A stretch of 64,000 bases of DNA from a virus: IMG/VR virus record IMGVR_UViG_3300042691_009766, positions 6,391 to 70,390 of that record, one strand, 5' to 3'. The notes beneath the pieces are model-generated. The model ran no database searches and had not been told where the DNA came from. It saw nothing but the letters and a program-made list of their open reading frames with translations. Shown here one piece after another: positions 1 through 64,000 of the stretch (its first letter is position 1; each line of letters starts with the position of its first letter). The position numbers and the translations under genes are program-made.

Positions 1-22
1 TCGGATTTAAGAGGGACAAATA

Positions 23-310
23 ATGCCTACATCTAAAGACCCTAGACTAGCCCGTGCTGGTGTATCAGGCTACAACAAGCCTAAGCGTACTCCAGACCAT
101 CCAACTAAGTCACACATTGTTGTTGCTAAACAGGGTGACCAAGTTAAGACTATTCGTTTTGGACAGCAAGGTGTTTCTGGTTCTCCTAAAAAAGAAGGAG
201 AGTCTGCGTCTTATCGTAAGCGTCGTGAATCGTTCAAGGCTCGTCATTCAGCAAACATTTCTAAAGGTAAGATGTCTGCGGCATACTGGGCAGACAAGGT
301 TAAATGGTAA
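23..310 (+). CDS. small basic phage protein (RRESFKARH...SAAYWA motif)
   Basis: GAGGG RBS; K/R-rich; motif type recurs in phage hypothetical proteins. Confidence 0.8.
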   Translation: MPTSKDPRLARAGVSGYNKPKRTPDHPTKSHIVVAKQGDQVKTIRFGQQGVSGSPKKEGESASYRKRRESFKARHSANISKGKMSAAYWADKVKW

Positions 311-621
311 TGGCTAAAAAGTTAAAACCAACAGCCATAGTTAAAAGCACCGCTGAGGCTTATGCTAAAGGCGTAATGACTACAGGTCGTAAGCAAAAGA
401 AAATTGCTAAAGATACGTCTATGCTTCCTGCTGAACGTCAGTTATATGTTGACCGTGAACATCAAGTTGCTAATGAAATTGCCCCACAGACGGTGCGAAG
501 TGCAATACAGTTTGCCGCTAAAAAAGGTGTTTCTTTACGTAAAGTCAAAACAGCATACTACACTGGTGCTGTTAAAGGTGTTGTTAAAGGTGCGGTGGAG
601 AACATGAGGAATCGTGGCTAA
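310..621 (+). CDS. small basic hypothetical protein
   Basis: TAATG overlap with previous stop; K-rich. Confidence 0.7.
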   Translation: MAKKLKPTAIVKSTAEAYAKGVMTTGRKQKKIAKDTSMLPAERQLYVDREHQVANEIAPQTVRSAIQFAAKKGVSLRKVKTAYYTGAVKGVVKGAVENMRNRG

Positions 622-823
622 AGTAAAGACTCAAGACGGTGTACGCCACACAGTTACTAAGAATAAAAAAGGCGAAATAATCGTTGACCACACCGATAAA
701 AAAGGTGGCAAATACGACAAGATGAACCTTACCAAGGTTGCTGGCTCTAAGACAGTTAAAGATGGCGTAAAGGCGACTCGTAAGTGGCATAAAGAGAACC
801 CACAGAAGAAAGGTAAAAAATAA
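614..823 (+). CDS. small basic hypothetical protein
   Basis: GAGGA RBS, GTG start, K-rich. Confidence 0.7.
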   Translation: MAKVKTQDGVRHTVTKNKKGEIIVDHTDKKGGKYDKMNLTKVAGSKTVKDGVKATRKWHKENPQKKGKK

Positions 824-1083
824 TGGCTAGTTCACTAAGTCCTAAGCAGTTTAAAGCACGAGCAGCAGCAGGTGCTCCTTTAGCAAAAGGTGTTAAAGGT
901 CGTCAAGAAGCATTAATGAACATGGATTCTAATTCGAGAGAAGTGGCTGAAAGTAAAACTAGAGCCCGTTCAACTTCGCCCACTAAAGGAAAACAAAACA
1001 TTGTAAACCGATACAGCGGTGTAGTTACTGGAAGCACCAAGAAAGCAACTAAGTTTACGGTTAGAGAAAAACGAGTTAAGTAA
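823..1083 (+). CDS. small basic hypothetical protein (N-terminal SLSPKQF)
   Basis: TAATG coupling, K/R-rich. Confidence 0.7.
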   Translation: MASSLSPKQFKARAAAGAPLAKGVKGRQEALMNMDSNSREVAESKTRARSTSPTKGKQNIVNRYSGVVTGSTKKATKFTVREKRVK

Positions 1084-1280
1084 TGGCAGCAAAAAAACCA
1101 GCAAAAAGTAAATCTAGGGTCAATGAGGCTGGCAACTATACTAAGCCAGAACTTCGTGAACGTCTATTTAAAAAGATTAAAGCAGGTACTAAGGGCGGAG
1201 ACCCAGGTGAGTGGTCTGCCCGTAAAGCACAACTTCTAGCCGCAGAATACAAGAAGGCTGGCGGAGGCTACAAGAACTAA
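1083..1280 (+). CDS. basic protein, DUF5872-like N-terminal half
   Basis: YTKPELRERL..KIKAGTKGGDPGEWSARKAQLLAAEYKKAGGGY; family assignment from recall, unverified. Confidence 0.65.
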   Translation: MAAKKPAKSKSRVNEAGNYTKPELRERLFKKIKAGTKGGDPGEWSARKAQLLAAEYKKAGGGYKN

Positions 1281-1522
1281 TGGCTAAAGCAAAACCTCAA
1301 CAGTCACTAGACAAGTGGACTAAAGAAGAGTGGACTACCTCAGATGGAAAACCATCTAAGGGTAAGAAACGCTATCTTCCAAAGAAGGCTTGGGAGGACC
1401 TAACTCCTGGTGAGAAGGCTGCTACTAACCGTGCGAAGAAAAAGGGTGATGGTGGAAAGGCTGGTAAGCAGTTTGTTCCTCAGCCTAAGAAGATTGCTAA
1501 GAAGACAGCGAGACATAGATAA
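1280..1522 (+). CDS. basic protein, DUF5872-like C-terminal half
   Basis: QQSLDKWTKEEW..RYLPKKAW..ATNRAK..GKQFV; coupled by TAATG. Confidence 0.65.
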   Translation: MAKAKPQQSLDKWTKEEWTTSDGKPSKGKKRYLPKKAWEDLTPGEKAATNRAKKKGDGGKAGKQFVPQPKKIAKKTARHR

Positions 1523-1752
1523 TGGCTAAAAAAAGTACAGTTACTATCCATAAGTGGGACCAGCAAAACGGTAATGGCTATGAGGTTGTTTGCGACAGCC
1601 CAAATCATGATGGTGGGTTTGCCATGGCTGAGACAATGGCTGAGGCTAGAGAGTTAAAGAAATCTCCAGAAAATTGGTGTATGGGTTGTAACAGCGAAAA
1701 AAACTCATCAAATAACCCTAATATGGGGAGGCAGTTCAATGGCGGAGACTAA
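1522..1752 (+). CDS. hypothetical protein with C/H and CxxC residues
   Basis: coupled ORF; C..H..WCMGC. Confidence 0.65.
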   Translation: MAKKSTVTIHKWDQQNGNGYEVVCDSPNHDGGFAMAETMAEARELKKSPENWCMGCNSEKNSSNNPNMGRQFNGGD

Positions 1753-2029
1753 GAAGTTTGGACCCTATAAGGGCTCTAAAGCCAATGGTGGCAGACCAAT
1801 CTATGTCTACAAAACTAAGCAAAAAGATGGTACTTGGAAAACCACAAGTAAAAATAAGGCTAGAGCAGACTACGAAAGCAAACATGGTAAACTGAGTAAA
1901 GATACTGATGTTGACCATAAAGATAATGGTGGGCGTAAAGGTCGGGATGGCATGAAAAACCTTCAAGCCATGAGCCACTCTAAGAACGTGGCTAAAGAGA
2001 ACAAGCGTAGAGCAGGAAAGAAGAAGTAA
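1739..2029 (+). CDS. HNH-motif protein (small HNH endonuclease-like)
   Basis: DVDHKDNGG...NLQAMSHSKN HNH-type motif; GGGGAGG RBS. Confidence 0.7.
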   Translation: MAETKKFGPYKGSKANGGRPIYVYKTKQKDGTWKTTSKNKARADYESKHGKLSKDTDVDHKDNGGRKGRDGMKNLQAMSHSKNVAKENKRRAGKKK

Positions 2030-2353
2030 ATGGCAGTAACTAAAAAGACCTTAGCCAAAGACACCAAGAAATACGCAGGTCAAACAGTCCGATTTCGTGC
2101 AACTAAAGAAGTTGCAAAACAAACAGGCGTAGAAGGTAAGTCCTGGAAAGATGCTAGAGATTTTACTCCTAAGCAAGAAAAGGCTTATAGAGCGTTTAAT
2201 AAGGCTGATAGGGAACTTGGTAAAGGTGTAGGAGAAAAAGTTACACCTAGAAGTAAGGGTCAAAACACTAAAATTACTAAGAGAGTCAACCAGTCTATTG
2301 TTGCTCGTGGCGGCAAGCCAGTAAAGACTTACACAAAGAAAGCAGGTAAGTAA
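2030..2353 (+). CDS. small basic hypothetical protein
   Basis: in tandem K-rich ORF chain. Confidence 0.7.
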   Translation: MAVTKKTLAKDTKKYAGQTVRFRATKEVAKQTGVEGKSWKDARDFTPKQEKAYRAFNKADRELGKGVGEKVTPRSKGQNTKITKRVNQSIVARGGKPVKTYTKKAGK

Positions 2354-2490
2354 TGGCTGCAAAGAAACCTTGTACTTGTGGAACATGTCCAGCATGTAAG
2401 ACAAAGAAGAACCCTAACATGAAGCGTGACCAGAGTCTTGCAGCCCGCAAGAAGAACTCTCTAGGCAAAGTCCGTGGAGGAAAGAAGTAA
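2353..2490 (+). CDS. 45-aa basic Cys-cluster peptide (CTCGTCPAC)
   Basis: TAATG coupling; below ORF-track cutoff; translated by hand. Confidence 0.65.
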   Translation: MAAKKPCTCGTCPACKTKKNPNMKRDQSLAARKKNSLGKVRGGKK

Positions 2491-2492
2491 AA

Positions 2493-2546
2493 ATGGATTG
2501 TAACTGCGACAACTGCAACTGCAAGAAGGAGCCTACTAATGGCTAA
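2493..2546 (+). CDS. 17-aa Cys-rich micropeptide MDCNCDNCNCKKEPTNG
   Basis: fills the gap between two genes, GGAGG upstream. Confidence 0.4.
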   Translation: MDCNCDNCNCKKEPTNG

Positions 2547-2835
2547 GAAACCGTCATACGAAAAAGGTAAGTACACCGAGTCTAAAGACAAGAAGAAGGA
2601 TGCAGCGATGCTCCGTAAGGCTGGTCTAACCGAAAAAGATGAGAAGAAGGCTTTTAAGAAGGCTGACGATGCTCATGGTAAGGCTAAGAAGCCTAAGACT
2701 ATGGCTGAAGACAAGAAGATTGATGCCAAGATTATCAAGGGTATCAAGGCTAAAGAAGCCGCTCACGAGAAGCGTGAGGGTAAAAAAGGCGAGAAAGCCG
2801 AAGACAAGCGTGAAAAGAAAGCAGGAAAGAAATAA
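2539..2835 (+). CDS. highly charged K/D/E-rich protein
   Basis: AAGGAG RBS; very Lys-rich. Confidence 0.75.
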   Translation: MAKKPSYEKGKYTESKDKKKDAAMLRKAGLTEKDEKKAFKKADDAHGKAKKPKTMAEDKKIDAKIIKGIKAKEAAHEKREGKKGEKAEDKREKKAGKK

Positions 2836-3170
2836 TGGCTAAAACACCAAAGCCAGTTCGTAAGGCTGGCAAAGTAACTACCCGTTCTGCCAGAACGCCT
2901 GACGGTAAAAAAGTCACTTATCAGACCAGTAAAGAATACAAATCCCCTGTTACGGGAGATGGTGGAAAACCTCCCCTAGATAAATCTGGAAAGTCGGATA
3001 AGCAAACATGGGGACTAATGGGTGTAAAAACAAACGCTCAAATGAAAAAAGCCATTAAAGGTGGCGAGTTTCCAGCAGGTGTTACTGGGCTAAATGGCAA
3101 GGCAAGAGCACCAATCTCAAAATACGGTAAAACTAGTCCTTCATTTAAAAAGAAAGCAGGAAAGAAATAA
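2835..3170 (+). CDS. small basic hypothetical protein
   Basis: TAATG coupling, K-rich, ends KKKAGKK. Confidence 0.7.
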   Translation: MAKTPKPVRKAGKVTTRSARTPDGKKVTYQTSKEYKSPVTGDGGKPPLDKSGKSDKQTWGLMGVKTNAQMKKAIKGGEFPAGVTGLNGKARAPISKYGKTSPSFKKKAGKK

Positions 3171-3529
3171 TGCCGCTAAATAATAAAACAAAGCCGAGTA
3201 AAGGCAAAGCAGCAATAAAGGCATCGGGTCGCAATCTAAACGGTACGCCTGTTAGTAAAAATGTTATTGGTGCAGGTAAAAAGGCTAAAGCATCACTCAA
3301 AAAAGACGCAGTTAAAAAATTGGTCCGTGCCAAGGCTGACGAACAACTTGGTATTTCTCGTGGACTAGGACCTGACGAGGGTTATGGTTACAAGAAGGCT
3401 TTAAGTGCTTCTAACAGGGCTGGTAAGGCTGGTCTACCTATGAACGGACCAGTAGTTGCACTGGGTTCAGGGGCTAGAAAAACTGCTTCCAAGCGTATTA
3501 GGCAATCCGTGAACGCTCGTAAAAAGTAA
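3170..3529 (+). CDS. small basic hypothetical protein
   Basis: TAATG coupling, K/A-rich. Confidence 0.7.
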   Translation: MPLNNKTKPSKGKAAIKASGRNLNGTPVSKNVIGAGKKAKASLKKDAVKKLVRAKADEQLGISRGLGPDEGYGYKKALSASNRAGKAGLPMNGPVVALGSGARKTASKRIRQSVNARKK

Positions 3530-3562
3530 TTACAAACCTTAATTTCAACACAAACAAAGTTT

Positions 3563-3590
3563 AGCCAGCATTATGCTGGCTTTTCTTTTA
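3563..3590 (+). terminator. intrinsic terminator
   Basis: AGCCAGCA-tta-TGCTGGCT followed by T-rich tail. Confidence 0.75.
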
Positions 3591-3663
3591 CTCTAGATGT
3601 GTAGGTATCCATGCGGAGCCTATCTACTAACGTAGCCCTGCACCTTTAATAAAGGATTTTGCG

Positions 3664-3852
3664 ATGTCATCTAAGGACTGGAAACCTTGGTGGGAACGTG
3701 TTGGCGATATACCCAACCCTCAAGAACGACGAGAGTTCATTAGAGCGGTTGGTGGAGCCATCAAACCTACCTTTGGTCAAGAAGTTTTGCTATCCATAAT
3801 TGCTGGCTACGTTGGCGGTAAAATTGCTCAACGTACAGGCGATGAGAAGTGA
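3664..3852 (+). CDS. hypothetical protein
   Basis: AAGGA RBS, overlaps next start. Confidence 0.6.
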   Translation: MSSKDWKPWWERVGDIPNPQERREFIRAVGGAIKPTFGQEVLLSIIAGYVGGKIAQRTGDEK

Positions 3853-4160
3853 AGAAACTTATAGAGGCTACGCAGAAAGCAAAGCAGGACACCGCAAGGT
3901 ATATGACCGCCCAATTGCGTAATCATGCAATACAAAACGGCTGGGATGCAGACGTCGCTGATACCTTGCAGGTTACTCACGAGAATGGCAAATTTGTTGC
4001 CAAAGTTCACCCTGACTATAGTGACCGTGCTTTTGTTCATGAGTACGGCGATGAGAACGTTAAGCCTACCGCCACAATCCGCAAGTTTATGAACGACCCT
4101 AAAGTAGTTAACGATGCTTTTATGGTCACGTTAGATAAGCGTTGGAAGGAGATGAAATGA
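3849..4160 (+). CDS. putative neck/tail-associated protein
   Basis: position before tail completion gene; HEYG motif. Confidence 0.55.
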   Translation: MKKLIEATQKAKQDTARYMTAQLRNHAIQNGWDADVADTLQVTHENGKFVAKVHPDYSDRAFVHEYGDENVKPTATIRKFMNDPKVVNDAFMVTLDKRWKEMK

Positions 4161-4759
4161 CTTTCTTACTTTCAGAAGATGAGGCTTTACGTAAGCAAAT
4201 TCAGGGCATCACCGTAAATGACCAGCGTTCAACTGACGACTCAACTCCACGTCAAGTTGGAGTGTTCTTTGGTCAACCAGACCAAGAACTTCGAGCACAG
4301 GTTTATCCGTACATAACCATCGACATGATTGATATTCAGCGTGACGTTGCCCGTGAAATGCGTGGACGTATTGCTGGGAGTGTCGAACAGTTTGGTTATC
4401 TAGGACCAACAGAAACATCTGAATTTGGTTGGGACATTGAACTTCCTATACCAGTAAACATTGACTACCAAATCACCACATACGCTAGACAGCCAAGACA
4501 CGATAGAGAATTGTTGTCGCAACTGCTACACCAGAAACTTCCTTTCCGTTTCGGTCAATTAACTTTAAACGACAATACTGTTCGTCGTTTAGAGGTTCTT
4601 GATGTTGCGAAAAGAGATAGTGTTGAACAAGCAAAACGTTTGTTTATCAATGCAGTAACTGTGCGAGTTACAAGTGAAATTGCACAGACCACATACCGTC
4701 AGTACTACACGGTTGATGAAATCGATATTGCCGAAATTGAAATACTAAACCGCCACTAA
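4157..4759 (+). CDS. putative tail completion/sheath terminator protein
   Basis: immediately upstream of sheath; YPYITID...PIPVNIDYQIT pattern. Confidence 0.6.
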   Translation: MTFLLSEDEALRKQIQGITVNDQRSTDDSTPRQVGVFFGQPDQELRAQVYPYITIDMIDIQRDVAREMRGRIAGSVEQFGYLGPTETSEFGWDIELPIPVNIDYQITTYARQPRHDRELLSQLLHQKLPFRFGQLTLNDNTVRRLEVLDVAKRDSVEQAKRLFINAVTVRVTSEIAQTTYRQYYTVDEIDIAEIEILNRH

Positions 4760-4793
4760 ATCGAACCCCCCGAAATTAATCTAAGGAGATAAA

Positions 4794-6377
4794 ATGACCT
4801 ATGGTCGTCCTGGAGTCTATGTAAACGAGACTCTAATACCTGCTCCAGTTGCATCCGCAGGAGCGGCTAATGCTGCTGGTGCCGCAATTGGTGCATTTCC
4901 TCAGGGTCCTTCAACTGTAACCCTAGTTACATCTTGGTATGACTTTGTTCAGAAATTTGGTGGCTTTAACGCTACTTACCCAGCAACTGTTGGTGTTAAC
5001 CAGTTCTTTGCAAACGGTGGTTCAGAACTTTATGTTCGCCGTGTGCTTGGTGCGGGTGCCGCTGTTGCTTCTGTCTCACTACCAAAATCTGGTGGTGGAA
5101 ACCTTGGTACAGCCTCTTCTGTAAACAAGGGTGCTGACAGCAACAACCTACGTGTTCAGGTTTCAGGAACTGCAACCGCAAACTACTACAACCTAACTGT
5201 TCTAAAGGAAGTAGAGACTGCTTACCTAGGCACTAACAACGCAAGCGGAACTAACGACGTTATTGTAGAGCAGTTCACCAATGTGCGTTTCGATGTCGCT
5301 ACTTCTCCTGACTATGCTCAGACTGTTGTAAATGCAACTTCGCAGTACATTACTTTGTCTTTGTCTAGCACAGGTACTCCAACTACTCAGGCAATTTCTG
5401 CTGTACTTCCTTTAACTGGTGGTTCAGATGGTTCTGCTCCAGTAACTGCCGATTACACCGCAGTTGTTCCAGCAGACGGAAGTTCGGACTTTGACTCGAT
5501 TGCTCGTCCACTAGTAATCTTTGCCCCTAACCTATACGAAAAGTTAGTGGTAGATGGTGACGCTTCTGCATCAACTAACCTTGCAACTGTTCACGATGCT
5601 TTGATTGCATGGGCTAACGCTGGTGCTGGTTTTGCAATTATTGACACCGCTCCGAGCCTAACTGTTGCTCAGGCTATTGCCTACATCACTGCTCGTACAG
5701 TATCTTCACAGGCTGCTGGTTACTACCCTAACTACTATGTACAGGACCCTTTAGCAAGAAGCCCTCAGGCTTTGCGTAAGACTTCTCCTGCTGGTGCAGT
5801 TGCTGGTATTTACTTGGCTACCGACAAGTCTGACGGACCATTTAAGTCCCCAGCAGGTATCAACGCAAGCATCCGTACCGCAGTATCACTAGAGCGTGCA
5901 TTTACCCCAGCAGACCTAGATTCGCTGAACAGCGGAACTTACGTTAGCGGTGGAAGCACTGTTTACGGAACTTCTGTTAACGCCATCAGAAACCTTCCTG
6001 GTGCTGGTGTAGTTGTAATGGGTGGACGCACTCTAAAGCAGGATGGTACTGCTAACAAGTATGTAAGCACTAGACGTTCTTTGATTTATGTGAAGAAGCA
6101 GTTGCAGAACCTAACTGAGTTCGCCGTGTTCCGCAACAACGACGCAAAACTATGGGACCAGTTGAGAACCGTTATTAGCGTGTTCTTGAATGAGTACCGT
6201 AACCAAGGTGGTTTGCGTGGAACCTCACCTGCCCAGGCGTATTACGTCAAGGTAGATTCAAGCATTAATACCCCAGAAAGCATTGCGACTGGTGTAGTAA
6301 ACATTCAGGTTGGTGTGGCTCTTGAGTACCCTGCCGAATTCGTAGTTATCAACCTAAGCCAAATTACTGGTAACTAG
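4794..6377 (+). CDS. tail sheath protein
   Basis: RPGVYVNE N-terminus, FFANGG, GGRTL, YVSTRR, VGVALEYPAEFVVI C-terminus. Confidence 0.95.
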   Translation: MTYGRPGVYVNETLIPAPVASAGAANAAGAAIGAFPQGPSTVTLVTSWYDFVQKFGGFNATYPATVGVNQFFANGGSELYVRRVLGAGAAVASVSLPKSGGGNLGTASSVNKGADSNNLRVQVSGTATANYYNLTVLKEVETAYLGTNNASGTNDVIVEQFTNVRFDVATSPDYAQTVVNATSQYITLSLSSTGTPTTQAISAVLPLTGGSDGSAPVTADYTAVVPADGSSDFDSIARPLVIFAPNLYEKLVVDGDASASTNLATVHDALIAWANAGAGFAIIDTAPSLTVAQAIAYITARTVSSQAAGYYPNYYVQDPLARSPQALRKTSPAGAVAGIYLATDKSDGPFKSPAGINASIRTAVSLERAFTPADLDSLNSGTYVSGGSTVYGTSVNAIRNLPGAGVVVMGGRTLKQDGTANKYVSTRRSLIYVKKQLQNLTEFAVFRNNDAKLWDQLRTVISVFLNEYRNQGGLRGTSPAQAYYVKVDSSINTPESIATGVVNIQVGVALEYPAEFVVINLSQITGN

Positions 6378-6398
6378 TCCTAAGGAGAAAAGAAAACA

Positions 6399-7091
6399 AT
6401 GGCTACAATCCTAAATAACCGCTCCAACATTGCGACTGACCCGATTAGAAACTTTAGGTTTCTTGTCACTTTTAAGCCGCAAAACAGCATTACTAACAGA
6501 GAGTTAGTTAATGGAAACATTACCGAAACTAATACTCCTCAAAACTATGGTGACTGGGCAACCAAGTTAGCGGCAGTTCCGTTTGGGTTTACCTCTGTGA
6601 GTGGTATGGCTGTGTCTACAGACAGCATCCCTTATCGTGAAGGTGGGTATAACACCACCGTCCACCAGATTCCAGGGCAGACTTCCTTTGCTCCTCTAAC
6701 GCTTCAGCGTGGTGTAGTGCTAGGTTCAAGTCAGAACTGGGGTTGGATGAACCAGTTGTTCCAGACTGTTCAGGGAACTGTAACTCGTACAGCGGCAGAA
6801 AACTTCCGTGTTGATATTGACATCGATGTTCTAAGCCACCCTCTAGCGTCAACTGCTACCGCAAACAACAGTGCATACACTGGAGATTACACTGACCACG
6901 TTTCTATGCGTTTCAAGGTATACAACGCATGGATTACCTCTCTTGCATACTCAGACCTAAACGCTGGTGACAACGCTATCCTTGTAGAGCAGATGTCTTT
7001 AGTGCACGAAGGTTTTGATGTCATTTGGGGTAAGGACCTTACTGATGTTGGTTCAGCCGCAATGATTGATTCGGCTTACCTAGTTCCGTAA
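6399..7091 (+). CDS. tail tube protein (T4 gp19-like)
   Basis: DPIRNFRFLV, YREGG, PGQTSFAPLTLQRG, NAW, LVHEG. Confidence 0.92.
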   Translation: MATILNNRSNIATDPIRNFRFLVTFKPQNSITNRELVNGNITETNTPQNYGDWATKLAAVPFGFTSVSGMAVSTDSIPYREGGYNTTVHQIPGQTSFAPLTLQRGVVLGSSQNWGWMNQLFQTVQGTVTRTAAENFRVDIDIDVLSHPLASTATANNSAYTGDYTDHVSMRFKVYNAWITSLAYSDLNAGDNAILVEQMSLVHEGFDVIWGKDLTDVGSAAMIDSAYLVP

Positions 7092-7118
7092 TCTAAACAA
7101 AAAAATAAGGAGAATAAA

Positions 7119-7925
7119 ATGGAAGAACAAGTTTTAAAAGCAGCCCTAGACCCTAATAAGGCTAACAATCTGCTTAATCAAGCACTAACCGAACAACCAG
7201 CCGTAGAAGCCCCAAAAATCGTTTCTCCTACAGACATTCTTGTTGACCTCCCAGGTGGGACCGTTATTAACGGAGAGGTCATCAAGACTGCTGTAGTGAG
7301 AGAACTAAACGGTAGAGATGAAGAAGCATTAATCCGTGCAGATAATGCAGGAAAGATGTTTTCTATCGTAGTAAACCGTGCCACTGTTTCTTTAGGTGGT
7401 ACTAAAGCAACAGAAGAAATACTAGACAAACTTCTAGTAGGAGACCGAGATGCAATACTTCTCGGTATTTATCGTGCAACATTTGGAGAAACCGCAGAAC
7501 TTGCTGGGTATTGTGAAGGATGCTCAGAATTTAAAGTTGTGGAAATAAACGTAGTTGAAGACATAAAAACTCGACTATTACCTGACCCTACCGCTACTAC
7601 ATTCACCGTTAAAGGCAAAAACAAAGAGTTTGTTGTTGCATTACCTACTGGAATTGCCCAGAAGAAGATGATGGCAAACAAAGATGCGACTGTCGCAGAA
7701 AACTTGACGACTTTGCTGGAAGAGACGATTGTAGAAATAGACGGTAAGCCTGTGTTTAGCAAAGCACAAATTCAGGCTTTAGGTATCGTAGATAGACGAA
7801 CAATTGCAGAAGAGATTTCAGACCGCAACCCTGGACCACAATTTGACCCTGTAAAAGTTACTTGCCCCGATTGCGAGAGTGAAGTGCAGGTGCCGATTAA
7901 CCTCGGCGACTTGTTTCGCTTCTAG
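7119..7925 (+). CDS. tail assembly chaperone / baseplate hub assembly protein
   Basis: VRELNGRDEE, GDRDAILLGI..ATFG, two CxxC; between tube and tape measure. Confidence 0.8.
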   Translation: MEEQVLKAALDPNKANNLLNQALTEQPAVEAPKIVSPTDILVDLPGGTVINGEVIKTAVVRELNGRDEEALIRADNAGKMFSIVVNRATVSLGGTKATEEILDKLLVGDRDAILLGIYRATFGETAELAGYCEGCSEFKVVEINVVEDIKTRLLPDPTATTFTVKGKNKEFVVALPTGIAQKKMMANKDATVAENLTTLLEETIVEIDGKPVFSKAQIQALGIVDRRTIAEEISDRNPGPQFDPVKVTCPDCESEVQVPINLGDLFRF

Positions 7926-8088
7926 TCTGGTAAGTTACGAAGATTTAATTTACACCTGGGCAGCATTGTCTAAGTTGTATAAAAGTTGGACGTTGAGCGA
8001 AATACGTGAGATGTCCTATCGTGAAAGGTTGAATTGGTTAGAGATAGCCAGAGCAAGCGGTAAGGTGGTGAAAGACAGTGGCGGATAA
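7914..8088 (+). CDS. frameshifted chaperone extension (gpE'/gpT-like)
   Basis: +1 frame ORF lacking own RBS; WTLSEIREMSYRER motif; TTT CGC at 7914-7919. Confidence 0.6.
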
Positions 8089-10687
8089 GAACTTAGTTGG
8101 CGATATAGAGTCAGCGAATAATTCTCTTTCCAAAATGGAAAGGCTGCTAGAGAAACTCTCTCAAACTGCTGGTAAATTCACTACCACTTTAAGTCGTGGG
8201 CTGGGACCAGTAGGAAACGGTGGATTCGGTAACCGTGGTTATGGTGTTGGTTCACCGAACGTAATGAACCAGTCATTTGGTTCGTTTGGCTTTATGCCAC
8301 CTACTGGAAATGCTGGGGCAACATTCCAATGGGCTAACCGCATGAACATGGGCATCAGTGCCGCTCAAGGCGGTTTGCGTGCTGCTGGAGGTGCGGTTGT
8401 AGGTGGCTTTATGGCTATGCCAGATGTAGCCATGACCACAGCCCGTTCTACCGCTTTCTATGGGGCTAACCTTATTCAAGGTATGGGGGCTGGAGGACGA
8501 ACTAGAATTGCCAACGCCACTTTCGGGGCTATGAAGGGCGGCATTAGCGAGCCAGGATACGATGCAGCGACTGCGGCTATTCTAAGTAACATGGGCGTCA
8601 GCATGACTACTACTGGCGTTAATAAAAATCAATTTTCAACTTTGGCACGTTCCACTGCAAATGCCGCCAAATATTTAAACATAGATAACGTTTCTGCGGC
8701 TCAAGCATTAGGTGGGTTAACTCAGGGCAGTACTTCTAGTGCGTTGATGAGAAACTTTGGTATCTACACTACTAATCCAATTACTGGAGAGAGATTATCT
8801 CCTACTCAAATCTTTGCCCAGTTAAACCAGCGTATGACTGGTGGGCAGAAGTTGACCCGTGAACAGTTGATGACTTCGATGCAAGGTGGTGCTTTAGCAC
8901 AAAACCTACAGTTGTCTGGTCTTGATGCGACACAGCAGCAGTTAGCCTATCAATATATGCTTGATGCTGCTTCTGGTAAAAACATGGATTTAAGTGACGA
9001 CAAATTAATGGCAAGATTGCAAAAAGAAGCGGGTATTAACCCAATGCAATCTCAATACTCTGCTAACACTTCTCAAGCCGCAACTATGAACGCAGCATCC
9101 GATGCTTACATTGAGGGTATGAAAGAAGCCACTAAATACATTGGTCAATTCAATAAGGCAATGCAAGGCTTCTTAAAGAGTGAGCCTGGTAAGGCTATGG
9201 CTCGACTTAACGCTGGTGTTGACCTCGCTCAAAGAGACCCTAGTATTGCTGGTGGTATTGCGGGTGCTTCGATGGCTTTAGGTGGAGCAGGTCAACTTAT
9301 TGGGGCTGTTGCTGGTGGTGCTTACTTATCTCGTTTGTTAACTAAGCAGGGAATCATCGGTAAAGGCGGTGGAGCAGGAGTTCAGATTGGTGGTAAAACA
9401 TATAAGCCTGGACAGAAACTTCCTAAAGGGTATAAATGGGGCGGTAAAGGTGGCACAAGAGTAGTAGACGCTAAAGGAAGATTTGTTAGTGCAAATGCTT
9501 TAGCAAAAGGTGGGGCTGGTGCTTTATCTAAAGGTCTTGGCAAAGCGGTTCCAATTCTTGGTACTGCTTTAACTGGGTTTAGTTTGTATAACAACATTAT
9601 GGAAGGGGACATGCGTGGAATTGCAGGAGATGTTGGAGGTATCCTTGGTGGTTTAGGTGCCGCTGCTGGTCTTACTGCTGCTACTGGAGGTGTGGGTATT
9701 ATTGGTTCGACAGCGGCATATGCTGGTGGTTCTTTTGCGGGAAGTATGGCTGGTCAAGGTCTTTATGACTTCTTTACAGGAAGTGGCGGTAATGGTGGAC
9801 CAAATCTAATCGGCACAGGTTCAAACACCGCAACTGGTGGAGCCACTGCAAACTTTAAACTTATTCACCCTGTAGGTAAAGCAAACATTGTTTGTCGTTA
9901 TGGTCAATATGATGAACTTCACCCTAATGGTCACTGGGCAGTTGACTGGGCAGCAACCGAAGGTACCCCTATTATGGCGGCGGCTGATGGTACTGTGACA
10001 TTTACGGGCGGTAATGCAAGAAACACTATGGGCACATCAAACAACAGTTATGGTTTGCACATTAAAGTAGACCACGGAAACGGTTATACAACGCTGTATG
10101 CTCACGTCAGTGGATTTGATGCCAGTGTTGGTCAGCAAGTAAAGCAGGGTCAACCAATTGCACGTGTAGGAAATACTGGGTTTTCTCAGGCTCCTCACCT
10201 TCACTTTGAACTTTGGAAAGGCGGTCAAAGAATTGACCCTTCTCCTTTCCTAGGTGCAAATTATGCGGATAGTTCGGGTGGGGCTGGGTATAGTTCTGCC
10301 TCGTCAGGTTCAGCCAGTAATGGCATGATGGGAAGTGGTGACGCTGGGTTATTAGGGTTCAGTAGCGGTGCTGCTGGAAACGGGTTAAAGGTTCCTTCGT
10401 CGTATAAAGGTGCTGCAATTGGTCAAACTGGCATGGGAGGCGGAATTTCAAATGCTGCTACAGGAAGAAACCAAAAAGTATTAGGTCAAGCCAGTACTAG
10501 CACTAATGTGGGTGGAAGTATTGGAACTACAGGTAGTGGTGATGGACCTGGACCTAGAGGTGGAAATAACGTGGTAATTAATTTAACTATTGGTCAAGCA
10601 TCAGACTCCGAAGCAAGACGATTTGCCAAACTTGTTAAAGAGTATATTGACTCAGACACTTTAACTTCTAACATGGGGAGATTCTAA
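8078..10687 (+). CDS. tape measure protein with C-terminal M23 peptidase domain
   Basis: long A/G-rich protein; HWAVD, YAH, PHLHFE M23 motifs. Confidence 0.88.
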   Translation: MADKNLVGDIESANNSLSKMERLLEKLSQTAGKFTTTLSRGLGPVGNGGFGNRGYGVGSPNVMNQSFGSFGFMPPTGNAGATFQWANRMNMGISAAQGGLRAAGGAVVGGFMAMPDVAMTTARSTAFYGANLIQGMGAGGRTRIANATFGAMKGGISEPGYDAATAAILSNMGVSMTTTGVNKNQFSTLARSTANAAKYLNIDNVSAAQALGGLTQGSTSSALMRNFGIYTTNPITGERLSPTQIFAQLNQRMTGGQKLTREQLMTSMQGGALAQNLQLSGLDATQQQLAYQYMLDAASGKNMDLSDDKLMARLQKEAGINPMQSQYSANTSQAATMNAASDAYIEGMKEATKYIGQFNKAMQGFLKSEPGKAMARLNAGVDLAQRDPSIAGGIAGASMALGGAGQLIGAVAGGAYLSRLLTKQGIIGKGGGAGVQIGGKTYKPGQKLPKGYKWGGKGGTRVVDAKGRFVSANALAKGGAGALSKGLGKAVPILGTALTGFSLYNNIMEGDMRGIAGDVGGILGGLGAAAGLTAATGGVGIIGSTAAYAGGSFAGSMAGQGLYDFFTGSGGNGGPNLIGTGSNTATGGATANFKLIHPVGKANIVCRYGQYDELHPNGHWAVDWAATEGTPIMAAADGTVTFTGGNARNTMGTSNNSYGLHIKVDHGNGYTTLYAHVSGFDASVGQQVKQGQPIARVGNTGFSQAPHLHFELWKGGQRIDPSPFLGANYADSSGGAGYSSASSGSASNGMMGSGDAGLLGFSSGAAGNGLKVPSSYKGAAIGQTGMGGGISNAATGRNQKVLGQASTSTNVGGSIGTTGSGDGPGPRGGNNVVINLTIGQASDSEARRFAKLVKEYIDSDTLTSNMGRF

Positions 10688-12414
10688 TGGCTACACCAGA
10701 ACGTTTACCTCAATATCTTTATGACAATCTAAACATCGCTCGTAAAAATAAACGATTAGCAAAAAAGTGTAGAGATGCCGCTAAAGAAATGGCAGATTCC
10801 GCATTTAACCGAATTAAATACACCAAAATTAAAATTAATTCCTATTCAGTGAATAGCGGAGTTGTTTATTTGCAACTAACTGCTGGAATTAATGCCTTCA
10901 GTTCTAAATTTACTTCTAATCATTGGATTAAAGGAATCGATGCAGTTGGCGTTAGAGGTTTAATTGATAACGATTTTAGTTTTCAATCTGGCTCTACAGT
11001 AAACGTTCAATATAACACTGGAGCACCTAACATATCGCTAACTGCTGGTTTAAAAAGTGCCTTTGTGTATTCAGTGGACCCAAATAAAGGCTCATTACCA
11101 GATGTAATTTCTACAGATTGGTCTACACTGCTAAAAAAATACGGAGGACCTGAGGATTACCGTGAATTTCCTGACGGGTTTGATGAAAGACATGACAAAA
11201 ACAATATAGTCCCTACTAATAAAGGTTTGGGAAAAGTAGATGACGTTACTTGGGCATATGAAACCCACCGCTATCTTCAGTTTTTAGAAAGATGGTTACA
11301 AACAAAAACTAAAGAATTTAATGAGGCAAACAAGGCTCTACAAAACTCCAGAAAAACAACTACAACTGCAACATCTCCAAAAAAACCAACTACCACTGGC
11401 ACAACTACCCCAGACAAACCTAACAGCACAGGAAATGGGTATGTTGGTATAGGCGATGATAGAAAGCCTGTTATCTATAACCTACCTGCCGTAAAAGAGC
11501 AGTATTTTCAAAGTACAAATTTAAAAAACTTTAAAGTTTTGGATGGGAACGTCCCTAAGGCTGTGAAGTATGCTTCGCAACTTTGGAATCAGAGTGGTGC
11601 TTACAAAGGAATGATTCAGAGTTATATTGTTCCAGGAAAACTTTCTAAAGAAGCACAGTTCTTTAAACCTCAAGATATTAAAGGTGTCGATGGTAATAGA
11701 AACATTAACCGTAGACGTTATGGCTTTCAGTTTCAATATAATCCTTCTACTTTAACAATGGGATATGCTGGAGCCCCTCAAGTCGACGTGGGGTTAGTAA
11801 CTAGCGGTAATGACGCCGTAAACTTAATTGGTTCTGGGGTTACAAGTAGCACTATTAATTTCCGTTTATTGTTAAACCGCATGAACGACATGAAATACGC
11901 TGATGCTATATTAGCGGGAACTAAGCCCGCTGACTCATTTATACCTTCCCCTAAAGTTGGAGGTCTTTATATTCCAGATTCAGAAGTTGTATTGCCTATC
12001 AAAGATATTTATTCTCATCTAGGTAATCACCCAGCCCAACCTAATGCCGAATATGGTATTACAAGTTATTGGGAAGAAGTTCAAGCAATTAAAGAATTGG
12101 GCACAATGTACGACCTAGAGTATTTATTACGCTCTTTGCTTGGATACCAGTTGATGAGTTCTATGAGAAACAGACTTTCCTCTGACATAGGGTATTTAGG
12201 TGCATATCCTGTCGAATTGCATTTAGGTAAAAACTTAAGATACCTAGTTATTATTGAAAACTTCTCTGTTAGCCACACCATTTTTACTGAAGATATGATT
12301 CCAGTGTTTACAAACGTAGATATAACTGTAAGTCGTCTTCCTGACTTTGCTAAACCTCTCTATGAGTTTGACTGGACTAAAAAGACAACAGTAAAGAAGG
12401 ACCCTAAACCATGA
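10687..12414 (+). CDS. putative tail tube initiator/baseplate protein
   Basis: FQFQYNP motif, position after tape measure. Confidence 0.6.
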   Translation: MATPERLPQYLYDNLNIARKNKRLAKKCRDAAKEMADSAFNRIKYTKIKINSYSVNSGVVYLQLTAGINAFSSKFTSNHWIKGIDAVGVRGLIDNDFSFQSGSTVNVQYNTGAPNISLTAGLKSAFVYSVDPNKGSLPDVISTDWSTLLKKYGGPEDYREFPDGFDERHDKNNIVPTNKGLGKVDDVTWAYETHRYLQFLERWLQTKTKEFNEANKALQNSRKTTTTATSPKKPTTTGTTTPDKPNSTGNGYVGIGDDRKPVIYNLPAVKEQYFQSTNLKNFKVLDGNVPKAVKYASQLWNQSGAYKGMIQSYIVPGKLSKEAQFFKPQDIKGVDGNRNINRRRYGFQFQYNPSTLTMGYAGAPQVDVGLVTSGNDAVNLIGSGVTSSTINFRLLLNRMNDMKYADAILAGTKPADSFIPSPKVGGLYIPDSEVVLPIKDIYSHLGNHPAQPNAEYGITSYWEEVQAIKELGTMYDLEYLLRSLLGYQLMSSMRNRLSSDIGYLGAYPVELHLGKNLRYLVIIENFSVSHTIFTEDMIPVFTNVDITVSRLPDFAKPLYEFDWTKKTTVKKDPKP

Positions 12415-12686
12415 TTTATTCTGATAGCCGCTATGCCACTGGAAGAATTTTTAAGGCTGTGGATTCAAGGACCGCTAAAGCCCAGATTACTGTGACTAGG
12501 ATTTATCCTAGCCTTCAAGAACAGTATTACACCTATGTCTGGAAAGAAGGAGACCGCATAGATGTTATTGCTCAACGCCTCTACTCTAGTAGCGATAAAT
12601 GGCATCACATTATGGATTACAACCCAGAAATATTAGACCCTAGCGGTATTGCTCCTGGAACTATTTTGAGGATGCCAAGTGACTGA
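12411..12686 (+). CDS. LysM/tail-X-like baseplate protein
   Basis: EGDRIDVIA..LY...WHHIMDYNP..I.PGTILRMP. Confidence 0.85.
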   Translation: MIYSDSRYATGRIFKAVDSRTAKAQITVTRIYPSLQEQYYTYVWKEGDRIDVIAQRLYSSSDKWHHIMDYNPEILDPSGIAPGTILRMPSD

Positions 12687-13959
12687 GTTAATTACTTCTT
12701 CAAAATATCGTAGAGGAACCACCTATAGCGTGGAGTTTCCTACCTTACCTTCTTTGTCATTTTTGCCGAGAAGAGTCGAACTTATACAAGAGCCTTACTG
12801 CCATGATGTATTAATTATGGAGTTTGGTCAAACCAGCCCAAAATGGTTTGAATTGGTGAAGACTGGTGTGCCAATTAAGTTTGGCTGGAAGCAGGGAAGC
12901 CTAAGCAAAACATGGGTGGGTTATGTTTCTTTCATTAAAAAGAATGTGGAAGGTAGCCGCTCTCAAATCATGGAAGTGCATTGCATCGGCTCAACTTTTT
13001 CTTTAAAAGAATCTGCGACCAAAGTGTTCTTAAACAAATCTATTCCTGAAATAGTTAAAGAGATTGTTACTGACTACGGGTTTAAATTTGTTGGTGAAGA
13101 CAACAATGTTAAGTTTGAGCAACTCGCTATCGCTGGGCACTCTTATTGGGAATGGATTCAAGAACACGCTAAAAGTATTGGTTATGGGGTTTTGGTGGAG
13201 AACATGACGTTCTACTTTAGACCTCTAGATAAATTAATTGACCAAAATATTACAAATGTTCCAGTTCTAAGCATGAACACTAAGCAATGGGGTATTGGCA
13301 ATGAGGCTTTAGATAGAACATTGGATTCTTTTAAAGTTATTAATGGTGAGCATGTGGAGACAAGGGGAAACATGCGAACTAACAAGCAACTTGGTGGAGT
13401 TGACCCATTAACTAACGAAGTAATTATTTCTATTTCTTCTCCTGACGCTGTTGGAGAAAATCTTAGAGCGATAAGTAATGACGTTTTATTTAATGAAGTT
13501 GATTCGTCTAAAGTATCGAATAGCCAAGAAACTGCTGAAGTATTGTCGGAGGGCTCCGCTCATCTGGGAAGGTTTAACATGCCAGCAAGGGTTACTTGCC
13601 AAGGTGACCCAAGAATTAGACCTTTTGCACCTGTTTTAATTCAGGGAACTGGAAATTTAACGGATGGTTTTTGGATAGCCAAAGAGGTAAAGCACATGTT
13701 TGCCATGATAGGTGATTACCAGATTGAAATGAAAGCCGCTATTGACGGGATTGGCTATGACACAAAGTTTTCTAGAAAAGACGGTATTCAGAGCCCTGCT
13801 GGAGTGGTAAACTTAACTGAAGCAATCTCTGGTAATAATCAAATTTCAAGCAATGAAAAAGTTGTTTTAAATGGATTAAAACCTACAATGCTAGAGGCAA
13901 ACCAGGGCTATAAACGCACCCCAGTTAAGTGGTCAAACATATTTGTAGGAGATAGATAA
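12679..13959 (+). CDS. baseplate hub protein (gpD/gp27-like)
   Basis: synteny; GDPRIRP, G.W....VKH motifs. Confidence 0.75.
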   Translation: MTELITSSKYRRGTTYSVEFPTLPSLSFLPRRVELIQEPYCHDVLIMEFGQTSPKWFELVKTGVPIKFGWKQGSLSKTWVGYVSFIKKNVEGSRSQIMEVHCIGSTFSLKESATKVFLNKSIPEIVKEIVTDYGFKFVGEDNNVKFEQLAIAGHSYWEWIQEHAKSIGYGVLVENMTFYFRPLDKLIDQNITNVPVLSMNTKQWGIGNEALDRTLDSFKVINGEHVETRGNMRTNKQLGGVDPLTNEVIISISSPDAVGENLRAISNDVLFNEVDSSKVSNSQETAEVLSEGSAHLGRFNMPARVTCQGDPRIRPFAPVLIQGTGNLTDGFWIAKEVKHMFAMIGDYQIEMKAAIDGIGYDTKFSRKDGIQSPAGVVNLTEAISGNNQISSNEKVVLNGLKPTMLEANQGYKRTPVKWSNIFVGDR

Positions 13960-14360
13960 TGGCTAATACTGAGTACACTGTTAGTTTGCCTTTTACTCTT
14001 GGGTTTACGGGTTCAGTAGAGACCACAATAGACCAAACTAAAATTTGGTCTGACAAGGTTTTAACCGTAGTGGGAACTGCTTTAGGTGAGCGTACCCAGC
14101 GGTACTACTTTGGAAGCAAAGTTCATTTTGAAGCATTTGAAAATGTTGAACAGGCTAAAGAAGGTATTGAAAAAGCGGTATCAGAAGCATTTTCAGCATA
14201 TCTTCCACTATTAACTTTTAGGGGAATAAGAAGTTCTTACAGCCCTGATACTGGGCAATTAAATGTCACAATCCTATATTCGCTTCCTGATGAGGCATTA
14301 AGTGAAGTAAAAATAGGCAATGTTCAAATTGACGGCAATCAACCACCTAAGGAATTTTAA
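13959..14360 (+). CDS. baseplate wedge protein (gp25/gpW-like)
   Basis: SLPF, T.LGER....FGS motif. Confidence 0.8.
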   Translation: MANTEYTVSLPFTLGFTGSVETTIDQTKIWSDKVLTVVGTALGERTQRYYFGSKVHFEAFENVEQAKEGIEKAVSEAFSAYLPLLTFRGIRSSYSPDTGQLNVTILYSLPDEALSEVKIGNVQIDGNQPPKEF

Positions 14361-16249
14361 TGGCTGAGAAAAAAATAACCACATCTATCGATTACACCAG
14401 TAGAGACTTCTTTTCAATTAGAGAAGACTTAATTACTCGTATAAAGAACCGAGTGGACGCTAATGGTAAAGTATGGAATGGAAGTGACCCTGCTGATTTT
14501 GGAGTAGCAATCGTTGAAGCCTTTGCTCATGTCGGTGATTTAACTAACTATTACATTGATAGGGCGGCAAATGAGTCTTACATCGGAACTGCTACACAAC
14601 GCCAGACGCTTTTAAACTTGGCGTCAATGTATGGCTATCAAGTGTCAGGATGGCGTCAGGCTTATGTGGATGTGACTATAAGCAATAGCGGTGCTACCAG
14701 CCTAGTTGTTCCTGCTAACACACTGTTCTCGGTAACAATCACTGTGACCACTAATGGCTCGTCAACTACCTACCAAGAGTATTACACTCTTCAAGATGAT
14801 GTGACTGTGGGCGGGGGTGGCACTGCCGCAGGAGTTTTAATTCATGGCAGAAATGTGAGTGCTATAGACAGTAACGCCGCAGATGTAAGCGACCCATACG
14901 ATATCCCTGGTGAACGTTTAGGTTATTCGGACGGGTTTTCTAATCAGTCGTATCGACTAAAGTACAATCAGGTGGCTGAAGGAACTGTTGAAGTATTTGT
15001 GCGAAACGGTAATTCTTTTGATAAATGGTCTGAAGTTACCAATCTAAGTGAATATGGACCACAGGAGTTTGTTTACACAATAACTTATGATGGCGATAAT
15101 TACGCTTACATAAATTTTGGTGATGGAGTTTCTGGTTCTATACCAGTATTTGGCGATGATATTAAAGCACAATACTACGTTGGTGGTGGGCTAATCGGAA
15201 ACATTGAGGGCGGAAAGTCGTTCTCTATAGTTAGTGTTCCGCTATCTAGTGGAGTTTTAAAGGCAGATTTAACCCCAATCTCCGTAAGCAATAGCGAGTC
15301 GGGTTATGGTGGAGAGGACCCAGAGTCCAACGATAGTATCAGGCTGAACGCCCCAGCCGCCTTACGGTCTTCACAACGTGCTGTTAGTTTAGATGATTTT
15401 AAGAGTTTGGCTTTAAGTGTCGCAGGGGTGGGTAAGGCTGCCGCATATGCTTCTGCACCTACCTCTATCAATGTATATGTGGGACCGAGTGTATCCGATA
15501 CATCTAATGATTACTTTCCTGGATTTGCGGCAAACGGAACTACTTTAAAAACAAGTTGGACAGATTTACAGTCAATCGTAAGTTCAGAATTTGGTGGAAG
15601 AACGCAGATTGGAACTACTGTCACTATTCTTCCTCCTGCGTATGTTCCTGCGGATGTAGTAGTTGAATATGTTGCGGAAACTGGTTACTCTGATTCGCAA
15701 ATTATTACTGCCCTAAACGCAGGGGTAGTGTTTGATTACGGCTATAACTACCTAGACTTTAACCAGAACATAAGACCAGAAAAACTGGAGCAAAGCCTCA
15801 GTAGTATTGATGGTGTTGATTCGGTTAAGGTAGTCGAACTTTATCGTAATGGGGCTAGTGCGGCTCGAACCACTCTGGTTCCAGCGGCTGGTGAATACTT
15901 TGTATTTAAGGATGTTAATACAAAGATTTATCCAATCTGTAGTTTGAGAAATCTTGTTGTAACTATTGGTAACGGAACTATGCCTACCTTTAATGCCCTA
16001 GTTAAAACCTATGCTTTTACTAGCACAAGTTCCACGATGACATTTACTCCAACATCAGTAAATACGGCTTCTACTCTTACCTATACTTTTACTAATGGTT
16101 CGGGAACAGTGACTGGTCCGACATCTATCACAAGTGGTGTTGCCTCTTCGTCATTAACTTTGACTACAGGTCTAAACACAATTGCCGTAACTTCTACTTC
16201 TTCCGATAGCCTCAACACAAACACTTATTACATCAAGGTAACTAAGTAA
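14360..16249 (+). CDS. baseplate wedge protein (gpJ/gp6-like)
   Basis: DYTSRDF, FGDG, GGEDPES..IR..AP, RAVSLDDF. Confidence 0.9.
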   Translation: MAEKKITTSIDYTSRDFFSIREDLITRIKNRVDANGKVWNGSDPADFGVAIVEAFAHVGDLTNYYIDRAANESYIGTATQRQTLLNLASMYGYQVSGWRQAYVDVTISNSGATSLVVPANTLFSVTITVTTNGSSTTYQEYYTLQDDVTVGGGGTAAGVLIHGRNVSAIDSNAADVSDPYDIPGERLGYSDGFSNQSYRLKYNQVAEGTVEVFVRNGNSFDKWSEVTNLSEYGPQEFVYTITYDGDNYAYINFGDGVSGSIPVFGDDIKAQYYVGGGLIGNIEGGKSFSIVSVPLSSGVLKADLTPISVSNSESGYGGEDPESNDSIRLNAPAALRSSQRAVSLDDFKSLALSVAGVGKAAAYASAPTSINVYVGPSVSDTSNDYFPGFAANGTTLKTSWTDLQSIVSSEFGGRTQIGTTVTILPPAYVPADVVVEYVAETGYSDSQIITALNAGVVFDYGYNYLDFNQNIRPEKLEQSLSSIDGVDSVKVVELYRNGASAARTTLVPAAGEYFVFKDVNTKIYPICSLRNLVVTIGNGTMPTFNALVKTYAFTSTSSTMTFTPTSVNTASTLTYTFTNGSGTVTGPTSITSGVASSSLTLTTGLNTIAVTSTSSDSLNTNTYYIKVTK

Positions 16250-16962
16250 TGTTAAAAGATGCCTCAGGTAATCGGAGATTTTATGGAGTTTATAGAGCGG
16301 TTGTTGTAGATAATAACGACCCTTTAGAGCAAGACAGGCTGCGATTAAAGGTTCCTCAAGTTCTTTTAGAAGAAGAAACTGGTTGGGCTTGGGGTGTAAA
16401 GCAAACTGGTAAACAGACTATCTTGCCTAGCATTGGTTCTGGTGTGTTTGTAATGTTTGAAGGGGGAGACCCTTCTTTTCCTATCTGGCTTGGAACATTT
16501 GTTGATGTGCCACCGATGGCGGTTAGATGGAGCCCCGATTTTAATGCGACTGGTATGACGTTTACTGGTTCTGGAACTACCTACCCTACCTACAACAGTT
16601 ACTATGTGAAGCAAGGACAGTTGGTGACTTTTAACATTAAAATTTTAATGTCTACTGTAACTAATTTTGGTACTGGTCAATACAAGACCGAACTTCCCTT
16701 TTTGCCTATAGCAAGTGCTGCAAACCATTTTTCTACATGGGCGTGGGTTGACCCCAGTCAGCCGCCAGACGAATTGAATGGTCACATACAGTTAGTGGCA
16801 GACCATTTACCTAACACGAAAGCCTTAGATTTACATTGGCTTAAAGAAACTACGGCATCTCCCAAGCCAGTTATTGAAAGCCAATTAATCCAAGGAACGC
16901 CAATGACCTTTACTACAGCCAGTTTTATCTATATCAACGGAACCTACATTTCGGCGGAATAG
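16249..16962 (+). CDS. baseplate spike (gpV/gp5 OB-fold)
   Basis: YGVYRAVVVDNNDP...RLRLKVP, P.IG..V.VMFEGGDP.FPIW.G. Confidence 0.88.
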   Translation: MLKDASGNRRFYGVYRAVVVDNNDPLEQDRLRLKVPQVLLEEETGWAWGVKQTGKQTILPSIGSGVFVMFEGGDPSFPIWLGTFVDVPPMAVRWSPDFNATGMTFTGSGTTYPTYNSYYVKQGQLVTFNIKILMSTVTNFGTGQYKTELPFLPIASAANHFSTWAWVDPSQPPDELNGHIQLVADHLPNTKALDLHWLKETTASPKPVIESQLIQGTPMTFTTASFIYINGTYISAE

Positions 16963-17023
16963 CCGTACACCCTGAAAAACTAGCCTTAATCAGGCAAACT
17001 AGAAGAAAGACTTAGGAGTTTAA

Positions 17024-17428
17024 ATGGCAGCGACCTACCCTTCCAGCGTAAAAACCTTCATAAATAAAGTAGACAATACTGATGCAGTTATTGCCTCGGA
17101 CGTTAACTTGGCTTATGAGGAAATCACCGCTATAGAAACAACCATAGGAGTTACTCCCGCAGTATCCAGTACTTGGTCAGGAAGTTTTAGCACAACCTCA
17201 ACAAATAACTTCAACACAATAGGTGCGAGATTAAACAATATTGAATACGGTTTGTACACGGCGTATAACAACCGTGTGAGTACTGGTGGTGGGTCAACAA
17301 TTGCTTCTACAAGCACCACAGTGGGGCTAACTTTGTCTACATCTGGTTCGGGTAATCTATTGTCTGCTGGAAACACTGTAATTAATTCAAGTGGGAACAT
17401 TGTGACACTTGATGGCGGAACTGCTTAG
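17024..17428 (+). CDS. minor tail/fibre-associated protein
   Basis: AGGAG RBS; S/T/G-rich, ends DGGTA. Confidence 0.6.
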   Translation: MAATYPSSVKTFINKVDNTDAVIASDVNLAYEEITAIETTIGVTPAVSSTWSGSFSTTSTNNFNTIGARLNNIEYGLYTAYNNRVSTGGGSTIASTSTTVGLTLSTSGSGNLLSAGNTVINSSGNIVTLDGGTA

Positions 17429-17439
17429 GAGAGCCCAGA

Positions 17440-19539
17440 TTGGGTGTTTACAATACATTTGATTGGGGCGACGGCACGCTTTACGGAGATGTGTCTAAAG
17501 TTGCGTATTCTGCGTCTCCTTTAACTGCTGTCGCTATTGGCTCGACCACATACCAAGAACAAGTTGTTGTAGGAATGTCGGGCGGCAGCCCCGTCATGGG
17601 AGAGAAAAGCATAACTCGTCCACGAGTAGATTTAACTTGGGCTACCCCGACTGGAAGCGTTTATGGATTTAGAGTGGTCAGAAACCAAGATGGGTTTTCT
17701 GAGACTGAGGAGGATGGTCACGTTATATTTGAGACCTATTCCCCAGCCATTCCTGAAGAGAACTACTTTACCGATGAAATGTATGAAATACCTCTCAGCG
17801 AAAACATGTACGCCTATTACACTATTTGGCTTTTAGTTTTAAACTCTGATGGTACTTATAGTTGGGTAATTGGGGCTTACACCTATTGCCTAATTCCTAA
17901 AGAACACTCCATTAAAACTCCTGAAGGAAATCTGTATAAGACTTCGGAGCGTAAATTCATTGAACTTTTCCCAAAAGTCTATACAACTGAAATGCAAAGT
18001 TACTTAGATGAGGTTAGCGAAACTTCAGATTTGCGTATTTTCTTGGGCGGTTTTGGCTACACTCTGGATGAGATTTTAACTTATGCCGATTTACTTATCC
18101 CAGACTATTCAGGTAAGTCAACCAATCCAAACATGGTTGATTTACAAGCACAGCAATTAGGTCTGCCTAAAGAACCTACATTGAGTATTCAAAGAAAAAA
18201 GGCGTTAATTAGAAACGCTTTTACTATCAATAAACTTAGGGGAAGTGTTGACTCAGTTTCTTTACTTGCTAAAAGTTTAAGTGGGTATGCTGTTCAAACA
18301 TCTGTTTCACCTAACTTATTGTTGAATATTCAAGACAGTTCTTTCTACAAAGGAACTGGTCATTGGGAACTGAGTAGCGGTACTTTAACTTCTAACTTAA
18401 CGACTGGTGCTACTGACCTGCCATTTCAAACAGAGGTCTTCTCGGTTGATAGAAGTTACACGGGGAAGGCAATAACTTCGGGTTCTGATGCAATCTTATC
18501 TTTAGGTTTATCAAGCCCTAAATTAAAAGGCATACCTGTAATTGCTGGTGTTGAATACGAGTTTTCATACTACATAAAAGATGGCTCAAATAATGCGACT
18601 CCATACATCAAGTGGTATGACAGGTTCGGAGTAGTAATTGGCTCTGCTATTGCTGGTACTGCTGTTAATTACGCTGGTTCTTGGGGGCAAACCACGCTTG
18701 TTGCAACAGCACCAAATGATGCCTACTTTGCTTCTGTAGAAATTAAGTTGTCTACTGCTGGAACTTACTATGTAGACATGGTGCAGTTTGCCACTACCTC
18801 TGATGCACGCTATGTGGATTACTATGAAGCCCGTGGGGTGGGGATTCATTTAGAGCCTACCAAAGTTAATTACGCTAAAAATCCATCCATGAACAGTTCC
18901 ACCAGTTGGACGCTTAGTGGTGCTACAGCCGTCTATACCAATAACAGTACTGTTCCAGGAATTAGCCTGGACGGTACAAAGATGACTACTATGACTACCA
19001 GTGCTTCAACCAGTTTTTCTTTAGCCACCACTACGGACAGCATAATTAAGTCTGGAAAGTATTATACTTTCTCTATTTACGCCAAGACTACTTCTGGTAC
19101 TCAAGCAGCGGATTTTAAATTAGAGGTTCTTGACTCTGGAAGTACAGTTATAGCCTCCAAGACTCTAAGTAGCCAAACCATAAACACAACTTGGAATAGG
19201 TTTGTTGTTTCCGTATTTGTGCCTTTTGTTTTGGATAGCATTTCGTTAAAAGCCACTGTTTTGGGAACAGGTAACGGCTCTGTAATAGACCTTGATGCGG
19301 CTCTTATTGAAGAAGGCTATGGTGCAAGCGACTACTTTGACGGTGGTTACACCAGTCGTGGAGCATATTGGTCAGGAACAGCGTCTAACTCTGCCTCCGT
19401 AATTTACAGAAACAAATCCCCTAAAGTTAACCGCATAATGTCTGAAGTCCCTAATTATTTGCCTTTGAATACTGCGTTTGTAGTCACGTCAGGTTTTAAC
19501 GGGACAGTGGTGTTGGAAAATTCTGGTATGTCGTCATAA
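17440..19539 (+). CDS. baseplate/tail protein (gpI/gp7-like) with carbohydrate-binding-like modules
   Basis: repeated NP/NLL..SF...W and YFDG motifs, YTFSIYAK. Confidence 0.65.
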   Translation: MGVYNTFDWGDGTLYGDVSKVAYSASPLTAVAIGSTTYQEQVVVGMSGGSPVMGEKSITRPRVDLTWATPTGSVYGFRVVRNQDGFSETEEDGHVIFETYSPAIPEENYFTDEMYEIPLSENMYAYYTIWLLVLNSDGTYSWVIGAYTYCLIPKEHSIKTPEGNLYKTSERKFIELFPKVYTTEMQSYLDEVSETSDLRIFLGGFGYTLDEILTYADLLIPDYSGKSTNPNMVDLQAQQLGLPKEPTLSIQRKKALIRNAFTINKLRGSVDSVSLLAKSLSGYAVQTSVSPNLLLNIQDSSFYKGTGHWELSSGTLTSNLTTGATDLPFQTEVFSVDRSYTGKAITSGSDAILSLGLSSPKLKGIPVIAGVEYEFSYYIKDGSNNATPYIKWYDRFGVVIGSAIAGTAVNYAGSWGQTTLVATAPNDAYFASVEIKLSTAGTYYVDMVQFATTSDARYVDYYEARGVGIHLEPTKVNYAKNPSMNSSTSWTLSGATAVYTNNSTVPGISLDGTKMTTMTTSASTSFSLATTTDSIIKSGKYYTFSIYAKTTSGTQAADFKLEVLDSGSTVIASKTLSSQTINTTWNRFVVSVFVPFVLDSISLKATVLGTGNGSVIDLDAALIEEGYGASDYFDGGYTSRGAYWSGTASNSASVIYRNKSPKVNRIMSEVPNYLPLNTAFVVTSGFNGTVVLENSGMSS

Positions 19540-19551
19540 GATGTCCTCATG
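19537..19551 (+). promoter_or_regulatory. leaderless promoter -10 (TAAGAT-N6-ATG)
   Basis: TANNNT exactly 6 nt before an ATG lacking SD. Confidence 0.55.
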
Positions 19552-19815
19552 GACATTTTTATTACAATAGTTATTGCAGGTTTTGCTGCTGGTTATATCG
19601 TTGAGTTTTTCGGCTCTTTGTTAGGGCGTTGGCTTTCAATTAAGTTAATTAAACAACTCTTTACTCTTCCCTTTAGTTTTGTGGCTTTATGGGTGCTCGG
19701 TATTCACGACCCCGTTATTTTTGTGTATACTGCTGCTTCTGGGTTTATCTCGTTGGCTATTATGGCGTTCGTGTCTAAGCCTGTTGAGGTCACTCAGGTA
19801 GTTAATAGGAGGTAG
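19549..19815 (+). CDS. small membrane protein (holin-like candidate)
   Basis: three hydrophobic segments at end of the tail module. Confidence 0.55.
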   Translation: MDIFITIVIAGFAAGYIVEFFGSLLGRWLSIKLIKQLFTLPFSFVALWVLGIHDPVIFVYTAASGFISLAIMAFVSKPVEVTQVVNRR

Positions 19816-19816
19816 G

Positions 19817-20740
19817 GTGTCTGATTTAGAATTGCTGGAATTGCCACCAGCCCAATTGAAGGTCTTTTTAGCGATGCGTCATCTGGAGACTCGTTGGGGC
19901 GAAGTTAGGGCTTCTATGGACCTTCTAGGGGGTCTTACGGGGTATTCTAGGTCCTCTGTACACCGTGCAGTTGAGGCACTTGTAGAGGGGGGTTGGGTGC
20001 AGGTGAAGCGTACAAAGCGTAATTACGGGCTTTGGGATGAAAACCGCTACACGTTATTACGATGTGGCATCCGTGAAACATCGAAGCGTAAAATTGAGGT
20101 TTCTGAGACCCCTGAAGGACGTGTCATCCACGACACAACAACAGGTGTCTTATTAACTACTAAGTCTACTAATAGAGATATAACTACTAATAAGTTAAAT
20201 AATACACTTCAGGAGGATTCTGTGGTTAATCGTTGGCAAGACGATGAGGATTTGGGTGCGTTTGGATTGCTTGAGGGTGAAACACCTAGCGGTGCTTCTC
20301 CTGCGGAGAAGAAGAAACTTCATCGTTCTGAGAAGCCTCATGAGAAATGGACGGCTCAGGACGTTGCTTCAGAGTTCTCGTCTAGGGTTTACGCAAAAGT
20401 GCGTGGCATACCTGGGCTAGTGAACACCAAGCGTTTGGCTATTGCGTTGGCACAGAACCGCAAGAAGTTCGGCGTGACCTCAATTCAAGAGATTGGTGCT
20501 TTAGAGAAGTTCTTTAGCGATGAAAGAAACTTAGCGACTATTCGTAAGTTCCCTAAAAATTCTCACGGCATCTTCTTAAATGCCATAACTAAGTTCTTGG
20601 CAGAGAATGTTTCTGTAGAGACTGCTGTTGCAGTTGACGAAACTTCCATGTACATTTATGCTTCTGATGGCAAGCAGTTCGATAACTCAATGCCAGGTCG
20701 TGCATCACTGGCACGATACGAACAAAAACTGAAGGGCTAA
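19817..20740 (+). CDS. replication initiator with N-terminal winged HTH
   Basis: LGGLTGYSRSSVHRAVEALVEGGWV wHTH; followed by DnaC-like loader and DnaB. Confidence 0.75.
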   Translation: MSDLELLELPPAQLKVFLAMRHLETRWGEVRASMDLLGGLTGYSRSSVHRAVEALVEGGWVQVKRTKRNYGLWDENRYTLLRCGIRETSKRKIEVSETPEGRVIHDTTTGVLLTTKSTNRDITTNKLNNTLQEDSVVNRWQDDEDLGAFGLLEGETPSGASPAEKKKLHRSEKPHEKWTAQDVASEFSSRVYAKVRGIPGLVNTKRLAIALAQNRKKFGVTSIQEIGALEKFFSDERNLATIRKFPKNSHGIFLNAITKFLAENVSVETAVAVDETSMYIYASDGKQFDNSMPGRASLARYEQKLKG

Positions 20741-20741
20741 C

Positions 20742-21458
20742 ATGACATACAACCTTGGTGAACTTGATTCGCTAAAACGCAATTGGATTTTCAATCGCTC
20801 AAACATACCTAGAAGATTTATGGGTTTAGAACCATCAGACATCGAGGCTAGAACAGGTAAGTTCCCAGACATTATTGAAGAGTGGCTGGAGTTGGCGTTT
20901 GAAGGCAAAGTCATTAAAAACGTTGGTGGATTAGGCACAACTGGTGTCGGACTATTGTTTGATGGTGGTCCAGGGCTAGGTAAGACAACTCACGCAGTAA
21001 CTACTTTGATGGAGTTTATTCGTCGTATGCCAGAAGACAACATAGAACGAATTTTAGGCATCCCTTCAGGACTATCGCCTGTCGATATGAGACCGATTTA
21101 CTACATGACCTTTCCTGAATTTTTGTCACGCAAGAAAGCCTTGATTGATGCAGACGCAGATTCAAGACCAGACCTTTACCGTGAGATGGAAGGCTTTCAT
21201 GGCAGAGCCAAAGAAGACTGGTTAAATGTTAGGGTTTTAGTACTAGACGATTTAGGAAAAGAATACGGTTCAAAGTATGACGATACTTCATTTGATGAAA
21301 TTTTACGTTCACGCTACGACAAAGCGTTGCCTACAATTGTCACTACAAATGTTAAACGTGAAAACTGGGCGGCTCAGTACGGAGAGGCAATGGGTTCATT
21401 TGCTCACGAGGCTTTCCACAGAGTTGCGATTATCGGTAAGGACCTACGCCAAGGATGA
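20742..21458 (+). CDS. DnaC/IstB-like AAA+ helicase loader
   Basis: Walker A GGPGLGKT, Walker B LVLDDLGKE, PTIVTTN. Confidence 0.88.
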   Translation: MTYNLGELDSLKRNWIFNRSNIPRRFMGLEPSDIEARTGKFPDIIEEWLELAFEGKVIKNVGGLGTTGVGLLFDGGPGLGKTTHAVTTLMEFIRRMPEDNIERILGIPSGLSPVDMRPIYYMTFPEFLSRKKALIDADADSRPDLYREMEGFHGRAKEDWLNVRVLVLDDLGKEYGSKYDDTSFDEILRSRYDKALPTIVTTNVKRENWAAQYGEAMGSFAHEAFHRVAIIGKDLRQG

Positions 21459-21766
21459 GAGATAAAATGGTTGAAATCGAATGGAGAACAATTCAGTTCT
21501 TTATTGATGAAGGAGACTTCAAGGTTTATGAAGTCTGCGTAGACTCCGCAAACCCAAAAAAGAAAAGGTGCGATTGCGATAAGTTCGCCAGAGCCGCTAG
21601 ATGTAAGCACGTTAAATTCGTTACCGACAAACTAGAGAACAGCAACGGAGTGTTTAATTTAGCCATCCCATCAAAAGTCGCTGATGAAGAGGCTATGGAC
21701 GCCTTGTATGACCCTGAGATTTTTCGGCAACTTGTTTTAAAGTACGGAAAGATTGAGGTCATATGA
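21455..21766 (+). CDS. SWIM zinc-finger protein
   Basis: CDC-x7-CKH. Confidence 0.7.
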   Translation: MRDKMVEIEWRTIQFFIDEGDFKVYEVCVDSANPKKKRCDCDKFARAARCKHVKFVTDKLENSNGVFNLAIPSKVADEEAMDALYDPEIFRQLVLKYGKIEVI

Positions 21767-22182
21767 AAAACGGTGACATCTCAAACGAAACATCTCCAAA
21801 AATAGTAGTTGTAATTGACATAGTTGGGACATTAGGTGAAGAAGAAACACGCAAAAACATCCTGCAAAAGGAAAGACGTAAAGTAATAAAGACGTTAAAT
21901 CTAGCGTCAGTTTCACAACTGTGGACTCTAGCAAACAAATACGGGCTGTCTATTGAACTAGCCGCCTTTGAATCAGATGGCTGGACACAGGACGCTGTAG
22001 ATAAAGTTATGATGACTTTAGAACGCAGAGTAGCAAACCCATTTAATTATGCCGAGGTCTATGCGGACATTGACGAGTTAATTTCAATGCTTCCGTATCG
22101 ACCAAATTTAAAGGGCGTAATAGATTTACCAGAACGTATTGCAAGATACGGTTCGTATGGTGTAGAACTAAATAATCTGTAG
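21763..22182 (+). CDS. conserved hypothetical protein (degenerate HAD-like)
   Basis: IVVVIDIVG N-terminal strand; coupled ORF. Confidence 0.55.
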   Translation: MKNGDISNETSPKIVVVIDIVGTLGEEETRKNILQKERRKVIKTLNLASVSQLWTLANKYGLSIELAAFESDGWTQDAVDKVMMTLERRVANPFNYAEVYADIDELISMLPYRPNLKGVIDLPERIARYGSYGVELNNL

Positions 22183-22199
22183 TAAAAGAAGAGGGCTAA

Positions 22200-23447
22200 A
22201 TGGCATTAGACAACGAGCAAAGACTTGTCAGCAAAGTAATTCGTGACAGAGTAATCATTCCTGTCATTGAACAAGGCATAAAAGATGAGTGGTTTGTTGA
22301 TGACGATTTACGAAGAGTGTGGAAGTTTATTCGAGAGCACTACACCAATTACCGTGTAGTTCCTACAGCCGAAACTGTAAAAGATAATTTCCCTAACTTC
22401 ACTATCTATAACATCGAGGAATCGCTAGATTACCTAATTGACACGATGGTGTCGTTCCGTAGAAACGTTCTTACTCGCAACGGTCTGCAAGACGTAATGC
22501 AAAAAATGTCTCAAAATGACCATGAGGCTGCTCTATCTGAGATGAGTAAAACTGTTTCGACAGTAAATGCTCAGGGTGTAATTGGCACTACTCACGTTAA
22601 CCTGACAGAAAACACCGATAAGCGTTTTGAGGAATACGAAAACCTACAAAATAAAAAACTGCTTGGTATACCAACTGGGTTCGCAAAAATTGATGAGGCA
22701 ACGTCTGGCTTACAAGGCGGTCAGTTAATCACGGTTATTGCTCCACCTAAAACAGGTAAATCACAGATTGCATTGCAGATGGCAATTAATGTGCATGAAG
22801 CAGGGCTAACCCCTATGTTCCAATCTTTTGAGATGAACAATCACGAGCAATCTCAACGTCACGATGCTATCCGTGCTCACCTTTCCGCCACCCGTTTCCG
22901 CAACGGAAAACTACAACGGCTGGAAGAAGACCGCTACAAGGCACTACTTCAAGACATGAAAACCGAAAAGCCCTTCCATCTGATTGATGCTATGGGCGGT
23001 CTAACTGTGGATTCGTTGGTTGCCAAGATAGAGCAATTAACGCCAGATATAGTTTTTGTAGACGGTGTGTATTTGATGTTTGACCAAGTTACTGGAGAAG
23101 CGAACACGCCTCAAGCATTGACCAACATTACTCGTTCGCTTAAGCGGGTTGCACAGAAGATGAACATTCCTGTGGTAATCACCACTCAAACCCTGCTATG
23201 GAAAATGAAGGGTGGAAAAGTATCCGCTGATTCAATTGGCTATTCGTCATCTTTCTTCCAAGACTCCGATGTTATCCTTGGGCTAGAACCAATTGAAGAT
23301 GAAGATAAGCAAAGACTTCTAAAGATTGTTCAGTCTCGTAACTGCCCACCTAGTGCAGAAGAAATAACTTGGGATTGGGAGACTGGATGTTTCCACGACA
23401 AGATTAAAACTAAGACGTGTAAATACTGTACTCCTTGGAGTATTTAA
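22200..23447 (+). CDS. dnaB: replicative DNA helicase DnaB-like
   Basis: GIPTGF..ID..TSGL, APPKTGKS, VFVDG, QDSD. Confidence 0.92.
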   Translation: MALDNEQRLVSKVIRDRVIIPVIEQGIKDEWFVDDDLRRVWKFIREHYTNYRVVPTAETVKDNFPNFTIYNIEESLDYLIDTMVSFRRNVLTRNGLQDVMQKMSQNDHEAALSEMSKTVSTVNAQGVIGTTHVNLTENTDKRFEEYENLQNKKLLGIPTGFAKIDEATSGLQGGQLITVIAPPKTGKSQIALQMAINVHEAGLTPMFQSFEMNNHEQSQRHDAIRAHLSATRFRNGKLQRLEEDRYKALLQDMKTEKPFHLIDAMGGLTVDSLVAKIEQLTPDIVFVDGVYLMFDQVTGEANTPQALTNITRSLKRVAQKMNIPVVITTQTLLWKMKGGKVSADSIGYSSSFFQDSDVILGLEPIEDEDKQRLLKIVQSRNCPPSAEEITWDWETGCFHDKIKTKTCKYCTPWSI

Positions 23448-24460
23448 TGTTTGATGTAGTTAAAGCCTTAGAAGCACTAGGCGTTGATTACTTAGAGAGA
23501 AACACCGAGGCTAATGCCTTATGTCCTCAACACAAACAACGCACAGGTAGAGACGATAACTCCCCATCGTGGTGGATAAATCTTGAGTCAGGTATGCACA
23601 CTTGTTTTTCTTGTGGGTATAAAGGAAACCTCCTACAACTTGTTTGCGACATTAAAGAGTTATACATAACTTCTTGGGGCGATGTTAAATCGTATGATTA
23701 TGACGCCGCTAAAGCATGGCTAAAAAATATCGCAGAAGTCTCAATAGAAGATTTGATGTCCATGTTAAACAACATGCCACATTACATAAAAGATATTCCA
23801 AAACCTTTAGAGATGTCTGAAGCGAGATTGGCAGTGTTTGTTGAGCCGCCAGAGGAGCAACTTCTCTCACGTTCAATCACCGCAGAGTCAGCCGCAAAAT
23901 ACGGTGTGCTATGGGACAAAGACAAAAAGGCATGGGTACTACCTCTACGAGACCCTCACTTTAACCAACTGCTGGGTTGGCAAGAAAAAGGAACAGAAGA
24001 TAGAACCTTTATGAACCGTCCAGCAGGTTTAACAAGGTCAAAAACATTGTTTGGAGTTGATGTACAAAATGAAGAAGTCGCAATTGTGGTTGAGTCTCCT
24101 CTTGATTGCCTTAGGATTGACTCTGCTGGGATATCTGGTGCAGTCGCTGTTTGTGGGTCGTCTATAAGTGAAGACCAAATAAAATTACTGCGGTATTCAA
24201 AAAAGATAATTGCTGCATTTGATAACCCTAATATCGACCCCGCTGGTCGTAAGGCATCTAAAGAGATGCTTACTTGGGCTAGAAAATACGGGTTGAACCT
24301 GTTTTTCTTCAATTATGGTGGTACAAATAAGAAGGACCCAGGAGATATGGTGAACGAGGAGATTCTCTGGGGCGTAGAAAACGCTGTGTCATCACTTTTT
24401 GGAGAATCCGCATATGTTCACTGGGACGCTCAAACCATATCAGGTGGAAGCCGTCAATAA
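23447..24460 (+). CDS. DNA primase (Zn finger + TOPRIM)
   Basis: CPQH...CFSC; VVESPLD; AFDN; KDPGD. Confidence 0.9.
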   Translation: MFDVVKALEALGVDYLERNTEANALCPQHKQRTGRDDNSPSWWINLESGMHTCFSCGYKGNLLQLVCDIKELYITSWGDVKSYDYDAAKAWLKNIAEVSIEDLMSMLNNMPHYIKDIPKPLEMSEARLAVFVEPPEEQLLSRSITAESAAKYGVLWDKDKKAWVLPLRDPHFNQLLGWQEKGTEDRTFMNRPAGLTRSKTLFGVDVQNEEVAIVVESPLDCLRIDSAGISGAVAVCGSSISEDQIKLLRYSKKIIAAFDNPNIDPAGRKASKEMLTWARKYGLNLFFFNYGGTNKKDPGDMVNEEILWGVENAVSSLFGESAYVHWDAQTISGGSRQ

Positions 24461-25961
24461 GATGGTTGAGCAAAAGCGTATCCTTGTTGCCTATGAAATG
24501 GGGTTAGGCAAAACCCCGATGACGATAGCCGCCATTGAAGAACTCAAACCAAAAAAGACTTTAGTCCTATGTTTAGCAAGCCTAAAGTATCAATGGGAAA
24601 AAGAGATAAAGAAATTTTCCGACAGTTCTCCTTTAGTTATTGAAGGAACAGCCCAAAAACGCAAAGAACTGTACGAACAAATGTTCGATTACGATTATGT
24701 AATTATGAATTACGAGCAGGTAGTAAATGACTGGGACATTATTAAGACTTTTAATTTTGATGCTATGGTCTGCGATGAGGCAACCGCTATCAAGGGATTT
24801 AGGGCTAAAAGAGCCAAGCGAGTTAAAGAGTTGGCTAAAAGGGTCGAAATAAAGTTTGCCCTAACTGGGACACCGATAGAAAACGGTAAGCCAGAAGAAA
24901 TCTTTTCAATCATGCAGTTTGTTGACTCTACTGTTCTAGGACGCTTCGATATTTTTGATAAAACATTTATTATCAGAAATTATTTTGGTGGGGTTGAAAG
25001 ATACCGAAACCTCCCAACGCTACATCAAGTTTTAACTAAACACGCTGTTCGTAAATCTCAAAAAGACGAAGATGTTAAACCCTATCTTCCTGATGCCGTG
25101 TATCGAGAGCCTATTCTAGTTCCTTTAGACAGGGCTGGAGTAAGCCTTTACAAACACATTGCTACTGACTTAATAAACCTGCTAACAGAAGCCAGTGAAT
25201 TGTTTGGAAAGAACTTTAATTTAGCGGTTCATTATGGTCAAAGTTTCGACCCTGGCGACCCAGCAAACCAAATGCGTGGAGAAATCATGTCTCGCATAAG
25301 TGCATTGCGTATGCTGTGTTCAAGCCCTCAGGTGCTACAGGAAAGCCATGATAATTTTGAAAAGCATAATGGCAAAGGAAGTGCCTACGTTAACTCCCTT
25401 GGTGATTTAGTTCAATCTATATCTAAGACCCCAAAGTTAGATGTGGCTATAACCTACTTGACAGACCATTTAGACATAGACAATACTTACAAGGCTGTAG
25501 TGTTTACTTCCTATCTGCGTTCAGTAGATGAGATTGTAACTCGCTTAAAAGCAAAAGGTATAGATGCAGTAGCCTACACAGGCGAGATGTCTGCGGTGCA
25601 AAAAGAATCCGCTAAAGTGAAGTTCCAAACGGAATGTCAGACCCGTGTGCTAGTATCTAGTGATGCAGGAGGTTATGGGGTAGATTTGCCTCAAGCAAAC
25701 TTACTGCTAAACTACGACCAACCATGGTCTGCTGGACTTGCTGTTCAGCGTAATGGTAGGATAAACCGAGCGTCATCTGAATGGAGTACCATTACCATTC
25801 AGGACATACTGATTAAAGATTCGATAGAACAACGTCAATATGATATGCTCCAACAGAAGAAAACTGTTGCCAACGCTGTCCTAGATGGCGAAGGAATAAA
25901 TTCTTCTGGGGGGGTTGACTTAACTGTAGGAAGTCTCATAAACTTTCTATCTAACAAATAA
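24414..25961 (+). CDS. SNF2-family helicase
   Basis: EMGLGKT, DEAT, LTGTP.EN, GYGVDL, QRNGRINR. Confidence 0.92.
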   Translation: MFTGTLKPYQVEAVNKMVEQKRILVAYEMGLGKTPMTIAAIEELKPKKTLVLCLASLKYQWEKEIKKFSDSSPLVIEGTAQKRKELYEQMFDYDYVIMNYEQVVNDWDIIKTFNFDAMVCDEATAIKGFRAKRAKRVKELAKRVEIKFALTGTPIENGKPEEIFSIMQFVDSTVLGRFDIFDKTFIIRNYFGGVERYRNLPTLHQVLTKHAVRKSQKDEDVKPYLPDAVYREPILVPLDRAGVSLYKHIATDLINLLTEASELFGKNFNLAVHYGQSFDPGDPANQMRGEIMSRISALRMLCSSPQVLQESHDNFEKHNGKGSAYVNSLGDLVQSISKTPKLDVAITYLTDHLDIDNTYKAVVFTSYLRSVDEIVTRLKAKGIDAVAYTGEMSAVQKESAKVKFQTECQTRVLVSSDAGGYGVDLPQANLLLNYDQPWSAGLAVQRNGRINRASSEWSTITIQDILIKDSIEQRQYDMLQQKKTVANAVLDGEGINSSGGVDLTVGSLINFLSNK

Positions 25962-25974
25962 GGAGGGCTACACC

Positions 25975-26190
25975 GTGGCTAAAAGATACAAAAAACTGAC
26001 CGCAGGTCCGTTAGTAATTACCCATGCGTTTCATATAAAGGGCAAGAAGATTGTTCCTAATGTACGCATTTATGATGAGGCAAATGACGAAGACTTTTTC
26101 CTAGACGAAAAAGCAATCAAGCAATTAATTGCGGCATTACCTATCGCATTAGAAAGAGCAAAGAAGGAGTTAATCGACGATGGCAAATAG
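25975..26190 (+). CDS. hypothetical protein
   Basis: AGGAGG RBS, GTG start. Confidence 0.6.
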   Translation: MAKRYKKLTAGPLVITHAFHIKGKKIVPNVRIYDEANDEDFFLDEKAIKQLIAALPIALERAKKELIDDGK

Positions 26191-26623
26191 AATTGAAGAA
26201 GAAGGAACTCGATTCAGCAACCCTGATGACTTGCAGTCACAAGTTCAAGAGTATGTAAAACTCAAGGAAAGCATTTCTTTCATGGAGACTCGCCAAAAGG
26301 AACTTCGTGAAAAGATTTTTGGGAAACTTGATTCAGAAGGTTCTGAAGATACCGCTGGAAGCCTAAGCATTTATCTGGACACACCGATTGGTGATTACCA
26401 GAGAGTGCAGAAGACTCGCCGTGCAAAGCGTGCTCTAAACGAAGAGACCGCTGACCGCATCATTGAGGCAACTGGAATTGGTGAAGAAGTTTATGAAATG
26501 AAACGAGTCATCAATGAGGGTGCTTTAATGGCTGCTTATTACGAAGAGAAGATTACCGAGGAACAACTTGACGAGATGTTTCCTACCAAAGTAATCTGGG
26601 CGTTGGATATCCTAAAGAAGTAA
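26180..26623 (+). CDS. coiled-coil hypothetical protein
   Basis: AAGGAG RBS; in replication operon. Confidence 0.7.
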   Translation: MANRIEEEGTRFSNPDDLQSQVQEYVKLKESISFMETRQKELREKIFGKLDSEGSEDTAGSLSIYLDTPIGDYQRVQKTRRAKRALNEETADRIIEATGIGEEVYEMKRVINEGALMAAYYEEKITEEQLDEMFPTKVIWALDILKK

Positions 26624-26627
26624 ACCA

Positions 26628-27110
26628 ATGGCAGGGCTACGTTCAGAAAAAGAAATCCTTCAAGCATTTGAAGGTCTAGACCGTGCACCTGGCTCAAAAC
26701 AAAAACGCAGAGAGCCAACTGAAAAGGCTGTTAAGCGTAAAAAACAAGTCTTAGGCGAGAGTAATGGTTGGGACGAAAACCCAATCATTAAGACCGTCAA
26801 AGGAGTGGAGACGGAACTGTTTACTATCGGTGCTTTAGCACAAGCGTTAGAAAAACAGATTGTCACCATTCGTTTATGGGAAAAGAAGGGTTACATCCCT
26901 TCGGCTCCCTACCGTTTGCGTTCTAAAGAACTTAATGGTAAAAAGGTATTAGGTAATCGTGTTTACACACGAGAACTAATCCAGATAGCCATTGAAGAGT
27001 TTTCTAGACGTGGACTTCTGGGCACTGCTCGTGTAGAGTGGAAAAAGCACCAGACCCTAACTGACGACATTGTACGTCGTTGGAAAATAGCAATAAATCA
27101 AACCGATTAA
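26628..27110 (+). CDS. MerR-like HTH DNA-binding protein
   Basis: FTIGALAQAL....TIRLWEKKGYIP...RVYT. Confidence 0.8.
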   Translation: MAGLRSEKEILQAFEGLDRAPGSKQKRREPTEKAVKRKKQVLGESNGWDENPIIKTVKGVETELFTIGALAQALEKQIVTIRLWEKKGYIPSAPYRLRSKELNGKKVLGNRVYTRELIQIAIEEFSRRGLLGTARVEWKKHQTLTDDIVRRWKIAINQTD

Positions 27111-27141
27111 AACCGATTAGACCGATAAGGAAAATACCATT

Positions 27142-27795
27142 ATGGTAAACGACCCATCTGTTAACGCCAACAACTATTTTGTTGACGAAAACGAAAACAT
27201 CCCTGCAAAGCACGGCACGACTGTACAGTCTGGCTGGGACATTGCAGACAAGTTCCTCAAGCCAAAGAAAGAAGCAGGGGCTTACCCTACAGACTTCAAG
27301 ATTGCGGAACAGCCAAGGCTAGTACGTTTCTTGGACGATGCACCGTTCATGATTTACGAACAGCACTGGATTAACCGTACTGAAGGTAAGCGTTCATTCG
27401 TTTGCCTCGGTGAGGACTGCCCACTGTGTACTATTGCAGGAGACCAGCCTCGCCCACGTTTCGTGTTCAACGTCCTTGTCATTACTGACGAAGAGCCAAA
27501 CGTTCAAATCCTTTCAGCAACTCCAACTTTGGCTAAGATTCTTCGTGCGAAGAACGACGACCCAAAGTTCGGTCCTTTGTCCAAATTCTATTGGGCAATT
27601 TCTCGTCAAGGTACAGCCACTACTACTCAATACATCGTTGAGCGTGTAAAGGCTATGGACCTTGCTGAGGAGTGGGAACTTGATGTTGAGGAAATCGAAT
27701 CTGCAATCGCTAGTGCAGTAAAGTATGACGACTCAGCAGTCTACGTTAGCCCCCGTGAAGAACTGCTAAAACTGGCTCGTCAACTCGTTTCCTAA
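27142..27795 (+). CDS. ssDNA-binding protein (T4 gp32-like, Zn)
   Basis: VRFL, H..., C.G..CPLC; adjacent to polymerase. Confidence 0.7.
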   Translation: MVNDPSVNANNYFVDENENIPAKHGTTVQSGWDIADKFLKPKKEAGAYPTDFKIAEQPRLVRFLDDAPFMIYEQHWINRTEGKRSFVCLGEDCPLCTIAGDQPRPRFVFNVLVITDEEPNVQILSATPTLAKILRAKNDDPKFGPLSKFYWAISRQGTATTTQYIVERVKAMDLAEEWELDVEEIESAIASAVKYDDSAVYVSPREELLKLARQLVS

Positions 27796-27866
27796 ACAAT
27801 CCACTCGTGTGGGGGGCAGGGTCTATCCTTTCTACCTGCCTCCCACAACCAAACTTTCGGGGCATC

Positions 27867-29885
27867 ATGAACATCATTACAACTGTTGAACAGTTACAAG
27901 AATTTGTAGATTACTACTCTAAAGTCGATGCGTTTGCATTTGACGTTGAAACAATTGGCGAAAATCGCCTCTATCCAGTCATCAACGATGTCTGCTGGAT
28001 TTCTTTTGCAACTGAAGGTCGCACAGACGTTATCCCTATGGGTCACCCTAATGGTGAACTGGATGGCTATGACAAACCACTTCTTATTGATGGCAAGCGT
28101 CGCCTTGCTGAGGGCAAAGAAATTACTGATGCTCATTACAGCAAAGACCAGCGTAAATGGGTTCCTCGCTTTAGCGAAGCACCAGCACAACTAACTCCAC
28201 GTCAAGTCTTTGATGCGATTGAGCCATTGATGTTTTCGGACAAACTAAAAATTGCTCACAATGCAAAATTTGATTTAAAATCTATCGCTAAATACTACAA
28301 GGGCAAAGTACCACCGAAACCATACTTTGATACTTTAACCGCATCGTTTATCATCAACAACTTAGCCGCAAAAATGGGATTAGGTCTAAAAGACTGTGTT
28401 AAACGAGAACTTGGCGTAGAAATGGAAAAGGGTATCGGAGAAAACGTTGCCCTACACAGTTTTTCCGATGTTGCAAATTACTCTGGAATTGACTCAGAGT
28501 TAACGTGGAAACTTTACCAAGTTCTGGAAGAAAAGATTACGGGCAATCTAAAGAATGTTTGGCGTCTAGAGATGGACGTTCTATCAGTACTCTGTGACAT
28601 GGAACTCACAGGTGCTTATATCGACACCGATATGCTTGAGGTTTTGGCGGAGCAAATCGGTGCCGATAAAGAAGCCGCTAAAGCCAAGGCTTTTAAAGTG
28701 GCTGGTGAAGCATTTGCAATTAACTCTGTTCAAGAGAAGCAGAGATTGCTCTTCACCATGATTAACGGAAAATCAGCACGGCTATCTCCATCTATCTACA
28801 TTAATGGAAACATAAATAAGTCAGTACTTACCGATAAAGGTGTCGAGGCTGTAAAAGCCAAACAACACCTGCTTCCAAGCCATTTCTCCACAGGTGCGGA
28901 GGCATTGGAGTATTATCGTGGAAAAGACGATTTAGTAGATGCTCTTCTAGAGTATTCCGACTTAAACAAACTAATGACCACTTATGTAACCCCCTATAAA
29001 GGAGGTTTAGTGGAGCGTGAAACTAACGGAAAGAAAACCGTAGTAGAAAAGAAGTCGTTACTAATAAATGGTCGTGTTCACACCAATTTTAAATCCCATG
29101 GTGCTGAGACGGGTAGATTCTCTTCAAGCGAACCTAATCTTCAAAACATCCCATCATCGGGAGATTATGGAAAACTGGTCCGTAATTTATTTGTAGCCCC
29201 ACCTGACCACAAGTTAATTGTTGCAGATTACTCCCAAATTGAGCCGAGAATTATTGCGTCCTTCTCTGGCGACCCTAGACTAATAAGTAATTATCTTGAA
29301 GGCGGAGACATCTACACCACGATTGGCGACACCATGGGTGTTGACCGCAAAGCAGGTAAAGTATTGGTGCTGGCTATTTCATACGGCGTTGGTCCCGATA
29401 AAATCGCTGCTCAAATCGGGTGTACTTCTCAAGAGGCAAAGGACCTTCTTAAAAGGTTCGAGTCAGAATTTGCGTCTATCACAAAGTACAAAGAACGAGT
29501 TGTTAGAGCCGCCAAAAACAGTGGTAGCCTACCTTATGTAGAGACCATCTTTGGACGTCGCAGGTACATCCCTGGGCTAAAAAGCACAGACCGAATTGAA
29601 TTGTCTCGTGCAGAACGGCAAGCATTTAACACCATGATTCAAGGCTCTGCCGCTGATGTAATGAAACTGGCTTTAGTCCGTGCCCACTCTTGCTTTTTGG
29701 ATGAAAATGACATTAATGTTATTCTTACAGTTCACGATGAGTTGGTAACTATAACGCCGCAAGATAGAGCCGAAGAAACCGCAGAGGCTATTAGAAGTTC
29801 CATGGAAGGTATTAAAATTAGAGAGATTACAGTTCCACTTATTGCGGATGTACAAATCGTTGACAAATGGGGAGAAGCCAAGTGA
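27867..29885 (+). CDS. polA: DNA polymerase family A with 3'-5' exonuclease
   Basis: FDVET, HNAKFD, TGRFSSSEPNLQNIP, ADYSQIE, YG, QGSAAD, VHDE. Confidence 0.95.
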   Translation: MNIITTVEQLQEFVDYYSKVDAFAFDVETIGENRLYPVINDVCWISFATEGRTDVIPMGHPNGELDGYDKPLLIDGKRRLAEGKEITDAHYSKDQRKWVPRFSEAPAQLTPRQVFDAIEPLMFSDKLKIAHNAKFDLKSIAKYYKGKVPPKPYFDTLTASFIINNLAAKMGLGLKDCVKRELGVEMEKGIGENVALHSFSDVANYSGIDSELTWKLYQVLEEKITGNLKNVWRLEMDVLSVLCDMELTGAYIDTDMLEVLAEQIGADKEAAKAKAFKVAGEAFAINSVQEKQRLLFTMINGKSARLSPSIYINGNINKSVLTDKGVEAVKAKQHLLPSHFSTGAEALEYYRGKDDLVDALLEYSDLNKLMTTYVTPYKGGLVERETNGKKTVVEKKSLLINGRVHTNFKSHGAETGRFSSSEPNLQNIPSSGDYGKLVRNLFVAPPDHKLIVADYSQIEPRIIASFSGDPRLISNYLEGGDIYTTIGDTMGVDRKAGKVLVLAISYGVGPDKIAAQIGCTSQEAKDLLKRFESEFASITKYKERVVRAAKNSGSLPYVETIFGRRRYIPGLKSTDRIELSRAERQAFNTMIQGSAADVMKLALVRAHSCFLDENDINVILTVHDELVTITPQDRAEETAEAIRSSMEGIKIREITVPLIADVQIVDKWGEAK

Positions 29886-30313
29886 AATTCTTCAAACGCA
29901 AAAAGCCTAAATACGCCAAGATTACTTCCGTCAAACAGATAAAGGCTCATCTTCGAGAGTTCATCCTAGACTCTCAGATACCTGATGGCGATGCAATTAG
30001 CGTAGAACTAGGTTGTTCTCCCGTTAGCGAAGAAGTGTTGGAAAGAGAGCATGAAGAAAGCGATGCTCGTGTAGAAAAGATAGGGTTCTTAGTTCCTTTG
30101 CTATATGGCTATGCCGCTTTATTTTCTGAGGCGTTTGTTTCCGTATCACCATCGGCTCATGACCACGAAAACCCAGAAATGGAAAAATTTTACGACCACA
30201 TTGCCGAGATAACTAAGCATGCACTGAAAGAGCCAATGGCTCATTTATTAGTGGGTTCAATTTCACAGATGGTAGATTTAGGTCTACTAGAAATACCGAA
30301 AGGGAAACGATGA
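29882..30313 (+). CDS. hypothetical protein
   Basis: GGAG RBS, GTG overlapping polA stop. Confidence 0.65.
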   Translation: MKFFKRKKPKYAKITSVKQIKAHLREFILDSQIPDGDAISVELGCSPVSEEVLEREHEESDARVEKIGFLVPLLYGYAALFSEAFVSVSPSAHDHENPEMEKFYDHIAEITKHALKEPMAHLLVGSISQMVDLGLLEIPKGKR

Positions 30314-30693
30314 ATAACGCAGATTGGTGGGCTAAAAAATTAGGCACCCAACCACAAACTCAAGTTGGTCGACCTGACCCTACACCTCCTATGCCTCCGA
30401 GCCAGCAACCATTGCCTCAGATGCCTTCCTTTCAGCCCGTCAAAGACCCAGCAGAACGTGCTCAAAGTGCAAAGCAAACGCAGACGTGCCCTGACTGCGG
30501 TTCTGCCAATTACATGGCGGTTCAAAATGCTGCGGCACGCTGTTATGATTGCGGGTATCCCATTCAGCAATCAGGCTCACGGTATGGCACTCTTGCGGGG
30601 GCTCATATCGAGGGTGGCGTCAGTCAAGCGGCAGGAAACAACTCGCAAAGTAATTACAACCCACAACAAATCATTGGAAGGATTGGAGAATAA
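30310..30693 (+). CDS. Zn-ribbon protein with Pro/Gln-rich N-terminus
   Basis: CPDCG...CYDCGY. Confidence 0.7.
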   Translation: MNNADWWAKKLGTQPQTQVGRPDPTPPMPPSQQPLPQMPSFQPVKDPAERAQSAKQTQTCPDCGSANYMAVQNAAARCYDCGYPIQQSGSRYGTLAGAHIEGGVSQAAGNNSQSNYNPQQIIGRIGE

Positions 30694-30881
30694 TGGCAAC
30701 AACAGAACAACTAGATAGACTTCAGGAACTAACTTGGATTATGGCTAGAGCCCGTATGGTGACTATCCTTGTCCAAAACGGTCTGGTCGAAGTATCCCCA
30801 GAGGGCAACGCAGGTTTTTACCGAGGCGATGAGTGGGTTTCCATTTACGACTTGTTTGGAGAATTAAATGAAAACAATTGA
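30693..30881 (+). CDS. hypothetical protein
   Basis: TAATG coupling, GGAG RBS. Confidence 0.6.
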   Translation: MATTEQLDRLQELTWIMARARMVTILVQNGLVEVSPEGNAGFYRGDEWVSIYDLFGELNENN

Positions 30882-31005
30882 GTGGATAACTTTTGCAATT
30901 TTTATTACTACCATAATAACCTCATTGATTTGGGCTTTGGCATGGTCTCTTTCTACCAGTGCCCGACTCACAAGCGAACTTAGAAAAAAGGAAAAGAATG
31001 GTTAA
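30868..31005 (+). CDS. small single-pass membrane protein
   Basis: MKTIEWITFAIFITTIITSLIWALAW...; translated by hand. Confidence 0.55.
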   Translation: MKTIEWITFAIFITTIITSLIWALAWSLSTSARLTSELRKKEKNG

Positions 31006-32041
31006 TGCAGATGCCATGAAAATCATGGCTCAATTAAATAAGCGATTCGGTGATAATACAGTCGTAATGGCTGGAAACATACGTTCCGAGTTGATTAAAC
31101 GCATGACCACAGGCAGCACAACCTTCGACTACATTCTTGGCGGAGGGTTTCCTAGCAATCAGTGGAACGAATTAATCGGTGAGCCATCTCATGGCAAAAC
31201 TGCAATCGCTTTGAAAACCATTGCCGCCAACCAACAGAACGACCCAGAGTTCATAACTGTATGGGTAGCCGCAGAACAATGGGTTCCAGAGTATGCGGAA
31301 ATGTGTGGCGTAGATATAAGTCGTGTAATAGTAGTTGAGACCAACATCATGGAAGAAGCGTACGATGCAGTCATAGCATTTGCCGAATCAAAATCAGTAG
31401 ATGCCATAGTAATCGACTCTTTGCCAGCCCTAGTCCCTGGTCCAGAAGATGAAAAGACTATGGATGAGTTTACAGTTGGTCGTGGAGCATTACTTACAAA
31501 CAAGTTTTTCCGCAAGGCTGGTGCCGCAATGAAGCGTAGCCTGACCGAAAATGAACGCCCAATTCTAGGCATCATTATTAACCAGTGGCGTATGAAGATT
31601 GGCGTGATGCACGGTGACCCTCGCACAACCCCAGGCGGTGTAGGTAAAGACTATGCGTTCTTCACTCGCTCAGAGGTAAAGCGTGATGAGTGGATTGAAG
31701 CAGGAACAGGCGTAAATAAAATGCGTGTAGGTCAGCGAATTAAAATCCGCACACTAAAGAATAAGACGGCTCCGCCTAGTCGTACCGCATACCTAGACTT
31801 CTATTTCTCTGACCATAGCATTTATTCTGCGGGAGATTACGATGTCGCTAAAGAAGTTGCGGCTATGGCAATAGTGAAGCAGATAGTTGACCGTAAAGGT
31901 GGCTGGATTTACTATGCAGACCGTAAATGGCAGGGTCAAGAGGCTCTTGTTAATTCTTTGCGTGAAGAGGTAGACTTCTTTGATGAGTTACGAGATAAAG
32001 TACTTACAACACCAGATAGTTTTGTAGGAGAGGAAGAGTAA
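30998..32041 (+). CDS. recA: RecA-like recombinase
   Basis: GEPSHGKT, IVIDSLPAL, INQ.RMKIGVMHGDP.TTPGG, KNKTAPP. Confidence 0.95.
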   Translation: MVNADAMKIMAQLNKRFGDNTVVMAGNIRSELIKRMTTGSTTFDYILGGGFPSNQWNELIGEPSHGKTAIALKTIAANQQNDPEFITVWVAAEQWVPEYAEMCGVDISRVIVVETNIMEEAYDAVIAFAESKSVDAIVIDSLPALVPGPEDEKTMDEFTVGRGALLTNKFFRKAGAAMKRSLTENERPILGIIINQWRMKIGVMHGDPRTTPGGVGKDYAFFTRSEVKRDEWIEAGTGVNKMRVGQRIKIRTLKNKTAPPSRTAYLDFYFSDHSIYSAGDYDVAKEVAAMAIVKQIVDRKGGWIYYADRKWQGQEALVNSLREEVDFFDELRDKVLTTPDSFVGEEE

Positions 32042-32268
32042 TGGAATTTGACCAAAAATGGGCGGAAGACCTCGAAAGAAGTTATGAAGAGTATCTTTGG
32101 GACTGTGAAGCCTCGATAGATGGAGAAGAGTCGGAGGACTTTGCAACTTTATCGGGTGAACCGTTTGATGGGTGCAGTACTTGTTACACCCGTGAACAGT
32201 TATTCTTTTTAATCCCAAGAATTATCAAAGCCTATAAAGAGGGTAAGATTACTGTTAATGAAGAGTGA
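32041..32268 (+). CDS. acidic hypothetical protein
   Basis: coupled ORF with C..C. Confidence 0.6.
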   Translation: MEFDQKWAEDLERSYEEYLWDCEASIDGEESEDFATLSGEPFDGCSTCYTREQLFFLIPRIIKAYKEGKITVNEE

Positions 32269-32578
32269 AGGTCAAAAGAACTCGCAAAAACACGAGAAAC
32301 GTCTAGCCAAAGCAATTAATGGTAAAACTAATGCTGGCTCTGGGGCGTTCTGGTCCCGTAAAGGAGACGTCAGAAGCGATAGTATTTTGATTGAACACAA
32401 GTGGACTGGTAAACTATCCAAGACCATACACTCCAAAGATTTAAAGAAGATAACTAATGAAGCGATTATGGATGGAAGACTGCCAGTGTTTGGCATCCAT
32501 CTTGATGGCGAAGACTATGTTATTCTTTTGGAAACTGACTTTTTAGAATTGTGGAATAAAGTTGAAACTACCTTATGA
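32258..32578 (+). CDS. PD-(D/E)xK nuclease (Holliday junction resolvase-like)
   Basis: E...., GSGA, GDV, IEHK. Confidence 0.75.
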   Translation: MKSEGQKNSQKHEKRLAKAINGKTNAGSGAFWSRKGDVRSDSILIEHKWTGKLSKTIHSKDLKKITNEAIMDGRLPVFGIHLDGEDYVILLETDFLELWNKVETTL

Positions 32579-32912
32579 TGACGACTACTCTTGGTTTGAT
32601 GAGGCGGCTTGTGCCGCTAAAGGAGTAGACCCAGAGATTTTTTATCCACCAAGAGATAAAGATTTATACAGGCAACAGGCAGATGAAGCAAAGGGGTATT
32701 GTTATGGAACAGTTGGAAGACCGCCATGCCCAGTCAGGACTAGGTGTCTGTGGCAAGCAGTTAGAACAGATGAACAACATGGAATTTGGGGCGGAATGTC
32801 CCACAGAGAACGTAACGCTTACATCCGTAAGTGGCAACGACAGTATAAAAACAAAATGACATTAAAGGAATATGTCTTTTTAGGAAAGGAATACAACAAT
32901 GGCAGTAACTGA
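32562..32912 (+). CDS. whiB: WhiB-family transcription factor
   Basis: AAC..DPEIFY, C...CPV...C, HGIWGG.S..ER. Confidence 0.93.
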   Translation: MKLPYDDDYSWFDEAACAAKGVDPEIFYPPRDKDLYRQQADEAKGYCYGTVGRPPCPVRTRCLWQAVRTDEQHGIWGGMSHRERNAYIRKWQRQYKNKMTLKEYVFLGKEYNNGSN

Positions 32913-33750
32913 TGCAGAACTAAAGAGGTTCTTGGACGCAAAGAAAACTAAATCACGTCTACTAGGCGACATTGAACGCTACTTACAGAAGCGTCCAGCA
33001 GGGGATAGAAGCACTACTGTTCTCCACCCTTCAGAGATTATCAAAAAGGATTTCTGTATCCGTGGGTCTTATTTCCTCATGCGTGGTCACACAAAGGTGG
33101 CTGCAAACCCTGGGCTAAAACTTCAGAGCATATTTGATACAGGGCATCAAATTCACGCCAAATGGCAATCATGGTTTCAAGACATGGGCGTTCTACACGG
33201 CAACTTTAAGTGTCTTGTATGTAATAAATTGACTTGGGGAACTTCACCTCAAGCGTGTGAGCACTGTGGTCGACCAGACCGCCTAGAGTACGCCGAAGTA
33301 ACTCTAAAAGACGACAACTTGCGTATCGCTGGGCACACCGATGGCTGGATTAAAGGAATTGGTAACGACACTTTAATTGAAATTAAGTCAATCGGTGCAG
33401 GAACAATTCGTTATGGTCAGCCATCACTTTTGGCGGATGCTGATGGAGATTTGTTCAAAGCATGGGGCAGAATCACTCGACCATTTTCTGACCACATTTT
33501 GCAGGGTCAGGTTTATCTTGAACTGATGAACCGCATGGGTCATGACATTAATGAGATTGTATTTTTGTACGAACTTAAGGCTGACCAATCGTTCAAGGAG
33601 TTCTCAGTGAAGCGTGACTTTGAACTTGTAAGACACATTTTTGACAAAGCCCAAAAAGTAATCGATGCGGTAGACGCTTCTACTGAACCCGCTTGCACCA
33701 ACAACCCAGGCAGTACTTGCCCACAATGCTCACCGTATAGCGAGGATTAA
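32899..33750 (+). CDS. Cas4-like PD-(D/E)xK exonuclease
   Basis: HPS...C, G..IH, GHTDG, IEIKS, Q...Y, C-terminal C..CPQC. Confidence 0.8.
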   Translation: MAVTDAELKRFLDAKKTKSRLLGDIERYLQKRPAGDRSTTVLHPSEIIKKDFCIRGSYFLMRGHTKVAANPGLKLQSIFDTGHQIHAKWQSWFQDMGVLHGNFKCLVCNKLTWGTSPQACEHCGRPDRLEYAEVTLKDDNLRIAGHTDGWIKGIGNDTLIEIKSIGAGTIRYGQPSLLADADGDLFKAWGRITRPFSDHILQGQVYLELMNRMGHDINEIVFLYELKADQSFKEFSVKRDFELVRHIFDKAQKVIDAVDASTEPACTNNPGSTCPQCSPYSED

Positions 33751-34211
33751 TGAGTGCCCTAGAGAAGTTTAAGGATTGGGGTCTTCATTTTCACAAGCCT
33801 TCTGGCGAACAAGTAATCTTGCCGAATGATATAACTTCGGTTGACTCAGAAGAACTTGGCGGGTTATTCACAAGACTAACCGCTTGGACAGATTACATTG
33901 CTTCGCAGTTAACTATGGCGTTGTTGGAAGAACGAGCCGCTTTGAAGAAAAAAGAATTTACCGAGAACACTATGTTAATAAGGCGTATGGGTGCTCAAGT
34001 AAAAGGTGAGAGAGTAACTAAAGTCAAAGCGGAAATATCCATTTCTCCAGAACTAGTTGAACTAGATAATGATTATGAAGAAAAGTATGCTTATCGCAAA
34101 TTAGTAGAGATGCTGTTGTCTAATCATGAAAGAGACTTACAGTTAGTTAGCCGTGAGATAACACGGAGACAGAGCGAGTCTAGGCTATCTAGAAAAGACT
34201 TGGGTATCTAA
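33750..34211 (+). CDS. helical protein, possible recombination mediator
   Basis: coiled-coil ending SREITRR; recombination context. Confidence 0.5.
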   Translation: MSALEKFKDWGLHFHKPSGEQVILPNDITSVDSEELGGLFTRLTAWTDYIASQLTMALLEERAALKKKEFTENTMLIRRMGAQVKGERVTKVKAEISISPELVELDNDYEEKYAYRKLVEMLLSNHERDLQLVSREITRRQSESRLSRKDLGI

Positions 34212-34315
34212 TGAGCATACTTTTTCAAGGGCTAATCGCACTAGGGCTTATTTTAGCAATTGTCGCATTTGCAACATGGATTGAGAAAAAATTTGACCAT
34301 TGGGATGAAGAATGA
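34211..34315 (+). CDS. small membrane peptide
   Basis: MSILFQGLIALGLILAIVAFATWIEK...; coupled on both sides. Confidence 0.5.
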   Translation: MSILFQGLIALGLILAIVAFATWIEKKFDHWDEE

Positions 34316-34878
34316 TTATTGGTTTAAGTGGCTATGCTCGTAGTGGCAAAGATACAGTGGCAGAGTTTTTGGTTGAGAAATACGGATTCACTAGGTTAGC
34401 CTTTGCAGACCCTATGCGGGAAGCGTTACTTAGGCTAAACCCTAAAGTCACCGTCAGCGGTGTTCAAGGTGTTTATCTGGCATCTGTGGTCAATAAACTG
34501 GGCTGGGACGCAATTAAGGATTTAAGTCCAGAAGTTCGTGAACTGCTTCAGCGTATGGGTACTGAAGTTGGTCGTGAAATGTTTGGCGAGCATTTTTGGA
34601 TTGACTATCTTATGAATAAAGCAATTGACGCCAAGACCGATGTGGTCATTTCTGACGTCAGATACCTAAATGAAATAGAAGCAATCAGGCTTTGGAACGG
34701 TCAAGTATGGCGAGTAAACAGACCTAATGTTGGTCCTGCCAATTCCCATTCTTCCGAACAAGAGGTTGACCTTTACCAAAACTATGATGTCATCATAAAT
34801 AACGACTCTACTAAAGAAGAACTATTTTTTGAGTTAGCACCTCTTTTGGACAGACTTAAGGCTCATAATGGCAATTAA
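34312..34878 (+). CDS. deoxynucleoside monophosphate kinase
   Basis: IIGLSGYARSGKDT, FADP, RELLQRMGTE, ISDVR..NE, H.SE. Confidence 0.92.
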   Translation: MIIGLSGYARSGKDTVAEFLVEKYGFTRLAFADPMREALLRLNPKVTVSGVQGVYLASVVNKLGWDAIKDLSPEVRELLQRMGTEVGREMFGEHFWIDYLMNKAIDAKTDVVISDVRYLNEIEAIRLWNGQVWRVNRPNVGPANSHSSEQEVDLYQNYDVIINNDSTKEELFFELAPLLDRLKAHNGN

Positions 34879-35446
34879 GGAGTTCAACGGACACCTGAAA
34901 AGCGACCAAGAAATAACACTAGGTATTGACCAATCATTAACAGGGTTTGCACTATCAGCAGTCTCCGTTGCAACTCCATCAGAGCATATGACTTGGGTGT
35001 ATAAATCTCCGTATAAAGGCGTGCAACGCCTAGCAGATATCATGGAGTGGCTAGACGTCAAGATAGAAGACCTACTTTTTGAGCGTCTAACTATAAAAGA
35101 TATTGCTATGGAAGGCACAGTTTTAGCCTCACAATCAGCCCTAGTTTTAGGCGAGTTATCCGCCACAGTCAAACTAACTTTATGGAATTTCTTTGACGAC
35201 CACCTAAAAACCCCCCTTCAAATTCCTCCAATGACCCTAAAGAAATACGCTACTGGCAAAGGAACAGCAAAAAAACAAGAGATGCTCCTACAAATCTACA
35301 AAAGATGGGGCATAGAATTTAACGATGATAATGCCGCTGACGCCTATTCTTTGGCTAGATTGGCTGGAGGTCACGCTATTTCAGCCATAGAAACTCAAAT
35401 TGTTGAACAAATAAAAGACCCGAAGTATAGGGACACAATAGGCTAA
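34868..35446 (+). CDS. ruvC: RuvC-like Holliday junction resolvase
   Basis: LGIDQSLTG, MEG, LKKYATGKG.A.K, DN.ADA. Confidence 0.88.
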   Translation: MAIKEFNGHLKSDQEITLGIDQSLTGFALSAVSVATPSEHMTWVYKSPYKGVQRLADIMEWLDVKIEDLLFERLTIKDIAMEGTVLASQSALVLGELSATVKLTLWNFFDDHLKTPLQIPPMTLKKYATGKGTAKKQEMLLQIYKRWGIEFNDDNAADAYSLARLAGGHAISAIETQIVEQIKDPKYRDTIG

Positions 35447-35503
35447 ATACTGGGTATTCTTAGTTGTAGGGATGGCATACAATTCGACAACTAAGGACTA
35501 CAA

Positions 35504-35797
35504 ATGTCAGAAGAAATCAATGCACCCTCCACAGAAGAGCCCTTTCTTCGTGTAAGTGCCAGTTCTAACGCACAATCTCTAGCATCCGCAATCGCACACG
35601 CTATCTACGACAGTCGACAGGTAAAACTTCGTGCCGTAGGTGCAGGGGCAGTAAACCAGGCAGTAAAGGCTATCGCCATTGCTCGTGGTTATGTTGCTCC
35701 AAGAGGTCTAGACCTCGTTGATAAGCCTGGGTTCACCACTATTGATTCCCGTGATGGCGAAATCAGTGCAATAGTATTTACCGTTACAGCAAGTTAA
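35504..35797 (+). CDS. spoVS: SpoVS-family (Alba-like) protein
   Basis: LRVSASS....LASAIA, AVGAGAVNQAVKAIAIARGYVAP.G.DL...P.F. Confidence 0.9.
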   Translation: MSEEINAPSTEEPFLRVSASSNAQSLASAIAHAIYDSRQVKLRAVGAGAVNQAVKAIAIARGYVAPRGLDLVDKPGFTTIDSRDGEISAIVFTVTAS

Positions 35798-35833
35798 AAA
35801 AGGTTTACTCTTATAGAGAGATAAAGGAGCCAC

Positions 35834-36244
35834 ATGGCAACTCGTTTTAGTGTTGGACACGCAATGCGTCGTCGCAACGGAACCCCTTCAAGTTCAATGA
35901 AAGCAGCAGGAAACATGAAAAACCGCACTCACCTAACTCACCACGAAGCAATTGATGCAGCATCTCAGGTTGGTAGCCCACGTCTACCAATTAGTGCTGC
36001 TCCAGCACTTCAGGGAACTCTAGTTCCAAAGAAGAGCGTACAGGCAGGTGACCCAACCAACCCTGGAAGTAAGGCTAACCGCCAGAACATCGAGCGTATT
36101 GGTGCTACCTATCGTGTCACTGTTCCTTTCACCCCAACCATCGACCCAGCCGCTGGACCAACTATGGCTAACGCCAAGATGATTCCATCAGTATCAGGTC
36201 GTACCAATAACTTCGGTCAAGAAGCGTCTATTTCCGTACAGTAA
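35834..36244 (+). CDS. hypothetical protein
   Basis: AAGGAG RBS. Confidence 0.7.
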   Translation: MATRFSVGHAMRRRNGTPSSSMKAAGNMKNRTHLTHHEAIDAASQVGSPRLPISAAPALQGTLVPKKSVQAGDPTNPGSKANRQNIERIGATYRVTVPFTPTIDPAAGPTMANAKMIPSVSGRTNNFGQEASISVQ

Positions 36245-36246
36245 TC

Positions 36247-36504
36247 ATGTCGTTATCTAGAAGAGTAACCGAGAGCCCTGACTCCCCGAATAGTAGTGTC
36301 GAACAAGACCACTATGAAGGTCCTCATGGCGGCGGAACATCTTACCAAAAAGAATACCGTACATCTTTTCAGTCATCGGGTGGGTCATTTACTACCAAAG
36401 GTTTAACTGGTGGTCGTGTTATTGGTTTAAGCGGTCAAAGTCGTTCAAGCCTAGTCAACTGGGATGCTGGGGCAAGTAGTACGCCAGGATTTACAAAGAA
36501 CTAA
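36247..36504 (+). CDS. Ser/Gly-rich hypothetical protein
   Basis: follows previous ORF, ends before terminator. Confidence 0.55.
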   Translation: MSLSRRVTESPDSPNSSVEQDHYEGPHGGGTSYQKEYRTSFQSSGGSFTTKGLTGGRVIGLSGQSRSSLVNWDAGASSTPGFTKN

Positions 36505-36506
36505 TG

Positions 36507-36534
36507 AAATACCCCCGATTATTCGGGGGTATTT
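36507..36534. terminator. bidirectional terminator-like hairpin
   Basis: AAATACCCCCGA-ttat-TCGGGGGTATTT between convergent ORFs. Confidence 0.7.
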
Positions 36535-36698
36535 TCTTCATGCAAAGCAATGTGCTCTGTTTGAAGTTGTTTTAACTCTTTAGGGTCAATAGTCGGATTT
36601 CCAAAAGATTCTCCGCATTTATAGCAGAAGACCGTCCATCTAGTCACGTCATCCTCTAGTACTTTATGCCCACTAATTACTGCAATCTGTCCGTTCAT
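36519..36698 (-). CDS. small Zn-finger-like protein (CYKC...H..H)
   Basis: AAAGGA RBS before ATG at 36698; lone minus-strand gene. Confidence 0.55.
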   Translation of the reverse strand: MNGQIAVISGHKVLEDDVTRWTVFCYKCGESFGNPTIDPKELKQLQTEHIALHEENTPE

Positions 36699-36749
36699 TT
36701 TATTCCTTTTTATCCTGTATCCCTGAATGTTATCAGTCATACTTAGTTT

Positions 36750-37316
36750 ATGACAAGTTTTGATAAAAACCAAGTTACAGTAACCCCAACTCAGGGTAAC
36801 TACGTAATTCGCCGCCTAGCGACTAGCCCTGGTGCCCAAAAGTTTATTGATTCCACCGAAACAAATGGTGGGGCAACCATGGATTTGCGTACCATGAAAC
36901 TTTATGGTGAAAATGGTCCAGAAGAAGCGGAATCCGTAGGTGCAGAGCCCTCATCCCTGACAGGCAAACCAATCGCTACCCATATTTATGAAAGCGTGCC
37001 TAACATCAGCCATCAGCAATTTGCCCACGAGTTCCTTAGAATCCAAAATCAAAGTCATCCTGGAGCATCTATTGGTTCTTGGAAGAATGATGGCAATATT
37101 GAAATAGACGCATCTAGAGTCTTTTCAGACCCAATGGAAGCCAGCCACGCAGTAGTGGACCGAGACCAAGACGCCTCATTTGATTTCCGAAAGTTTGATG
37201 ACACTACCTACGAAGAACACGCAAAGCGTATCGGAAGCACTAAACCACAGAACAAAAAAGCAAAAACAGAGGTTAGAATACCTCCTGAAGGAACACCAAA
37301 GATTACAGGTGAATAA
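36750..37316 (+). CDS. hypothetical protein (leaderless)
   Basis: CATACT-N6-ATG; IGSW...EIDAS motif. Confidence 0.7.
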   Translation: MTSFDKNQVTVTPTQGNYVIRRLATSPGAQKFIDSTETNGGATMDLRTMKLYGENGPEEAESVGAEPSSLTGKPIATHIYESVPNISHQQFAHEFLRIQNQSHPGASIGSWKNDGNIEIDASRVFSDPMEASHAVVDRDQDASFDFRKFDDTTYEEHAKRIGSTKPQNKKAKTEVRIPPEGTPKITGE

Positions 37317-37843
37317 TGGCTGGTGTAGTTAATAACTTTAGCCCTCAACAAAACTGGCAGTCATTAGGTGGCAACGGTTTTATAGGCTATAACAATCAAG
37401 GCGGTCAGGGCGTTCCTATTGCCCGTAGCGACCTTGACGCTATCCGTATTGGTACAGGACGAGTTCCTTACGCAGAATACCCTGACGGCTATTTAGGCAC
37501 AATTCGTTCGAGACGTGATGACCGTTTACTCGATTCAATTAAAAGTCGTGTAGGACAAAAAGCCTATCAGCGTGGTGTTCACAAAGGTGAACGTATTGAG
37601 CCTTCAATGTATTTCTGGTCACCAGAGTTTAACGACCAGATGGGTTTACAGCGTCAAGCAAAAGCCAAATACGATGCTAAAGCAGGTGTATGGCGTACAC
37701 CAAAAGCAGGTCCACAGTTCCAACTAACTCCTGCACCGCACCTCGTCAATGACGGTAAGGCAAACATTACCTCAGATGCCCCAAGTGCCATGAATACAAT
37801 TCGTGCCCAACAGATGGCTTATCTAAAGCCAGTTTGGAGATAA
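37316..37843 (+). CDS. conserved phage hypothetical protein
   Basis: P.AEYPDGYLGTIRSRR.DRLL...YQRGVHKGERI. Confidence 0.75.
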   Translation: MAGVVNNFSPQQNWQSLGGNGFIGYNNQGGQGVPIARSDLDAIRIGTGRVPYAEYPDGYLGTIRSRRDDRLLDSIKSRVGQKAYQRGVHKGERIEPSMYFWSPEFNDQMGLQRQAKAKYDAKAGVWRTPKAGPQFQLTPAPHLVNDGKANITSDAPSAMNTIRAQQMAYLKPVWR

Positions 37844-37844
37844 C

Positions 37845-38216
37845 ATGGGGTCGTATTCTTTTGATGGTCGCTATGACTACACAAAGCCTTGGGTAGGAAC
37901 TCCTAGAGAAAATGTAGAAGCACTACCCCCAAGATGGAGTTACAACGGTCCTTGGGCATCAAACATGGAACGCTTAACCCAGCAAGCGTTGATGGCAGCC
38001 ACCATGCCTGGGGCAGTTTTGCAGGAGCAAGTTAGACCACCAATTCCACAAATCAGAGTTTTTCCAGACAGATTTGGGTTTGGTGTGAGACTACAGCCAG
38101 ACATAAATGACGTAGTTTCATTAGACAGAGTTTACACGGAACCCAGAGTTTCGTGGTACAGCGGAAGCCCAGCAGGGTATTCTGGTAGCAGTAGAAATAG
38201 TTTGGAGAGTCTATAA
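37845..38216 (+). CDS. hypothetical protein
   Basis: GGAG RBS. Confidence 0.7.
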   Translation: MGSYSFDGRYDYTKPWVGTPRENVEALPPRWSYNGPWASNMERLTQQALMAATMPGAVLQEQVRPPIPQIRVFPDRFGFGVRLQPDINDVVSLDRVYTEPRVSWYSGSPAGYSGSSRNSLESL

Positions 38217-39043
38217 TGGCAGGAAACGAACGTTCGGGCAGGTTTACCACTAATCGCCCTGAACTTATAGGTAATGAAGGAAATCAAACTCCCCTAGAAT
38301 TTCGTGGTGTTGATAAAAGTAAAGCACAAGGCATGATTGATGACCTTAACGCCGAAGCAACCTACAATGATTGGTCAAACCATAAAGCCTCTGGTCATCT
38401 AAATGAACTTCACCAATCGCTAGAGTATTTGCACCAAAACTCAGAAAGCCGTAGTGCGTTGGTACTAAAGAGTCGTGTAGGAGAATTAGCGGATGCAAGA
38501 AATAAACTTGGGTTTACTTTGCACGAAGACATCATGAATGGCGTGAAAGACATTGCAGAACGTCTAAGCACAATGGATGTAGAGTCACTTCCAGAACATG
38601 CTAAACCTCACCACGCCACAGCACTAGAAGCCGCTAACAACTTTATTCGTACAGCAGAACCTGCGTATAGTACCGAAAGCACCTCTAACTATTACACTCG
38701 TCAGAAGCAGCATAAAGATGCCACTAAGACATCCATTATGCTTGAGCCAGAATATCGTGCAAATATCTATGATTACCCACATTCTAGAGCAGAAGAAGCC
38801 CCAGTCAAAAAAACTGAACCATTGAGCACTACCGCCACTATGACCGCATCTGGCAATGTAGTTGAAGGAGTTCGTAAACGTCAAAGTTGGTTAGACATGA
38901 TGAAGGCTACCACTCACGGCAGATACGCCCTCAGAGCCCAAGGTAAAATGCCTAACTATGAAGCGTCAAGAACGCCAGAGCAGATTGCCGCTAAAGCCGC
39001 TGCTCGCAAGGCTAGAAATGCCGCAAAGAAGGCAGGTCAATAA
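38216..39043 (+). CDS. hypothetical protein (possible internal virion protein)
   Basis: TAATG coupling; helical; K/A-rich C-terminus. Confidence 0.7.
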   Translation: MAGNERSGRFTTNRPELIGNEGNQTPLEFRGVDKSKAQGMIDDLNAEATYNDWSNHKASGHLNELHQSLEYLHQNSESRSALVLKSRVGELADARNKLGFTLHEDIMNGVKDIAERLSTMDVESLPEHAKPHHATALEAANNFIRTAEPAYSTESTSNYYTRQKQHKDATKTSIMLEPEYRANIYDYPHSRAEEAPVKKTEPLSTTATMTASGNVVEGVRKRQSWLDMMKATTHGRYALRAQGKMPNYEASRTPEQIAAKAAARKARNAAKKAGQ

Positions 39044-40149
39044 TGGCTGAAGAAATTGAAAACGTAAACCCAGAACGTCGTGCAAAATATAAAGCCGAAA
39101 TGGAGGCTCGCCGTGCAAAAGTCGCAGCAGATACTGAGAGAGACCCAGAAAAACTAAAGCAATGGTATGAACTTATCGGTGAAAAAGCAGAAGACCCTGA
39201 TGCCGCACTTAGTGAATCTGCTCGTATTATTAAGAGTGAAGAAAAACTTAAAGCACCTAAACCAAAAGGATTTAGGGGAGGAGCCATCGATGAAGCCATT
39301 GATTTAGAAGAAGGAAAAACTGAAGGCGGAAGGACTAATGTATCTTCCAACAGAAATTTAGTCCCTCTAACCCCCTTAGGTCTAGCCGCTCACCGTCAAA
39401 TCTATGCGGTTGCTGAAGCAAATCATCAAGCAAAAATGGCTGGTAGAGAATCTGCAACTCCAGAAGAGGTTGAGCAGTATGGTAAAGAATGGGACAGTCT
39501 GCCAAAAGCAGAGCAATGGCAATGGCAACAAACCCCTCACGGTAAAAAAGCAACTAAAGAAGCGATTGCTGCGGCTCCTGCAAGAGTATCGACTGAACGT
39601 GCTATCTCAACTGTTAGAACACAGCGAACTAGAGATAAAGTCTCCACATTAGCATTAGGGTCTCAAGAGGCTGTAGATAGGTTTAAATCTACAGGTGAAC
39701 TATTAGATGAAAACCAGGAACAAGAAAGGGACTGGCGTAAACCATTCGCCTTAGCCAATGCAACTTCACAACTTGCATCAACTAAAACTGGTTTTCAAAG
39801 AGAAGGCATAGCATTACACACAGACCCTCAGCATCACCAAGCCCTTAGCGACCATATCGATGAATTAATGAGACGCCCAAGTGCAAGTGCCTCATCAAAT
39901 CTTCAAGGCGGTCAGTTTAATGTTAAAGAAGGTTTGGCTAATGCGGCTAAAGAATCTTTGGCACGTTCAGCAATGGCACACGCACTAGGTATGAAAGACC
40001 TTGCAATCAGCCATTTCAGACAAGCAGTCACACATGCAGGAAATTTGGCGGAAGCCGTTCATGACCGTAATAGTCAACCAATAGATGATTGGGATAAGCA
40101 AGACGGTATTCAATCTAAATACATTAAGTCTGTAAGTGGCGGTAAATAA
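39043..40149 (+). CDS. hypothetical protein (possible internal virion protein)
   Basis: TAATG coupling; A/E/K-rich helical. Confidence 0.7.
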   Translation: MAEEIENVNPERRAKYKAEMEARRAKVAADTERDPEKLKQWYELIGEKAEDPDAALSESARIIKSEEKLKAPKPKGFRGGAIDEAIDLEEGKTEGGRTNVSSNRNLVPLTPLGLAAHRQIYAVAEANHQAKMAGRESATPEEVEQYGKEWDSLPKAEQWQWQQTPHGKKATKEAIAAAPARVSTERAISTVRTQRTRDKVSTLALGSQEAVDRFKSTGELLDENQEQERDWRKPFALANATSQLASTKTGFQREGIALHTDPQHHQALSDHIDELMRRPSASASSNLQGGQFNVKEGLANAAKESLARSAMAHALGMKDLAISHFRQAVTHAGNLAEAVHDRNSQPIDDWDKQDGIQSKYIKSVSGGK

Positions 40150-40346
40150 TGGGTAAAGTCCCTAACAGAGCCAGCCAACGTGTAGGTCAGATTGATGTTA
40201 ATGCCGCCAGACTAAAAGCGGAGAGAGCAGCATTGAATGATTCAAGCGGCAAGTTTAAGACGGGGGCTCAAAAGAACCCTGGAACTAAACGTGCCAGAAC
40301 CCGTAGTGCGGCTAAAACTAGGGCAATCAGAGAGGACATGAATTAA
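40149..40346 (+). CDS. small basic protein (N-terminal VPNRAS)
   Basis: coupled ORF. Confidence 0.65.
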   Translation: MGKVPNRASQRVGQIDVNAARLKAERAALNDSSGKFKTGAQKNPGTKRARTRSAAKTRAIREDMN

Positions 40347-40546
40347 TGTTTGATGGCGATGGTCAGGAAACTTTAGAGTTACAGGCGTACAAGATAGCCC
40401 AAAATGCTACACTATATAAAGGGTCAGCACCATGCCCAACCTGTGGCGTGATTGTTAATCCTGTAGAGTTTATGTACAACAAGGGGTTGTGTTCTCCTTG
40501 TAAAGAAACTCGCAACAACAACCGCATTAAAGGAAAAATGGTATGA
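40346..40546 (+). CDS. small Zn-finger protein
   Basis: CPTCG...CSPC. Confidence 0.65.
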   Translation: MFDGDGQETLELQAYKIAQNATLYKGSAPCPTCGVIVNPVEFMYNKGLCSPCKETRNNNRIKGKMV

Positions 40547-40809
40547 CACAGTTTAATGACCGCAGACCAGGAACTGGTCCAAAAGATTTAACCAGTTTGG
40601 CTCAGGCTGCACAATCTTACCGAAAGTTGCGTGAAGCACAGGATGCAAAGGCGGCGGGTAATCCCCGTGCCCAGGGTGCAATTGATGACGCATTTGAAGA
40701 GTTATCGTTGATGCACGTTGACGAGAACACTGGTCAAGTAGATAGTGCTAGTCTTCAAAACACCCTTAAGTATTTTGATAGTCACTACAAAAAAGGCAAG
40801 AGCGTCTAA
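40543..40809 (+). CDS. hypothetical protein
   Basis: ATGA overlap. Confidence 0.65.
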   Translation: MTQFNDRRPGTGPKDLTSLAQAAQSYRKLREAQDAKAAGNPRAQGAIDDAFEELSLMHVDENTGQVDSASLQNTLKYFDSHYKKGKSV

Positions 40810-41132
40810 TGGAACCAGTACCTAATAGGGCGTCAAAACTTAACTCAAGTGGTTCATTAGAGGATTTGATTTCTAGTTATCAAGCAGCGAAAGATGCTGG
40901 ACGAGCAAAATATCAGGCAAGAAAAAACGATACTCGCAAGCCAGGACAAAAGCGTCACAAGCACGAGTTTGATGATGCTGGCGGAAGTATAAGCGGTCCT
41001 TGCGTGTTTGATGGTTGCAACGCCTATATCGAGCACAGCGTAGACGTTGACCCTAGTGGAAGAATTAACCGTTATGCGGAAGTGAAGCAAGCAAAATATA
41101 ACCCTGGCAGTCGCCCAGACTTAGGGTATTAA
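40809..41132 (+). CDS. hypothetical protein (N-terminal VPNRAS)
   Basis: coupled ORF; HKH...C...C. Confidence 0.65.
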   Translation: MEPVPNRASKLNSSGSLEDLISSYQAAKDAGRAKYQARKNDTRKPGQKRHKHEFDDAGGSISGPCVFDGCNAYIEHSVDVDPSGRINRYAEVKQAKYNPGSRPDLGY

Positions 41133-41143
41133 GGAAAGTAATC

Positions 41144-41356
41144 ATGGCAGTTAACACATCACGTTCAATGAACAAGAGCCTAAATGAAGGTTCAACAGAC
41201 GGTAAGTACCGTAAAGTACGCCCAGACACCGAAGTAGTAGATGTTATGGGTAACGAGAAGACTCTAGACAATCGTCAGAGCCTACACCCATTCTTTGGCT
41301 ATGGTTTCGTAACTAGCGAGTATCCAGCCGAATCTAAGGTTAACCCAGGAAAGTAA
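41144..41356 (+). CDS. hypothetical protein
   Basis: AAGGA RBS. Confidence 0.7.
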   Translation: MAVNTSRSMNKSLNEGSTDGKYRKVRPDTEVVDVMGNEKTLDNRQSLHPFFGYGFVTSEYPAESKVNPGK

Positions 41357-41358
41357 TC

Positions 41359-41571
41359 ATGCCAGAATCAGCATACGAAAGAGCACGCAGACACTCAGGC
41401 TCAAATGAGTGGGGTTATGGAGAGCAGTATAACGCTGTAGGTAAACTAAACCCACGAATGTCCTCTTGCCTTGATTGTGGGCGATATCATGAGCAAGAAG
41501 AATTAACTTTTAACGATAAAGCCGAAGATTATCTTTGCCCCACCTGCAATAGCAGAAGAGAATCAGAGTAG
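41359..41571 (+). CDS. small Zn-finger protein
   Basis: CLDCG...CPTC. Confidence 0.65.
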   Translation: MPESAYERARRHSGSNEWGYGEQYNAVGKLNPRMSSCLDCGRYHEQEELTFNDKAEDYLCPTCNSRRESE

Positions 41572-41604
41572 CATTAATTTACCAACACTAATAAGGAGCA
41601 TAAA

Positions 41605-42174
41605 TTGGCAGAAGAATTCAAACCCGTAATCGGGTCTAAACCTATTGAGGGTCCAATCATCAGACTATTAGTCTGTTTGGTCTGTGAAACTATTGAAGAG
41701 TTACCAGACTACGAAGGTCCAGTCCAGTATGACTATCTCCTAGAAATCTCCGTAGAGAAACATAAGTTTCCTTCAGGTGAAGAGCACAAGGGTCGCCTAT
41801 TCAAGGTTCCAGTTAAGTCATGGGCTAATGCCAAAGACAAGAAGGAAATCCTCGACCAGTTAAAGACTGGTGGTTCTGGAGGTCTAAATGAACTAGACCC
41901 AGACAGAAAGTTTTACGAAACCAAAATGACCTTTGCACAAGATGCAATGGATTGCTGGGAGCGACACAATCGTGTAACCCTAGATAAAGGGTGTGAAGAT
42001 TACGAATCTCCATCTAAACGCCTACTACCAGACACCGCTAAAGAGCGTGGCGAACTAGGACTACCTAAGCCAGAACATTTGGAAGGTCCAAAGGTTTACA
42101 CCTGCCATTTCTGCCCATATCACGGTCAAGTAGTTCAGCGTAGACGATTAATTGCTGGACTATATAATAAGTAG
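41605..42174 (+). CDS. Cys-motif hypothetical protein
   Basis: AAGGAG RBS, TTG start; CLVC, C..H, CHFCP. Confidence 0.7.
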   Translation: MAEEFKPVIGSKPIEGPIIRLLVCLVCETIEELPDYEGPVQYDYLLEISVEKHKFPSGEEHKGRLFKVPVKSWANAKDKKEILDQLKTGGSGGLNELDPDRKFYETKMTFAQDAMDCWERHNRVTLDKGCEDYESPSKRLLPDTAKERGELGLPKPEHLEGPKVYTCHFCPYHGQVVQRRRLIAGLYNK

Positions 42175-42182
42175 AGGATAAA

Positions 42183-42293
42183 ATGGCTAAAGCAAAAGGT
42201 GCACGCAACGATAAACGCAACAATGGTAAAGCGTCAAAGAAGCGTCCAAAAGTGTTCGATAAAGTTAAAAGAAAACTAGTTACTAAGGAGTAA
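42183..42293 (+). CDS. 36-aa basic peptide
   Basis: GAGGA RBS; MAKAKGARNDKRNNGKASKKRPK... Confidence 0.6.
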   Translation: MAKAKGARNDKRNNGKASKKRPKVFDKVKRKLVTKE

Positions 42294-42295
42294 TA

Positions 42296-42589
42296 ATGGC
42301 AGTAGAAACCTATTTCCTAATCACCGTTAACGAGGATGGCACACTAACCTCCTACACTGAAATTCCAGAGGAATTGCCAGAGTCCAAGCGTGTCGCATCT
42401 AACTGGGATGTGTATAACACCGCAAAGCAGATTGTAGAAGAGTTTGACCGTCAGATTTTGGTTGACAGAGTTCTACAGGGCGTAGCAGCGTTGTTAACGC
42501 CTGTTGAGGCACCAAAGCCTTCAGGCAAAGTAAAGGACGCCCTAAAAGAGCGTGGCATTGACCCTGAAAGTACAGCCGTAGCCGAATAA
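42296..42589 (+). CDS. hypothetical protein
   Basis: AAGGAG RBS. Confidence 0.7.
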   Translation: MAVETYFLITVNEDGTLTSYTEIPEELPESKRVASNWDVYNTAKQIVEEFDRQILVDRVLQGVAALLTPVEAPKPSGKVKDALKERGIDPESTAVAE

Positions 42590-42601
42590 ACTAGTACCAT
42601 G
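42587..42601 (+). promoter_or_regulatory. leaderless promoter -10 (TAAACT-N6-ATG)
   Basis: TANNNT 6 nt before ATG with no SD. Confidence 0.55.
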
Positions 42602-43504
42602 AGTATTTCTGGTGCTGGTAATCCTACCTCGTATTTTAGTGAACCTAATACAGAGTTAGACCCTACCTTATTTCAAGGTAGGCAACTTCGTGAGTGGGTG
42701 CGTACAGGCATTGTTAGCCTGTTGCAAGACTATTTGCACCAAAAGTATCGTCACGCTGAATTATGGGCACACCCATGGTTAGCAGGTAGTGGTGTTTCGT
42801 TTCAATGGTCAGCCGCAAGACAGCCAGGAGACTTGGATTGTTTAGTTGGCGTAAACTTTAACCAGTTCCGTCAAGCCAACCCTGAGTACAGAGCACTAAC
42901 CGATAGACAGATTTCAGCAACTCTAAACGAAGGTTTTAGAGCAGACCTCCAGCCTAAAACGGAGAACTGGAATGGTTATGAGTTAACATTTTACGTCAAC
43001 ACCACAGGCACGGACATTAAAAACATAAAGCCGTATGCGGCGTATGATTTAAAATATAACGAGTGGACTGTAACTCCTGACCCAACACAAACACCGCCAA
43101 ACAAGCCTGAGTGGGAATCGGTAGTTTCAAGTGATTTTAATTTGACGAATCAAATTCATACAAGGTTCAACGCAGCCCTACAAGACCTACAGGACACCCG
43201 TAATGGGGCATCTCAGCGTAATGCTGAAGCCAGATTGAACGCAGCCGCACAGCAAGGAGTAGCCCTTTTTGACGAGATACACGAAAACCGTAGCCAAGCA
43301 TTTTCGCCTACAGGTGAGGGGTATTTGGATTTCAATAACTATCGCTGGCAAGCAGGTAAGCGTATGGGGACGATAGATAAACTGCGTGCCATACGGAAGT
43401 ATTACGGAGATATGAATAAGACCAGACAGGCGGCAACCTACGGAGTAGAGTTACCTGATGTGGACACACTTATTCGCAGAGCAACCCTATACAGGAACCA
43501 GTAA
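42599..43504 (+). CDS. Pol-beta-superfamily nucleotidyltransferase
   Basis: LAGS-x12-GDLDCLV (hG[GS]...DhD) plus later ELTFY strand. Confidence 0.75.
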   Translation: MSISGAGNPTSYFSEPNTELDPTLFQGRQLREWVRTGIVSLLQDYLHQKYRHAELWAHPWLAGSGVSFQWSAARQPGDLDCLVGVNFNQFRQANPEYRALTDRQISATLNEGFRADLQPKTENWNGYELTFYVNTTGTDIKNIKPYAAYDLKYNEWTVTPDPTQTPPNKPEWESVVSSDFNLTNQIHTRFNAALQDLQDTRNGASQRNAEARLNAAAQQGVALFDEIHENRSQAFSPTGEGYLDFNNYRWQAGKRMGTIDKLRAIRKYYGDMNKTRQAATYGVELPDVDTLIRRATLYRNQ

Positions 43505-43602
43505 TGTCGTTAACAGATACCTGTCGCATGTGTGGTCATGACCTCTACCAAGAAATGTGTGTAGTAGATGATTGTAAGTGTGATTGTCTAGCGGAGGATT
43601 AA
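43504..43602 (+). CDS. 32-aa Cys-rich peptide
   Basis: MSLTDTCRMCGHDLYQEMCVVDDCKCDCLAED; TAATG coupling. Confidence 0.55.
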   Translation: MSLTDTCRMCGHDLYQEMCVVDDCKCDCLAED

Positions 43603-43607
43603 AGTAG

Positions 43608-44093
43608 ATGCAAATACTCGTAGAACTAGAAGGCGTACTAAGAGGACAAAAAGATGAGCCAATTGCCACGGGCATCATTCTCACAGCCCAATTAGCAGCC
43701 CATAATCAAATCATTTTTATGACGGAGTTATCCCAAGCCGAAGCAGAGCAGTGGATTAACGTCAATAAAGTCGTTGATTACGACATGTTAGTAGACGCCA
43801 ACCTATCTCTGGTAGATGAGCCATTAAAGCATCGTCAGTTAAAGTACGCTCGTGCTAGAGGCAGTGTTGATTTAGTAATCACCAATGACCCATCATTTTG
43901 GGCGTATGCGTTTGACCAAGGCATTACCTGCATGATGTTTGGTGTCCCATCCTATACCCGCCCAGAGTTTCGCCCAGATGCCCCTAAAAAAGTCAGGGCA
44001 TGGAGTGAGATTGAGTTAGCCGTTGCTAAACAAAACGAGTTGCGTACAACAGATAAGCGTTTAACACGCACTGAAGGCACAAGGTTTGAATGA
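43608..44093 (+). CDS. HAD-like fold protein (degenerate motif I)
   Basis: ILVELEGVL resembles hhhDhDGVL; GGAGG RBS. Confidence 0.55.
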   Translation: MQILVELEGVLRGQKDEPIATGIILTAQLAAHNQIIFMTELSQAEAEQWINVNKVVDYDMLVDANLSLVDEPLKHRQLKYARARGSVDLVITNDPSFWAYAFDQGITCMMFGVPSYTRPEFRPDAPKKVRAWSEIELAVAKQNELRTTDKRLTRTEGTRFE

Positions 44094-45580
44094 TAATTTT
44101 TGGCGGAGTTGAGATACCTTCCAACAGAACACTATTGGAACGGTCAGGCGTAACAAATGTAATGTTGAATTACTGGGGGTTACGTAAGCGTGGATTGCCC
44201 AAGACTAAACCCTATTTGATAGGCGAGCATTTCCTTCCTGAGACTAAAGTATGGGTGGATTCAGGTGCAACTCAGGCAGACAAATCAAACCTGTCTAAAG
44301 TCGAATTAGAGGAATATGCCGCTGATTATGAGGAGTTTATTTCCCTAAATTATGACCGCATTGAAGGCTGGACAGAGTTTGATAGTCAGGTCATGGGGTT
44401 TGACTGGATTTTGAAACAGCGGGATGCGTTTGAAAATGACCCGAAATTATGGGTAGTTTGGCACAGCAAGTATAAGACCAACCTGTTGCAGTATTGGTCT
44501 GCCCAGTATCAAAACATAGCCATACCCCACGAATCTATAGAGGCAACCGTTAATTTAGCCACTATTACCAGAAATTTACGGAGGTCTAATGGAGTTCAAT
44601 TCCATGCGTTAGCAACAGCAAAACCAGACAATCTCCGACAAATCCCTTTTGCTACCGCAAGCACGCTGGCATGGTTAAGCCCAATGAGAAGAGGCGAGAC
44701 AATCATTTGGGATGGCAGTAAACTGGTTAGGTATCCTAAAAAGATGAAAGACCAAGCACGGCTACGATACAAGGCAACTGTTGAACGTGCAGGATTAAAT
44801 TTTCAGAAGTTCGTTTCAGACGACACCTTGGAAGCAACTAGGGTTGCAATATGGTCGTATTTACAGTTAGAGGCAAATGTGGACAAAGATAAGCCAGACC
44901 TAAGAGTTATTCAAGGCGGTCAAAAAGACCCGTTAATAGCAGATAACAATGACGACACCCTATATACGGGTTTGATGGAATTAGGGGGGGTAGGTTCTGA
45001 TAACAGTGCATTAGAAATGCGGAAAGAAGTTGTGCAGAGAGACCCTCAAGAAATGACCGCAATGCCCGTTTTTGGGTATGAAATGAAGACCATAGTGGAG
45101 AACCAAGATGGTCGAGATGTGTTAAAACAAGTTTCAGTTGTACAGACCAATACAAGTAGTTTGAGACAATGCGACACCTGTTTTGTTGCATCAAATTGTC
45201 CTGCATTTAAGCCTCAAAATACATGTGCGTTTAACCTTCCAGTAGAGGTAAAAACTCCAGAACAATTGAAGGCGTTGAACACCGCAATGTTAGAGATGCA
45301 AGCCCAACGAGTAGCATTTATGCGGTTTGCAGAGGAAGCCAATGGTGGTTATGCTGACCCTAACCTGTCTCAAGAGATGGACAGATACTTCAAGATGTTG
45401 GAGAAGTTAAAGGCGTTAGACGAGAACAAAGAGTTTATTCAAATTACCGCTCAACGAGCAGCGTCACAGGGTGTATTAAGTGCTATCTTTGGTGACCGAG
45501 TGGCAGCCGCAAAGGAGATTCAACCTGTAATCTCCGAAGAGCAAACCACTATGATTATCAAGAACCAGATAGAAGACTAA
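44090..45580 (+). CDS. TGT/DpdA-like barrel protein with C-terminal Cys cluster
   Basis: VWVDSGA, FHALAT, ASTLAW..PMR.G; CDTC..NCP...C. Confidence 0.5.
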   Translation: MIIFGGVEIPSNRTLLERSGVTNVMLNYWGLRKRGLPKTKPYLIGEHFLPETKVWVDSGATQADKSNLSKVELEEYAADYEEFISLNYDRIEGWTEFDSQVMGFDWILKQRDAFENDPKLWVVWHSKYKTNLLQYWSAQYQNIAIPHESIEATVNLATITRNLRRSNGVQFHALATAKPDNLRQIPFATASTLAWLSPMRRGETIIWDGSKLVRYPKKMKDQARLRYKATVERAGLNFQKFVSDDTLEATRVAIWSYLQLEANVDKDKPDLRVIQGGQKDPLIADNNDDTLYTGLMELGGVGSDNSALEMRKEVVQRDPQEMTAMPVFGYEMKTIVENQDGRDVLKQVSVVQTNTSSLRQCDTCFVASNCPAFKPQNTCAFNLPVEVKTPEQLKALNTAMLEMQAQRVAFMRFAEEANGGYADPNLSQEMDRYFKMLEKLKALDENKEFIQITAQRAASQGVLSAIFGDRVAAAKEIQPVISEEQTTMIIKNQIED

Positions 45581-45734
45581 TAGCAGATAACATCTGGTAA
45601 GAATAGTTGGAACGCTATTCCCCCTAAAATTTATCAAAATTTGCAAAGTTAGTAGAAGGTCATTAGACTATTCTGCGAGACAATAGAACTCCCTCAATCG
45701 AGGGGTATTTACTAAAAACAGAAAATGGTGGCTT

Positions 45735-47774
45735 ATGGTTAACTTCTCCTTCAAACTTGCGGAAGACTTTATCGCAGGATACAAGAACAAGAAAGCCCCA
45801 TTCGGTTACGCAGATGTTGCAGGAAACTCCGTTGGTGAGATTACATTCCTCCGCACATACTCTCGCCTCAAAGAAGACGGCACTAAGGAAACTTGGGCTG
45901 AAGTATGTGAGCGTGTAATCAATGGGATGTATTCTTTACAAAAAGATTGGGCTAAGGTTTCACGCTTACCTTGGTCAGATGCAAAAGCAGCGGCTTCGGC
46001 TAAAGAAGCGTATGACCGCTTATTCAACCTAAAGTGGACCCCGCCTGGGCGTGGGCTTTGGGTAATGGGAACTGAGATTGTAAATGTCCAAAAGAACTCA
46101 GCGGCTTTACAGAACTGTGCCTTTGTTTCTACTTTAGAAATGACTAAAAACAATCCCGCTAAACCTTTCGGCTTTCTTATGGAGGCTTCCATGCTAGGCG
46201 TAGGAGTTGGCTTTGACGACAAGGGTGCTGATAAAGGCTTTGAAATCTATGAGCCGCAAGGAACTCAAGCCTATGTTATTCCAGATACTCGTGAAGGCTG
46301 GCAGGAAAGCACCTCTGCTTTGATTAACTCTTACTTGAAGCCAGAACAATCTGCTTTGGTTTTTGACTATTCTGCTATTCGTCCTTATGGAGCCCCTATC
46401 GCTACTTTTGGCGGTACTGCTTCTGGACCAGAACCTCTTGTAAGGCTTCATAAACAACTCTTCAAGATGTTCTCTGGTCGTAAAGGCGAGACGCTCACTC
46501 GTAAAGACATTGCAGACATTGGAAACCTGATTGGCGTGTGTGTTGTCTCTGGGAATGTGAGACGCTCTGCCGAACTTCTTATTGGTCGAATTGACGATGA
46601 AGACTTCTTGAACTTGAAGAACGCTGAACGCTTCCCTGAAAGAAACTCTTATGACCCTGAAGCCCCAGGATGGGCTTGGATGTCTAACAACTCTGTTGAA
46701 GTTGCTGTTGGAACTGACTTCTCTCCTATCGTAGATGGAATTGTCCGTAACGGAGAGCCTGGGGTTATCTGGATGGACACCTCTAGGGCTTATGGACGGC
46801 TTGTAGATGCTCCAAACAACAAAGACCACCGCATTATGGGCTACAACCCTTGTGCCGAACAATCTTTGGAGTCTTTTGAAATGTGTACGCTTGTAGAAAC
46901 CTACTTGAATAGGCACGACTCTTTGGAAGACTTCAAGAGGACTTTGAAGTTTGCTTATCTTTACGCCAAAACAGTTACTCTTCTTCCTACTCACTGGGAA
47001 GAAACTAACTCCATCATGCAAAGAAACCGCAGAATAGGTACTTCTATTTCTGGCGTTGCCAACTTTGCGGATAACAAGGGGCATCATGTGCTTCGTCAAT
47101 GGATGGATGAAGGCTACAAAGTTGTTCAAGGCTACGACAAGACCTACTCTGAGTGGCTTGGTATTCGTGAAAGCATCAAGACCACTACTGTAAAGCCTTC
47201 TGGAACTGTATCTATCTTGGCTGGTGAAAGCCCAGGAGTTCACTGGACTTCTGGCGGAAAGTTCTTCTTGCGAGCCATCCGCTTTGGAAACAATGACCCT
47301 ATGCTTCCTCTTTTCAAAATGGCTAACTATCGCATTGAACCTGCTTCTGAAAGCCCAGACACTACTTCGGTTGTCTTCTTTCCTATCAAGACTGACGCAA
47401 AGCGTTCTGAAAAAGATGTCTCCATCTTTGAAAAAATGGCTTTGGCTTCTACTGCTCAACGCTACTGGAGTGATAACTCGGTCTCCTGTACAATCACCTT
47501 CAACACAAACACTGAGGCTAAAGATGTCGGAACTGTCCTTCACCTCTACGATGGGCAGTTGAAGACGGCTTCGTTCTTGCCGATGGGGAATGATACTTAC
47601 CCTCAAATGCCGTACACGCAAATCAGCGAAGAGGACTACGAGGCTTATGGTCATAAACTATTTCCGATTGACTTTACGGGAGTGTATGCGGGGATGGCTT
47701 CTGATGCCATTGGGGAAGCGTATTGCACGACTGATGCTTGTGAAATCAAACTAATCACAGACAATAGCAAGTAA
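45735..47774 (+). CDS. nrdJ: class II (adenosylcobalamin-dependent) ribonucleotide reductase
   Basis: TFLRTYSR, PPGRGLW, NCAF, GNVRRSA, NPCAEQ, TTVKPSGTVS, C-terminal CTTDAC. Confidence 0.93.
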   Translation: MVNFSFKLAEDFIAGYKNKKAPFGYADVAGNSVGEITFLRTYSRLKEDGTKETWAEVCERVINGMYSLQKDWAKVSRLPWSDAKAAASAKEAYDRLFNLKWTPPGRGLWVMGTEIVNVQKNSAALQNCAFVSTLEMTKNNPAKPFGFLMEASMLGVGVGFDDKGADKGFEIYEPQGTQAYVIPDTREGWQESTSALINSYLKPEQSALVFDYSAIRPYGAPIATFGGTASGPEPLVRLHKQLFKMFSGRKGETLTRKDIADIGNLIGVCVVSGNVRRSAELLIGRIDDEDFLNLKNAERFPERNSYDPEAPGWAWMSNNSVEVAVGTDFSPIVDGIVRNGEPGVIWMDTSRAYGRLVDAPNNKDHRIMGYNPCAEQSLESFEMCTLVETYLNRHDSLEDFKRTLKFAYLYAKTVTLLPTHWEETNSIMQRNRRIGTSISGVANFADNKGHHVLRQWMDEGYKVVQGYDKTYSEWLGIRESIKTTTVKPSGTVSILAGESPGVHWTSGGKFFLRAIRFGNNDPMLPLFKMANYRIEPASESPDTTSVVFFPIKTDAKRSEKDVSIFEKMALASTAQRYWSDNSVSCTITFNTNTEAKDVGTVLHLYDGQLKTASFLPMGNDTYPQMPYTQISEEDYEAYGHKLFPIDFTGVYAGMASDAIGEAYCTTDACEIKLITDNSK

Positions 47775-47782
47775 AGACAGGT

Positions 47783-47820
47783 AAAAGAAAACCCCCAGTT
47801 TCGGCTGGGGGTTCTCCTTT
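47783..47820. terminator. bidirectional intrinsic terminator
   Basis: AACCCCCAG-tttcgg-CTGGGGGTT between convergent nrdJ and whiB. Confidence 0.8.
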
Positions 47821-47821
47821 A

Positions 47822-48154
47822 CTAATCCTTTAGGATGGTGTTCTCATCTGTAAGTTGTACGAGAGTTTTTTGACCGCCACTCTCAACAAGAGCCTTGAGA
47901 AACTCTGCTTTTCTGCTTGGGTGCTTACGGAGGTAGATGCGTTCTTTCATCGTAGTTCCGCCCCAGATACCCCACTCATCATTTCTGATGGCATAGTTCA
48001 GGCAGGTCTCTAACAAAGGACATCTGGAACAGATGGTTTTGGCTTGTCTTGTAATCTTCATCCAGTCTTTACCCTCAGGCATAAAGATGTCTGGGTCTTC
48101 ACCGAAACAGATTGCTTTCTCGGTATCAAATAATGGCTCTTTTTCTTTTGCCAT
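47822..48154 (-). CDS. whiB: WhiB-family transcription factor (second copy)
   Basis: C.GEDPDIF, AKTICSRCPL..TCL, WGIWGGTT..ER. Confidence 0.92.
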   Translation of the reverse strand: MAKEKEPLFDTEKAICFGEDPDIFMPEGKDWMKITRQAKTICSRCPLLETCLNYAIRNDEWGIWGGTTMKERIYLRKHPSRKAEFLKALVESGGQKTLVQLTDENTILKD

Positions 48155-48286
48155 GGCTATCTTCCTCTCTTGTATTCTTTGATTGCTTGCCTGATACGAG
48201 GCTTGATAAACCCGTACCAACGATTTTGCATGACCATCTTGTATTCACCTAATGGATAGCGGAGTAAATGCCACTCCGCCCTATGC

Positions 48287-48535
48287 CTAGCGGTCTTCCT
48301 GCTCATAGTTCTCTTTCATGTAGTCATAGATTTCGCCCATAAACTCAATGGTGCTTAGTTCAAATGCTTTAGCGATTGCTTCTAGCGTATCGGTGCTGGG
48401 CTTCTTCTTCCCCATCTCCACCCCTGAGAGATGACCTAAAGATACATACGACCTTTCGGAGACATCTCGGAGGTTTAGTTGCTTCTCTGTTCTAATGGCT
48501 CTAATAGCCTCACCGATTGCTTCATTTAGTTTCAT
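48287..48535 (-). CDS. XRE-family HTH protein
   Basis: IRAIR....LNLRDVS....VSLGHLSGVEMGKK.PS...LEAIA.A. Confidence 0.9.
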   Translation of the reverse strand: MKLNEAIGEAIRAIRTEKQLNLRDVSERSYVSLGHLSGVEMGKKKPSTDTLEAIAKAFELSTIEFMGEIYDYMKENYEQEDR

Positions 48536-48719
48536 TCAGTCCTCCCTTGATGCGACCAATACCTGCCGATAAAACATCCGTTGGATGCCCCATTGCTTTA
48601 GCGAAGTCTCGCAGTTCTTCTAGTAGTTTGACTATGCGTTCTTGCTCGTCTTGCTTGCCAAGGTTATACGACATCAAGTCGCTTACGCCCATAGCATTTA
48701 GTTCTTTCATCTTTCCCAT
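48522..48719 (-). CDS. hypothetical protein
   Basis: GGAGAACTAAATG junction. Confidence 0.65.
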   Translation of the reverse strand: MGKMKELNAMGVSDLMSYNLGKQDEQERIVKLLEELRDFAKAMGHPTDVLSAGIGRIKGGLNETK

Positions 48720-49024
48720 TAGTTCTCCTTTACGAACATAGGTAGCAACTCAACTACACCATCCACACAAGTTTCGTGGATAGGTTGCCCATACACAATC
48801 TTTGCAGGTTCACCATCATACACCTTATGGCAGACAATGCAAGTTTTGGGCGGGGGTGTGTTCAGCAGAACACCTTTAGAGACTTCTTCAAATAAAGTCA
48901 TCAACCCAGCGTCAGTCCAATCATGAACTGAACGAAGGTGATACTCAACTGCATCTTTCATCCGCAAGTGTTCCGCCTTCATACCAGCCGTATAAATGCT
49001 GGCTAAAGCAGATAACTTACTCAC
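48719..49024 (-). CDS. hypothetical Zn-finger protein
   Basis: CIVC...H..C. Confidence 0.6.
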   Translation of the reverse strand: MSKLSALASIYTAGMKAEHLRMKDAVEYHLRSVHDWTDAGLMTLFEEVSKGVLLNTPPPKTCIVCHKVYDGEPAKIVYGQPIHETCVDGVVELLPMFVKEN

Positions 49025-49301
49025 CGCCCACCTCTTTTGGAAAGGTGTAGTAGTGCAGTTTGAAGTTCTCCATTAGAACTCCGACAGATGCCGTAGTGCC
49101 ATCTTTATACAAAACATCTTCAGGCAAATCTACATGTTGTTCCATGTCTCCGCCAGCGTTCACAATCTCAATGGCTTCTTTCAGCACAGGTATCATGCTT
49201 TGCGGGATACTACGATTGAACAAGGCTAGATGCCACGATAGTTTATCTTCTATGCTCATTGGTGCTTTTGCTATTTCTTCTGCTATTTCTGTTGATTTCA
49301 T
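49017..49301 (-). CDS. hypothetical protein
   Basis: AAGGAG RBS. Confidence 0.7.
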   Translation of the reverse strand: MKSTEIAEEIAKAPMSIEDKLSWHLALFNRSIPQSMIPVLKEAIEIVNAGGDMEQHVDLPEDVLYKDGTTASVGVLMENFKLHYYTFPKEVGGE

Positions 49302-49755
49302 TTATTCTCCTTTATTAGTTGGTCATAGATGGGCTGTAAAACTGCATGCTTTACATCGTCCCCGTAGTCATTGCTATCAGCAATCACTTCCGCCAGTATG
49401 CCTTGCAATACTTCGGCTTGAAAATCTGTAATGTGTATCTCCATTAGTCTTCCTCATCTGGTTCTAGGTTATACTTCTCAACGCACTTCATACAGACAGG
49501 GTAATCAAATCTGTAATCAAAGCCGTTGGGGTCTTGCTCGTCATAGTTGGTAGCACATAGGTCGCAGTATGGGTCATCATTCAACATCTCATTACTCATC
49601 CTTTAGTCCTCCTACTTCATAGTTGTCGCATACTTCTTTGATGGCTTCTTCCAAAGTGTCGTAGAACATGGATAGGTTGTTGCTATCCAAGTGAACCACT
49701 TGGAGTTCTCGTAAGGAGAACTCCCATACGATTTCGCCTAGTCTATGCTGTTCCA

Positions 49756-49890
49756 TTAGTCCTCCTTGGTCTTGGTTCGTATAACTATCTCGTTGTCGGG
49801 ATACTTTAGGTACGCTATCTTGGCGTACTCTATGAGTTCCTCCAAAGTATCAAACTCCATAGTCCCACTTCTAACCAGAATGTATTTCAT
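49756..49890 (-). CDS. small hypothetical protein
   Basis: GGAGGACTAATG start at 49890. Confidence 0.6.
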   Translation of the reverse strand: MKYILVRSGTMEFDTLEELIEYAKIAYLKYPDNEIVIRTKTKED

Positions 49891-50234
49891 TAGTCCTCCT
49901 TTTTGATAGAGGGTAAAGCGTTGAACACATCCCAGAGCCTGTCGGAGATTTGCCACTCGTAGTCCTTTAGAAATCCGTCAAGTCCATACCAGCAATCATC
50001 CTCGTTGAAATAGCCTGAGCCTAGTTGCAACTTGGCACTCTCTTCAGATGTGAACTCATACTGAACTCCCACCTGCTCTTTGGATACAGAACCCCAAACA
50101 GCATTGAATGGGTCTCCATCAGTCCTCACTAGGTAGATGTCCATGAACCAAGGGTCAGCGTAGACCCACTTGCCATCAACTACTACTTCTTGCCTGTAAA
50201 TGTTCAGGTCATAATCTAATAACTCGTCCAACAC
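49890..50234 (-). CDS. acidic hypothetical protein
   Basis: AGGAG RBS; D/E-rich. Confidence 0.65.
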   Translation of the reverse strand: MLDELLDYDLNIYRQEVVVDGKWVYADPWFMDIYLVRTDGDPFNAVWGSVSKEQVGVQYEFTSEESAKLQLGSGYFNEDDCWYGLDGFLKDYEWQISDRLWDVFNALPSIKKED

Positions 50235-50240
50235 AAACTC

Positions 50241-50537
50241 CTATTCTGTCTCGCACAAATCGCAACCACAAGTTCCCTCAACCCAATCAGGGTCTGAGGG
50301 GCTTTCAGGGTAGCCTCTATGCTGGTCTATTGGCAAACATTCAGGATGATAAAAGCCACCCTCTTCATCACGAACATCACAATCCAGATAAATCTGCTTA
50401 TCACATTCATCACAAGCAAAACCTGAACACTCGGCACAGCCCCAGCCGTCCTCAACTGGCAAGCGGTTCACGAACCTACCGAAACCAAAAGCGGTGCTAT
50501 TACCGCAATAGTAGCAAGGGTCAATTACCTCACTCAT
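50241..50537 (-). CDS. Cys-rich acidic protein
   Basis: multiple CxxC. Confidence 0.65.
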   Translation of the reverse strand: MSEVIDPCYYCGNSTAFGFGRFVNRLPVEDGWGCAECSGFACDECDKQIYLDCDVRDEEGGFYHPECLPIDQHRGYPESPSDPDWVEGTCGCDLCETE

Positions 50538-50736
50538 CTTCGTCCTCCCAATAACTCAGGTCTTTATCATTGAGAATGGCAAATACATACTCTATCCTTT
50601 CACTATCCCGTAGGTTAGCGAGCAAACCCCACTGCTTATCAGTCAAGCGGTCTGGGTGAAACACAGCCAATGCCCCAGACCCATACGAGCCATCAGCATC
50701 TACATAAGCCATGTTGTGAAAAACTTTATCTTCCAT
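50530..50736 (-). CDS. acidic hypothetical protein
   Basis: GGAGAACTAATG junction. Confidence 0.65.
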   Translation of the reverse strand: MEDKVFHNMAYVDADGSYGSGALAVFHPDRLTDKQWGLLANLRDSERIEYVFAILNDKDLSYWEDEDE

Positions 50737-50900
50737 TAGTTCTCCTCTGTTGGTTCGTAAGTTGTTGAGCCGTCTAGATACTCTGCATTTTCAGGCTCGT
50801 GTCCATTTACACGAGCCATACGGAATACATATTGAGCATCTTCCAAACTGTTTGCTTCTACAAGCCACCTGTTAGTTTCGGTGATAATAAACTTTTCCAT
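50736..50900 (-). CDS. small acidic protein, VEAxS family
   Basis: WLVEANSLEDA; start at GGAGAACTAATG. Confidence 0.65.
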   Translation of the reverse strand: MEKFIITETNRWLVEANSLEDAQYVFRMARVNGHEPENAEYLDGSTTYEPTEEN

Positions 50901-51088
50901 TAGTTCTCCTTTACTTCTGTTGGGGTATCCCAATCGGTCTCGCCACTCTTCCAGAACTTTTCTGAGTTAGGTAGGTCATCTACATCTAACATTTCATCCA
51001 TGAGTTCTTTGGCATGTTCAAGGCTATCTGCCTCAAAGGTAATGATGTTCTTGGTGTATTCGTGTTCTACGAACTGATACTTTGGCAT
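50900..51088 (-). CDS. small acidic protein, VEAxS family
   Basis: TFEADSLEHA. Confidence 0.65.
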   Translation of the reverse strand: MPKYQFVEHEYTKNIITFEADSLEHAKELMDEMLDVDDLPNSEKFWKSGETDWDTPTEVKEN

Positions 51089-51258
51089 TAGTTCTCCTCT
51101 ACCTCTCCTATTTCAATCTCACCATCTATGAAGTCGTTGTCTTTACGAACATCATAGAACACTCCTGAGATTGCTTTATTGACCATTTCCCATGCTTCAT
51201 CAGCACTATCCGCTTCAACCTCGTAGTATGCCGAGATGTCTACATTGTATGTTGCCAT
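51088..51258 (-). CDS. small acidic protein, VEAxS family
   Basis: YEVEADSADEA; translated by hand; GGAGG RBS. Confidence 0.65.
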   Translation of the reverse strand: MATYNVDISAYYEVEADSADEAWEMVNKAISGVFYDVRKDNDFIDGEIEIGEVEEN

Positions 51259-51268
51259 GTGTTGCCTC

Positions 51269-51937
51269 CTATTTACTCTCTGTTATCTTGTTCAGCAAAC
51301 GCTGGAACTCTCTAATCCCTAGGGATACACTCCCTGATTGACTAATGATGTAATCCTGCTCGGTAGCACCATCATCGTAAGTTTGCCATTGACCATCAAC
51401 CCTGACGCTAACAAGGGCGGTTTCCGCAATCGCATTACCCAGTAGCACTACCAAGTTCTTTTTGATTGTTTCAGCAGTGTTATCCGCTTGCTCTCTTGCA
51501 ACGCCCAACTTGTTTTCCTGAATAAGTCTTCTGCGATTTGCTTCAGCATCACGCTTCTCCTGCTCAATACGATTAGCCTCAGCCTCAGCATCCAAACGAG
51601 CCTGTTCAACTACCCAAACACTCTCGTAATCATCAGCCTTGGCTATGAAGTCTCTTGCCCTGATTACCCGATAGTGATTAGTTTCACCACCTGTGGGGTT
51701 GGGGCGTTTTTCAAGAACCAAATACCCTACATCTTTAGTTCCGCCAAATACCCTCTGAAATCTACTAATGTCTGCACCAACCCCATAGCCAGTGTGGTAG
51801 AGATGAGTGTCGTATAGATGGACAAAGATAACTCGGCTTGGGCTAATGTCTTCCAAACGCTTCTCGGTGCTTCTCTTGCCCTGAGGCACAACAGCCCACC
51901 TAACATCTGGAGTTTTTAGAATGTCTTTACTTTGCAT
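51269..51937 (-). CDS. hypothetical protein with coiled-coil
   Basis: AAAGGA RBS directly after a 40-bp element. Confidence 0.75.
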   Translation of the reverse strand: MQSKDILKTPDVRWAVVPQGKRSTEKRLEDISPSRVIFVHLYDTHLYHTGYGVGADISRFQRVFGGTKDVGYLVLEKRPNPTGGETNHYRVIRARDFIAKADDYESVWVVEQARLDAEAEANRIEQEKRDAEANRRRLIQENKLGVAREQADNTAETIKKNLVVLLGNAIAETALVSVRVDGQWQTYDDGATEQDYIISQSGSVSLGIREFQRLLNKITESK

Positions 51938-52016
51938 GAATGTTCCTTTCGGTTAGTTGCTTCACTATTGGGTCAGCAGGTTATCTTATTGTTAGTTCCC
52001 AAAGTTTCTAGGTGTA

Positions 52017-52060
52017 TGAGGGAGGGTAGGTGCTGAGGAGGCATACCACTACCACCCTCA
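52017..52060 (-). other. hairpin with CUCCUCA loop (antisense to conserved RBS)
   Basis: UGAGGGUGGUAGUGGUAUGC-CUCCUCA-GCACCUACCCUCCCUCA directly after VWA stop. Confidence 0.6.
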
Positions 52061-52066
52061 CCACCC

Positions 52067-54013
52067 CTAGTAGGTTAGATGACGAGCAATCGCCATCTCC
52101 ACTAGAGAACGACCTAGATGAACTAAGTCGCTGGCATTACGAACATGGCATACCACTTCTGCACCATGCAAGTTCTGTTCTTTTAGGTCAATCTTGTAAG
52201 GTGTAAGCCATGCTAACGAGGTAAGAACGCCACCATCTCGCATGTTGCGGATACTCTCCTCACTCTTTTCTAGGGCATCAGGGTTCCACTCACCATCAGT
52301 TATGACGATTAGCAGTTTCACTGCACGATTGCTATTGGCAAATAAGCCTTGAGCATACTGCAACGCTTTAGTTGGGTTCGTGCCACCATGAGTTCCTATG
52401 TAAGTCATAGTGTCTTTAGCCCGTTCATCAGGGCTGTAAAGGGTCATTGCATTATCGCTGTATGCCACCACACTTGTTGTGGCGTTGATTACATCCAACG
52501 CTTTTTTGATTGCCCACATACTCTCGGAGGCATCTCTAATCATGCCACCCATAGAGCCAGATACATCCAGTAGGACAACCGCTTCAATGTCTGTGGCATC
52601 AGCCCTACCATTCTCGTAGCGGTCAAATGCTTCTTCAAAGTCGCAACCCTGTTCCCAGCGAGACGGGTTGATACGCCCAGTCTCTACTCGGTAGTTCCAA
52701 GCAGGGTCATACTGAGAACGCAACCTACGAAGTTCAGTTGCAAACGCCTCTGCACCATCAACCGCTGTTGGAGATACCTCAACTTCTGAGGCATACTTGT
52801 ATTTAGGCGGGTCAGGCAATCTCTCACCCTCAAGCAACACATCACCATTGTAGATGTCTATGTCTCTGGCGAGTTTATCGTCAAGGCGGTCAAGCACCTC
52901 GTCTAGTGCCTCTAGCAAAGTGTCTTCCAGTTCTTTCTGCAACTGCTCTAGTTCTTCGGTGTTCTTACCCGAACCGCTACTGCCTTCAGGAGTATCTTGC
53001 CCTGAGTTTGAGCCATCATTACCCTCGTCATCTGAACCTGAACCAGAACCATCTTTGTCCTCGTCATCTGAACCAGAACCAGAACCATCCCCGTCCTCGT
53101 CCTCGTCATCTGAACCAGAACCAGAACCATAACCATCACAGCCATCATTGGTCTCGTCATCCGAGCCAGAGCCATCCTCGTCCTCGCCATCCCAGTCATC
53201 ATCAGTATCTACATCATCATACGGGCTATCGTCTTCTTCAACATCTTCGGAAGCCTTGGTCTGCTTACCTCTAGGCAAGCAACCGCTGTTGATGTCTGTG
53301 CCATGCTCATCCTCAGGTCTGCTGTCGTGTCCATGAGGGTTTTCCATCTCCAAATCTTGGGTAAGCCCATGGTAGCGAAGCACCAAATCTTTAGCGGTGT
53401 CGTAGTTATCAGGGTTGCCCATGTCTAAGGCTCGGAACTGGTCAATGATGACTTCAAGTTCAGCCACTCGGTCAGGATAAACAAACATGTCTCTAGCAAG
53501 TTTGCGAACTTGCTTGTCCAGATACTTACGACCATGAACTAACGGGAACGCTGACTCGTAGTGGTGAGACGAGGCTAGAAGATACTGGTTCATGGTTGCA
53601 ATAAACCAGTCTCTAATGCTCGGATACAGGGCTATCAACTGGCTCTCTATACGCTGGTCTTCCAAAGCGTTCCATGCCCTAGACAACTTGTTCTCAATCA
53701 CCCAATCTCTAAACTCGTTGCCAACACGAGGGCTTAGGAGGATGTGGCTAATCTCATGCAGGGTCAAGCCCTTTAGCGAAGCCACACCAGCCTTGGTTGT
53801 GAGGTCAGCGACTAGGTTCTCCTGAAACCAAATGCGGTTGCTATCCGAGAACGCTGGTGCTGAACCTACCCTGCTCAGTTTTACGCTGATAGGTCGCAGG
53901 GTGAAACTGGACGAGAACGATTGGATTACTTGCACCATACGAAGCAAGCGTTCTCTGTTGCGGTTTGCTAATAACTGCCTGTTATTTTGGATGTCTAGGT
54001 ATTCATGTTGCAT
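52067..54013 (-). CDS. VWA-domain protein with HExxH motif and acidic linker (CobT-like)
   Basis: HEISH, NALED.RIE, MIDAS DVSGSM, GGT, ITDG; GSGSGSDDE repeats. Confidence 0.85.
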   Translation of the reverse strand: MQHEYLDIQNNRQLLANRNRERLLRMVQVIQSFSSSFTLRPISVKLSRVGSAPAFSDSNRIWFQENLVADLTTKAGVASLKGLTLHEISHILLSPRVGNEFRDWVIENKLSRAWNALEDQRIESQLIALYPSIRDWFIATMNQYLLASSHHYESAFPLVHGRKYLDKQVRKLARDMFVYPDRVAELEVIIDQFRALDMGNPDNYDTAKDLVLRYHGLTQDLEMENPHGHDSRPEDEHGTDINSGCLPRGKQTKASEDVEEDDSPYDDVDTDDDWDGEDEDGSGSDDETNDGCDGYGSGSGSDDEDEDGDGSGSGSDDEDKDGSGSGSDDEGNDGSNSGQDTPEGSSGSGKNTEELEQLQKELEDTLLEALDEVLDRLDDKLARDIDIYNGDVLLEGERLPDPPKYKYASEVEVSPTAVDGAEAFATELRRLRSQYDPAWNYRVETGRINPSRWEQGCDFEEAFDRYENGRADATDIEAVVLLDVSGSMGGMIRDASESMWAIKKALDVINATTSVVAYSDNAMTLYSPDERAKDTMTYIGTHGGTNPTKALQYAQGLFANSNRAVKLLIVITDGEWNPDALEKSEESIRNMRDGGVLTSLAWLTPYKIDLKEQNLHGAEVVCHVRNASDLVHLGRSLVEMAIARHLTY

Positions 54014-55386
54014 TAGTTGTTCTCCTCTAGGTTGATGTTTAGGTCTCGTGCAATGTTTTCCCGCTGAGTATCAAGGTGCATAGACACAGCCTCTCTCTCC
54101 TCTGGTGAGAAGTTAGCGAGAAAGCGGTTGATTGCAAACTGGAAGTTGTATGTCTTCGCTTGCTTGACGAAGTTCAGCAACATACGAAGACCAACTCTGG
54201 TCTTGTGCCTTGCTGGTTCACTCTTGGATAAGTAGCGGAGGGCGGTTGCAATCTCCAGCAACGCTGGACTTGGTATCAACTGCTTCTCAATCTCAGGGTC
54301 ATCATCAAACTCAATCTTCACATTGAAGCGGTCAATCAAGGCTGGGTCTTGCTGACGAGTGCCAACATACCTTGACCCGACATTCTGGTCAGCAATGAAG
54401 ATAGTGTTTGGGTGAACAGGGATGACCTCGTTCAGCGTTTCAATCTGCAACTGCTTCTCCTCTAAGATACCTAGGAAGAGAGTTGAGTTAGCAGGAAGCA
54501 TACGGCTAAACTCGTTGAGCAAGACGATGCCGCCATGCTTGATGATTGTGGCAAATCGTGAATAGTGCCAGTCCCAACCACCAGTGCCATTTGGCAATAA
54601 GCGACCCTCAGTTTCCGCCTTGGACAGCGAGCCATCCATTTCCAAACGAACATAAGGAAGCCCCAAGTGTGAAGCAAGGTTGATTGTTGCCTGAGTTTTA
54701 CCTACACCAGCCTCACCAGAGAGCAGGAAGTTATCTCCAGCCTGAATACCACGAGTGAACATGTCTATCTCGTCAATCCCGTCAATCTTACGCTGGATGT
54801 GGAAAGGCTTTTCAGGAACGCTGAGTTTTGCCCAATAGCGAGGTGCTTGACCAGTAGTAATCATCTCAGCCACAGGTTCGGAAGTTGTCCCAACACAAAC
54901 CTCTTCGGCTACTGGCGGTGCAGATACAGGGGTCTCCTGAGTAATCGCCACCGATACTGGTGAAACATAGGTGTTTGACTTAGCGTATCTCGCCAGATGT
55001 TCTGGCTTGTGGTCAATGGTGTTGAATAGTTCTTGTGCCATGGTGTCCCACCTCACATCAGTAGTGCTGGTCTGGTCTTGAACTGCACGAGCCAACTTCT
55101 GCAATAGCGTAGTTGGTCTGCCAATCATGATGTCCCGTTCATCACTAGCAGTGATGAATAATGATACGGGCTTGCCGAGCATGACTTCATCTTCGGCTTT
55201 GAGCCAAAGTTCAGCACGACCCGTTCTGGATACTGGCATCCAAGCCCCAGCCACACCACGCAACTTGGTATCATTACCAAGACTACGGGTGTAAATCAAA
55301 GGCTCTCTCCCATGAACATCAGGGATGAAAGCGGTTTGGCGAATACCATTTACCGCATGATTAGATTGCAAGATTGTTGCATACAT
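54013..55386 (-). CDS. MoxR/CbbQ-type AAA+ ATPase (CobS-like)
   Basis: GEAGVGKT, VLLNE, DPALIDRF; adjacent to VWA gene. Confidence 0.85.
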   Translation of the reverse strand: MYATILQSNHAVNGIRQTAFIPDVHGREPLIYTRSLGNDTKLRGVAGAWMPVSRTGRAELWLKAEDEVMLGKPVSLFITASDERDIMIGRPTTLLQKLARAVQDQTSTTDVRWDTMAQELFNTIDHKPEHLARYAKSNTYVSPVSVAITQETPVSAPPVAEEVCVGTTSEPVAEMITTGQAPRYWAKLSVPEKPFHIQRKIDGIDEIDMFTRGIQAGDNFLLSGEAGVGKTQATINLASHLGLPYVRLEMDGSLSKAETEGRLLPNGTGGWDWHYSRFATIIKHGGIVLLNEFSRMLPANSTLFLGILEEKQLQIETLNEVIPVHPNTIFIADQNVGSRYVGTRQQDPALIDRFNVKIEFDDDPEIEKQLIPSPALLEIATALRYLSKSEPARHKTRVGLRMLLNFVKQAKTYNFQFAINRFLANFSPEEREAVSMHLDTQRENIARDLNINLEENN

Positions 55387-55457
55387 GTTTTACCTCCTCA
55401 GGTTTTGTTGTTGCTTCACTATTGGGTCAGCAAGTTATTTGATTGTTAGTTCCCAAA

Positions 55458-55949
55458 CTATTCTGTCCAGATGTATTCATAACTGACGGGTGCTTCCCCT
55501 GTATCCTCCACCCAACCGAACTGCGAATACCATGCGTAGTTCTTACATAGCAACGCTAGTCGGTGTGATGAAATAATGCTCTCCAACAAATCTCCGTCAT
55601 ACATCCATGACGGGAGAGTTATTGGTTGCTCATCTCTTACGAGATTGAGTTTGAGTGCTTGCTCGTAAGTGCGTTCAGCCTTGTCGTAGATAGTTGATTT
55701 ATACCCACGAGCCTTCCACTCAAATACCATAGCCCCAATGTAATCCAGCAAGGCGTTCTCATGTCCTCGCCACATCTTTACGGCAGGGTGATTACGCCAG
55801 CCCTTAGGCTCTCGCTTGTTGCCCTCAGGGTCAAGAGCAAGGTTGGTCATCATGATTTGCCAACCCTCTAACGCTTGCTTGTTGAGGCGTTGATTATCCA
55901 GCACTGAGGCAACCTCAGTGAAATCTGCGTATGGCAGGAATGTTTGCAT
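55458..55949 (-). CDS. pyrimidine-dimer DNA glycosylase-like (DenV/MSMEG_6728 family)
   Basis: MQTFLPY..F...A..LD..RL.KQ..E, HPAV.MW.G, SHR..L. Confidence 0.8.
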   Translation of the reverse strand: MQTFLPYADFTEVASVLDNQRLNKQALEGWQIMMTNLALDPEGNKREPKGWRNHPAVKMWRGHENALLDYIGAMVFEWKARGYKSTIYDKAERTYEQALKLNLVRDEQPITLPSWMYDGDLLESIISSHRLALLCKNYAWYSQFGWVEDTGEAPVSYEYIWTE

Positions 55950-55998
55950 TAGTCCTCCTCAGGTCTATTCACTATTGGGTCAGCAAGTTATTTGATTG

Positions 55999-56241
55999 TT
56001 AGTTCCCAAAGTCTTCGGGTTCGTCCCATGTTTCTTCAGGGTATAACGACACGCCCTCAGCATTGGTGTTGCCCGTTTCTTCTGTCCAGAACTCAGGCAA
56101 GAAATCGGTAGTGTTATCCAACATCTCCCAATAATCACCTATGCCCTCGGCTACCATACGGATAGCCTCCACAGCACTCTCGGCTTCTACCTCTGTTTGA
56201 TACCAGATGGTCGCTTTCTGTTGCACCTTGTATGTTCCCAT
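55999..56241 (-). CDS. small acidic protein, VEAxS family
   Basis: TEVEAESAVEA; ends GN* inside repeat. Confidence 0.7.
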   Translation of the reverse strand: MGTYKVQQKATIWYQTEVEAESAVEAIRMVAEGIGDYWEMLDNTTDFLPEFWTEETGNTNAEGVSLYPEETWDEPEDFGN

Positions 56242-56489
56242 TAGTTCTCCTTTACGAACTTGGCAAAGCCAATCAGCATGTCGTAGTTGCTCTCAATCTG
56301 CTCACACAAGAAGTCTGCCCAATAGTTTTCCATGGCTTCCCAGACAATTATGTCCTCATCATCAACTTCCGTTCCAATGTCCTCCAAGCGTTCAATGACT
56401 TCTTCGTAAGTAAGTTCGCCCCACTCACTCAACACCAAGCCCATAGCCTTTTGCTTACACTCTTCAATGATTTCAGGTGATAGTTCCAT
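56241..56489 (-). CDS. very acidic hypothetical protein
   Basis: TAATG coupling. Confidence 0.7.
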   Translation of the reverse strand: MELSPEIIEECKQKAMGLVLSEWGELTYEEVIERLEDIGTEVDDEDIIVWEAMENYWADFLCEQIESNYDMLIGFAKFVKEN

Positions 56490-56593
56490 TAGTATCCTGC
56501 TTTCTCTAACATTGCTAGTAGTTTCTTCAATGTTTCCTCGTCAAGTGAAGCGATTGCTTCCTCGTTGATTGCTTCTTTACCGAACTCTTCCAT
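56489..56593 (-). CDS. 34-aa acidic peptide
   Basis: GGAGG RBS after repeat; MEEFGKEAINEEAIASLDEE... Confidence 0.6.
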   Translation of the reverse strand: MEEFGKEAINEEAIASLDEETLKKLLAMLEKAGY

Positions 56594-56658
56594 GTTGCCT
56601 CCTTGTTGTTGTTCTCACTATTGGGTCAGCAAGTTATTTGATTGTTAGTTCCCAAAGT

Positions 56659-56847
56659 TTATGTATCCCGTAGATACACTTGGGCAAATGCCTCTGCTTC
56701 TTCATGGCTATTACACTCCTGCCAGAAGTCATGGAGGTATTCCCAATCAGGTCTAGCGAGATTGGTGTAGCAAACCCAACCCATAGCCCCGTTCCACACG
56801 AGTTTCAAGTGCGGTTTATCTTCTCGTGTGAAGACAACCCACTCCAT
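56659..56847 (-). CDS. hypothetical protein
   Basis: TAATG coupling. Confidence 0.6.
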   Translation of the reverse strand: MEWVVFTREDKPHLKLVWNGAMGWVCYTNLARPDWEYLHDFWQECNSHEEAEAFAQVYLRDT

Positions 56848-57278
56848 TAGTTTTCCTCTCGGTCTATTTTGCTACCCCAGAAGTCAAAGACTTCACCCAA
56901 GGCTGTTGCTTGGTCAAAGATTTTGTTGATGTTGATAGAGATTGTTTCGCCCTTGCTGTTGTAAGCCACTGCGAAGCCAGCAAAGTAGCGTAGTTTCTCA
57001 CTACCTATCTCTTGGATAATCACTACGGAGTTCTCTTGGAGATGTCTGCTGAAGATACCAGCCCAATCTATTTCATCACCACCAAATACAGCGTCATCAC
57101 TGAAGTAATCGTTCCAAGGGAACGCCCCGTCATCACTTTGAACGAACAAGGCAACGAACTCAGGGTTATCGTCCTTGCTTACAACCTCTAGGTTGTATTT
57201 CTCTACCTCTTCTGTGAAAGCCTTTACATCTTTCACCTGAAAGTAGTTGGTTCTAGCACTAGCGTAATAGTTAGCCAT
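56847..57278 (-). CDS. conserved phage hypothetical protein
   Basis: MANYY..ARTNYF.VKD...G.EKLRY..G.A.A. Confidence 0.75.
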   Translation of the reverse strand: MANYYASARTNYFQVKDVKAFTEEVEKYNLEVVSKDDNPEFVALFVQSDDGAFPWNDYFSDDAVFGGDEIDWAGIFSRHLQENSVVIIQEIGSEKLRYFAGFAVAYNSKGETISININKIFDQATALGEVFDFWGSKIDREEN

Positions 57279-57519
57279 TGTTGTCCTCCTTGTTTAGTAT
57301 TGCGATTGCGTTTTGTAGTTTCTCTTGGGCTAATTCATAAGACGAAGCATGTTCGTAAATGTCTTCCCAAGTGCTTTCATCAACGAGCCAGATGTCTTCC
57401 CCGTTCCAAGAAACACTAGCCCGTTCATCATCAACCCAAGCACCAGCGACTTTCTCTGTCCCGTCATCTGCTACTTCTACCTCAACACACAGGGCGAAAT
57501 AAACCTGTTTAGTTGCCAT
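57271..57519 (-). CDS. acidic hypothetical protein
   Basis: GAGGA RBS. Confidence 0.65.
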   Translation of the reverse strand: MATKQVYFALCVEVEVADDGTEKVAGAWVDDERASVSWNGEDIWLVDESTWEDIYEHASSYELAQEKLQNAIAILNKEDNNG

Positions 57520-57761
57520 TAGTTATCCTCTTCCTCTTCGGTAAGTGTGTAGTCGTTGAACTTATCTACAACAAGTTCGCTGATTTCATCAGCAATCTCG
57601 CCATAGTATTCCTGTTTCTCTACGAACTCTGCCCAAGTTCCAACGCCAACAGAAGCGATAGCGTGGGGTTTTACATCATCAAACGAGAGTGTTTGCCATA
57701 GCAGTTCTTCGTCAGGTTCATAGTTCTCTTGTAAGAACTTGATTAGGTTATCTCTGGTCAT
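57519..57761 (-). CDS. very acidic hypothetical protein
   Basis: CCTGAGGAGG RBS after repeat. Confidence 0.7.
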   Translation of the reverse strand: MTRDNLIKFLQENYEPDEELLWQTLSFDDVKPHAIASVGVGTWAEFVEKQEYYGEIADEISELVVDKFNDYTLTEEEEDN

Positions 57762-57825
57762 TTAGTCCTCCTCAGGTCTAAGTGTTGTTGTGTCCTCACT
57801 ATTGGGTCATGAGGTTATTTGATTG

Positions 57826-57939
57826 TTAGTTCCCAAATCCTCGGTTGCTCTTGATACATCTTTGTTCGTGGCGTAGCAGTTGTAGCAGGTGTAGCCCTCT
57901 TCTATGAAGTTCGGCACAATGGCAGGTCGTATTTTCCAT
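57826..57939 (-). CDS. 37-aa peptide
   Basis: GGAGAAGTAATG start; ends GN* in repeat. Confidence 0.5.
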   Translation of the reverse strand: MENTTCHCAELHRRGLHLLQLLRHEQRCIKSNRGFGN

Positions 57940-58400
57940 TACTTCTCCTCCTCTTCTTCTTCTTCTTCGTGTGTTCTCTTCTTCTTCTTCTTCGTATGTT
58001 CTTCCAACCATGCTTGTCGCTGGCTCTCCTCAGCATTGTCCAGCCACTCCTGCTCTTCTTCTGTAAGCGTCCCAACACAAACAACACAAGTGCCTCGGCA
58101 CTCAGGTTCATAGGGGTCAGGCTTAGTCAGCACCCTAACCCTCTCAACATACATGCTGTCCAAGTCCTGCTCGTTGTGGCAGGACGGACATAGCAATCTG
58201 CCGTCAGTTGTAAGTGTGTTCTCGCCAAAGAAACGCCAGCAAGCACCACACTCCCAAGCGTAGATAAAGTTAGGTGCTTCACTTTCGTATGCCTCAAACT
58301 CATACAAGTCCTCGTCATGCTTCGGGCATACAGCAAAGTAGTCAGGTGATACATCATCAAACGAAACTTCTGTATTACAGCGATTACAATACCAAGCCAT
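57939..58400 (-). CDS. multi-CxxC Zn-finger protein with acidic tail
   Basis: CNRC, CPKH, CGAC, CPSC, C...CVVC. Confidence 0.7.
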   Translation of the reverse strand: MAWYCNRCNTEVSFDDVSPDYFAVCPKHDEDLYEFEAYESEAPNFIYAWECGACWRFFGENTLTTDGRLLCPSCHNEQDLDSMYVERVRVLTKPDPYEPECRGTCVVCVGTLTEEEQEWLDNAEESQRQAWLEEHTKKKKKRTHEEEEEEEEK

Positions 58401-58762
58401 TAGTTAGCCTCCTCTGCCATGAGTTTCATAGCCCCAGCGATAGCCTCTACAATGTCCCCGTAGATACCATACTCGTTGTCGTAGTCATCAGCCTTGGCAA
58501 CTACGAACCAAGGGTTCATGTGCCAATCTAACTCGTCATGCTTCTCAGCGTGAGCAACTTTATCGTCAGTATCTAAACCAACCTTGATGAAATCGCTATT
58601 GGTGTAAAGCCTCTCGCCCTTGTAATCAACTCGCATTTCGCCACAACGAATAACAACCCACTTCTCGTCATCACTAGACCAAACCCACCCGTCATCATAG
58701 AACACATCTAAGCGTTGGTCAGGGTTGATGTTGTATTTCGCAATAATCTCTTGCTCGTTCAT
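58400..58762 (-). CDS. acidic hypothetical protein
   Basis: GEMR...NPWF motif; coupled. Confidence 0.7.
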   Translation of the reverse strand: MNEQEIIAKYNINPDQRLDVFYDDGWVWSSDDEKWVVIRCGEMRVDYKGERLYTNSDFIKVGLDTDDKVAHAEKHDELDWHMNPWFVVAKADDYDNEYGIYGDIVEAIAGAMKLMAEEAN

Positions 58763-58947
58763 TAGTTAGCCTCACTCTCAAAGTGGTCAGGGTATTCTTC
58801 TCGCAGGTAATCAAGCAGTTCATCTTTGGTCGCACCATTGACTAGCAACTTGATAAAGCCCTCGTCTTCACGAAGAGCATAGTAAGAAATGTAGTTGGGG
58901 TAATCACTCCAACGGGATAATGCTTTGTCTAGTTGGTCTAGGGTCAT
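58762..58947 (-). CDS. acidic hypothetical protein
   Basis: CCTGAGGAGG RBS after repeat. Confidence 0.7.
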   Translation of the reverse strand: MTLDQLDKALSRWSDYPNYISYYALREDEGFIKLLVNGATKDELLDYLREEYPDHFESEAN

Positions 58948-59009
58948 GCTGTCTGCCTCCTCAGGTCAGTTTGGTTGCCTCACTATTGGGTCAGTGAGTT
59001 ATTTGATTG

Positions 59010-59171
59010 TTAGTTCCCAAGAGTTCCAGCGAATAGTGTGAAAGCCAAGGCAGACATACTAAACGACATGAACGGACTATTGCCATGTTGTATCGCCCCG
59101 ATACCTGAGGTGATACCTAGCACGAAGAACACGAGCAAGCCCCAACGAGCAAGCACTTTCATTTCGTTCAT
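59010..59171 (-). CDS. small two-TM membrane protein
   Basis: MNEMKVLARWGLLVFFVLGITSGIGAI...LFAGTLGN*; translated by hand. Confidence 0.6.
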   Translation of the reverse strand: MNEMKVLARWGLLVFFVLGITSGIGAIQHGNSPFMSFSMSALAFTLFAGTLGN

Positions 59172-59356
59172 AGCAACTCCCAACTGAAATCTAATCTTCT
59201 ACGGCTGAGGTCAATGCCCTCTTCATCTTTGATACGAGCAATAGCCAAGTCGTATAACTTGTCCTCGTCTAGTTCTTCATCACCCTCGTAGATGTAATCA
59301 ACGCTAATGATAAAGGTGGTGCTATCGCTAGACAGCGAAACGCTGTAAGTTTCCAT
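59168..59356 (-). CDS. acidic hypothetical protein
   Basis: coupled ORF. Confidence 0.65.
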   Translation of the reverse strand: METYSVSLSSDSTTFIISVDYIYEGDEELDEDKLYDLAIARIKDEEGIDLSRRRLDFSWELL

Positions 59357-59604
59357 TAGTTCTTCTCCAATCCGTCAGTAGCGTTGGTGTCGTGGTCGCA
59401 GTGTTCAGCACACTCTCCGCAATCGCCACACCTGCCCTCTCTTGAGGAGAGTTCATACAACTCATCACAGGTATCGCAGTTGCCGAAGTTCTCGCAATCA
59501 TGCTCGTTCCACTCAGCAACCTCGTAAGTGTTCTCAGGGTCAAAGGTTCTGCCACAGCCATCACACTCCACGAACTCAACTCCGTTGTCTTTCTTCATGC
59601 TCAT
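59356..59604 (-). CDS. Cys-rich acidic Zn-finger protein
   Basis: CDGC, H.C, CDTC, CGDCGEC..HC. Confidence 0.65.
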   Translation of the reverse strand: MSMKKDNGVEFVECDGCGRTFDPENTYEVAEWNEHDCENFGNCDTCDELYELSSREGRCGDCGECAEHCDHDTNATDGLEKN

Positions 59605-59729
59605 TAGCAATCTCCCTCGTTGATTAGTTGTTCTAGTTCCCAAAGTGCTTCATCAGCACTCATAGTTCCCATGTGATACATAGAGTAGATACTCTGTATC
59701 TTCTTGGCTTCTTCAGTTGTTAGTTCCAT
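59604..59729 (-). CDS. 41-aa peptide
   Basis: CCTGAGGAGGCAAC RBS; translated by hand. Confidence 0.55.
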   Translation of the reverse strand: MELTTEEAKKIQSIYSMYHMGTMSADEALWELEQLINEGDC

Positions 59730-59773
59730 GTTGCCTCCTCAGGCTTGTTGGTTGGTGTTGCCTCACTATTGGG

Positions 59774-59926
59774 TCAGCGAGTTATTTGATTGTTAGTTCC
59801 CAAGTCAATCTCTTCTTGCTTGGTTCGTAGCAAAGCAATAAGCCCGTCAATAATCCTAGACTTGTCGCTTGTGGCTATGAGTATCTTGGCTATCTCTTGG
59901 TCAAGGGGAGTAATAATCTTATCCAT
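59774..59926 (-). CDS. 50-aa peptide ending LGTNNQITR* in repeat
   Basis: GAGGACTAATG start; translated by hand. Confidence 0.55.
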   Translation of the reverse strand: MDKIITPLDQEIAKILIATSDKSRIIDGLIALLRTKQEEIDLGTNNQITR

Positions 59927-60180
59927 TAGTCCTCGCCCTCCTCGTCATCAAGACCAGCGAACATCATGTCCCAGCAAGTCCCACAATAGCCCGATAAGAA
60001 CTGCTCACGAATACCTAGGTCAGTATCAGGCAAGACCTCGCCAATCAACGCCCCTTGATTGTATTTCCATACCTGCTGTCCCGTAATCTCAATGGTCTTT
60101 ACATCACTACACATGGGACATGGGTAAGTGCTGAGTGTGTATCTGTCTTCGGCAATCTTGCCTACATGAGCAACTCTCAT
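59926..60180 (-). CDS. Zn-finger protein (CPMC...RE..LSG.C..CW)
   Basis: motif plus GGAGG RBS. Confidence 0.7.
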   Translation of the reverse strand: MRVAHVGKIAEDRYTLSTYPCPMCSDVKTIEITGQQVWKYNQGALIGEVLPDTDLGIREQFLSGYCGTCWDMMFAGLDDEEGED

Positions 60181-60386
60181 TAGTTAGCCTCCTGTATGTC
60201 GGTTGTTAGTTCCCAAAGTTCCTCTGCTATCTCCTGAATAACTAAACGCTTCTCCATAGCCCTAGTAGTCAGGTCATCACAGCAAGCATAGGACATAGCG
60301 TTTCGCATGAGCCTAGCCCTCTTCGGCTTTAGGTGCTTGTTTCGTGCTTTCTTTACTGCTGGTGTATCTTTGAGTGTTCTACTCAC
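60180..60386 (-). CDS. hypothetical protein
   Basis: AAGGAG RBS after repeat, GTG start. Confidence 0.65.
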   Translation of the reverse strand: MSRTLKDTPAVKKARNKHLKPKRARLMRNAMSYACCDDLTTRAMEKRLVIQEIAEELWELTTDIQEAN

Positions 60387-60472
60387 TTGCTCTCCTTGTT
60401 TGGTTGGTGTTGCCTCACTATTGGGTCAGTGAGTTATTTGATTGTTAGTTCCCAAATCTTCAGGCTAGTTAG

Positions 60473-60678
60473 GTGAGCAGTTTAGACACTTACTCAGGTG
60501 CTTAGATAGTTTAGCCACTCTTGCGATAATCTAAATGTGGTCGCATTGACTAAGGCAGGTCGCACCCTCCTTAGTTTGCTCATACCAACTCTGCCTCGGT
60601 TGGCTGAGGTTAGGACACGATTGCGAGTTCCTAACTAATCTTTAGTTGTGTGAGCAGTTTAGACACTTGCTCAGGTGT
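60473..60678 (-). ncRNA. candidate structured RNA (3 pseudoknot motifs + 3 hairpins)
   Basis: intergenic on - strand; covarying stems; complementary UCGCA/UGCGA loops. Confidence 0.6.
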
Positions 60679-60701
60679 TTCTACCAACCACCAGCAGAAA
60701 T

Positions 60702-61070
60702 CTACCCGTAAGTTATTTCCCCGAAGATTGCGTATTGGCATACCAAATCACCGAAGCAAGCGTCAGGGTCTTCCAAGTCCAATGGATAGTTCCCACAATG
60801 AGTTTGCCCAGCAGACAAGGCTAGTTGATAGCCCTTGGCTAGTTGGTCTAGCGTAATGGTGTGCCACTTCTCTTCGTAATCGTCCCAGAGCATAAAGTCC
60901 TGAGGGTTAGGCTCGTAATCAGGTTTAGTCCAAAGACTAATGCCCTTGCCGTCAGGCTTACGAACCTTGCTTGCCCAATAACCCATACCAGCACCATCAC
61001 TACCCCAGATTGCTTCCCAGAGTTCGTTGAGTGATACTTCCATGCTTATTGTTATCTTCTTGTCTTCCAT
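60702..61070 (-). CDS. conserved phage hypothetical protein
   Basis: G.GYWA...DA...D...QYAIFGEI.YG. Confidence 0.75.
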   Translation of the reverse strand: MEDKKITISMEVSLNELWEAIWGSDGAGMGYWASKVRKPDGKGISLWTKPDYEPNPQDFMLWDDYEEKWHTITLDQLAKGYQLALSAGQTHCGNYPLDLEDPDACFGDLVCQYAIFGEITYG

Positions 61071-61131
61071 GTGTTCTTCTTTCTGTTTGGTTGGTGTTGC
61101 CTCACTATTGGGTCAGCAAGTTATCTTATTG

Positions 61132-61281
61132 TTAGTTCCCAAGAGTTTCGGTCTTGCTTACAGCAAGTCGGTCTAGTGTGTCTAGTCGTGTTGCCTTAGG
61201 CAGAAGAGTAATCCTCAATAGGTCTATCATTGAGTAGTCCTCAGGTAGAACCCAAGTAATCATGTCCTCTGTGTATTCCAT
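61132..61281 (-). CDS. 49-aa peptide ending GN* in repeat
   Basis: AAGGAGG RBS between two repeats; translated by hand. Confidence 0.55.
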   Translation of the reverse strand: MEYTEDMITWVLPEDYSMIDLLRITLLPKATRLDTLDRLAVSKTETLGN

Positions 61282-61327
61282 GTTGCCTCCTTGTTGTGTT
61301 CTCACTATTGGGTCAGCGAGTTATCTT

Positions 61328-61490
61328 ATTGTTAGTTCCCAAATCTCGTATGTATGCCCAACACAAACAATCGCATTGTTAGTTCCCAAGCGTGAGGCAT
61401 TGTTAGTTCCCAAGACACAGGCTCGCAGGTATGCCAATACCCCCCACCCTTACGGGTGAGGGGTAGAGGTATGCGATTGTTAGTTCCCAG
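61328..61490. repeat. cluster of four ATTGTTAGTTCCCA half-sites with GC hairpin
   Basis: copies at 61328, 61375, 61399, 61476; hairpin TACCCCCCACCC-ttac-GGGTGAGGGGTA. Confidence 0.85.
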
Positions 61491-61686
61491 AAGTTTCGGG
61501 TGTTGCCTTGGTGATGTGTCCTGCCTCTATCAAAGCCTCGGCAGTTCTCCCGTAGAACCCTTGTAGTTGCCATGCCATACCTGTATCAACTAGGTATTGG
61601 AACATAGCCAGCAAGCGTTCCTCAGTAATCTCGCCACACTCAAAGTCCATGATGTCCATGACTAGATTGTCCTTGTTGTATTCCAT
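61480..61686 (-). CDS. conserved phage protein (Q.L.DTG.AW.LQG.YGRTA)
   Basis: motif; AAGGA RBS after repeat. Confidence 0.75.
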   Translation of the reverse strand: MEYNKDNLVMDIMDFECGEITEERLLAMFQYLVDTGMAWQLQGFYGRTAEALIEAGHITKATPETSGN

Positions 61687-61748
61687 GTTGTTTCCTTATC
61701 TGTTGGTTGGTTGTTGCCTCACTATTGGGTCATGAGGTTATTTGATTG

Positions 61749-62033
61749 TTAGTTCCCAATGTTCTTGCGTTCAGTTGGCAAGCCGTTCTTCTGGAAGAAG
61801 TATCCCCTCATGATTAGAGGCACATACTTATCGTCCAAAGCCCACTCATCATCAAGGCGAAATACTTGGTTGCCCTCTTTATCAGTAGTCCATGAGGCTA
61901 CTACCTCACCAAAGACTTTCACAATGTAATCGCCCTTGTGGTTCTTGTATCCCGTCATGCTACCCCACCTAAACTCCTCATAGGTGTTGATGAAGTATGG
62001 CACTTGTTCTTTAGCAATAGTTAGTCTTGCCAT
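61749..62033 (-). CDS. hypothetical protein
   Basis: CCTGAGGAGG RBS; ends GN* in repeat. Confidence 0.7.
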   Translation of the reverse strand: MARLTIAKEQVPYFINTYEEFRWGSMTGYKNHKGDYIVKVFGEVVASWTTDKEGNQVFRLDDEWALDDKYVPLIMRGYFFQKNGLPTERKNIGN

Positions 62034-62081
62034 GTTGCTTGCCTCCTCAGGCTTGTTGGTTGGTGTTGCCTCACTATTGGG

Positions 62082-62243
62082 TCAGCGAGTTATTTGATTG
62101 TTAGTTCCCAAGTCCTCTTCGCCTTGCTCGGCTGAGGCGTGGCACTCACACTCACACACCCAAGTCTTCTCGTAATAGGTGATTGACTTGTGGCAGGTGT
62201 CGTGGTGTCGGGTGATACAGAACCCAGATACATACTTGCTCAT
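62082..62243 (-). CDS. 53-aa Cys/His peptide ending LGTNNQITR* in repeat
   Basis: GFC...H..C...CECECH; GAGG RBS; translated by hand. Confidence 0.6.
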   Translation of the reverse strand: MSKYVSGFCITRHHDTCHKSITYYEKTWVCECECHASAEQGEEDLGTNNQITR

Positions 62244-62450
62244 GGTTGTTGCCTCTCGTGCTTGGTGGTGGAGGGAGGGGGTCGGGGGGAGGTTGCCCTC
62301 CCCCCTCTATGAAACTTAGTTTCTAAGTCCCATAGGTTCGGCATGTTGTTATTCAGCAGTATTACCTCAACGCCTCTTACTTGCTACTGCCTAGTATGTT
62401 TATCCCGTATCAAACATACAAACTTTATCTAGGTCATCTGCCTAGCAAGA

Positions 62451-62477
62451 GAGCAGTTTAGCCACTTGCTCAGGTGG
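62451..62477 (-). ncRNA. pseudoknot motif copy in 3' UTR
   Basis: CCAC-CUGAGCAA-GUGG-CUAAACU-GCUC, 12 nt after stop of 62490-62858. Confidence 0.6.
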
Positions 62478-62489
62478 TGTTGCCTAGCC

Positions 62490-62858
62490 TTAGGCTAGAA
62501 CCTCAGCCTCAGCCTCAGCCTTGGTGATTGCTACTGCCTTAGGCTTCGCCTTAGCCTTGCCCTTAGCCTTAGCCTTGGTTGCCTTAGCCTTAGCCTTGGC
62601 TCGTGCCTCAGCCTTAGCCTTTCTCTCACTCTTGAGAACGAGAGCCTTGGTGTCCCCTAGTTCAGCGAGCAGACCTCTAATGAAGTCAATGTCGTTGCTG
62701 TATGCTTCAGCGTTCTCTTCGCTGAAACTATCGCTTGCCTCGTCCTGAGCATACTTACGGAGAGTATCTCTCTGGAGAGCCAACTTTCGTAGTCCCTCAA
62801 TGATGTATGGGACGGCTTCTGTTGCTACTTTGGTGGTGCTTGCTGGCTTGTTTGCCAT
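62490..62858 (-). CDS. protein with histone-H1-like KA-repeat tail
   Basis: KAKAEARAKAKAKATKAKAKGKAKAKPK. Confidence 0.75.
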   Translation of the reverse strand: MANKPASTTKVATEAVPYIIEGLRKLALQRDTLRKYAQDEASDSFSEENAEAYSNDIDFIRGLLAELGDTKALVLKSERKAKAEARAKAKAKATKAKAKGKAKAKPKAVAITKAEAEAEVLA

Positions 62859-62935
62859 GATTGCCTCCTCAGGCTAGTTGTTTGGTTGTTTGGTGCAGTG
62901 TTGCTTCACTATTGGGTCAGGAAGTTATTTGATTG

Positions 62936-63238
62936 TTAGTTCCCAACCAACAGGTCTTTCCACTTGGTCGTGGTCTTGGCGTGGTCTAGGTTGATTGCCC
63001 ATACTACATCTCGGCTAGACAAGCCACGCTTTACATGGCTTAGGTGGTGTGCTGTGGTCATGGAATAAGTCCTAGTGCTTATCCAGATGATACCCTCAGG
63101 GGATACCTCGGCAATCTTGGTGTTGTATGAGTAGATTACATACGAGCCGTCAGCCCTGTTGTATCCGTAGAAGTTGCTTCCTGTGAAATCTCTTCTGGCG
63201 GAAATTAGTTCATGTGCTTTCCAATTTGCAGTTCTCAT
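62936..63238 (-). CDS. conserved phage hypothetical protein
   Basis: YVIYSYNT.IA...YS.TT..H; ends GN* in repeat. Confidence 0.75.
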   Translation of the reverse strand: MRTANWKAHELISARRDFTGSNFYGYNRADGSYVIYSYNTKIAEVSPEGIIWISTRTYSMTTAHHLSHVKRGLSSRDVVWAINLDHAKTTTKWKDLLVGN

Positions 63239-63251
63239 GCTAGTTGCCTCC

Positions 63252-63428
63252 TCAGGCTAGTTGTTTGGTTGGTTGCTGGACAGCGTTAGTTTCAGGGACA
63301 TCTTGCCAACTACACTCTTTACAAACAGCGTGAATTGTTGGCGAATTGCTAGTGGTTGAGTATCTATAAACATACTTAGTGAAGTCATACATAGAAACTG
63401 AGTTTAGGCATACTGAACAAGTAGTCAT
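63252..63428 (-). CDS. 58-aa Zn-finger peptide (CSVC...CKEC)
   Basis: AAGGA RBS after repeat; translated by hand. Confidence 0.55.
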   Translation of the reverse strand: MTTCSVCLNSVSMYDFTKYVYRYSTTSNSPTIHAVCKECSWQDVPETNAVQQPTKQLA

Positions 63429-63492
63429 TATTTATTTCCTTATCTGTTGGTTGGTTGGTGTTTCACTATTGGGTCAGGAGGTTATTTGGTTG

Positions 63493-63693
63493 TTAGTTCC
63501 CAAGCCAATCTTTCATTTGCTCTATCTCGTCCTCGGTCATTTCGCCTTTGGCTACCTTTAGAACTAGACTAAGACGGCTAATGTTTAGCCTAAGTTTCGC
63601 TACGGCTTCGGGCTTTATCTTTGAGGTGTTGTAAGAGTTTAGGATAAATCCTAAGAAGTTTGCTTGTTCTTCTGTTAGTTTCATGGTAATCAT
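63493..63693 (-). CDS. hypothetical protein
   Basis: CCTGAGGAGG RBS; ends GN* in repeat. Confidence 0.7.
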   Translation of the reverse strand: MITMKLTEEQANFLGFILNSYNTSKIKPEAVAKLRLNISRLSLVLKVAKGEMTEDEIEQMKDWLGN

Positions 63694-63753
63694 GTTGCCT
63701 CCTCAGGCTTCTCGGTTGGTGCTTCACTATTGGGTCAGGGGGTTATTTGGTTG

Positions 63754-63903
63754 TTAGTTCCCAAAGGTCTTCTTCGCCTCGGCTATGAGGTAGTTGTTTA
63801 TGGTTGTTTGTAAGTCAGCGGAAACTGCTATAAAGTCAGCGTTCAGCCAGCCCCACTCTTTAGATAGATAGAATAGTTCGCCTTTGTAAGTTATGTTTGG
63901 CAT
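63754..63903 (-). CDS. 49-aa peptide ending GN* in repeat
   Basis: AAGGAGG RBS between two repeats; translated by hand. Confidence 0.6.
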   Translation of the reverse strand: MPNITYKGELFYLSKEWGWLNADFIAVSADLQTTINNYLIAEAKKTFGN

Positions 63904-64000
63904 AGTGCCTCCTTGGTTGGTTGGTTGCCTCATTATTGGGTCATGAGGTTATTTGATTGTTAGTTCCCAAATCGGTTGGTGGTGGTTCGTGTCCCGATAG

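Follow-up and report, generated by a model that had tools for sequence, protein, structure and literature searches.

The −1 frameshift pseudoknots of the luteovirid type (e.g., that of beet western yellows virus) are H-type folds of about 28 nt located 5–6 nt 3′ of the ribosome site, and their A-rich loop can occupy the minor groove of the first helix. In the pistol ribozyme and the fluoride riboswitch module, extra helices placed before the downstream strand hold the active or binding site, and REP elements and T7 RNase III sites set the ends or the stability of transcripts. The element described here shares with the luteovirid knots this size, topology and distance, along with a first loop of 1 or 2 nt containing C, a 1-nt junction and an A-rich loop of 6–7 nt. 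However, it belongs to DNA phages, its stem lengths are reversed (P1 is the short stem, S2 the longer), it has neither a slippery heptamer nor an ORF in another frame, a stop codon precedes it, and many of its copies lie far from ORF ends.

In this study, we analyzed a window of 64,000 nt, corresponding to positions 6,391–70,390 of the IMG/VR virus record IMGVR_UViG_3300042691_009766. An earlier note on this DNA had placed four copies of such a knot on the minus strand, and rereading of the sequence recovered three canonical copies and a divergent one at those places. In copy A (62450–62477; 50.5 bits with a covariance model from other phages), P1 pairs C62477–C62474 with G62465–G62462, L1 is C62473, S2 pairs 62471–62467 with 62455–62451, and the linker CUAAAC occupies 62461–62456. 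Copy B (60651–60678; 53.5 bits), which reads ACAC-C-UGAGCA-A-GUGU-CUAAAC-UGCUCA from 60678 to 60651, forms P1 between 60678–60675 and 60666–60663 and S2 between 60673–60668 and 60656–60651. Copy D (60474–60501; 51.5 bits) abuts copy C and has a U10-G24 wobble in S2. The outer P1 pair differs among the copies as had been noted, being A-U in B, G-U in D and C-G in A. In the divergent copy C (60502–60540), which reads CCAC-AU-UUAGAU-UAUCGCAAGA-GUGG-CUAAACU-AUCUAA from 60540 to 60502, P1 is CCAC/GUGG, L1 is AU and there is an internal loop of 10 nt. Its second helix is wholly exchanged, UUAGAU (60534–60529) facing AUCUAA (60507–60502). The assignment of copy C to the family, made from its sequence, rests on the retained P1 and linker and on this new 6-bp complement. 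The heptamer CUAAACU, previously taken as an invariant linker, is indeed present in all four copies; since A11-U23 is a sixth pair of the second helix, the true linker is the 6-nt CUAAAC, and only AAAC is constant family-wide.

Two of the copies follow stop codons at 12–24 nt, as had been observed. Copy A starts 12 nt past the TAA (62492–62490) of a minus-strand ORF (62490–62858) coding for 122 aa with a Lys/Ala-repeat C-terminus and no family match, and copy B starts 23 nt past the TAG (60704–60702) of another minus-strand ORF of 122 aa (60702–61070) that matches phrog_2355, of unknown function. In the interval between this TAG and copy B, a small hairpin (60679–60699, minus strand; UUCUGC/GUAGAA with a 9-nt loop, identified by eye) abuts P1. 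Similar hairpins occupy the 19–23 nt class of stop-to-knot spacers in other phages.

The pattern CACN8GTGNCTAAACT (≤1 mismatch) matched the window three times against 0.13 expected, a number reached in none of 100 shuffles, and CTAAACT by itself was not enriched (12 seen, 13.7 expected). With the covariance model and the 64 kb searched, the canonical copies scored 50.5–53.5 bits, the match to copy C covered only its GUGG-CUAAACU part (13.1 bits, E 0.27), and besides copies A–D nothing exceeded 10.4 bits. Four DNA runs, giving thin cover, showed no variant letters within the four copies. In three of the four DNA runs, a contig with unrelated flanks was found that has only ~60642–60678 in common with the window.

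The earlier note had named covariation in a larger alignment as the check on the fold. In such an alignment both helices covary, and they do so independently of each other across hundreds of phage contigs unrelated to one another, which strongly supports an H-type pseudoknot with compensatory changes formed by minus-strand RNA. When the S2 strands were left free, 100 of 130 unique-context matches formed all four inner S2 pairs, with 19 distinct 4-bp helices in the set (both among the matches listed), and the slid-register controls gave 0, 2, 3 and 2 of 130. When P1 was left free, the matches listed comprised 77 sequences, 65 of them distinct. Among these 65, pair 2-15 was formed in all (GC 33, CG 14, AU 9, UA 9), and pairs 3-14 and 4-13 in 64 each. 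In the merged alignment 92.7% of the cells were paired, compared with 78.9% in shuffles and 18–39% in slid controls, and double-sided changes occurred in nine of ten pairs. The pair C4-G13 was fixed, the helices being otherwise variable. An alternative nested fold, with S2 extended by G13-C22 and U14-A21, was rejected: U14 is replaced by A in step with changes at A3, and A21 does not vary. The pseudoknot and its family are almost certainly real.

The whole element is 28 nt long. Its 5′ part consists of a P1 strand of 3–4 nt ending in C, an L1 of one C and the S2 strand U-R-A-G-Y-A; its 3′ part consists of an L2 of one A or U, a P1 strand beginning with G, the linker NNAAAC and the S2 strand U-G-C-U-Y-A. 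The linkers (C, A, NNAAAC) are near-invariant. One scan constrained nothing but CAC, GTG, the spacing, S2 complementarity and AAA; all of its 170 matches had C as L1 and AA or AT as L2. Among 115 instances, positions 28–30 were frequently A-C-C (A 83, C 63, C 45), positions beyond 30 were without conservation, and G was avoided in the flanks (once at position −1; 2–12 times at positions 29–34).

The four window repeats are genuine copies of a widely conserved phage RNA element. The fully specified pattern matched 72 IMG/VR stretches, and the patterns with one helix free matched at least 118 and at least 110, with unrelated flanks among the stretches bearing the motif. Cultured carriers include phages of Rhodobacteraceae, cyanobacteria, Moraxella, Sinorhizobium and Clostridium tetani, each with one strong copy per genome of 38–162 kb. 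A locus contains 1–4 copies by strict pattern scan, and the model matches up to six times on one strand (E up to 1). The canonical pattern is near-absent from host genomes (two stretches among the genomes of 185,579 species, both MAG contigs), so it is not a host promoter type. No GenBank phage had DNA similar to the entire 2.4-kb region of the window.

Regarding the strand, position 10, on which the first scan put no constraint, faces G24 with C or U only, and in the merged alignment inner-pair wobbles (25) outnumber non-pairs (≤11). Of 119 instances, 97 have their closest upstream ORF on the same strand and 18 on the opposite one, and in multi-copy loci (25/25) all copies share one strand. 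Judged from the wobble pairs and the orientation of the genes, the fold belongs to the sense RNA, and the element forms part of the sense mRNA, intergenic and on the gene strand. A DNA-level site, such as an operator, a promoter, an NrdR-box-like palindrome or a single-stranded DNA structure, is extremely improbable. It is true that the sequence of the canonical copy forms an imperfect palindrome (CACYTG..CARGTG), that TAAACT could act as a −10 box and that the element adjoins the ribonucleotide reductase gene in SIO1-like phages. However, a palindrome bound by a dimer cannot explain two interleaved covarying helices, the wobbles are confined to one strand, the orientation tracks the genes, and the element lies 3′ and not 5′ of the reductase gene. 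The NrdR box itself, tandem 16-bp palindromes upstream of reductase genes, was rejected, as here the element is single, downstream of the reductase stop and strand-specific with wobbles, many loci have no reductase, and 63 of the 73 upstream proteins are something other than RNR.

The context of the element was studied in the first family set (119 instances), using contigs in part related to each other and a crude ORF caller. In 73 of these 119 instances a same-strand stop codon lies within 30 nt. The spacers between stop and knot peak at 5 nt (11) and 6 nt (12), none being shorter than 4 nt, and 35 of the 73 stop-proximal copies have spacers of 5–9 nt (23 of them 5–6 nt). The element thus usually starts 5–6 nt past a stop codon, or past one small hairpin. 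The next start lies anywhere from 10 to more than 500 nt away; a ribosome binding site and gene can come 3′ of the knot.

In view of this position, we tentatively propose, as a plausible overall account, that the conserved 28-nt sense-strand pseudoknot acts as a cis boundary on polycistronic phage transcripts. The mechanism itself is put forward with somewhat more reserve. The short C linker and the A-rich linker would pack into the grooves of two stacked helices, yielding a very compact, triplex-like knot that may form a roadblock to exonucleases and perhaps also to scanning RNases or ribosomes. The closed cistron or non-coding RNA would then retain an end that is both defined and protected, and would fold without interference from its neighbors. 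Counted in favor of a boundary, besides the placement after stops, are the varied features that follow the knot, the non-coding segments between knots, the avoidance of G in the flanks and the Ma-LMM01 copy, which lies among early genes. The nested folding energy per copy is only −6.9 to −8.9 kcal/mol, and any resistance would need predicted tertiary contacts. Counting against a boundary, about 46 of the 119 instances lie more than 30 nt from any called stop. In addition, in copies directly 5′ of a terminator a 3′ block looks redundant.

The same spacing raises the question of the terminating ribosome, since a knot at the mRNA entry channel with the stop codon in the A site might tune termination, readthrough, frameshifting, re-initiation or coupling. 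Recoding pseudoknots use the same 5–6 nt. The adjacent stops were TAA in 59, TAG in 14 and TGA in none of the 73 cases (background in ORFs of at least 250 aa: 0.66, 0.22 and 0.12, respectively), and several cases have a second in-frame TAA directly before the knot, tandem stops being common. Against this, there is no extended product: the in-frame extension had a median of 13 codons (at least 30 in 15/73) and the other frames a median of 8 codons (at least 30 in 20/146). Slippery sequences were not seen by eye, two secondary copies come after TGA, many copies are distant from stops (C and D in the window and those of Ma-LMM01 at 47 nt, PaV-LD at ~130 nt and phiCT19406B at ~160 nt), and those of L137 sit within a tRNA array. 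A role at the terminating ribosome is quite unlikely, and a readthrough or frameshift pseudoknot in particular was rejected, the 5–9 nt spacing being present and a slippery site or long open frame absent.

The features that follow the knot are varied: glutaredoxin, hypothetical proteins, tRNAs (including tRNA-Gln) and terminators. A tRNA starts 5–10 nt 3′ of it in four cases (L048, L068, L118 and ort11), and non-coding segments are bracketed by knots in the window and in L069, L008, L132 and L138. Two non-coding regions of the window were considered on the minus strand. The segment at 60541–60650 (109 nt, three hairpins), flanked by copy B and by copies C and D, has a minimum free energy of −34.7 kcal/mol (z −3.0), and none of 200 shuffles was equally stable. 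The segment 3′ of copy A (62338–62449), studied in an alignment of five sequences, is conserved in four further phage contigs and is closed there by a second pseudoknot, which the window version lacks. Folding of 62370–62450 gave −20.9 kcal/mol (z −2.5). A tRNA/tmRNA search of the window found none.

These bracketed RNAs, arranged as though for excision, and the four tRNA cases would suit a processing site, either a very small self-cleaving ribozyme or an RNase P or RNase E substrate that is cut at gene boundaries. So would an intercistronic, sense-strand, phage-restricted and at times multi-copy element with conserved unpaired nucleotides, G avoided at position −1 and stacked helices often followed by A-C-C. 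Nevertheless, we know of no natural self-cleaving class as small as 28 nt, no known ribozyme model matches, and the ACC tail is too weakly conserved for a tRNA-like 3′ end; the tRNA-like (ACCA) reading was discarded on this last ground. Processing at the knot is therefore regarded as unlikely.

Some copies lie directly before terminators, where antiterminator RNAs are also located; hairpins resembling intrinsic terminators were found 3′ of the knot in L149, L153, L138 and L026. The element could accordingly be a pseudoknot-assisted terminator or pause, or a cis antiterminator modifying RNA polymerase, which would agree with the single copy per cultured phage genome. TTTT occurs within ~12 nt downstream in 17 of 115 instances, compared with 5 of 115 in the upstream control, and in L010, L023 and L066 the 3′ strand and its flank resemble the NusB/E box A consensus. 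We consider a function in transcription very unlikely: the U-tract is missing in 98 of 115, the box-A-like reading fails in most copies and sits in a paired strand, several copies per operon are unexpected for a processive antiterminator, and antitermination would be senseless at convergent gene ends, where several copies lie. An intrinsic (Rho-independent) terminator was rejected on account of the low TTTT count and the stems of 3–6 bp, rich in A/U. No terminator-like site was found at the window copies.

A shared protein partner was sought among the neighboring genes. Pfam matched 15 of 73 upstream proteins, in five families (10 class II ribonucleotide reductases, two DUF3846, and one each of DUF932, amidoligase and SSB), and the remaining 58 had no match. 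PHROG matched two of 20 upstream proteins, both of unknown function. A recurrent upstream family of 145–170 aa bears no relation to the reductase or the window ORFs. PhoH was absent from the window's own record, and PADLOC models matched none of the 18 ORFs neighboring the window copies. A type III toxin-antitoxin RNA (ToxI-like) was discarded given this PADLOC result, the tandem arrangement of copies C and D only, and the single copy in most phages.

These searches bear on the possibility that the knot is a recognition module, i.e., a riboswitch-like small-ligand aptamer, or else a site or decoy bound by a conserved protein of the host or the phage (candidates being the ribosome, S1, RNA polymerase, an RNase or a defence nuclease), with the linkers as the binding surface and extra copies raising the dose. 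Near-invariant linkers (C, A, AAAC) and a fixed C4-G13 pair within variable helices are the usual signature of a binding pocket, and ligand-binding H-type knots have a similar size and layout. The presence of the element in phages of Firmicutes, cyanobacteria and proteobacteria suggests a universal partner, and the 1–4 copies per locus, with up to six model matches, also point this way. The Ma-LMM01 copy (near 41147–41178 of NC_008562) lies between gp061 and gp060, inside the block gp054–gp063, which the transcriptome paper (PMC5780444) reports in its abstract as the early genes; that both the window and Ma-LMM01 have the element among early or small genes is a further point in favor. Conversely, there is no common function among downstream genes, no apparent expression platform, anchoring is to the upstream stop and not to the next start, and no shared phage protein emerged. 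On balance, a recognition module is rather unlikely. Even so, a specific regulatory or recognition site accounts for one strong copy per cultured genome no less well than a general boundary does, and linkers that hardly vary across phages of very different hosts are just as characteristic of ligand sites, protein sites or ribozymes. The nuclease block, processing signal and protein-binding site suggested in the earlier note are all possible functions.

If the element is as it appears, it is a very common structured phage RNA without an Rfam family, with covariation unusually clean for such a size. Its sharing across phages of different bacterial phyla points to either a universal host machine as partner or a purely physical function. 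In either case, the knot would offer a new handle on the punctuation and stabilization of phage polycistronic RNAs, a 28-nt portable insulator or stabilizer for synthetic biology, a marker of strand and gene ends in the annotation of uncultured phage contigs and a compact model for pseudoknot folding. More speculatively, and with considerable doubt, it could represent a new, self-contained phage RNA class, among the smallest structured RNAs in nature whose tertiary-contact nucleotides are invariant: a universal mechanical block to bacterial RNA-degrading or translocating enzymes that needs no phage protein (a "bacteriophage xrRNA"), a 28-nt self-cleaving ribozyme or an aptamer to a universal host factor, carried as a 28-nt cassette exchanged horizontally among phages of Firmicutes, cyanobacteria and proteobacteria. 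The element is directly testable because cultured phage-host pairs hold single copies (SIO1, Lentibacter ICBM1-3 and Microcystis Ma-LMM01).

With respect to known families, the Rfam search suggested earlier gave no family at the gathering threshold in the 64 kb and, within 60300–62700, no family even at E up to 10, at which only four weak, unrelated matches appeared (snoRNAs, a miRNA and a CRISPR repeat). A literature search by sequence string and keyword found no description of the motif; nor was it described in the passages searched of the cobavirus paper (PMC6775973), the Ma-LMM01 transcriptome paper (PMC5780444) or the catalogue of 8,495 IMG/VR candidate RNAs (PMC10690425). The likeness to pistol ribozymes that had been pointed out holds for the topology only, and this feature (a P1 hairpin, a pseudoknot between its loop and a downstream strand, an A-rich linker) covaries but is not specific to pistol. 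As in the P1 module of pistol and the fluoride riboswitch, an AAA-containing linker directly follows the hairpin. It differs in that the 3′ strand of the phage knot comes directly after the linker, with nothing more conserved, and the pistol ribozyme was rejected since helices P2 and P3 and the cleavage-site region were not found 3′ of the knot and Rfam gave no match.

The preQ1-I riboswitch aptamer (Rfam RF00522) is likewise a minimal H-type knot; it measures ~30 nt, its junction nucleotides are conserved and its 3′ linker is rich in A. The phage knot, however, has no built-in ribosome binding site or terminator and is anchored to the upstream gene. The preQ1-I assignment was rejected: Rfam gave no match, and the downstream genes (glutaredoxin, hypotheticals, tRNA-Gln) have no queuosine link. 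REP elements and T7 RNase III sites are, like the phage knot, sense-strand structures past stop codons in polycistronic RNA, but they are simple or interrupted hairpins, lineage-specific and with little sequence constraint, whereas the phage element is a pseudoknot with invariant linkers found in phages of different bacterial phyla.

The xrRNAs of flaviviruses and plant viruses are of 45–70 nt, encircle the 5′ end in a ring that is beyond the reach of a 28-nt H-knot, and block eukaryotic 5′-to-3′ enzymes; the literature search found no phage example. Like the phage knot, they are pseudoknot-dependent, protein-independent viral elements located directly after a coding region, where the untranslated RNA begins, at times in tandem. 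By position and pseudoknot dependence only, we propose the xrRNAs as the nearest functional analogue of the phage knot.

The IMG/VR virus record is 70.4 kb in length, with an estimated completeness of 75%, and the window covers its bases 6391-70390. It is a tailed phage, coding for tail sheath, baseplate, DnaB, primase, PolA, UvsX, ribonucleotide reductase, a TGT/DpdA-like enzyme and WhiB. An earlier note had placed four copies of an H-type pseudoknot on the minus strand of the window, and reading of the sequence bore out their positions exactly. Copies B (60678-60651), D (60501-60474) and A (62477-62450) have the canonical sequence, with the common core CACCUGAG[C/U]AAGUGNCUAAACUGCUC, and the divergent copy C (60540-60502) retains CCAC...GUGG-CUAAACU with different complementary strands (UUAGAU and AUCUAA). 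The combined knot pattern was found three times in the window vs. 0.13 expected, a number reached in none of 100 shuffles; the linker heptamer by itself was not enriched there. In the whole record, GTGKCTAAACT gave four matches, all of them on the reverse strand. The copies are located among small ORFs that form a minus-strand block close to the contig end, and within this block only at its two long non-coding stretches.

From 5' to 3', the knot consists of P1, L1, S2, L2, P1, a linker NNAAAC and S2. The compensatory change claimed for the four copies extends to larger alignments, in which S2 and P1 were left free and both helices covary, these being sets ascertained by patterns with contigs counted without phylogenetic de-replication. 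Among the matches listed to CACCNNNNNAAGTGNCTAAACT, 130 had a unique context, and in 100 of these all four inner S2 pairs were formed, compared with 0, 2, 3 and 2 of 130 when the 3' strand was slid. They comprised 19 distinct 4-bp S2 helices, in a set that takes in loci from the earlier search with a fixed S2, whose inclusion raises the count of the commonest helix and not of the variants. The P1 set consisted of the 77 matches listed to CTAAGCAANNNNNNAAACTGCTT, 65 of them distinct; pair 2-15 (knot positions) was formed in 65/65 with four pair types, pair 3-14 in 64/65 (AU 49, UA 14, CG 1), pair 4-13 in 64/65 and the outer pair 1-16 in 43/65. In the merged alignment of 134 distinct rows, 92.7% of the cells were paired vs. 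78.9% in column shuffles, 0/500 of which reached 92.7%. Double-sided change was present in 9 of 10 pairs; slid controls gave 18-39%, and the A11-U23 pair was invariant. It must be noted that the near-constancy of C4-G13, L1 (C), L2 (A or U) and AAAC in the sampled sets was in part forced by the search patterns. In a scan fixing only CAC, GTG, the spacing, S2 complementarity and AAA, L1 was C in 170/170 and L2 was AA or AT in 170/170. The first two letters of the linker are variable (CU, AU, UA, UU, GU, UC).

The fully specified 26-mer pattern occurred in 72 IMG/VR stretches with unrelated flanks, and among 185,579 prokaryotic species (one genome each), scanned for the canonical sequence only, in just two stretches, both from MAG contigs. 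With both S2 strands free there were at least 118 IMG/VR stretches, and with P1 free at least 110. The GenBank phages carrying the knot are SIO1 and its relatives (Lentibacter ICBM1-3, Celeribacter P12053L, CRP-6 and CRP-13) and the Clostridium tetani phages phiCT19406B and phiCTC2B. More diverged knots are found in cyanophages Ma-LMM01, PaV-LD and A-HIS1, Moraxella phage Mcat1 and Sinorhizobium phage ort11. The latter scored only 11.9-14.9 bits under covariance model R1 and were accepted because each has compensated P1 changes at the correct spacing; a second model, R2, gives them high scores, but they were in its training set. Each of five complete cultured genomes has one strong match, pattern scans gave up to 4 copies per locus, and in some uncultured contigs the model matched five or six times on one strand (E up to 1) within ~10 kb. 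Single copies, together with the invariant linkers, would suit a recognition site or aptamer, which we consider a lesser possibility.

Judged from its sequence and its orientation relative to genes, the knot acts as RNA, on the minus (gene) strand of the window. Position 10, left free in the first scan and facing G24, was C in 88, U in 26 and A in 1 of 115; G-U wobbles were common and the reciprocal A-C combinations rare. Copies were on one strand in 25/25 multi-copy loci. In Ma-LMM01 the knot separates gp061 from gp060 and has their orientation; for this phage, the abstract of PMC5780444 gives gp054-gp063 as the cluster transcribed early. That the knot is instead a site in DNA is very improbable.

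With a crude ORF caller (minimum length 60 aa), applied to the canonical subfamily with many contigs interrelated, the nearest upstream ORF had the same orientation in 97 and the opposite one in 18 of 119 instances among the matches listed. In these listed matches, the knot started at most 30 nt past a same-strand stop in 73/119 and overlapped the upstream ORF in none. The spacers were of 4 nt (2), 5 (11), 6 (12), 7 (2), 8 (5), 9 (5) and 10-14 (14), with a second group of 17-28 nt (n=23) in which, by eye, the gap holds a small hairpin, as does that of the window (60699-60679). The 5-6 nt spacing would be compatible with an action on the ribosome, but extended frames are lacking and some copies are distant from ORFs, and we regard this role as unlikely. 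The 73 adjacent stops among the matches listed were TAA (59) and TAG (14), with no TGA, compared to 0.66, 0.22 and 0.12 (TAA, TAG, TGA) for long ORFs; in the same loci, 12-22% of the long ORFs end in TGA. TGA does precede two secondary copies in one locus (L136). In several of the 73 cases a second in-frame TAA lies immediately ahead of the knot. G is avoided in the flanks.

The distance to the next start was broad and what lies downstream varies, one class being a ribosome binding site with its gene. SIO1-like phages invariably have the reductase ahead of the knot and glutaredoxin behind it. An intrinsic-terminator-like hairpin follows some knots; a role of the knot itself at the level of transcription is quite improbable. 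Additionally, a family of 145-170 aa proteins ending in ...DL[I/L], unrelated to the reductase, recurs directly upstream of the knot in IMG/VR loci L006, L008, L014, L021, L028, L038, L049, L108, L115, L118, L119, L132 and L134. The L008 and L006 proteins are 31% identical (E 6e-21); the other loci were assigned to the family on visual comparison of ORF length and 3' end. No Pfam match was found for these proteins (all loci but L134 scanned), nor any PHROGs match for those of L006, L008, L021 and L118.

Some knots are followed by a second one after ~110 nt of conserved non-coding RNA. In the window, a 109-nt non-coding segment with three hairpins (60541-60650, minus strand) lies between copy B and copies C and D; its MFE was -34.7 kcal/mol (z -3.0, 0/200 shuffles equally stable) and Rfam gave no match for it. 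Copy A opens another segment of ~110 nt (62338-62449, minus strand), kept in four other phage contigs (L069:851-960, L008:5145-5254, L132:2902-3011 and L138:4624-4733), where a second pseudoknot closes it; the window has other sequence in place of this second knot. The segment may represent a gene for a small RNA, with knots at either end. A tRNA gene begins 5-10 nt beyond the knot in L048, L068, L118 and ort11. Both the bracketed RNAs and the adjoining tRNA genes would fit an active processing site or ribozyme, a rather unlikely alternative in our estimation.

Other features of the window were observed. A second repeat, TTGGGAACTAACAAT, much commoner than the knot, has 20 copies (at most one mismatch) at 51988-63970 on the minus strand and precedes nearly every small ORF of the block. 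In 16 of the 20, TGACCCAATAGTGAG follows 12 nt past it and forms a small hairpin; four bare 15-mers are grouped in 61328-61490. The repeat resembles a phage-specific signal at gene starts, either promoter or RNA element. Other metagenome contigs have a joint of 60455 to 62039, both ends of which adjoin copies of this repeat. AAGGCT repeats code for the C-terminal Lys/Ala repeat of the 122-aa ORF ahead of copy A (62490-62620, minus strand), where the huge summed metagenome-contig depth is due to low complexity. The non-coding stretch separating copy A from the next ORF contains a hairpin of a G run, a 4-nt loop and a C run (62275-62305, minus strand), at which a U-tract is absent. The DpdA-type (queuine tRNA-ribosyltransferase-like) gene adjoins the ribonucleotide reductase and a WhiB-like regulator (44090-45580 (+), 45735-47774 (+), 47822-48220 (-)), a neighbourhood suggestive of DNA modification with 7-deazaguanine and, possibly, of an actinobacterial host.

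With respect to known elements, no Rfam 15 family matches the knot, and membership in the pistol ribozymes, to whose 5' half the earlier note had likened its layout, and in preQ1-I was rejected, neither having an Rfam 15 match. A recoding signal, terminator, ToxI-like array and NrdR box were each rejected as its identity on the defining features of these elements. In L010, L023 and L066 the 3' strand with the next bases gives a UGCUCUUUAAU-like stretch, which we take to read like a NusB/E box A; this reading fails in most copies. In the literature as far as covered, a description of the knot was not found, and the supplementary tables of PMC10690425, with 8,495 unnamed IMG/VR candidates, may include it. 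Its predicted anatomy is that of a compact triplex-type H-knot, in which a single C would cross one groove of the stacked short helices and the A-rich strand the other. This anatomy and the anchoring of the knot shortly behind the gene or RNA that precedes it, whatever follows, point to a putative cis-acting boundary on RNA. Its likeliest form, which we favour only tentatively, is a roadblock that would guard or set RNA ends and insulate neighbouring RNAs from each other. The architecture resembles that of luteovirid frameshift knots and of preQ1-I, and the placement is like that of xrRNAs and intercistronic stabilisers.
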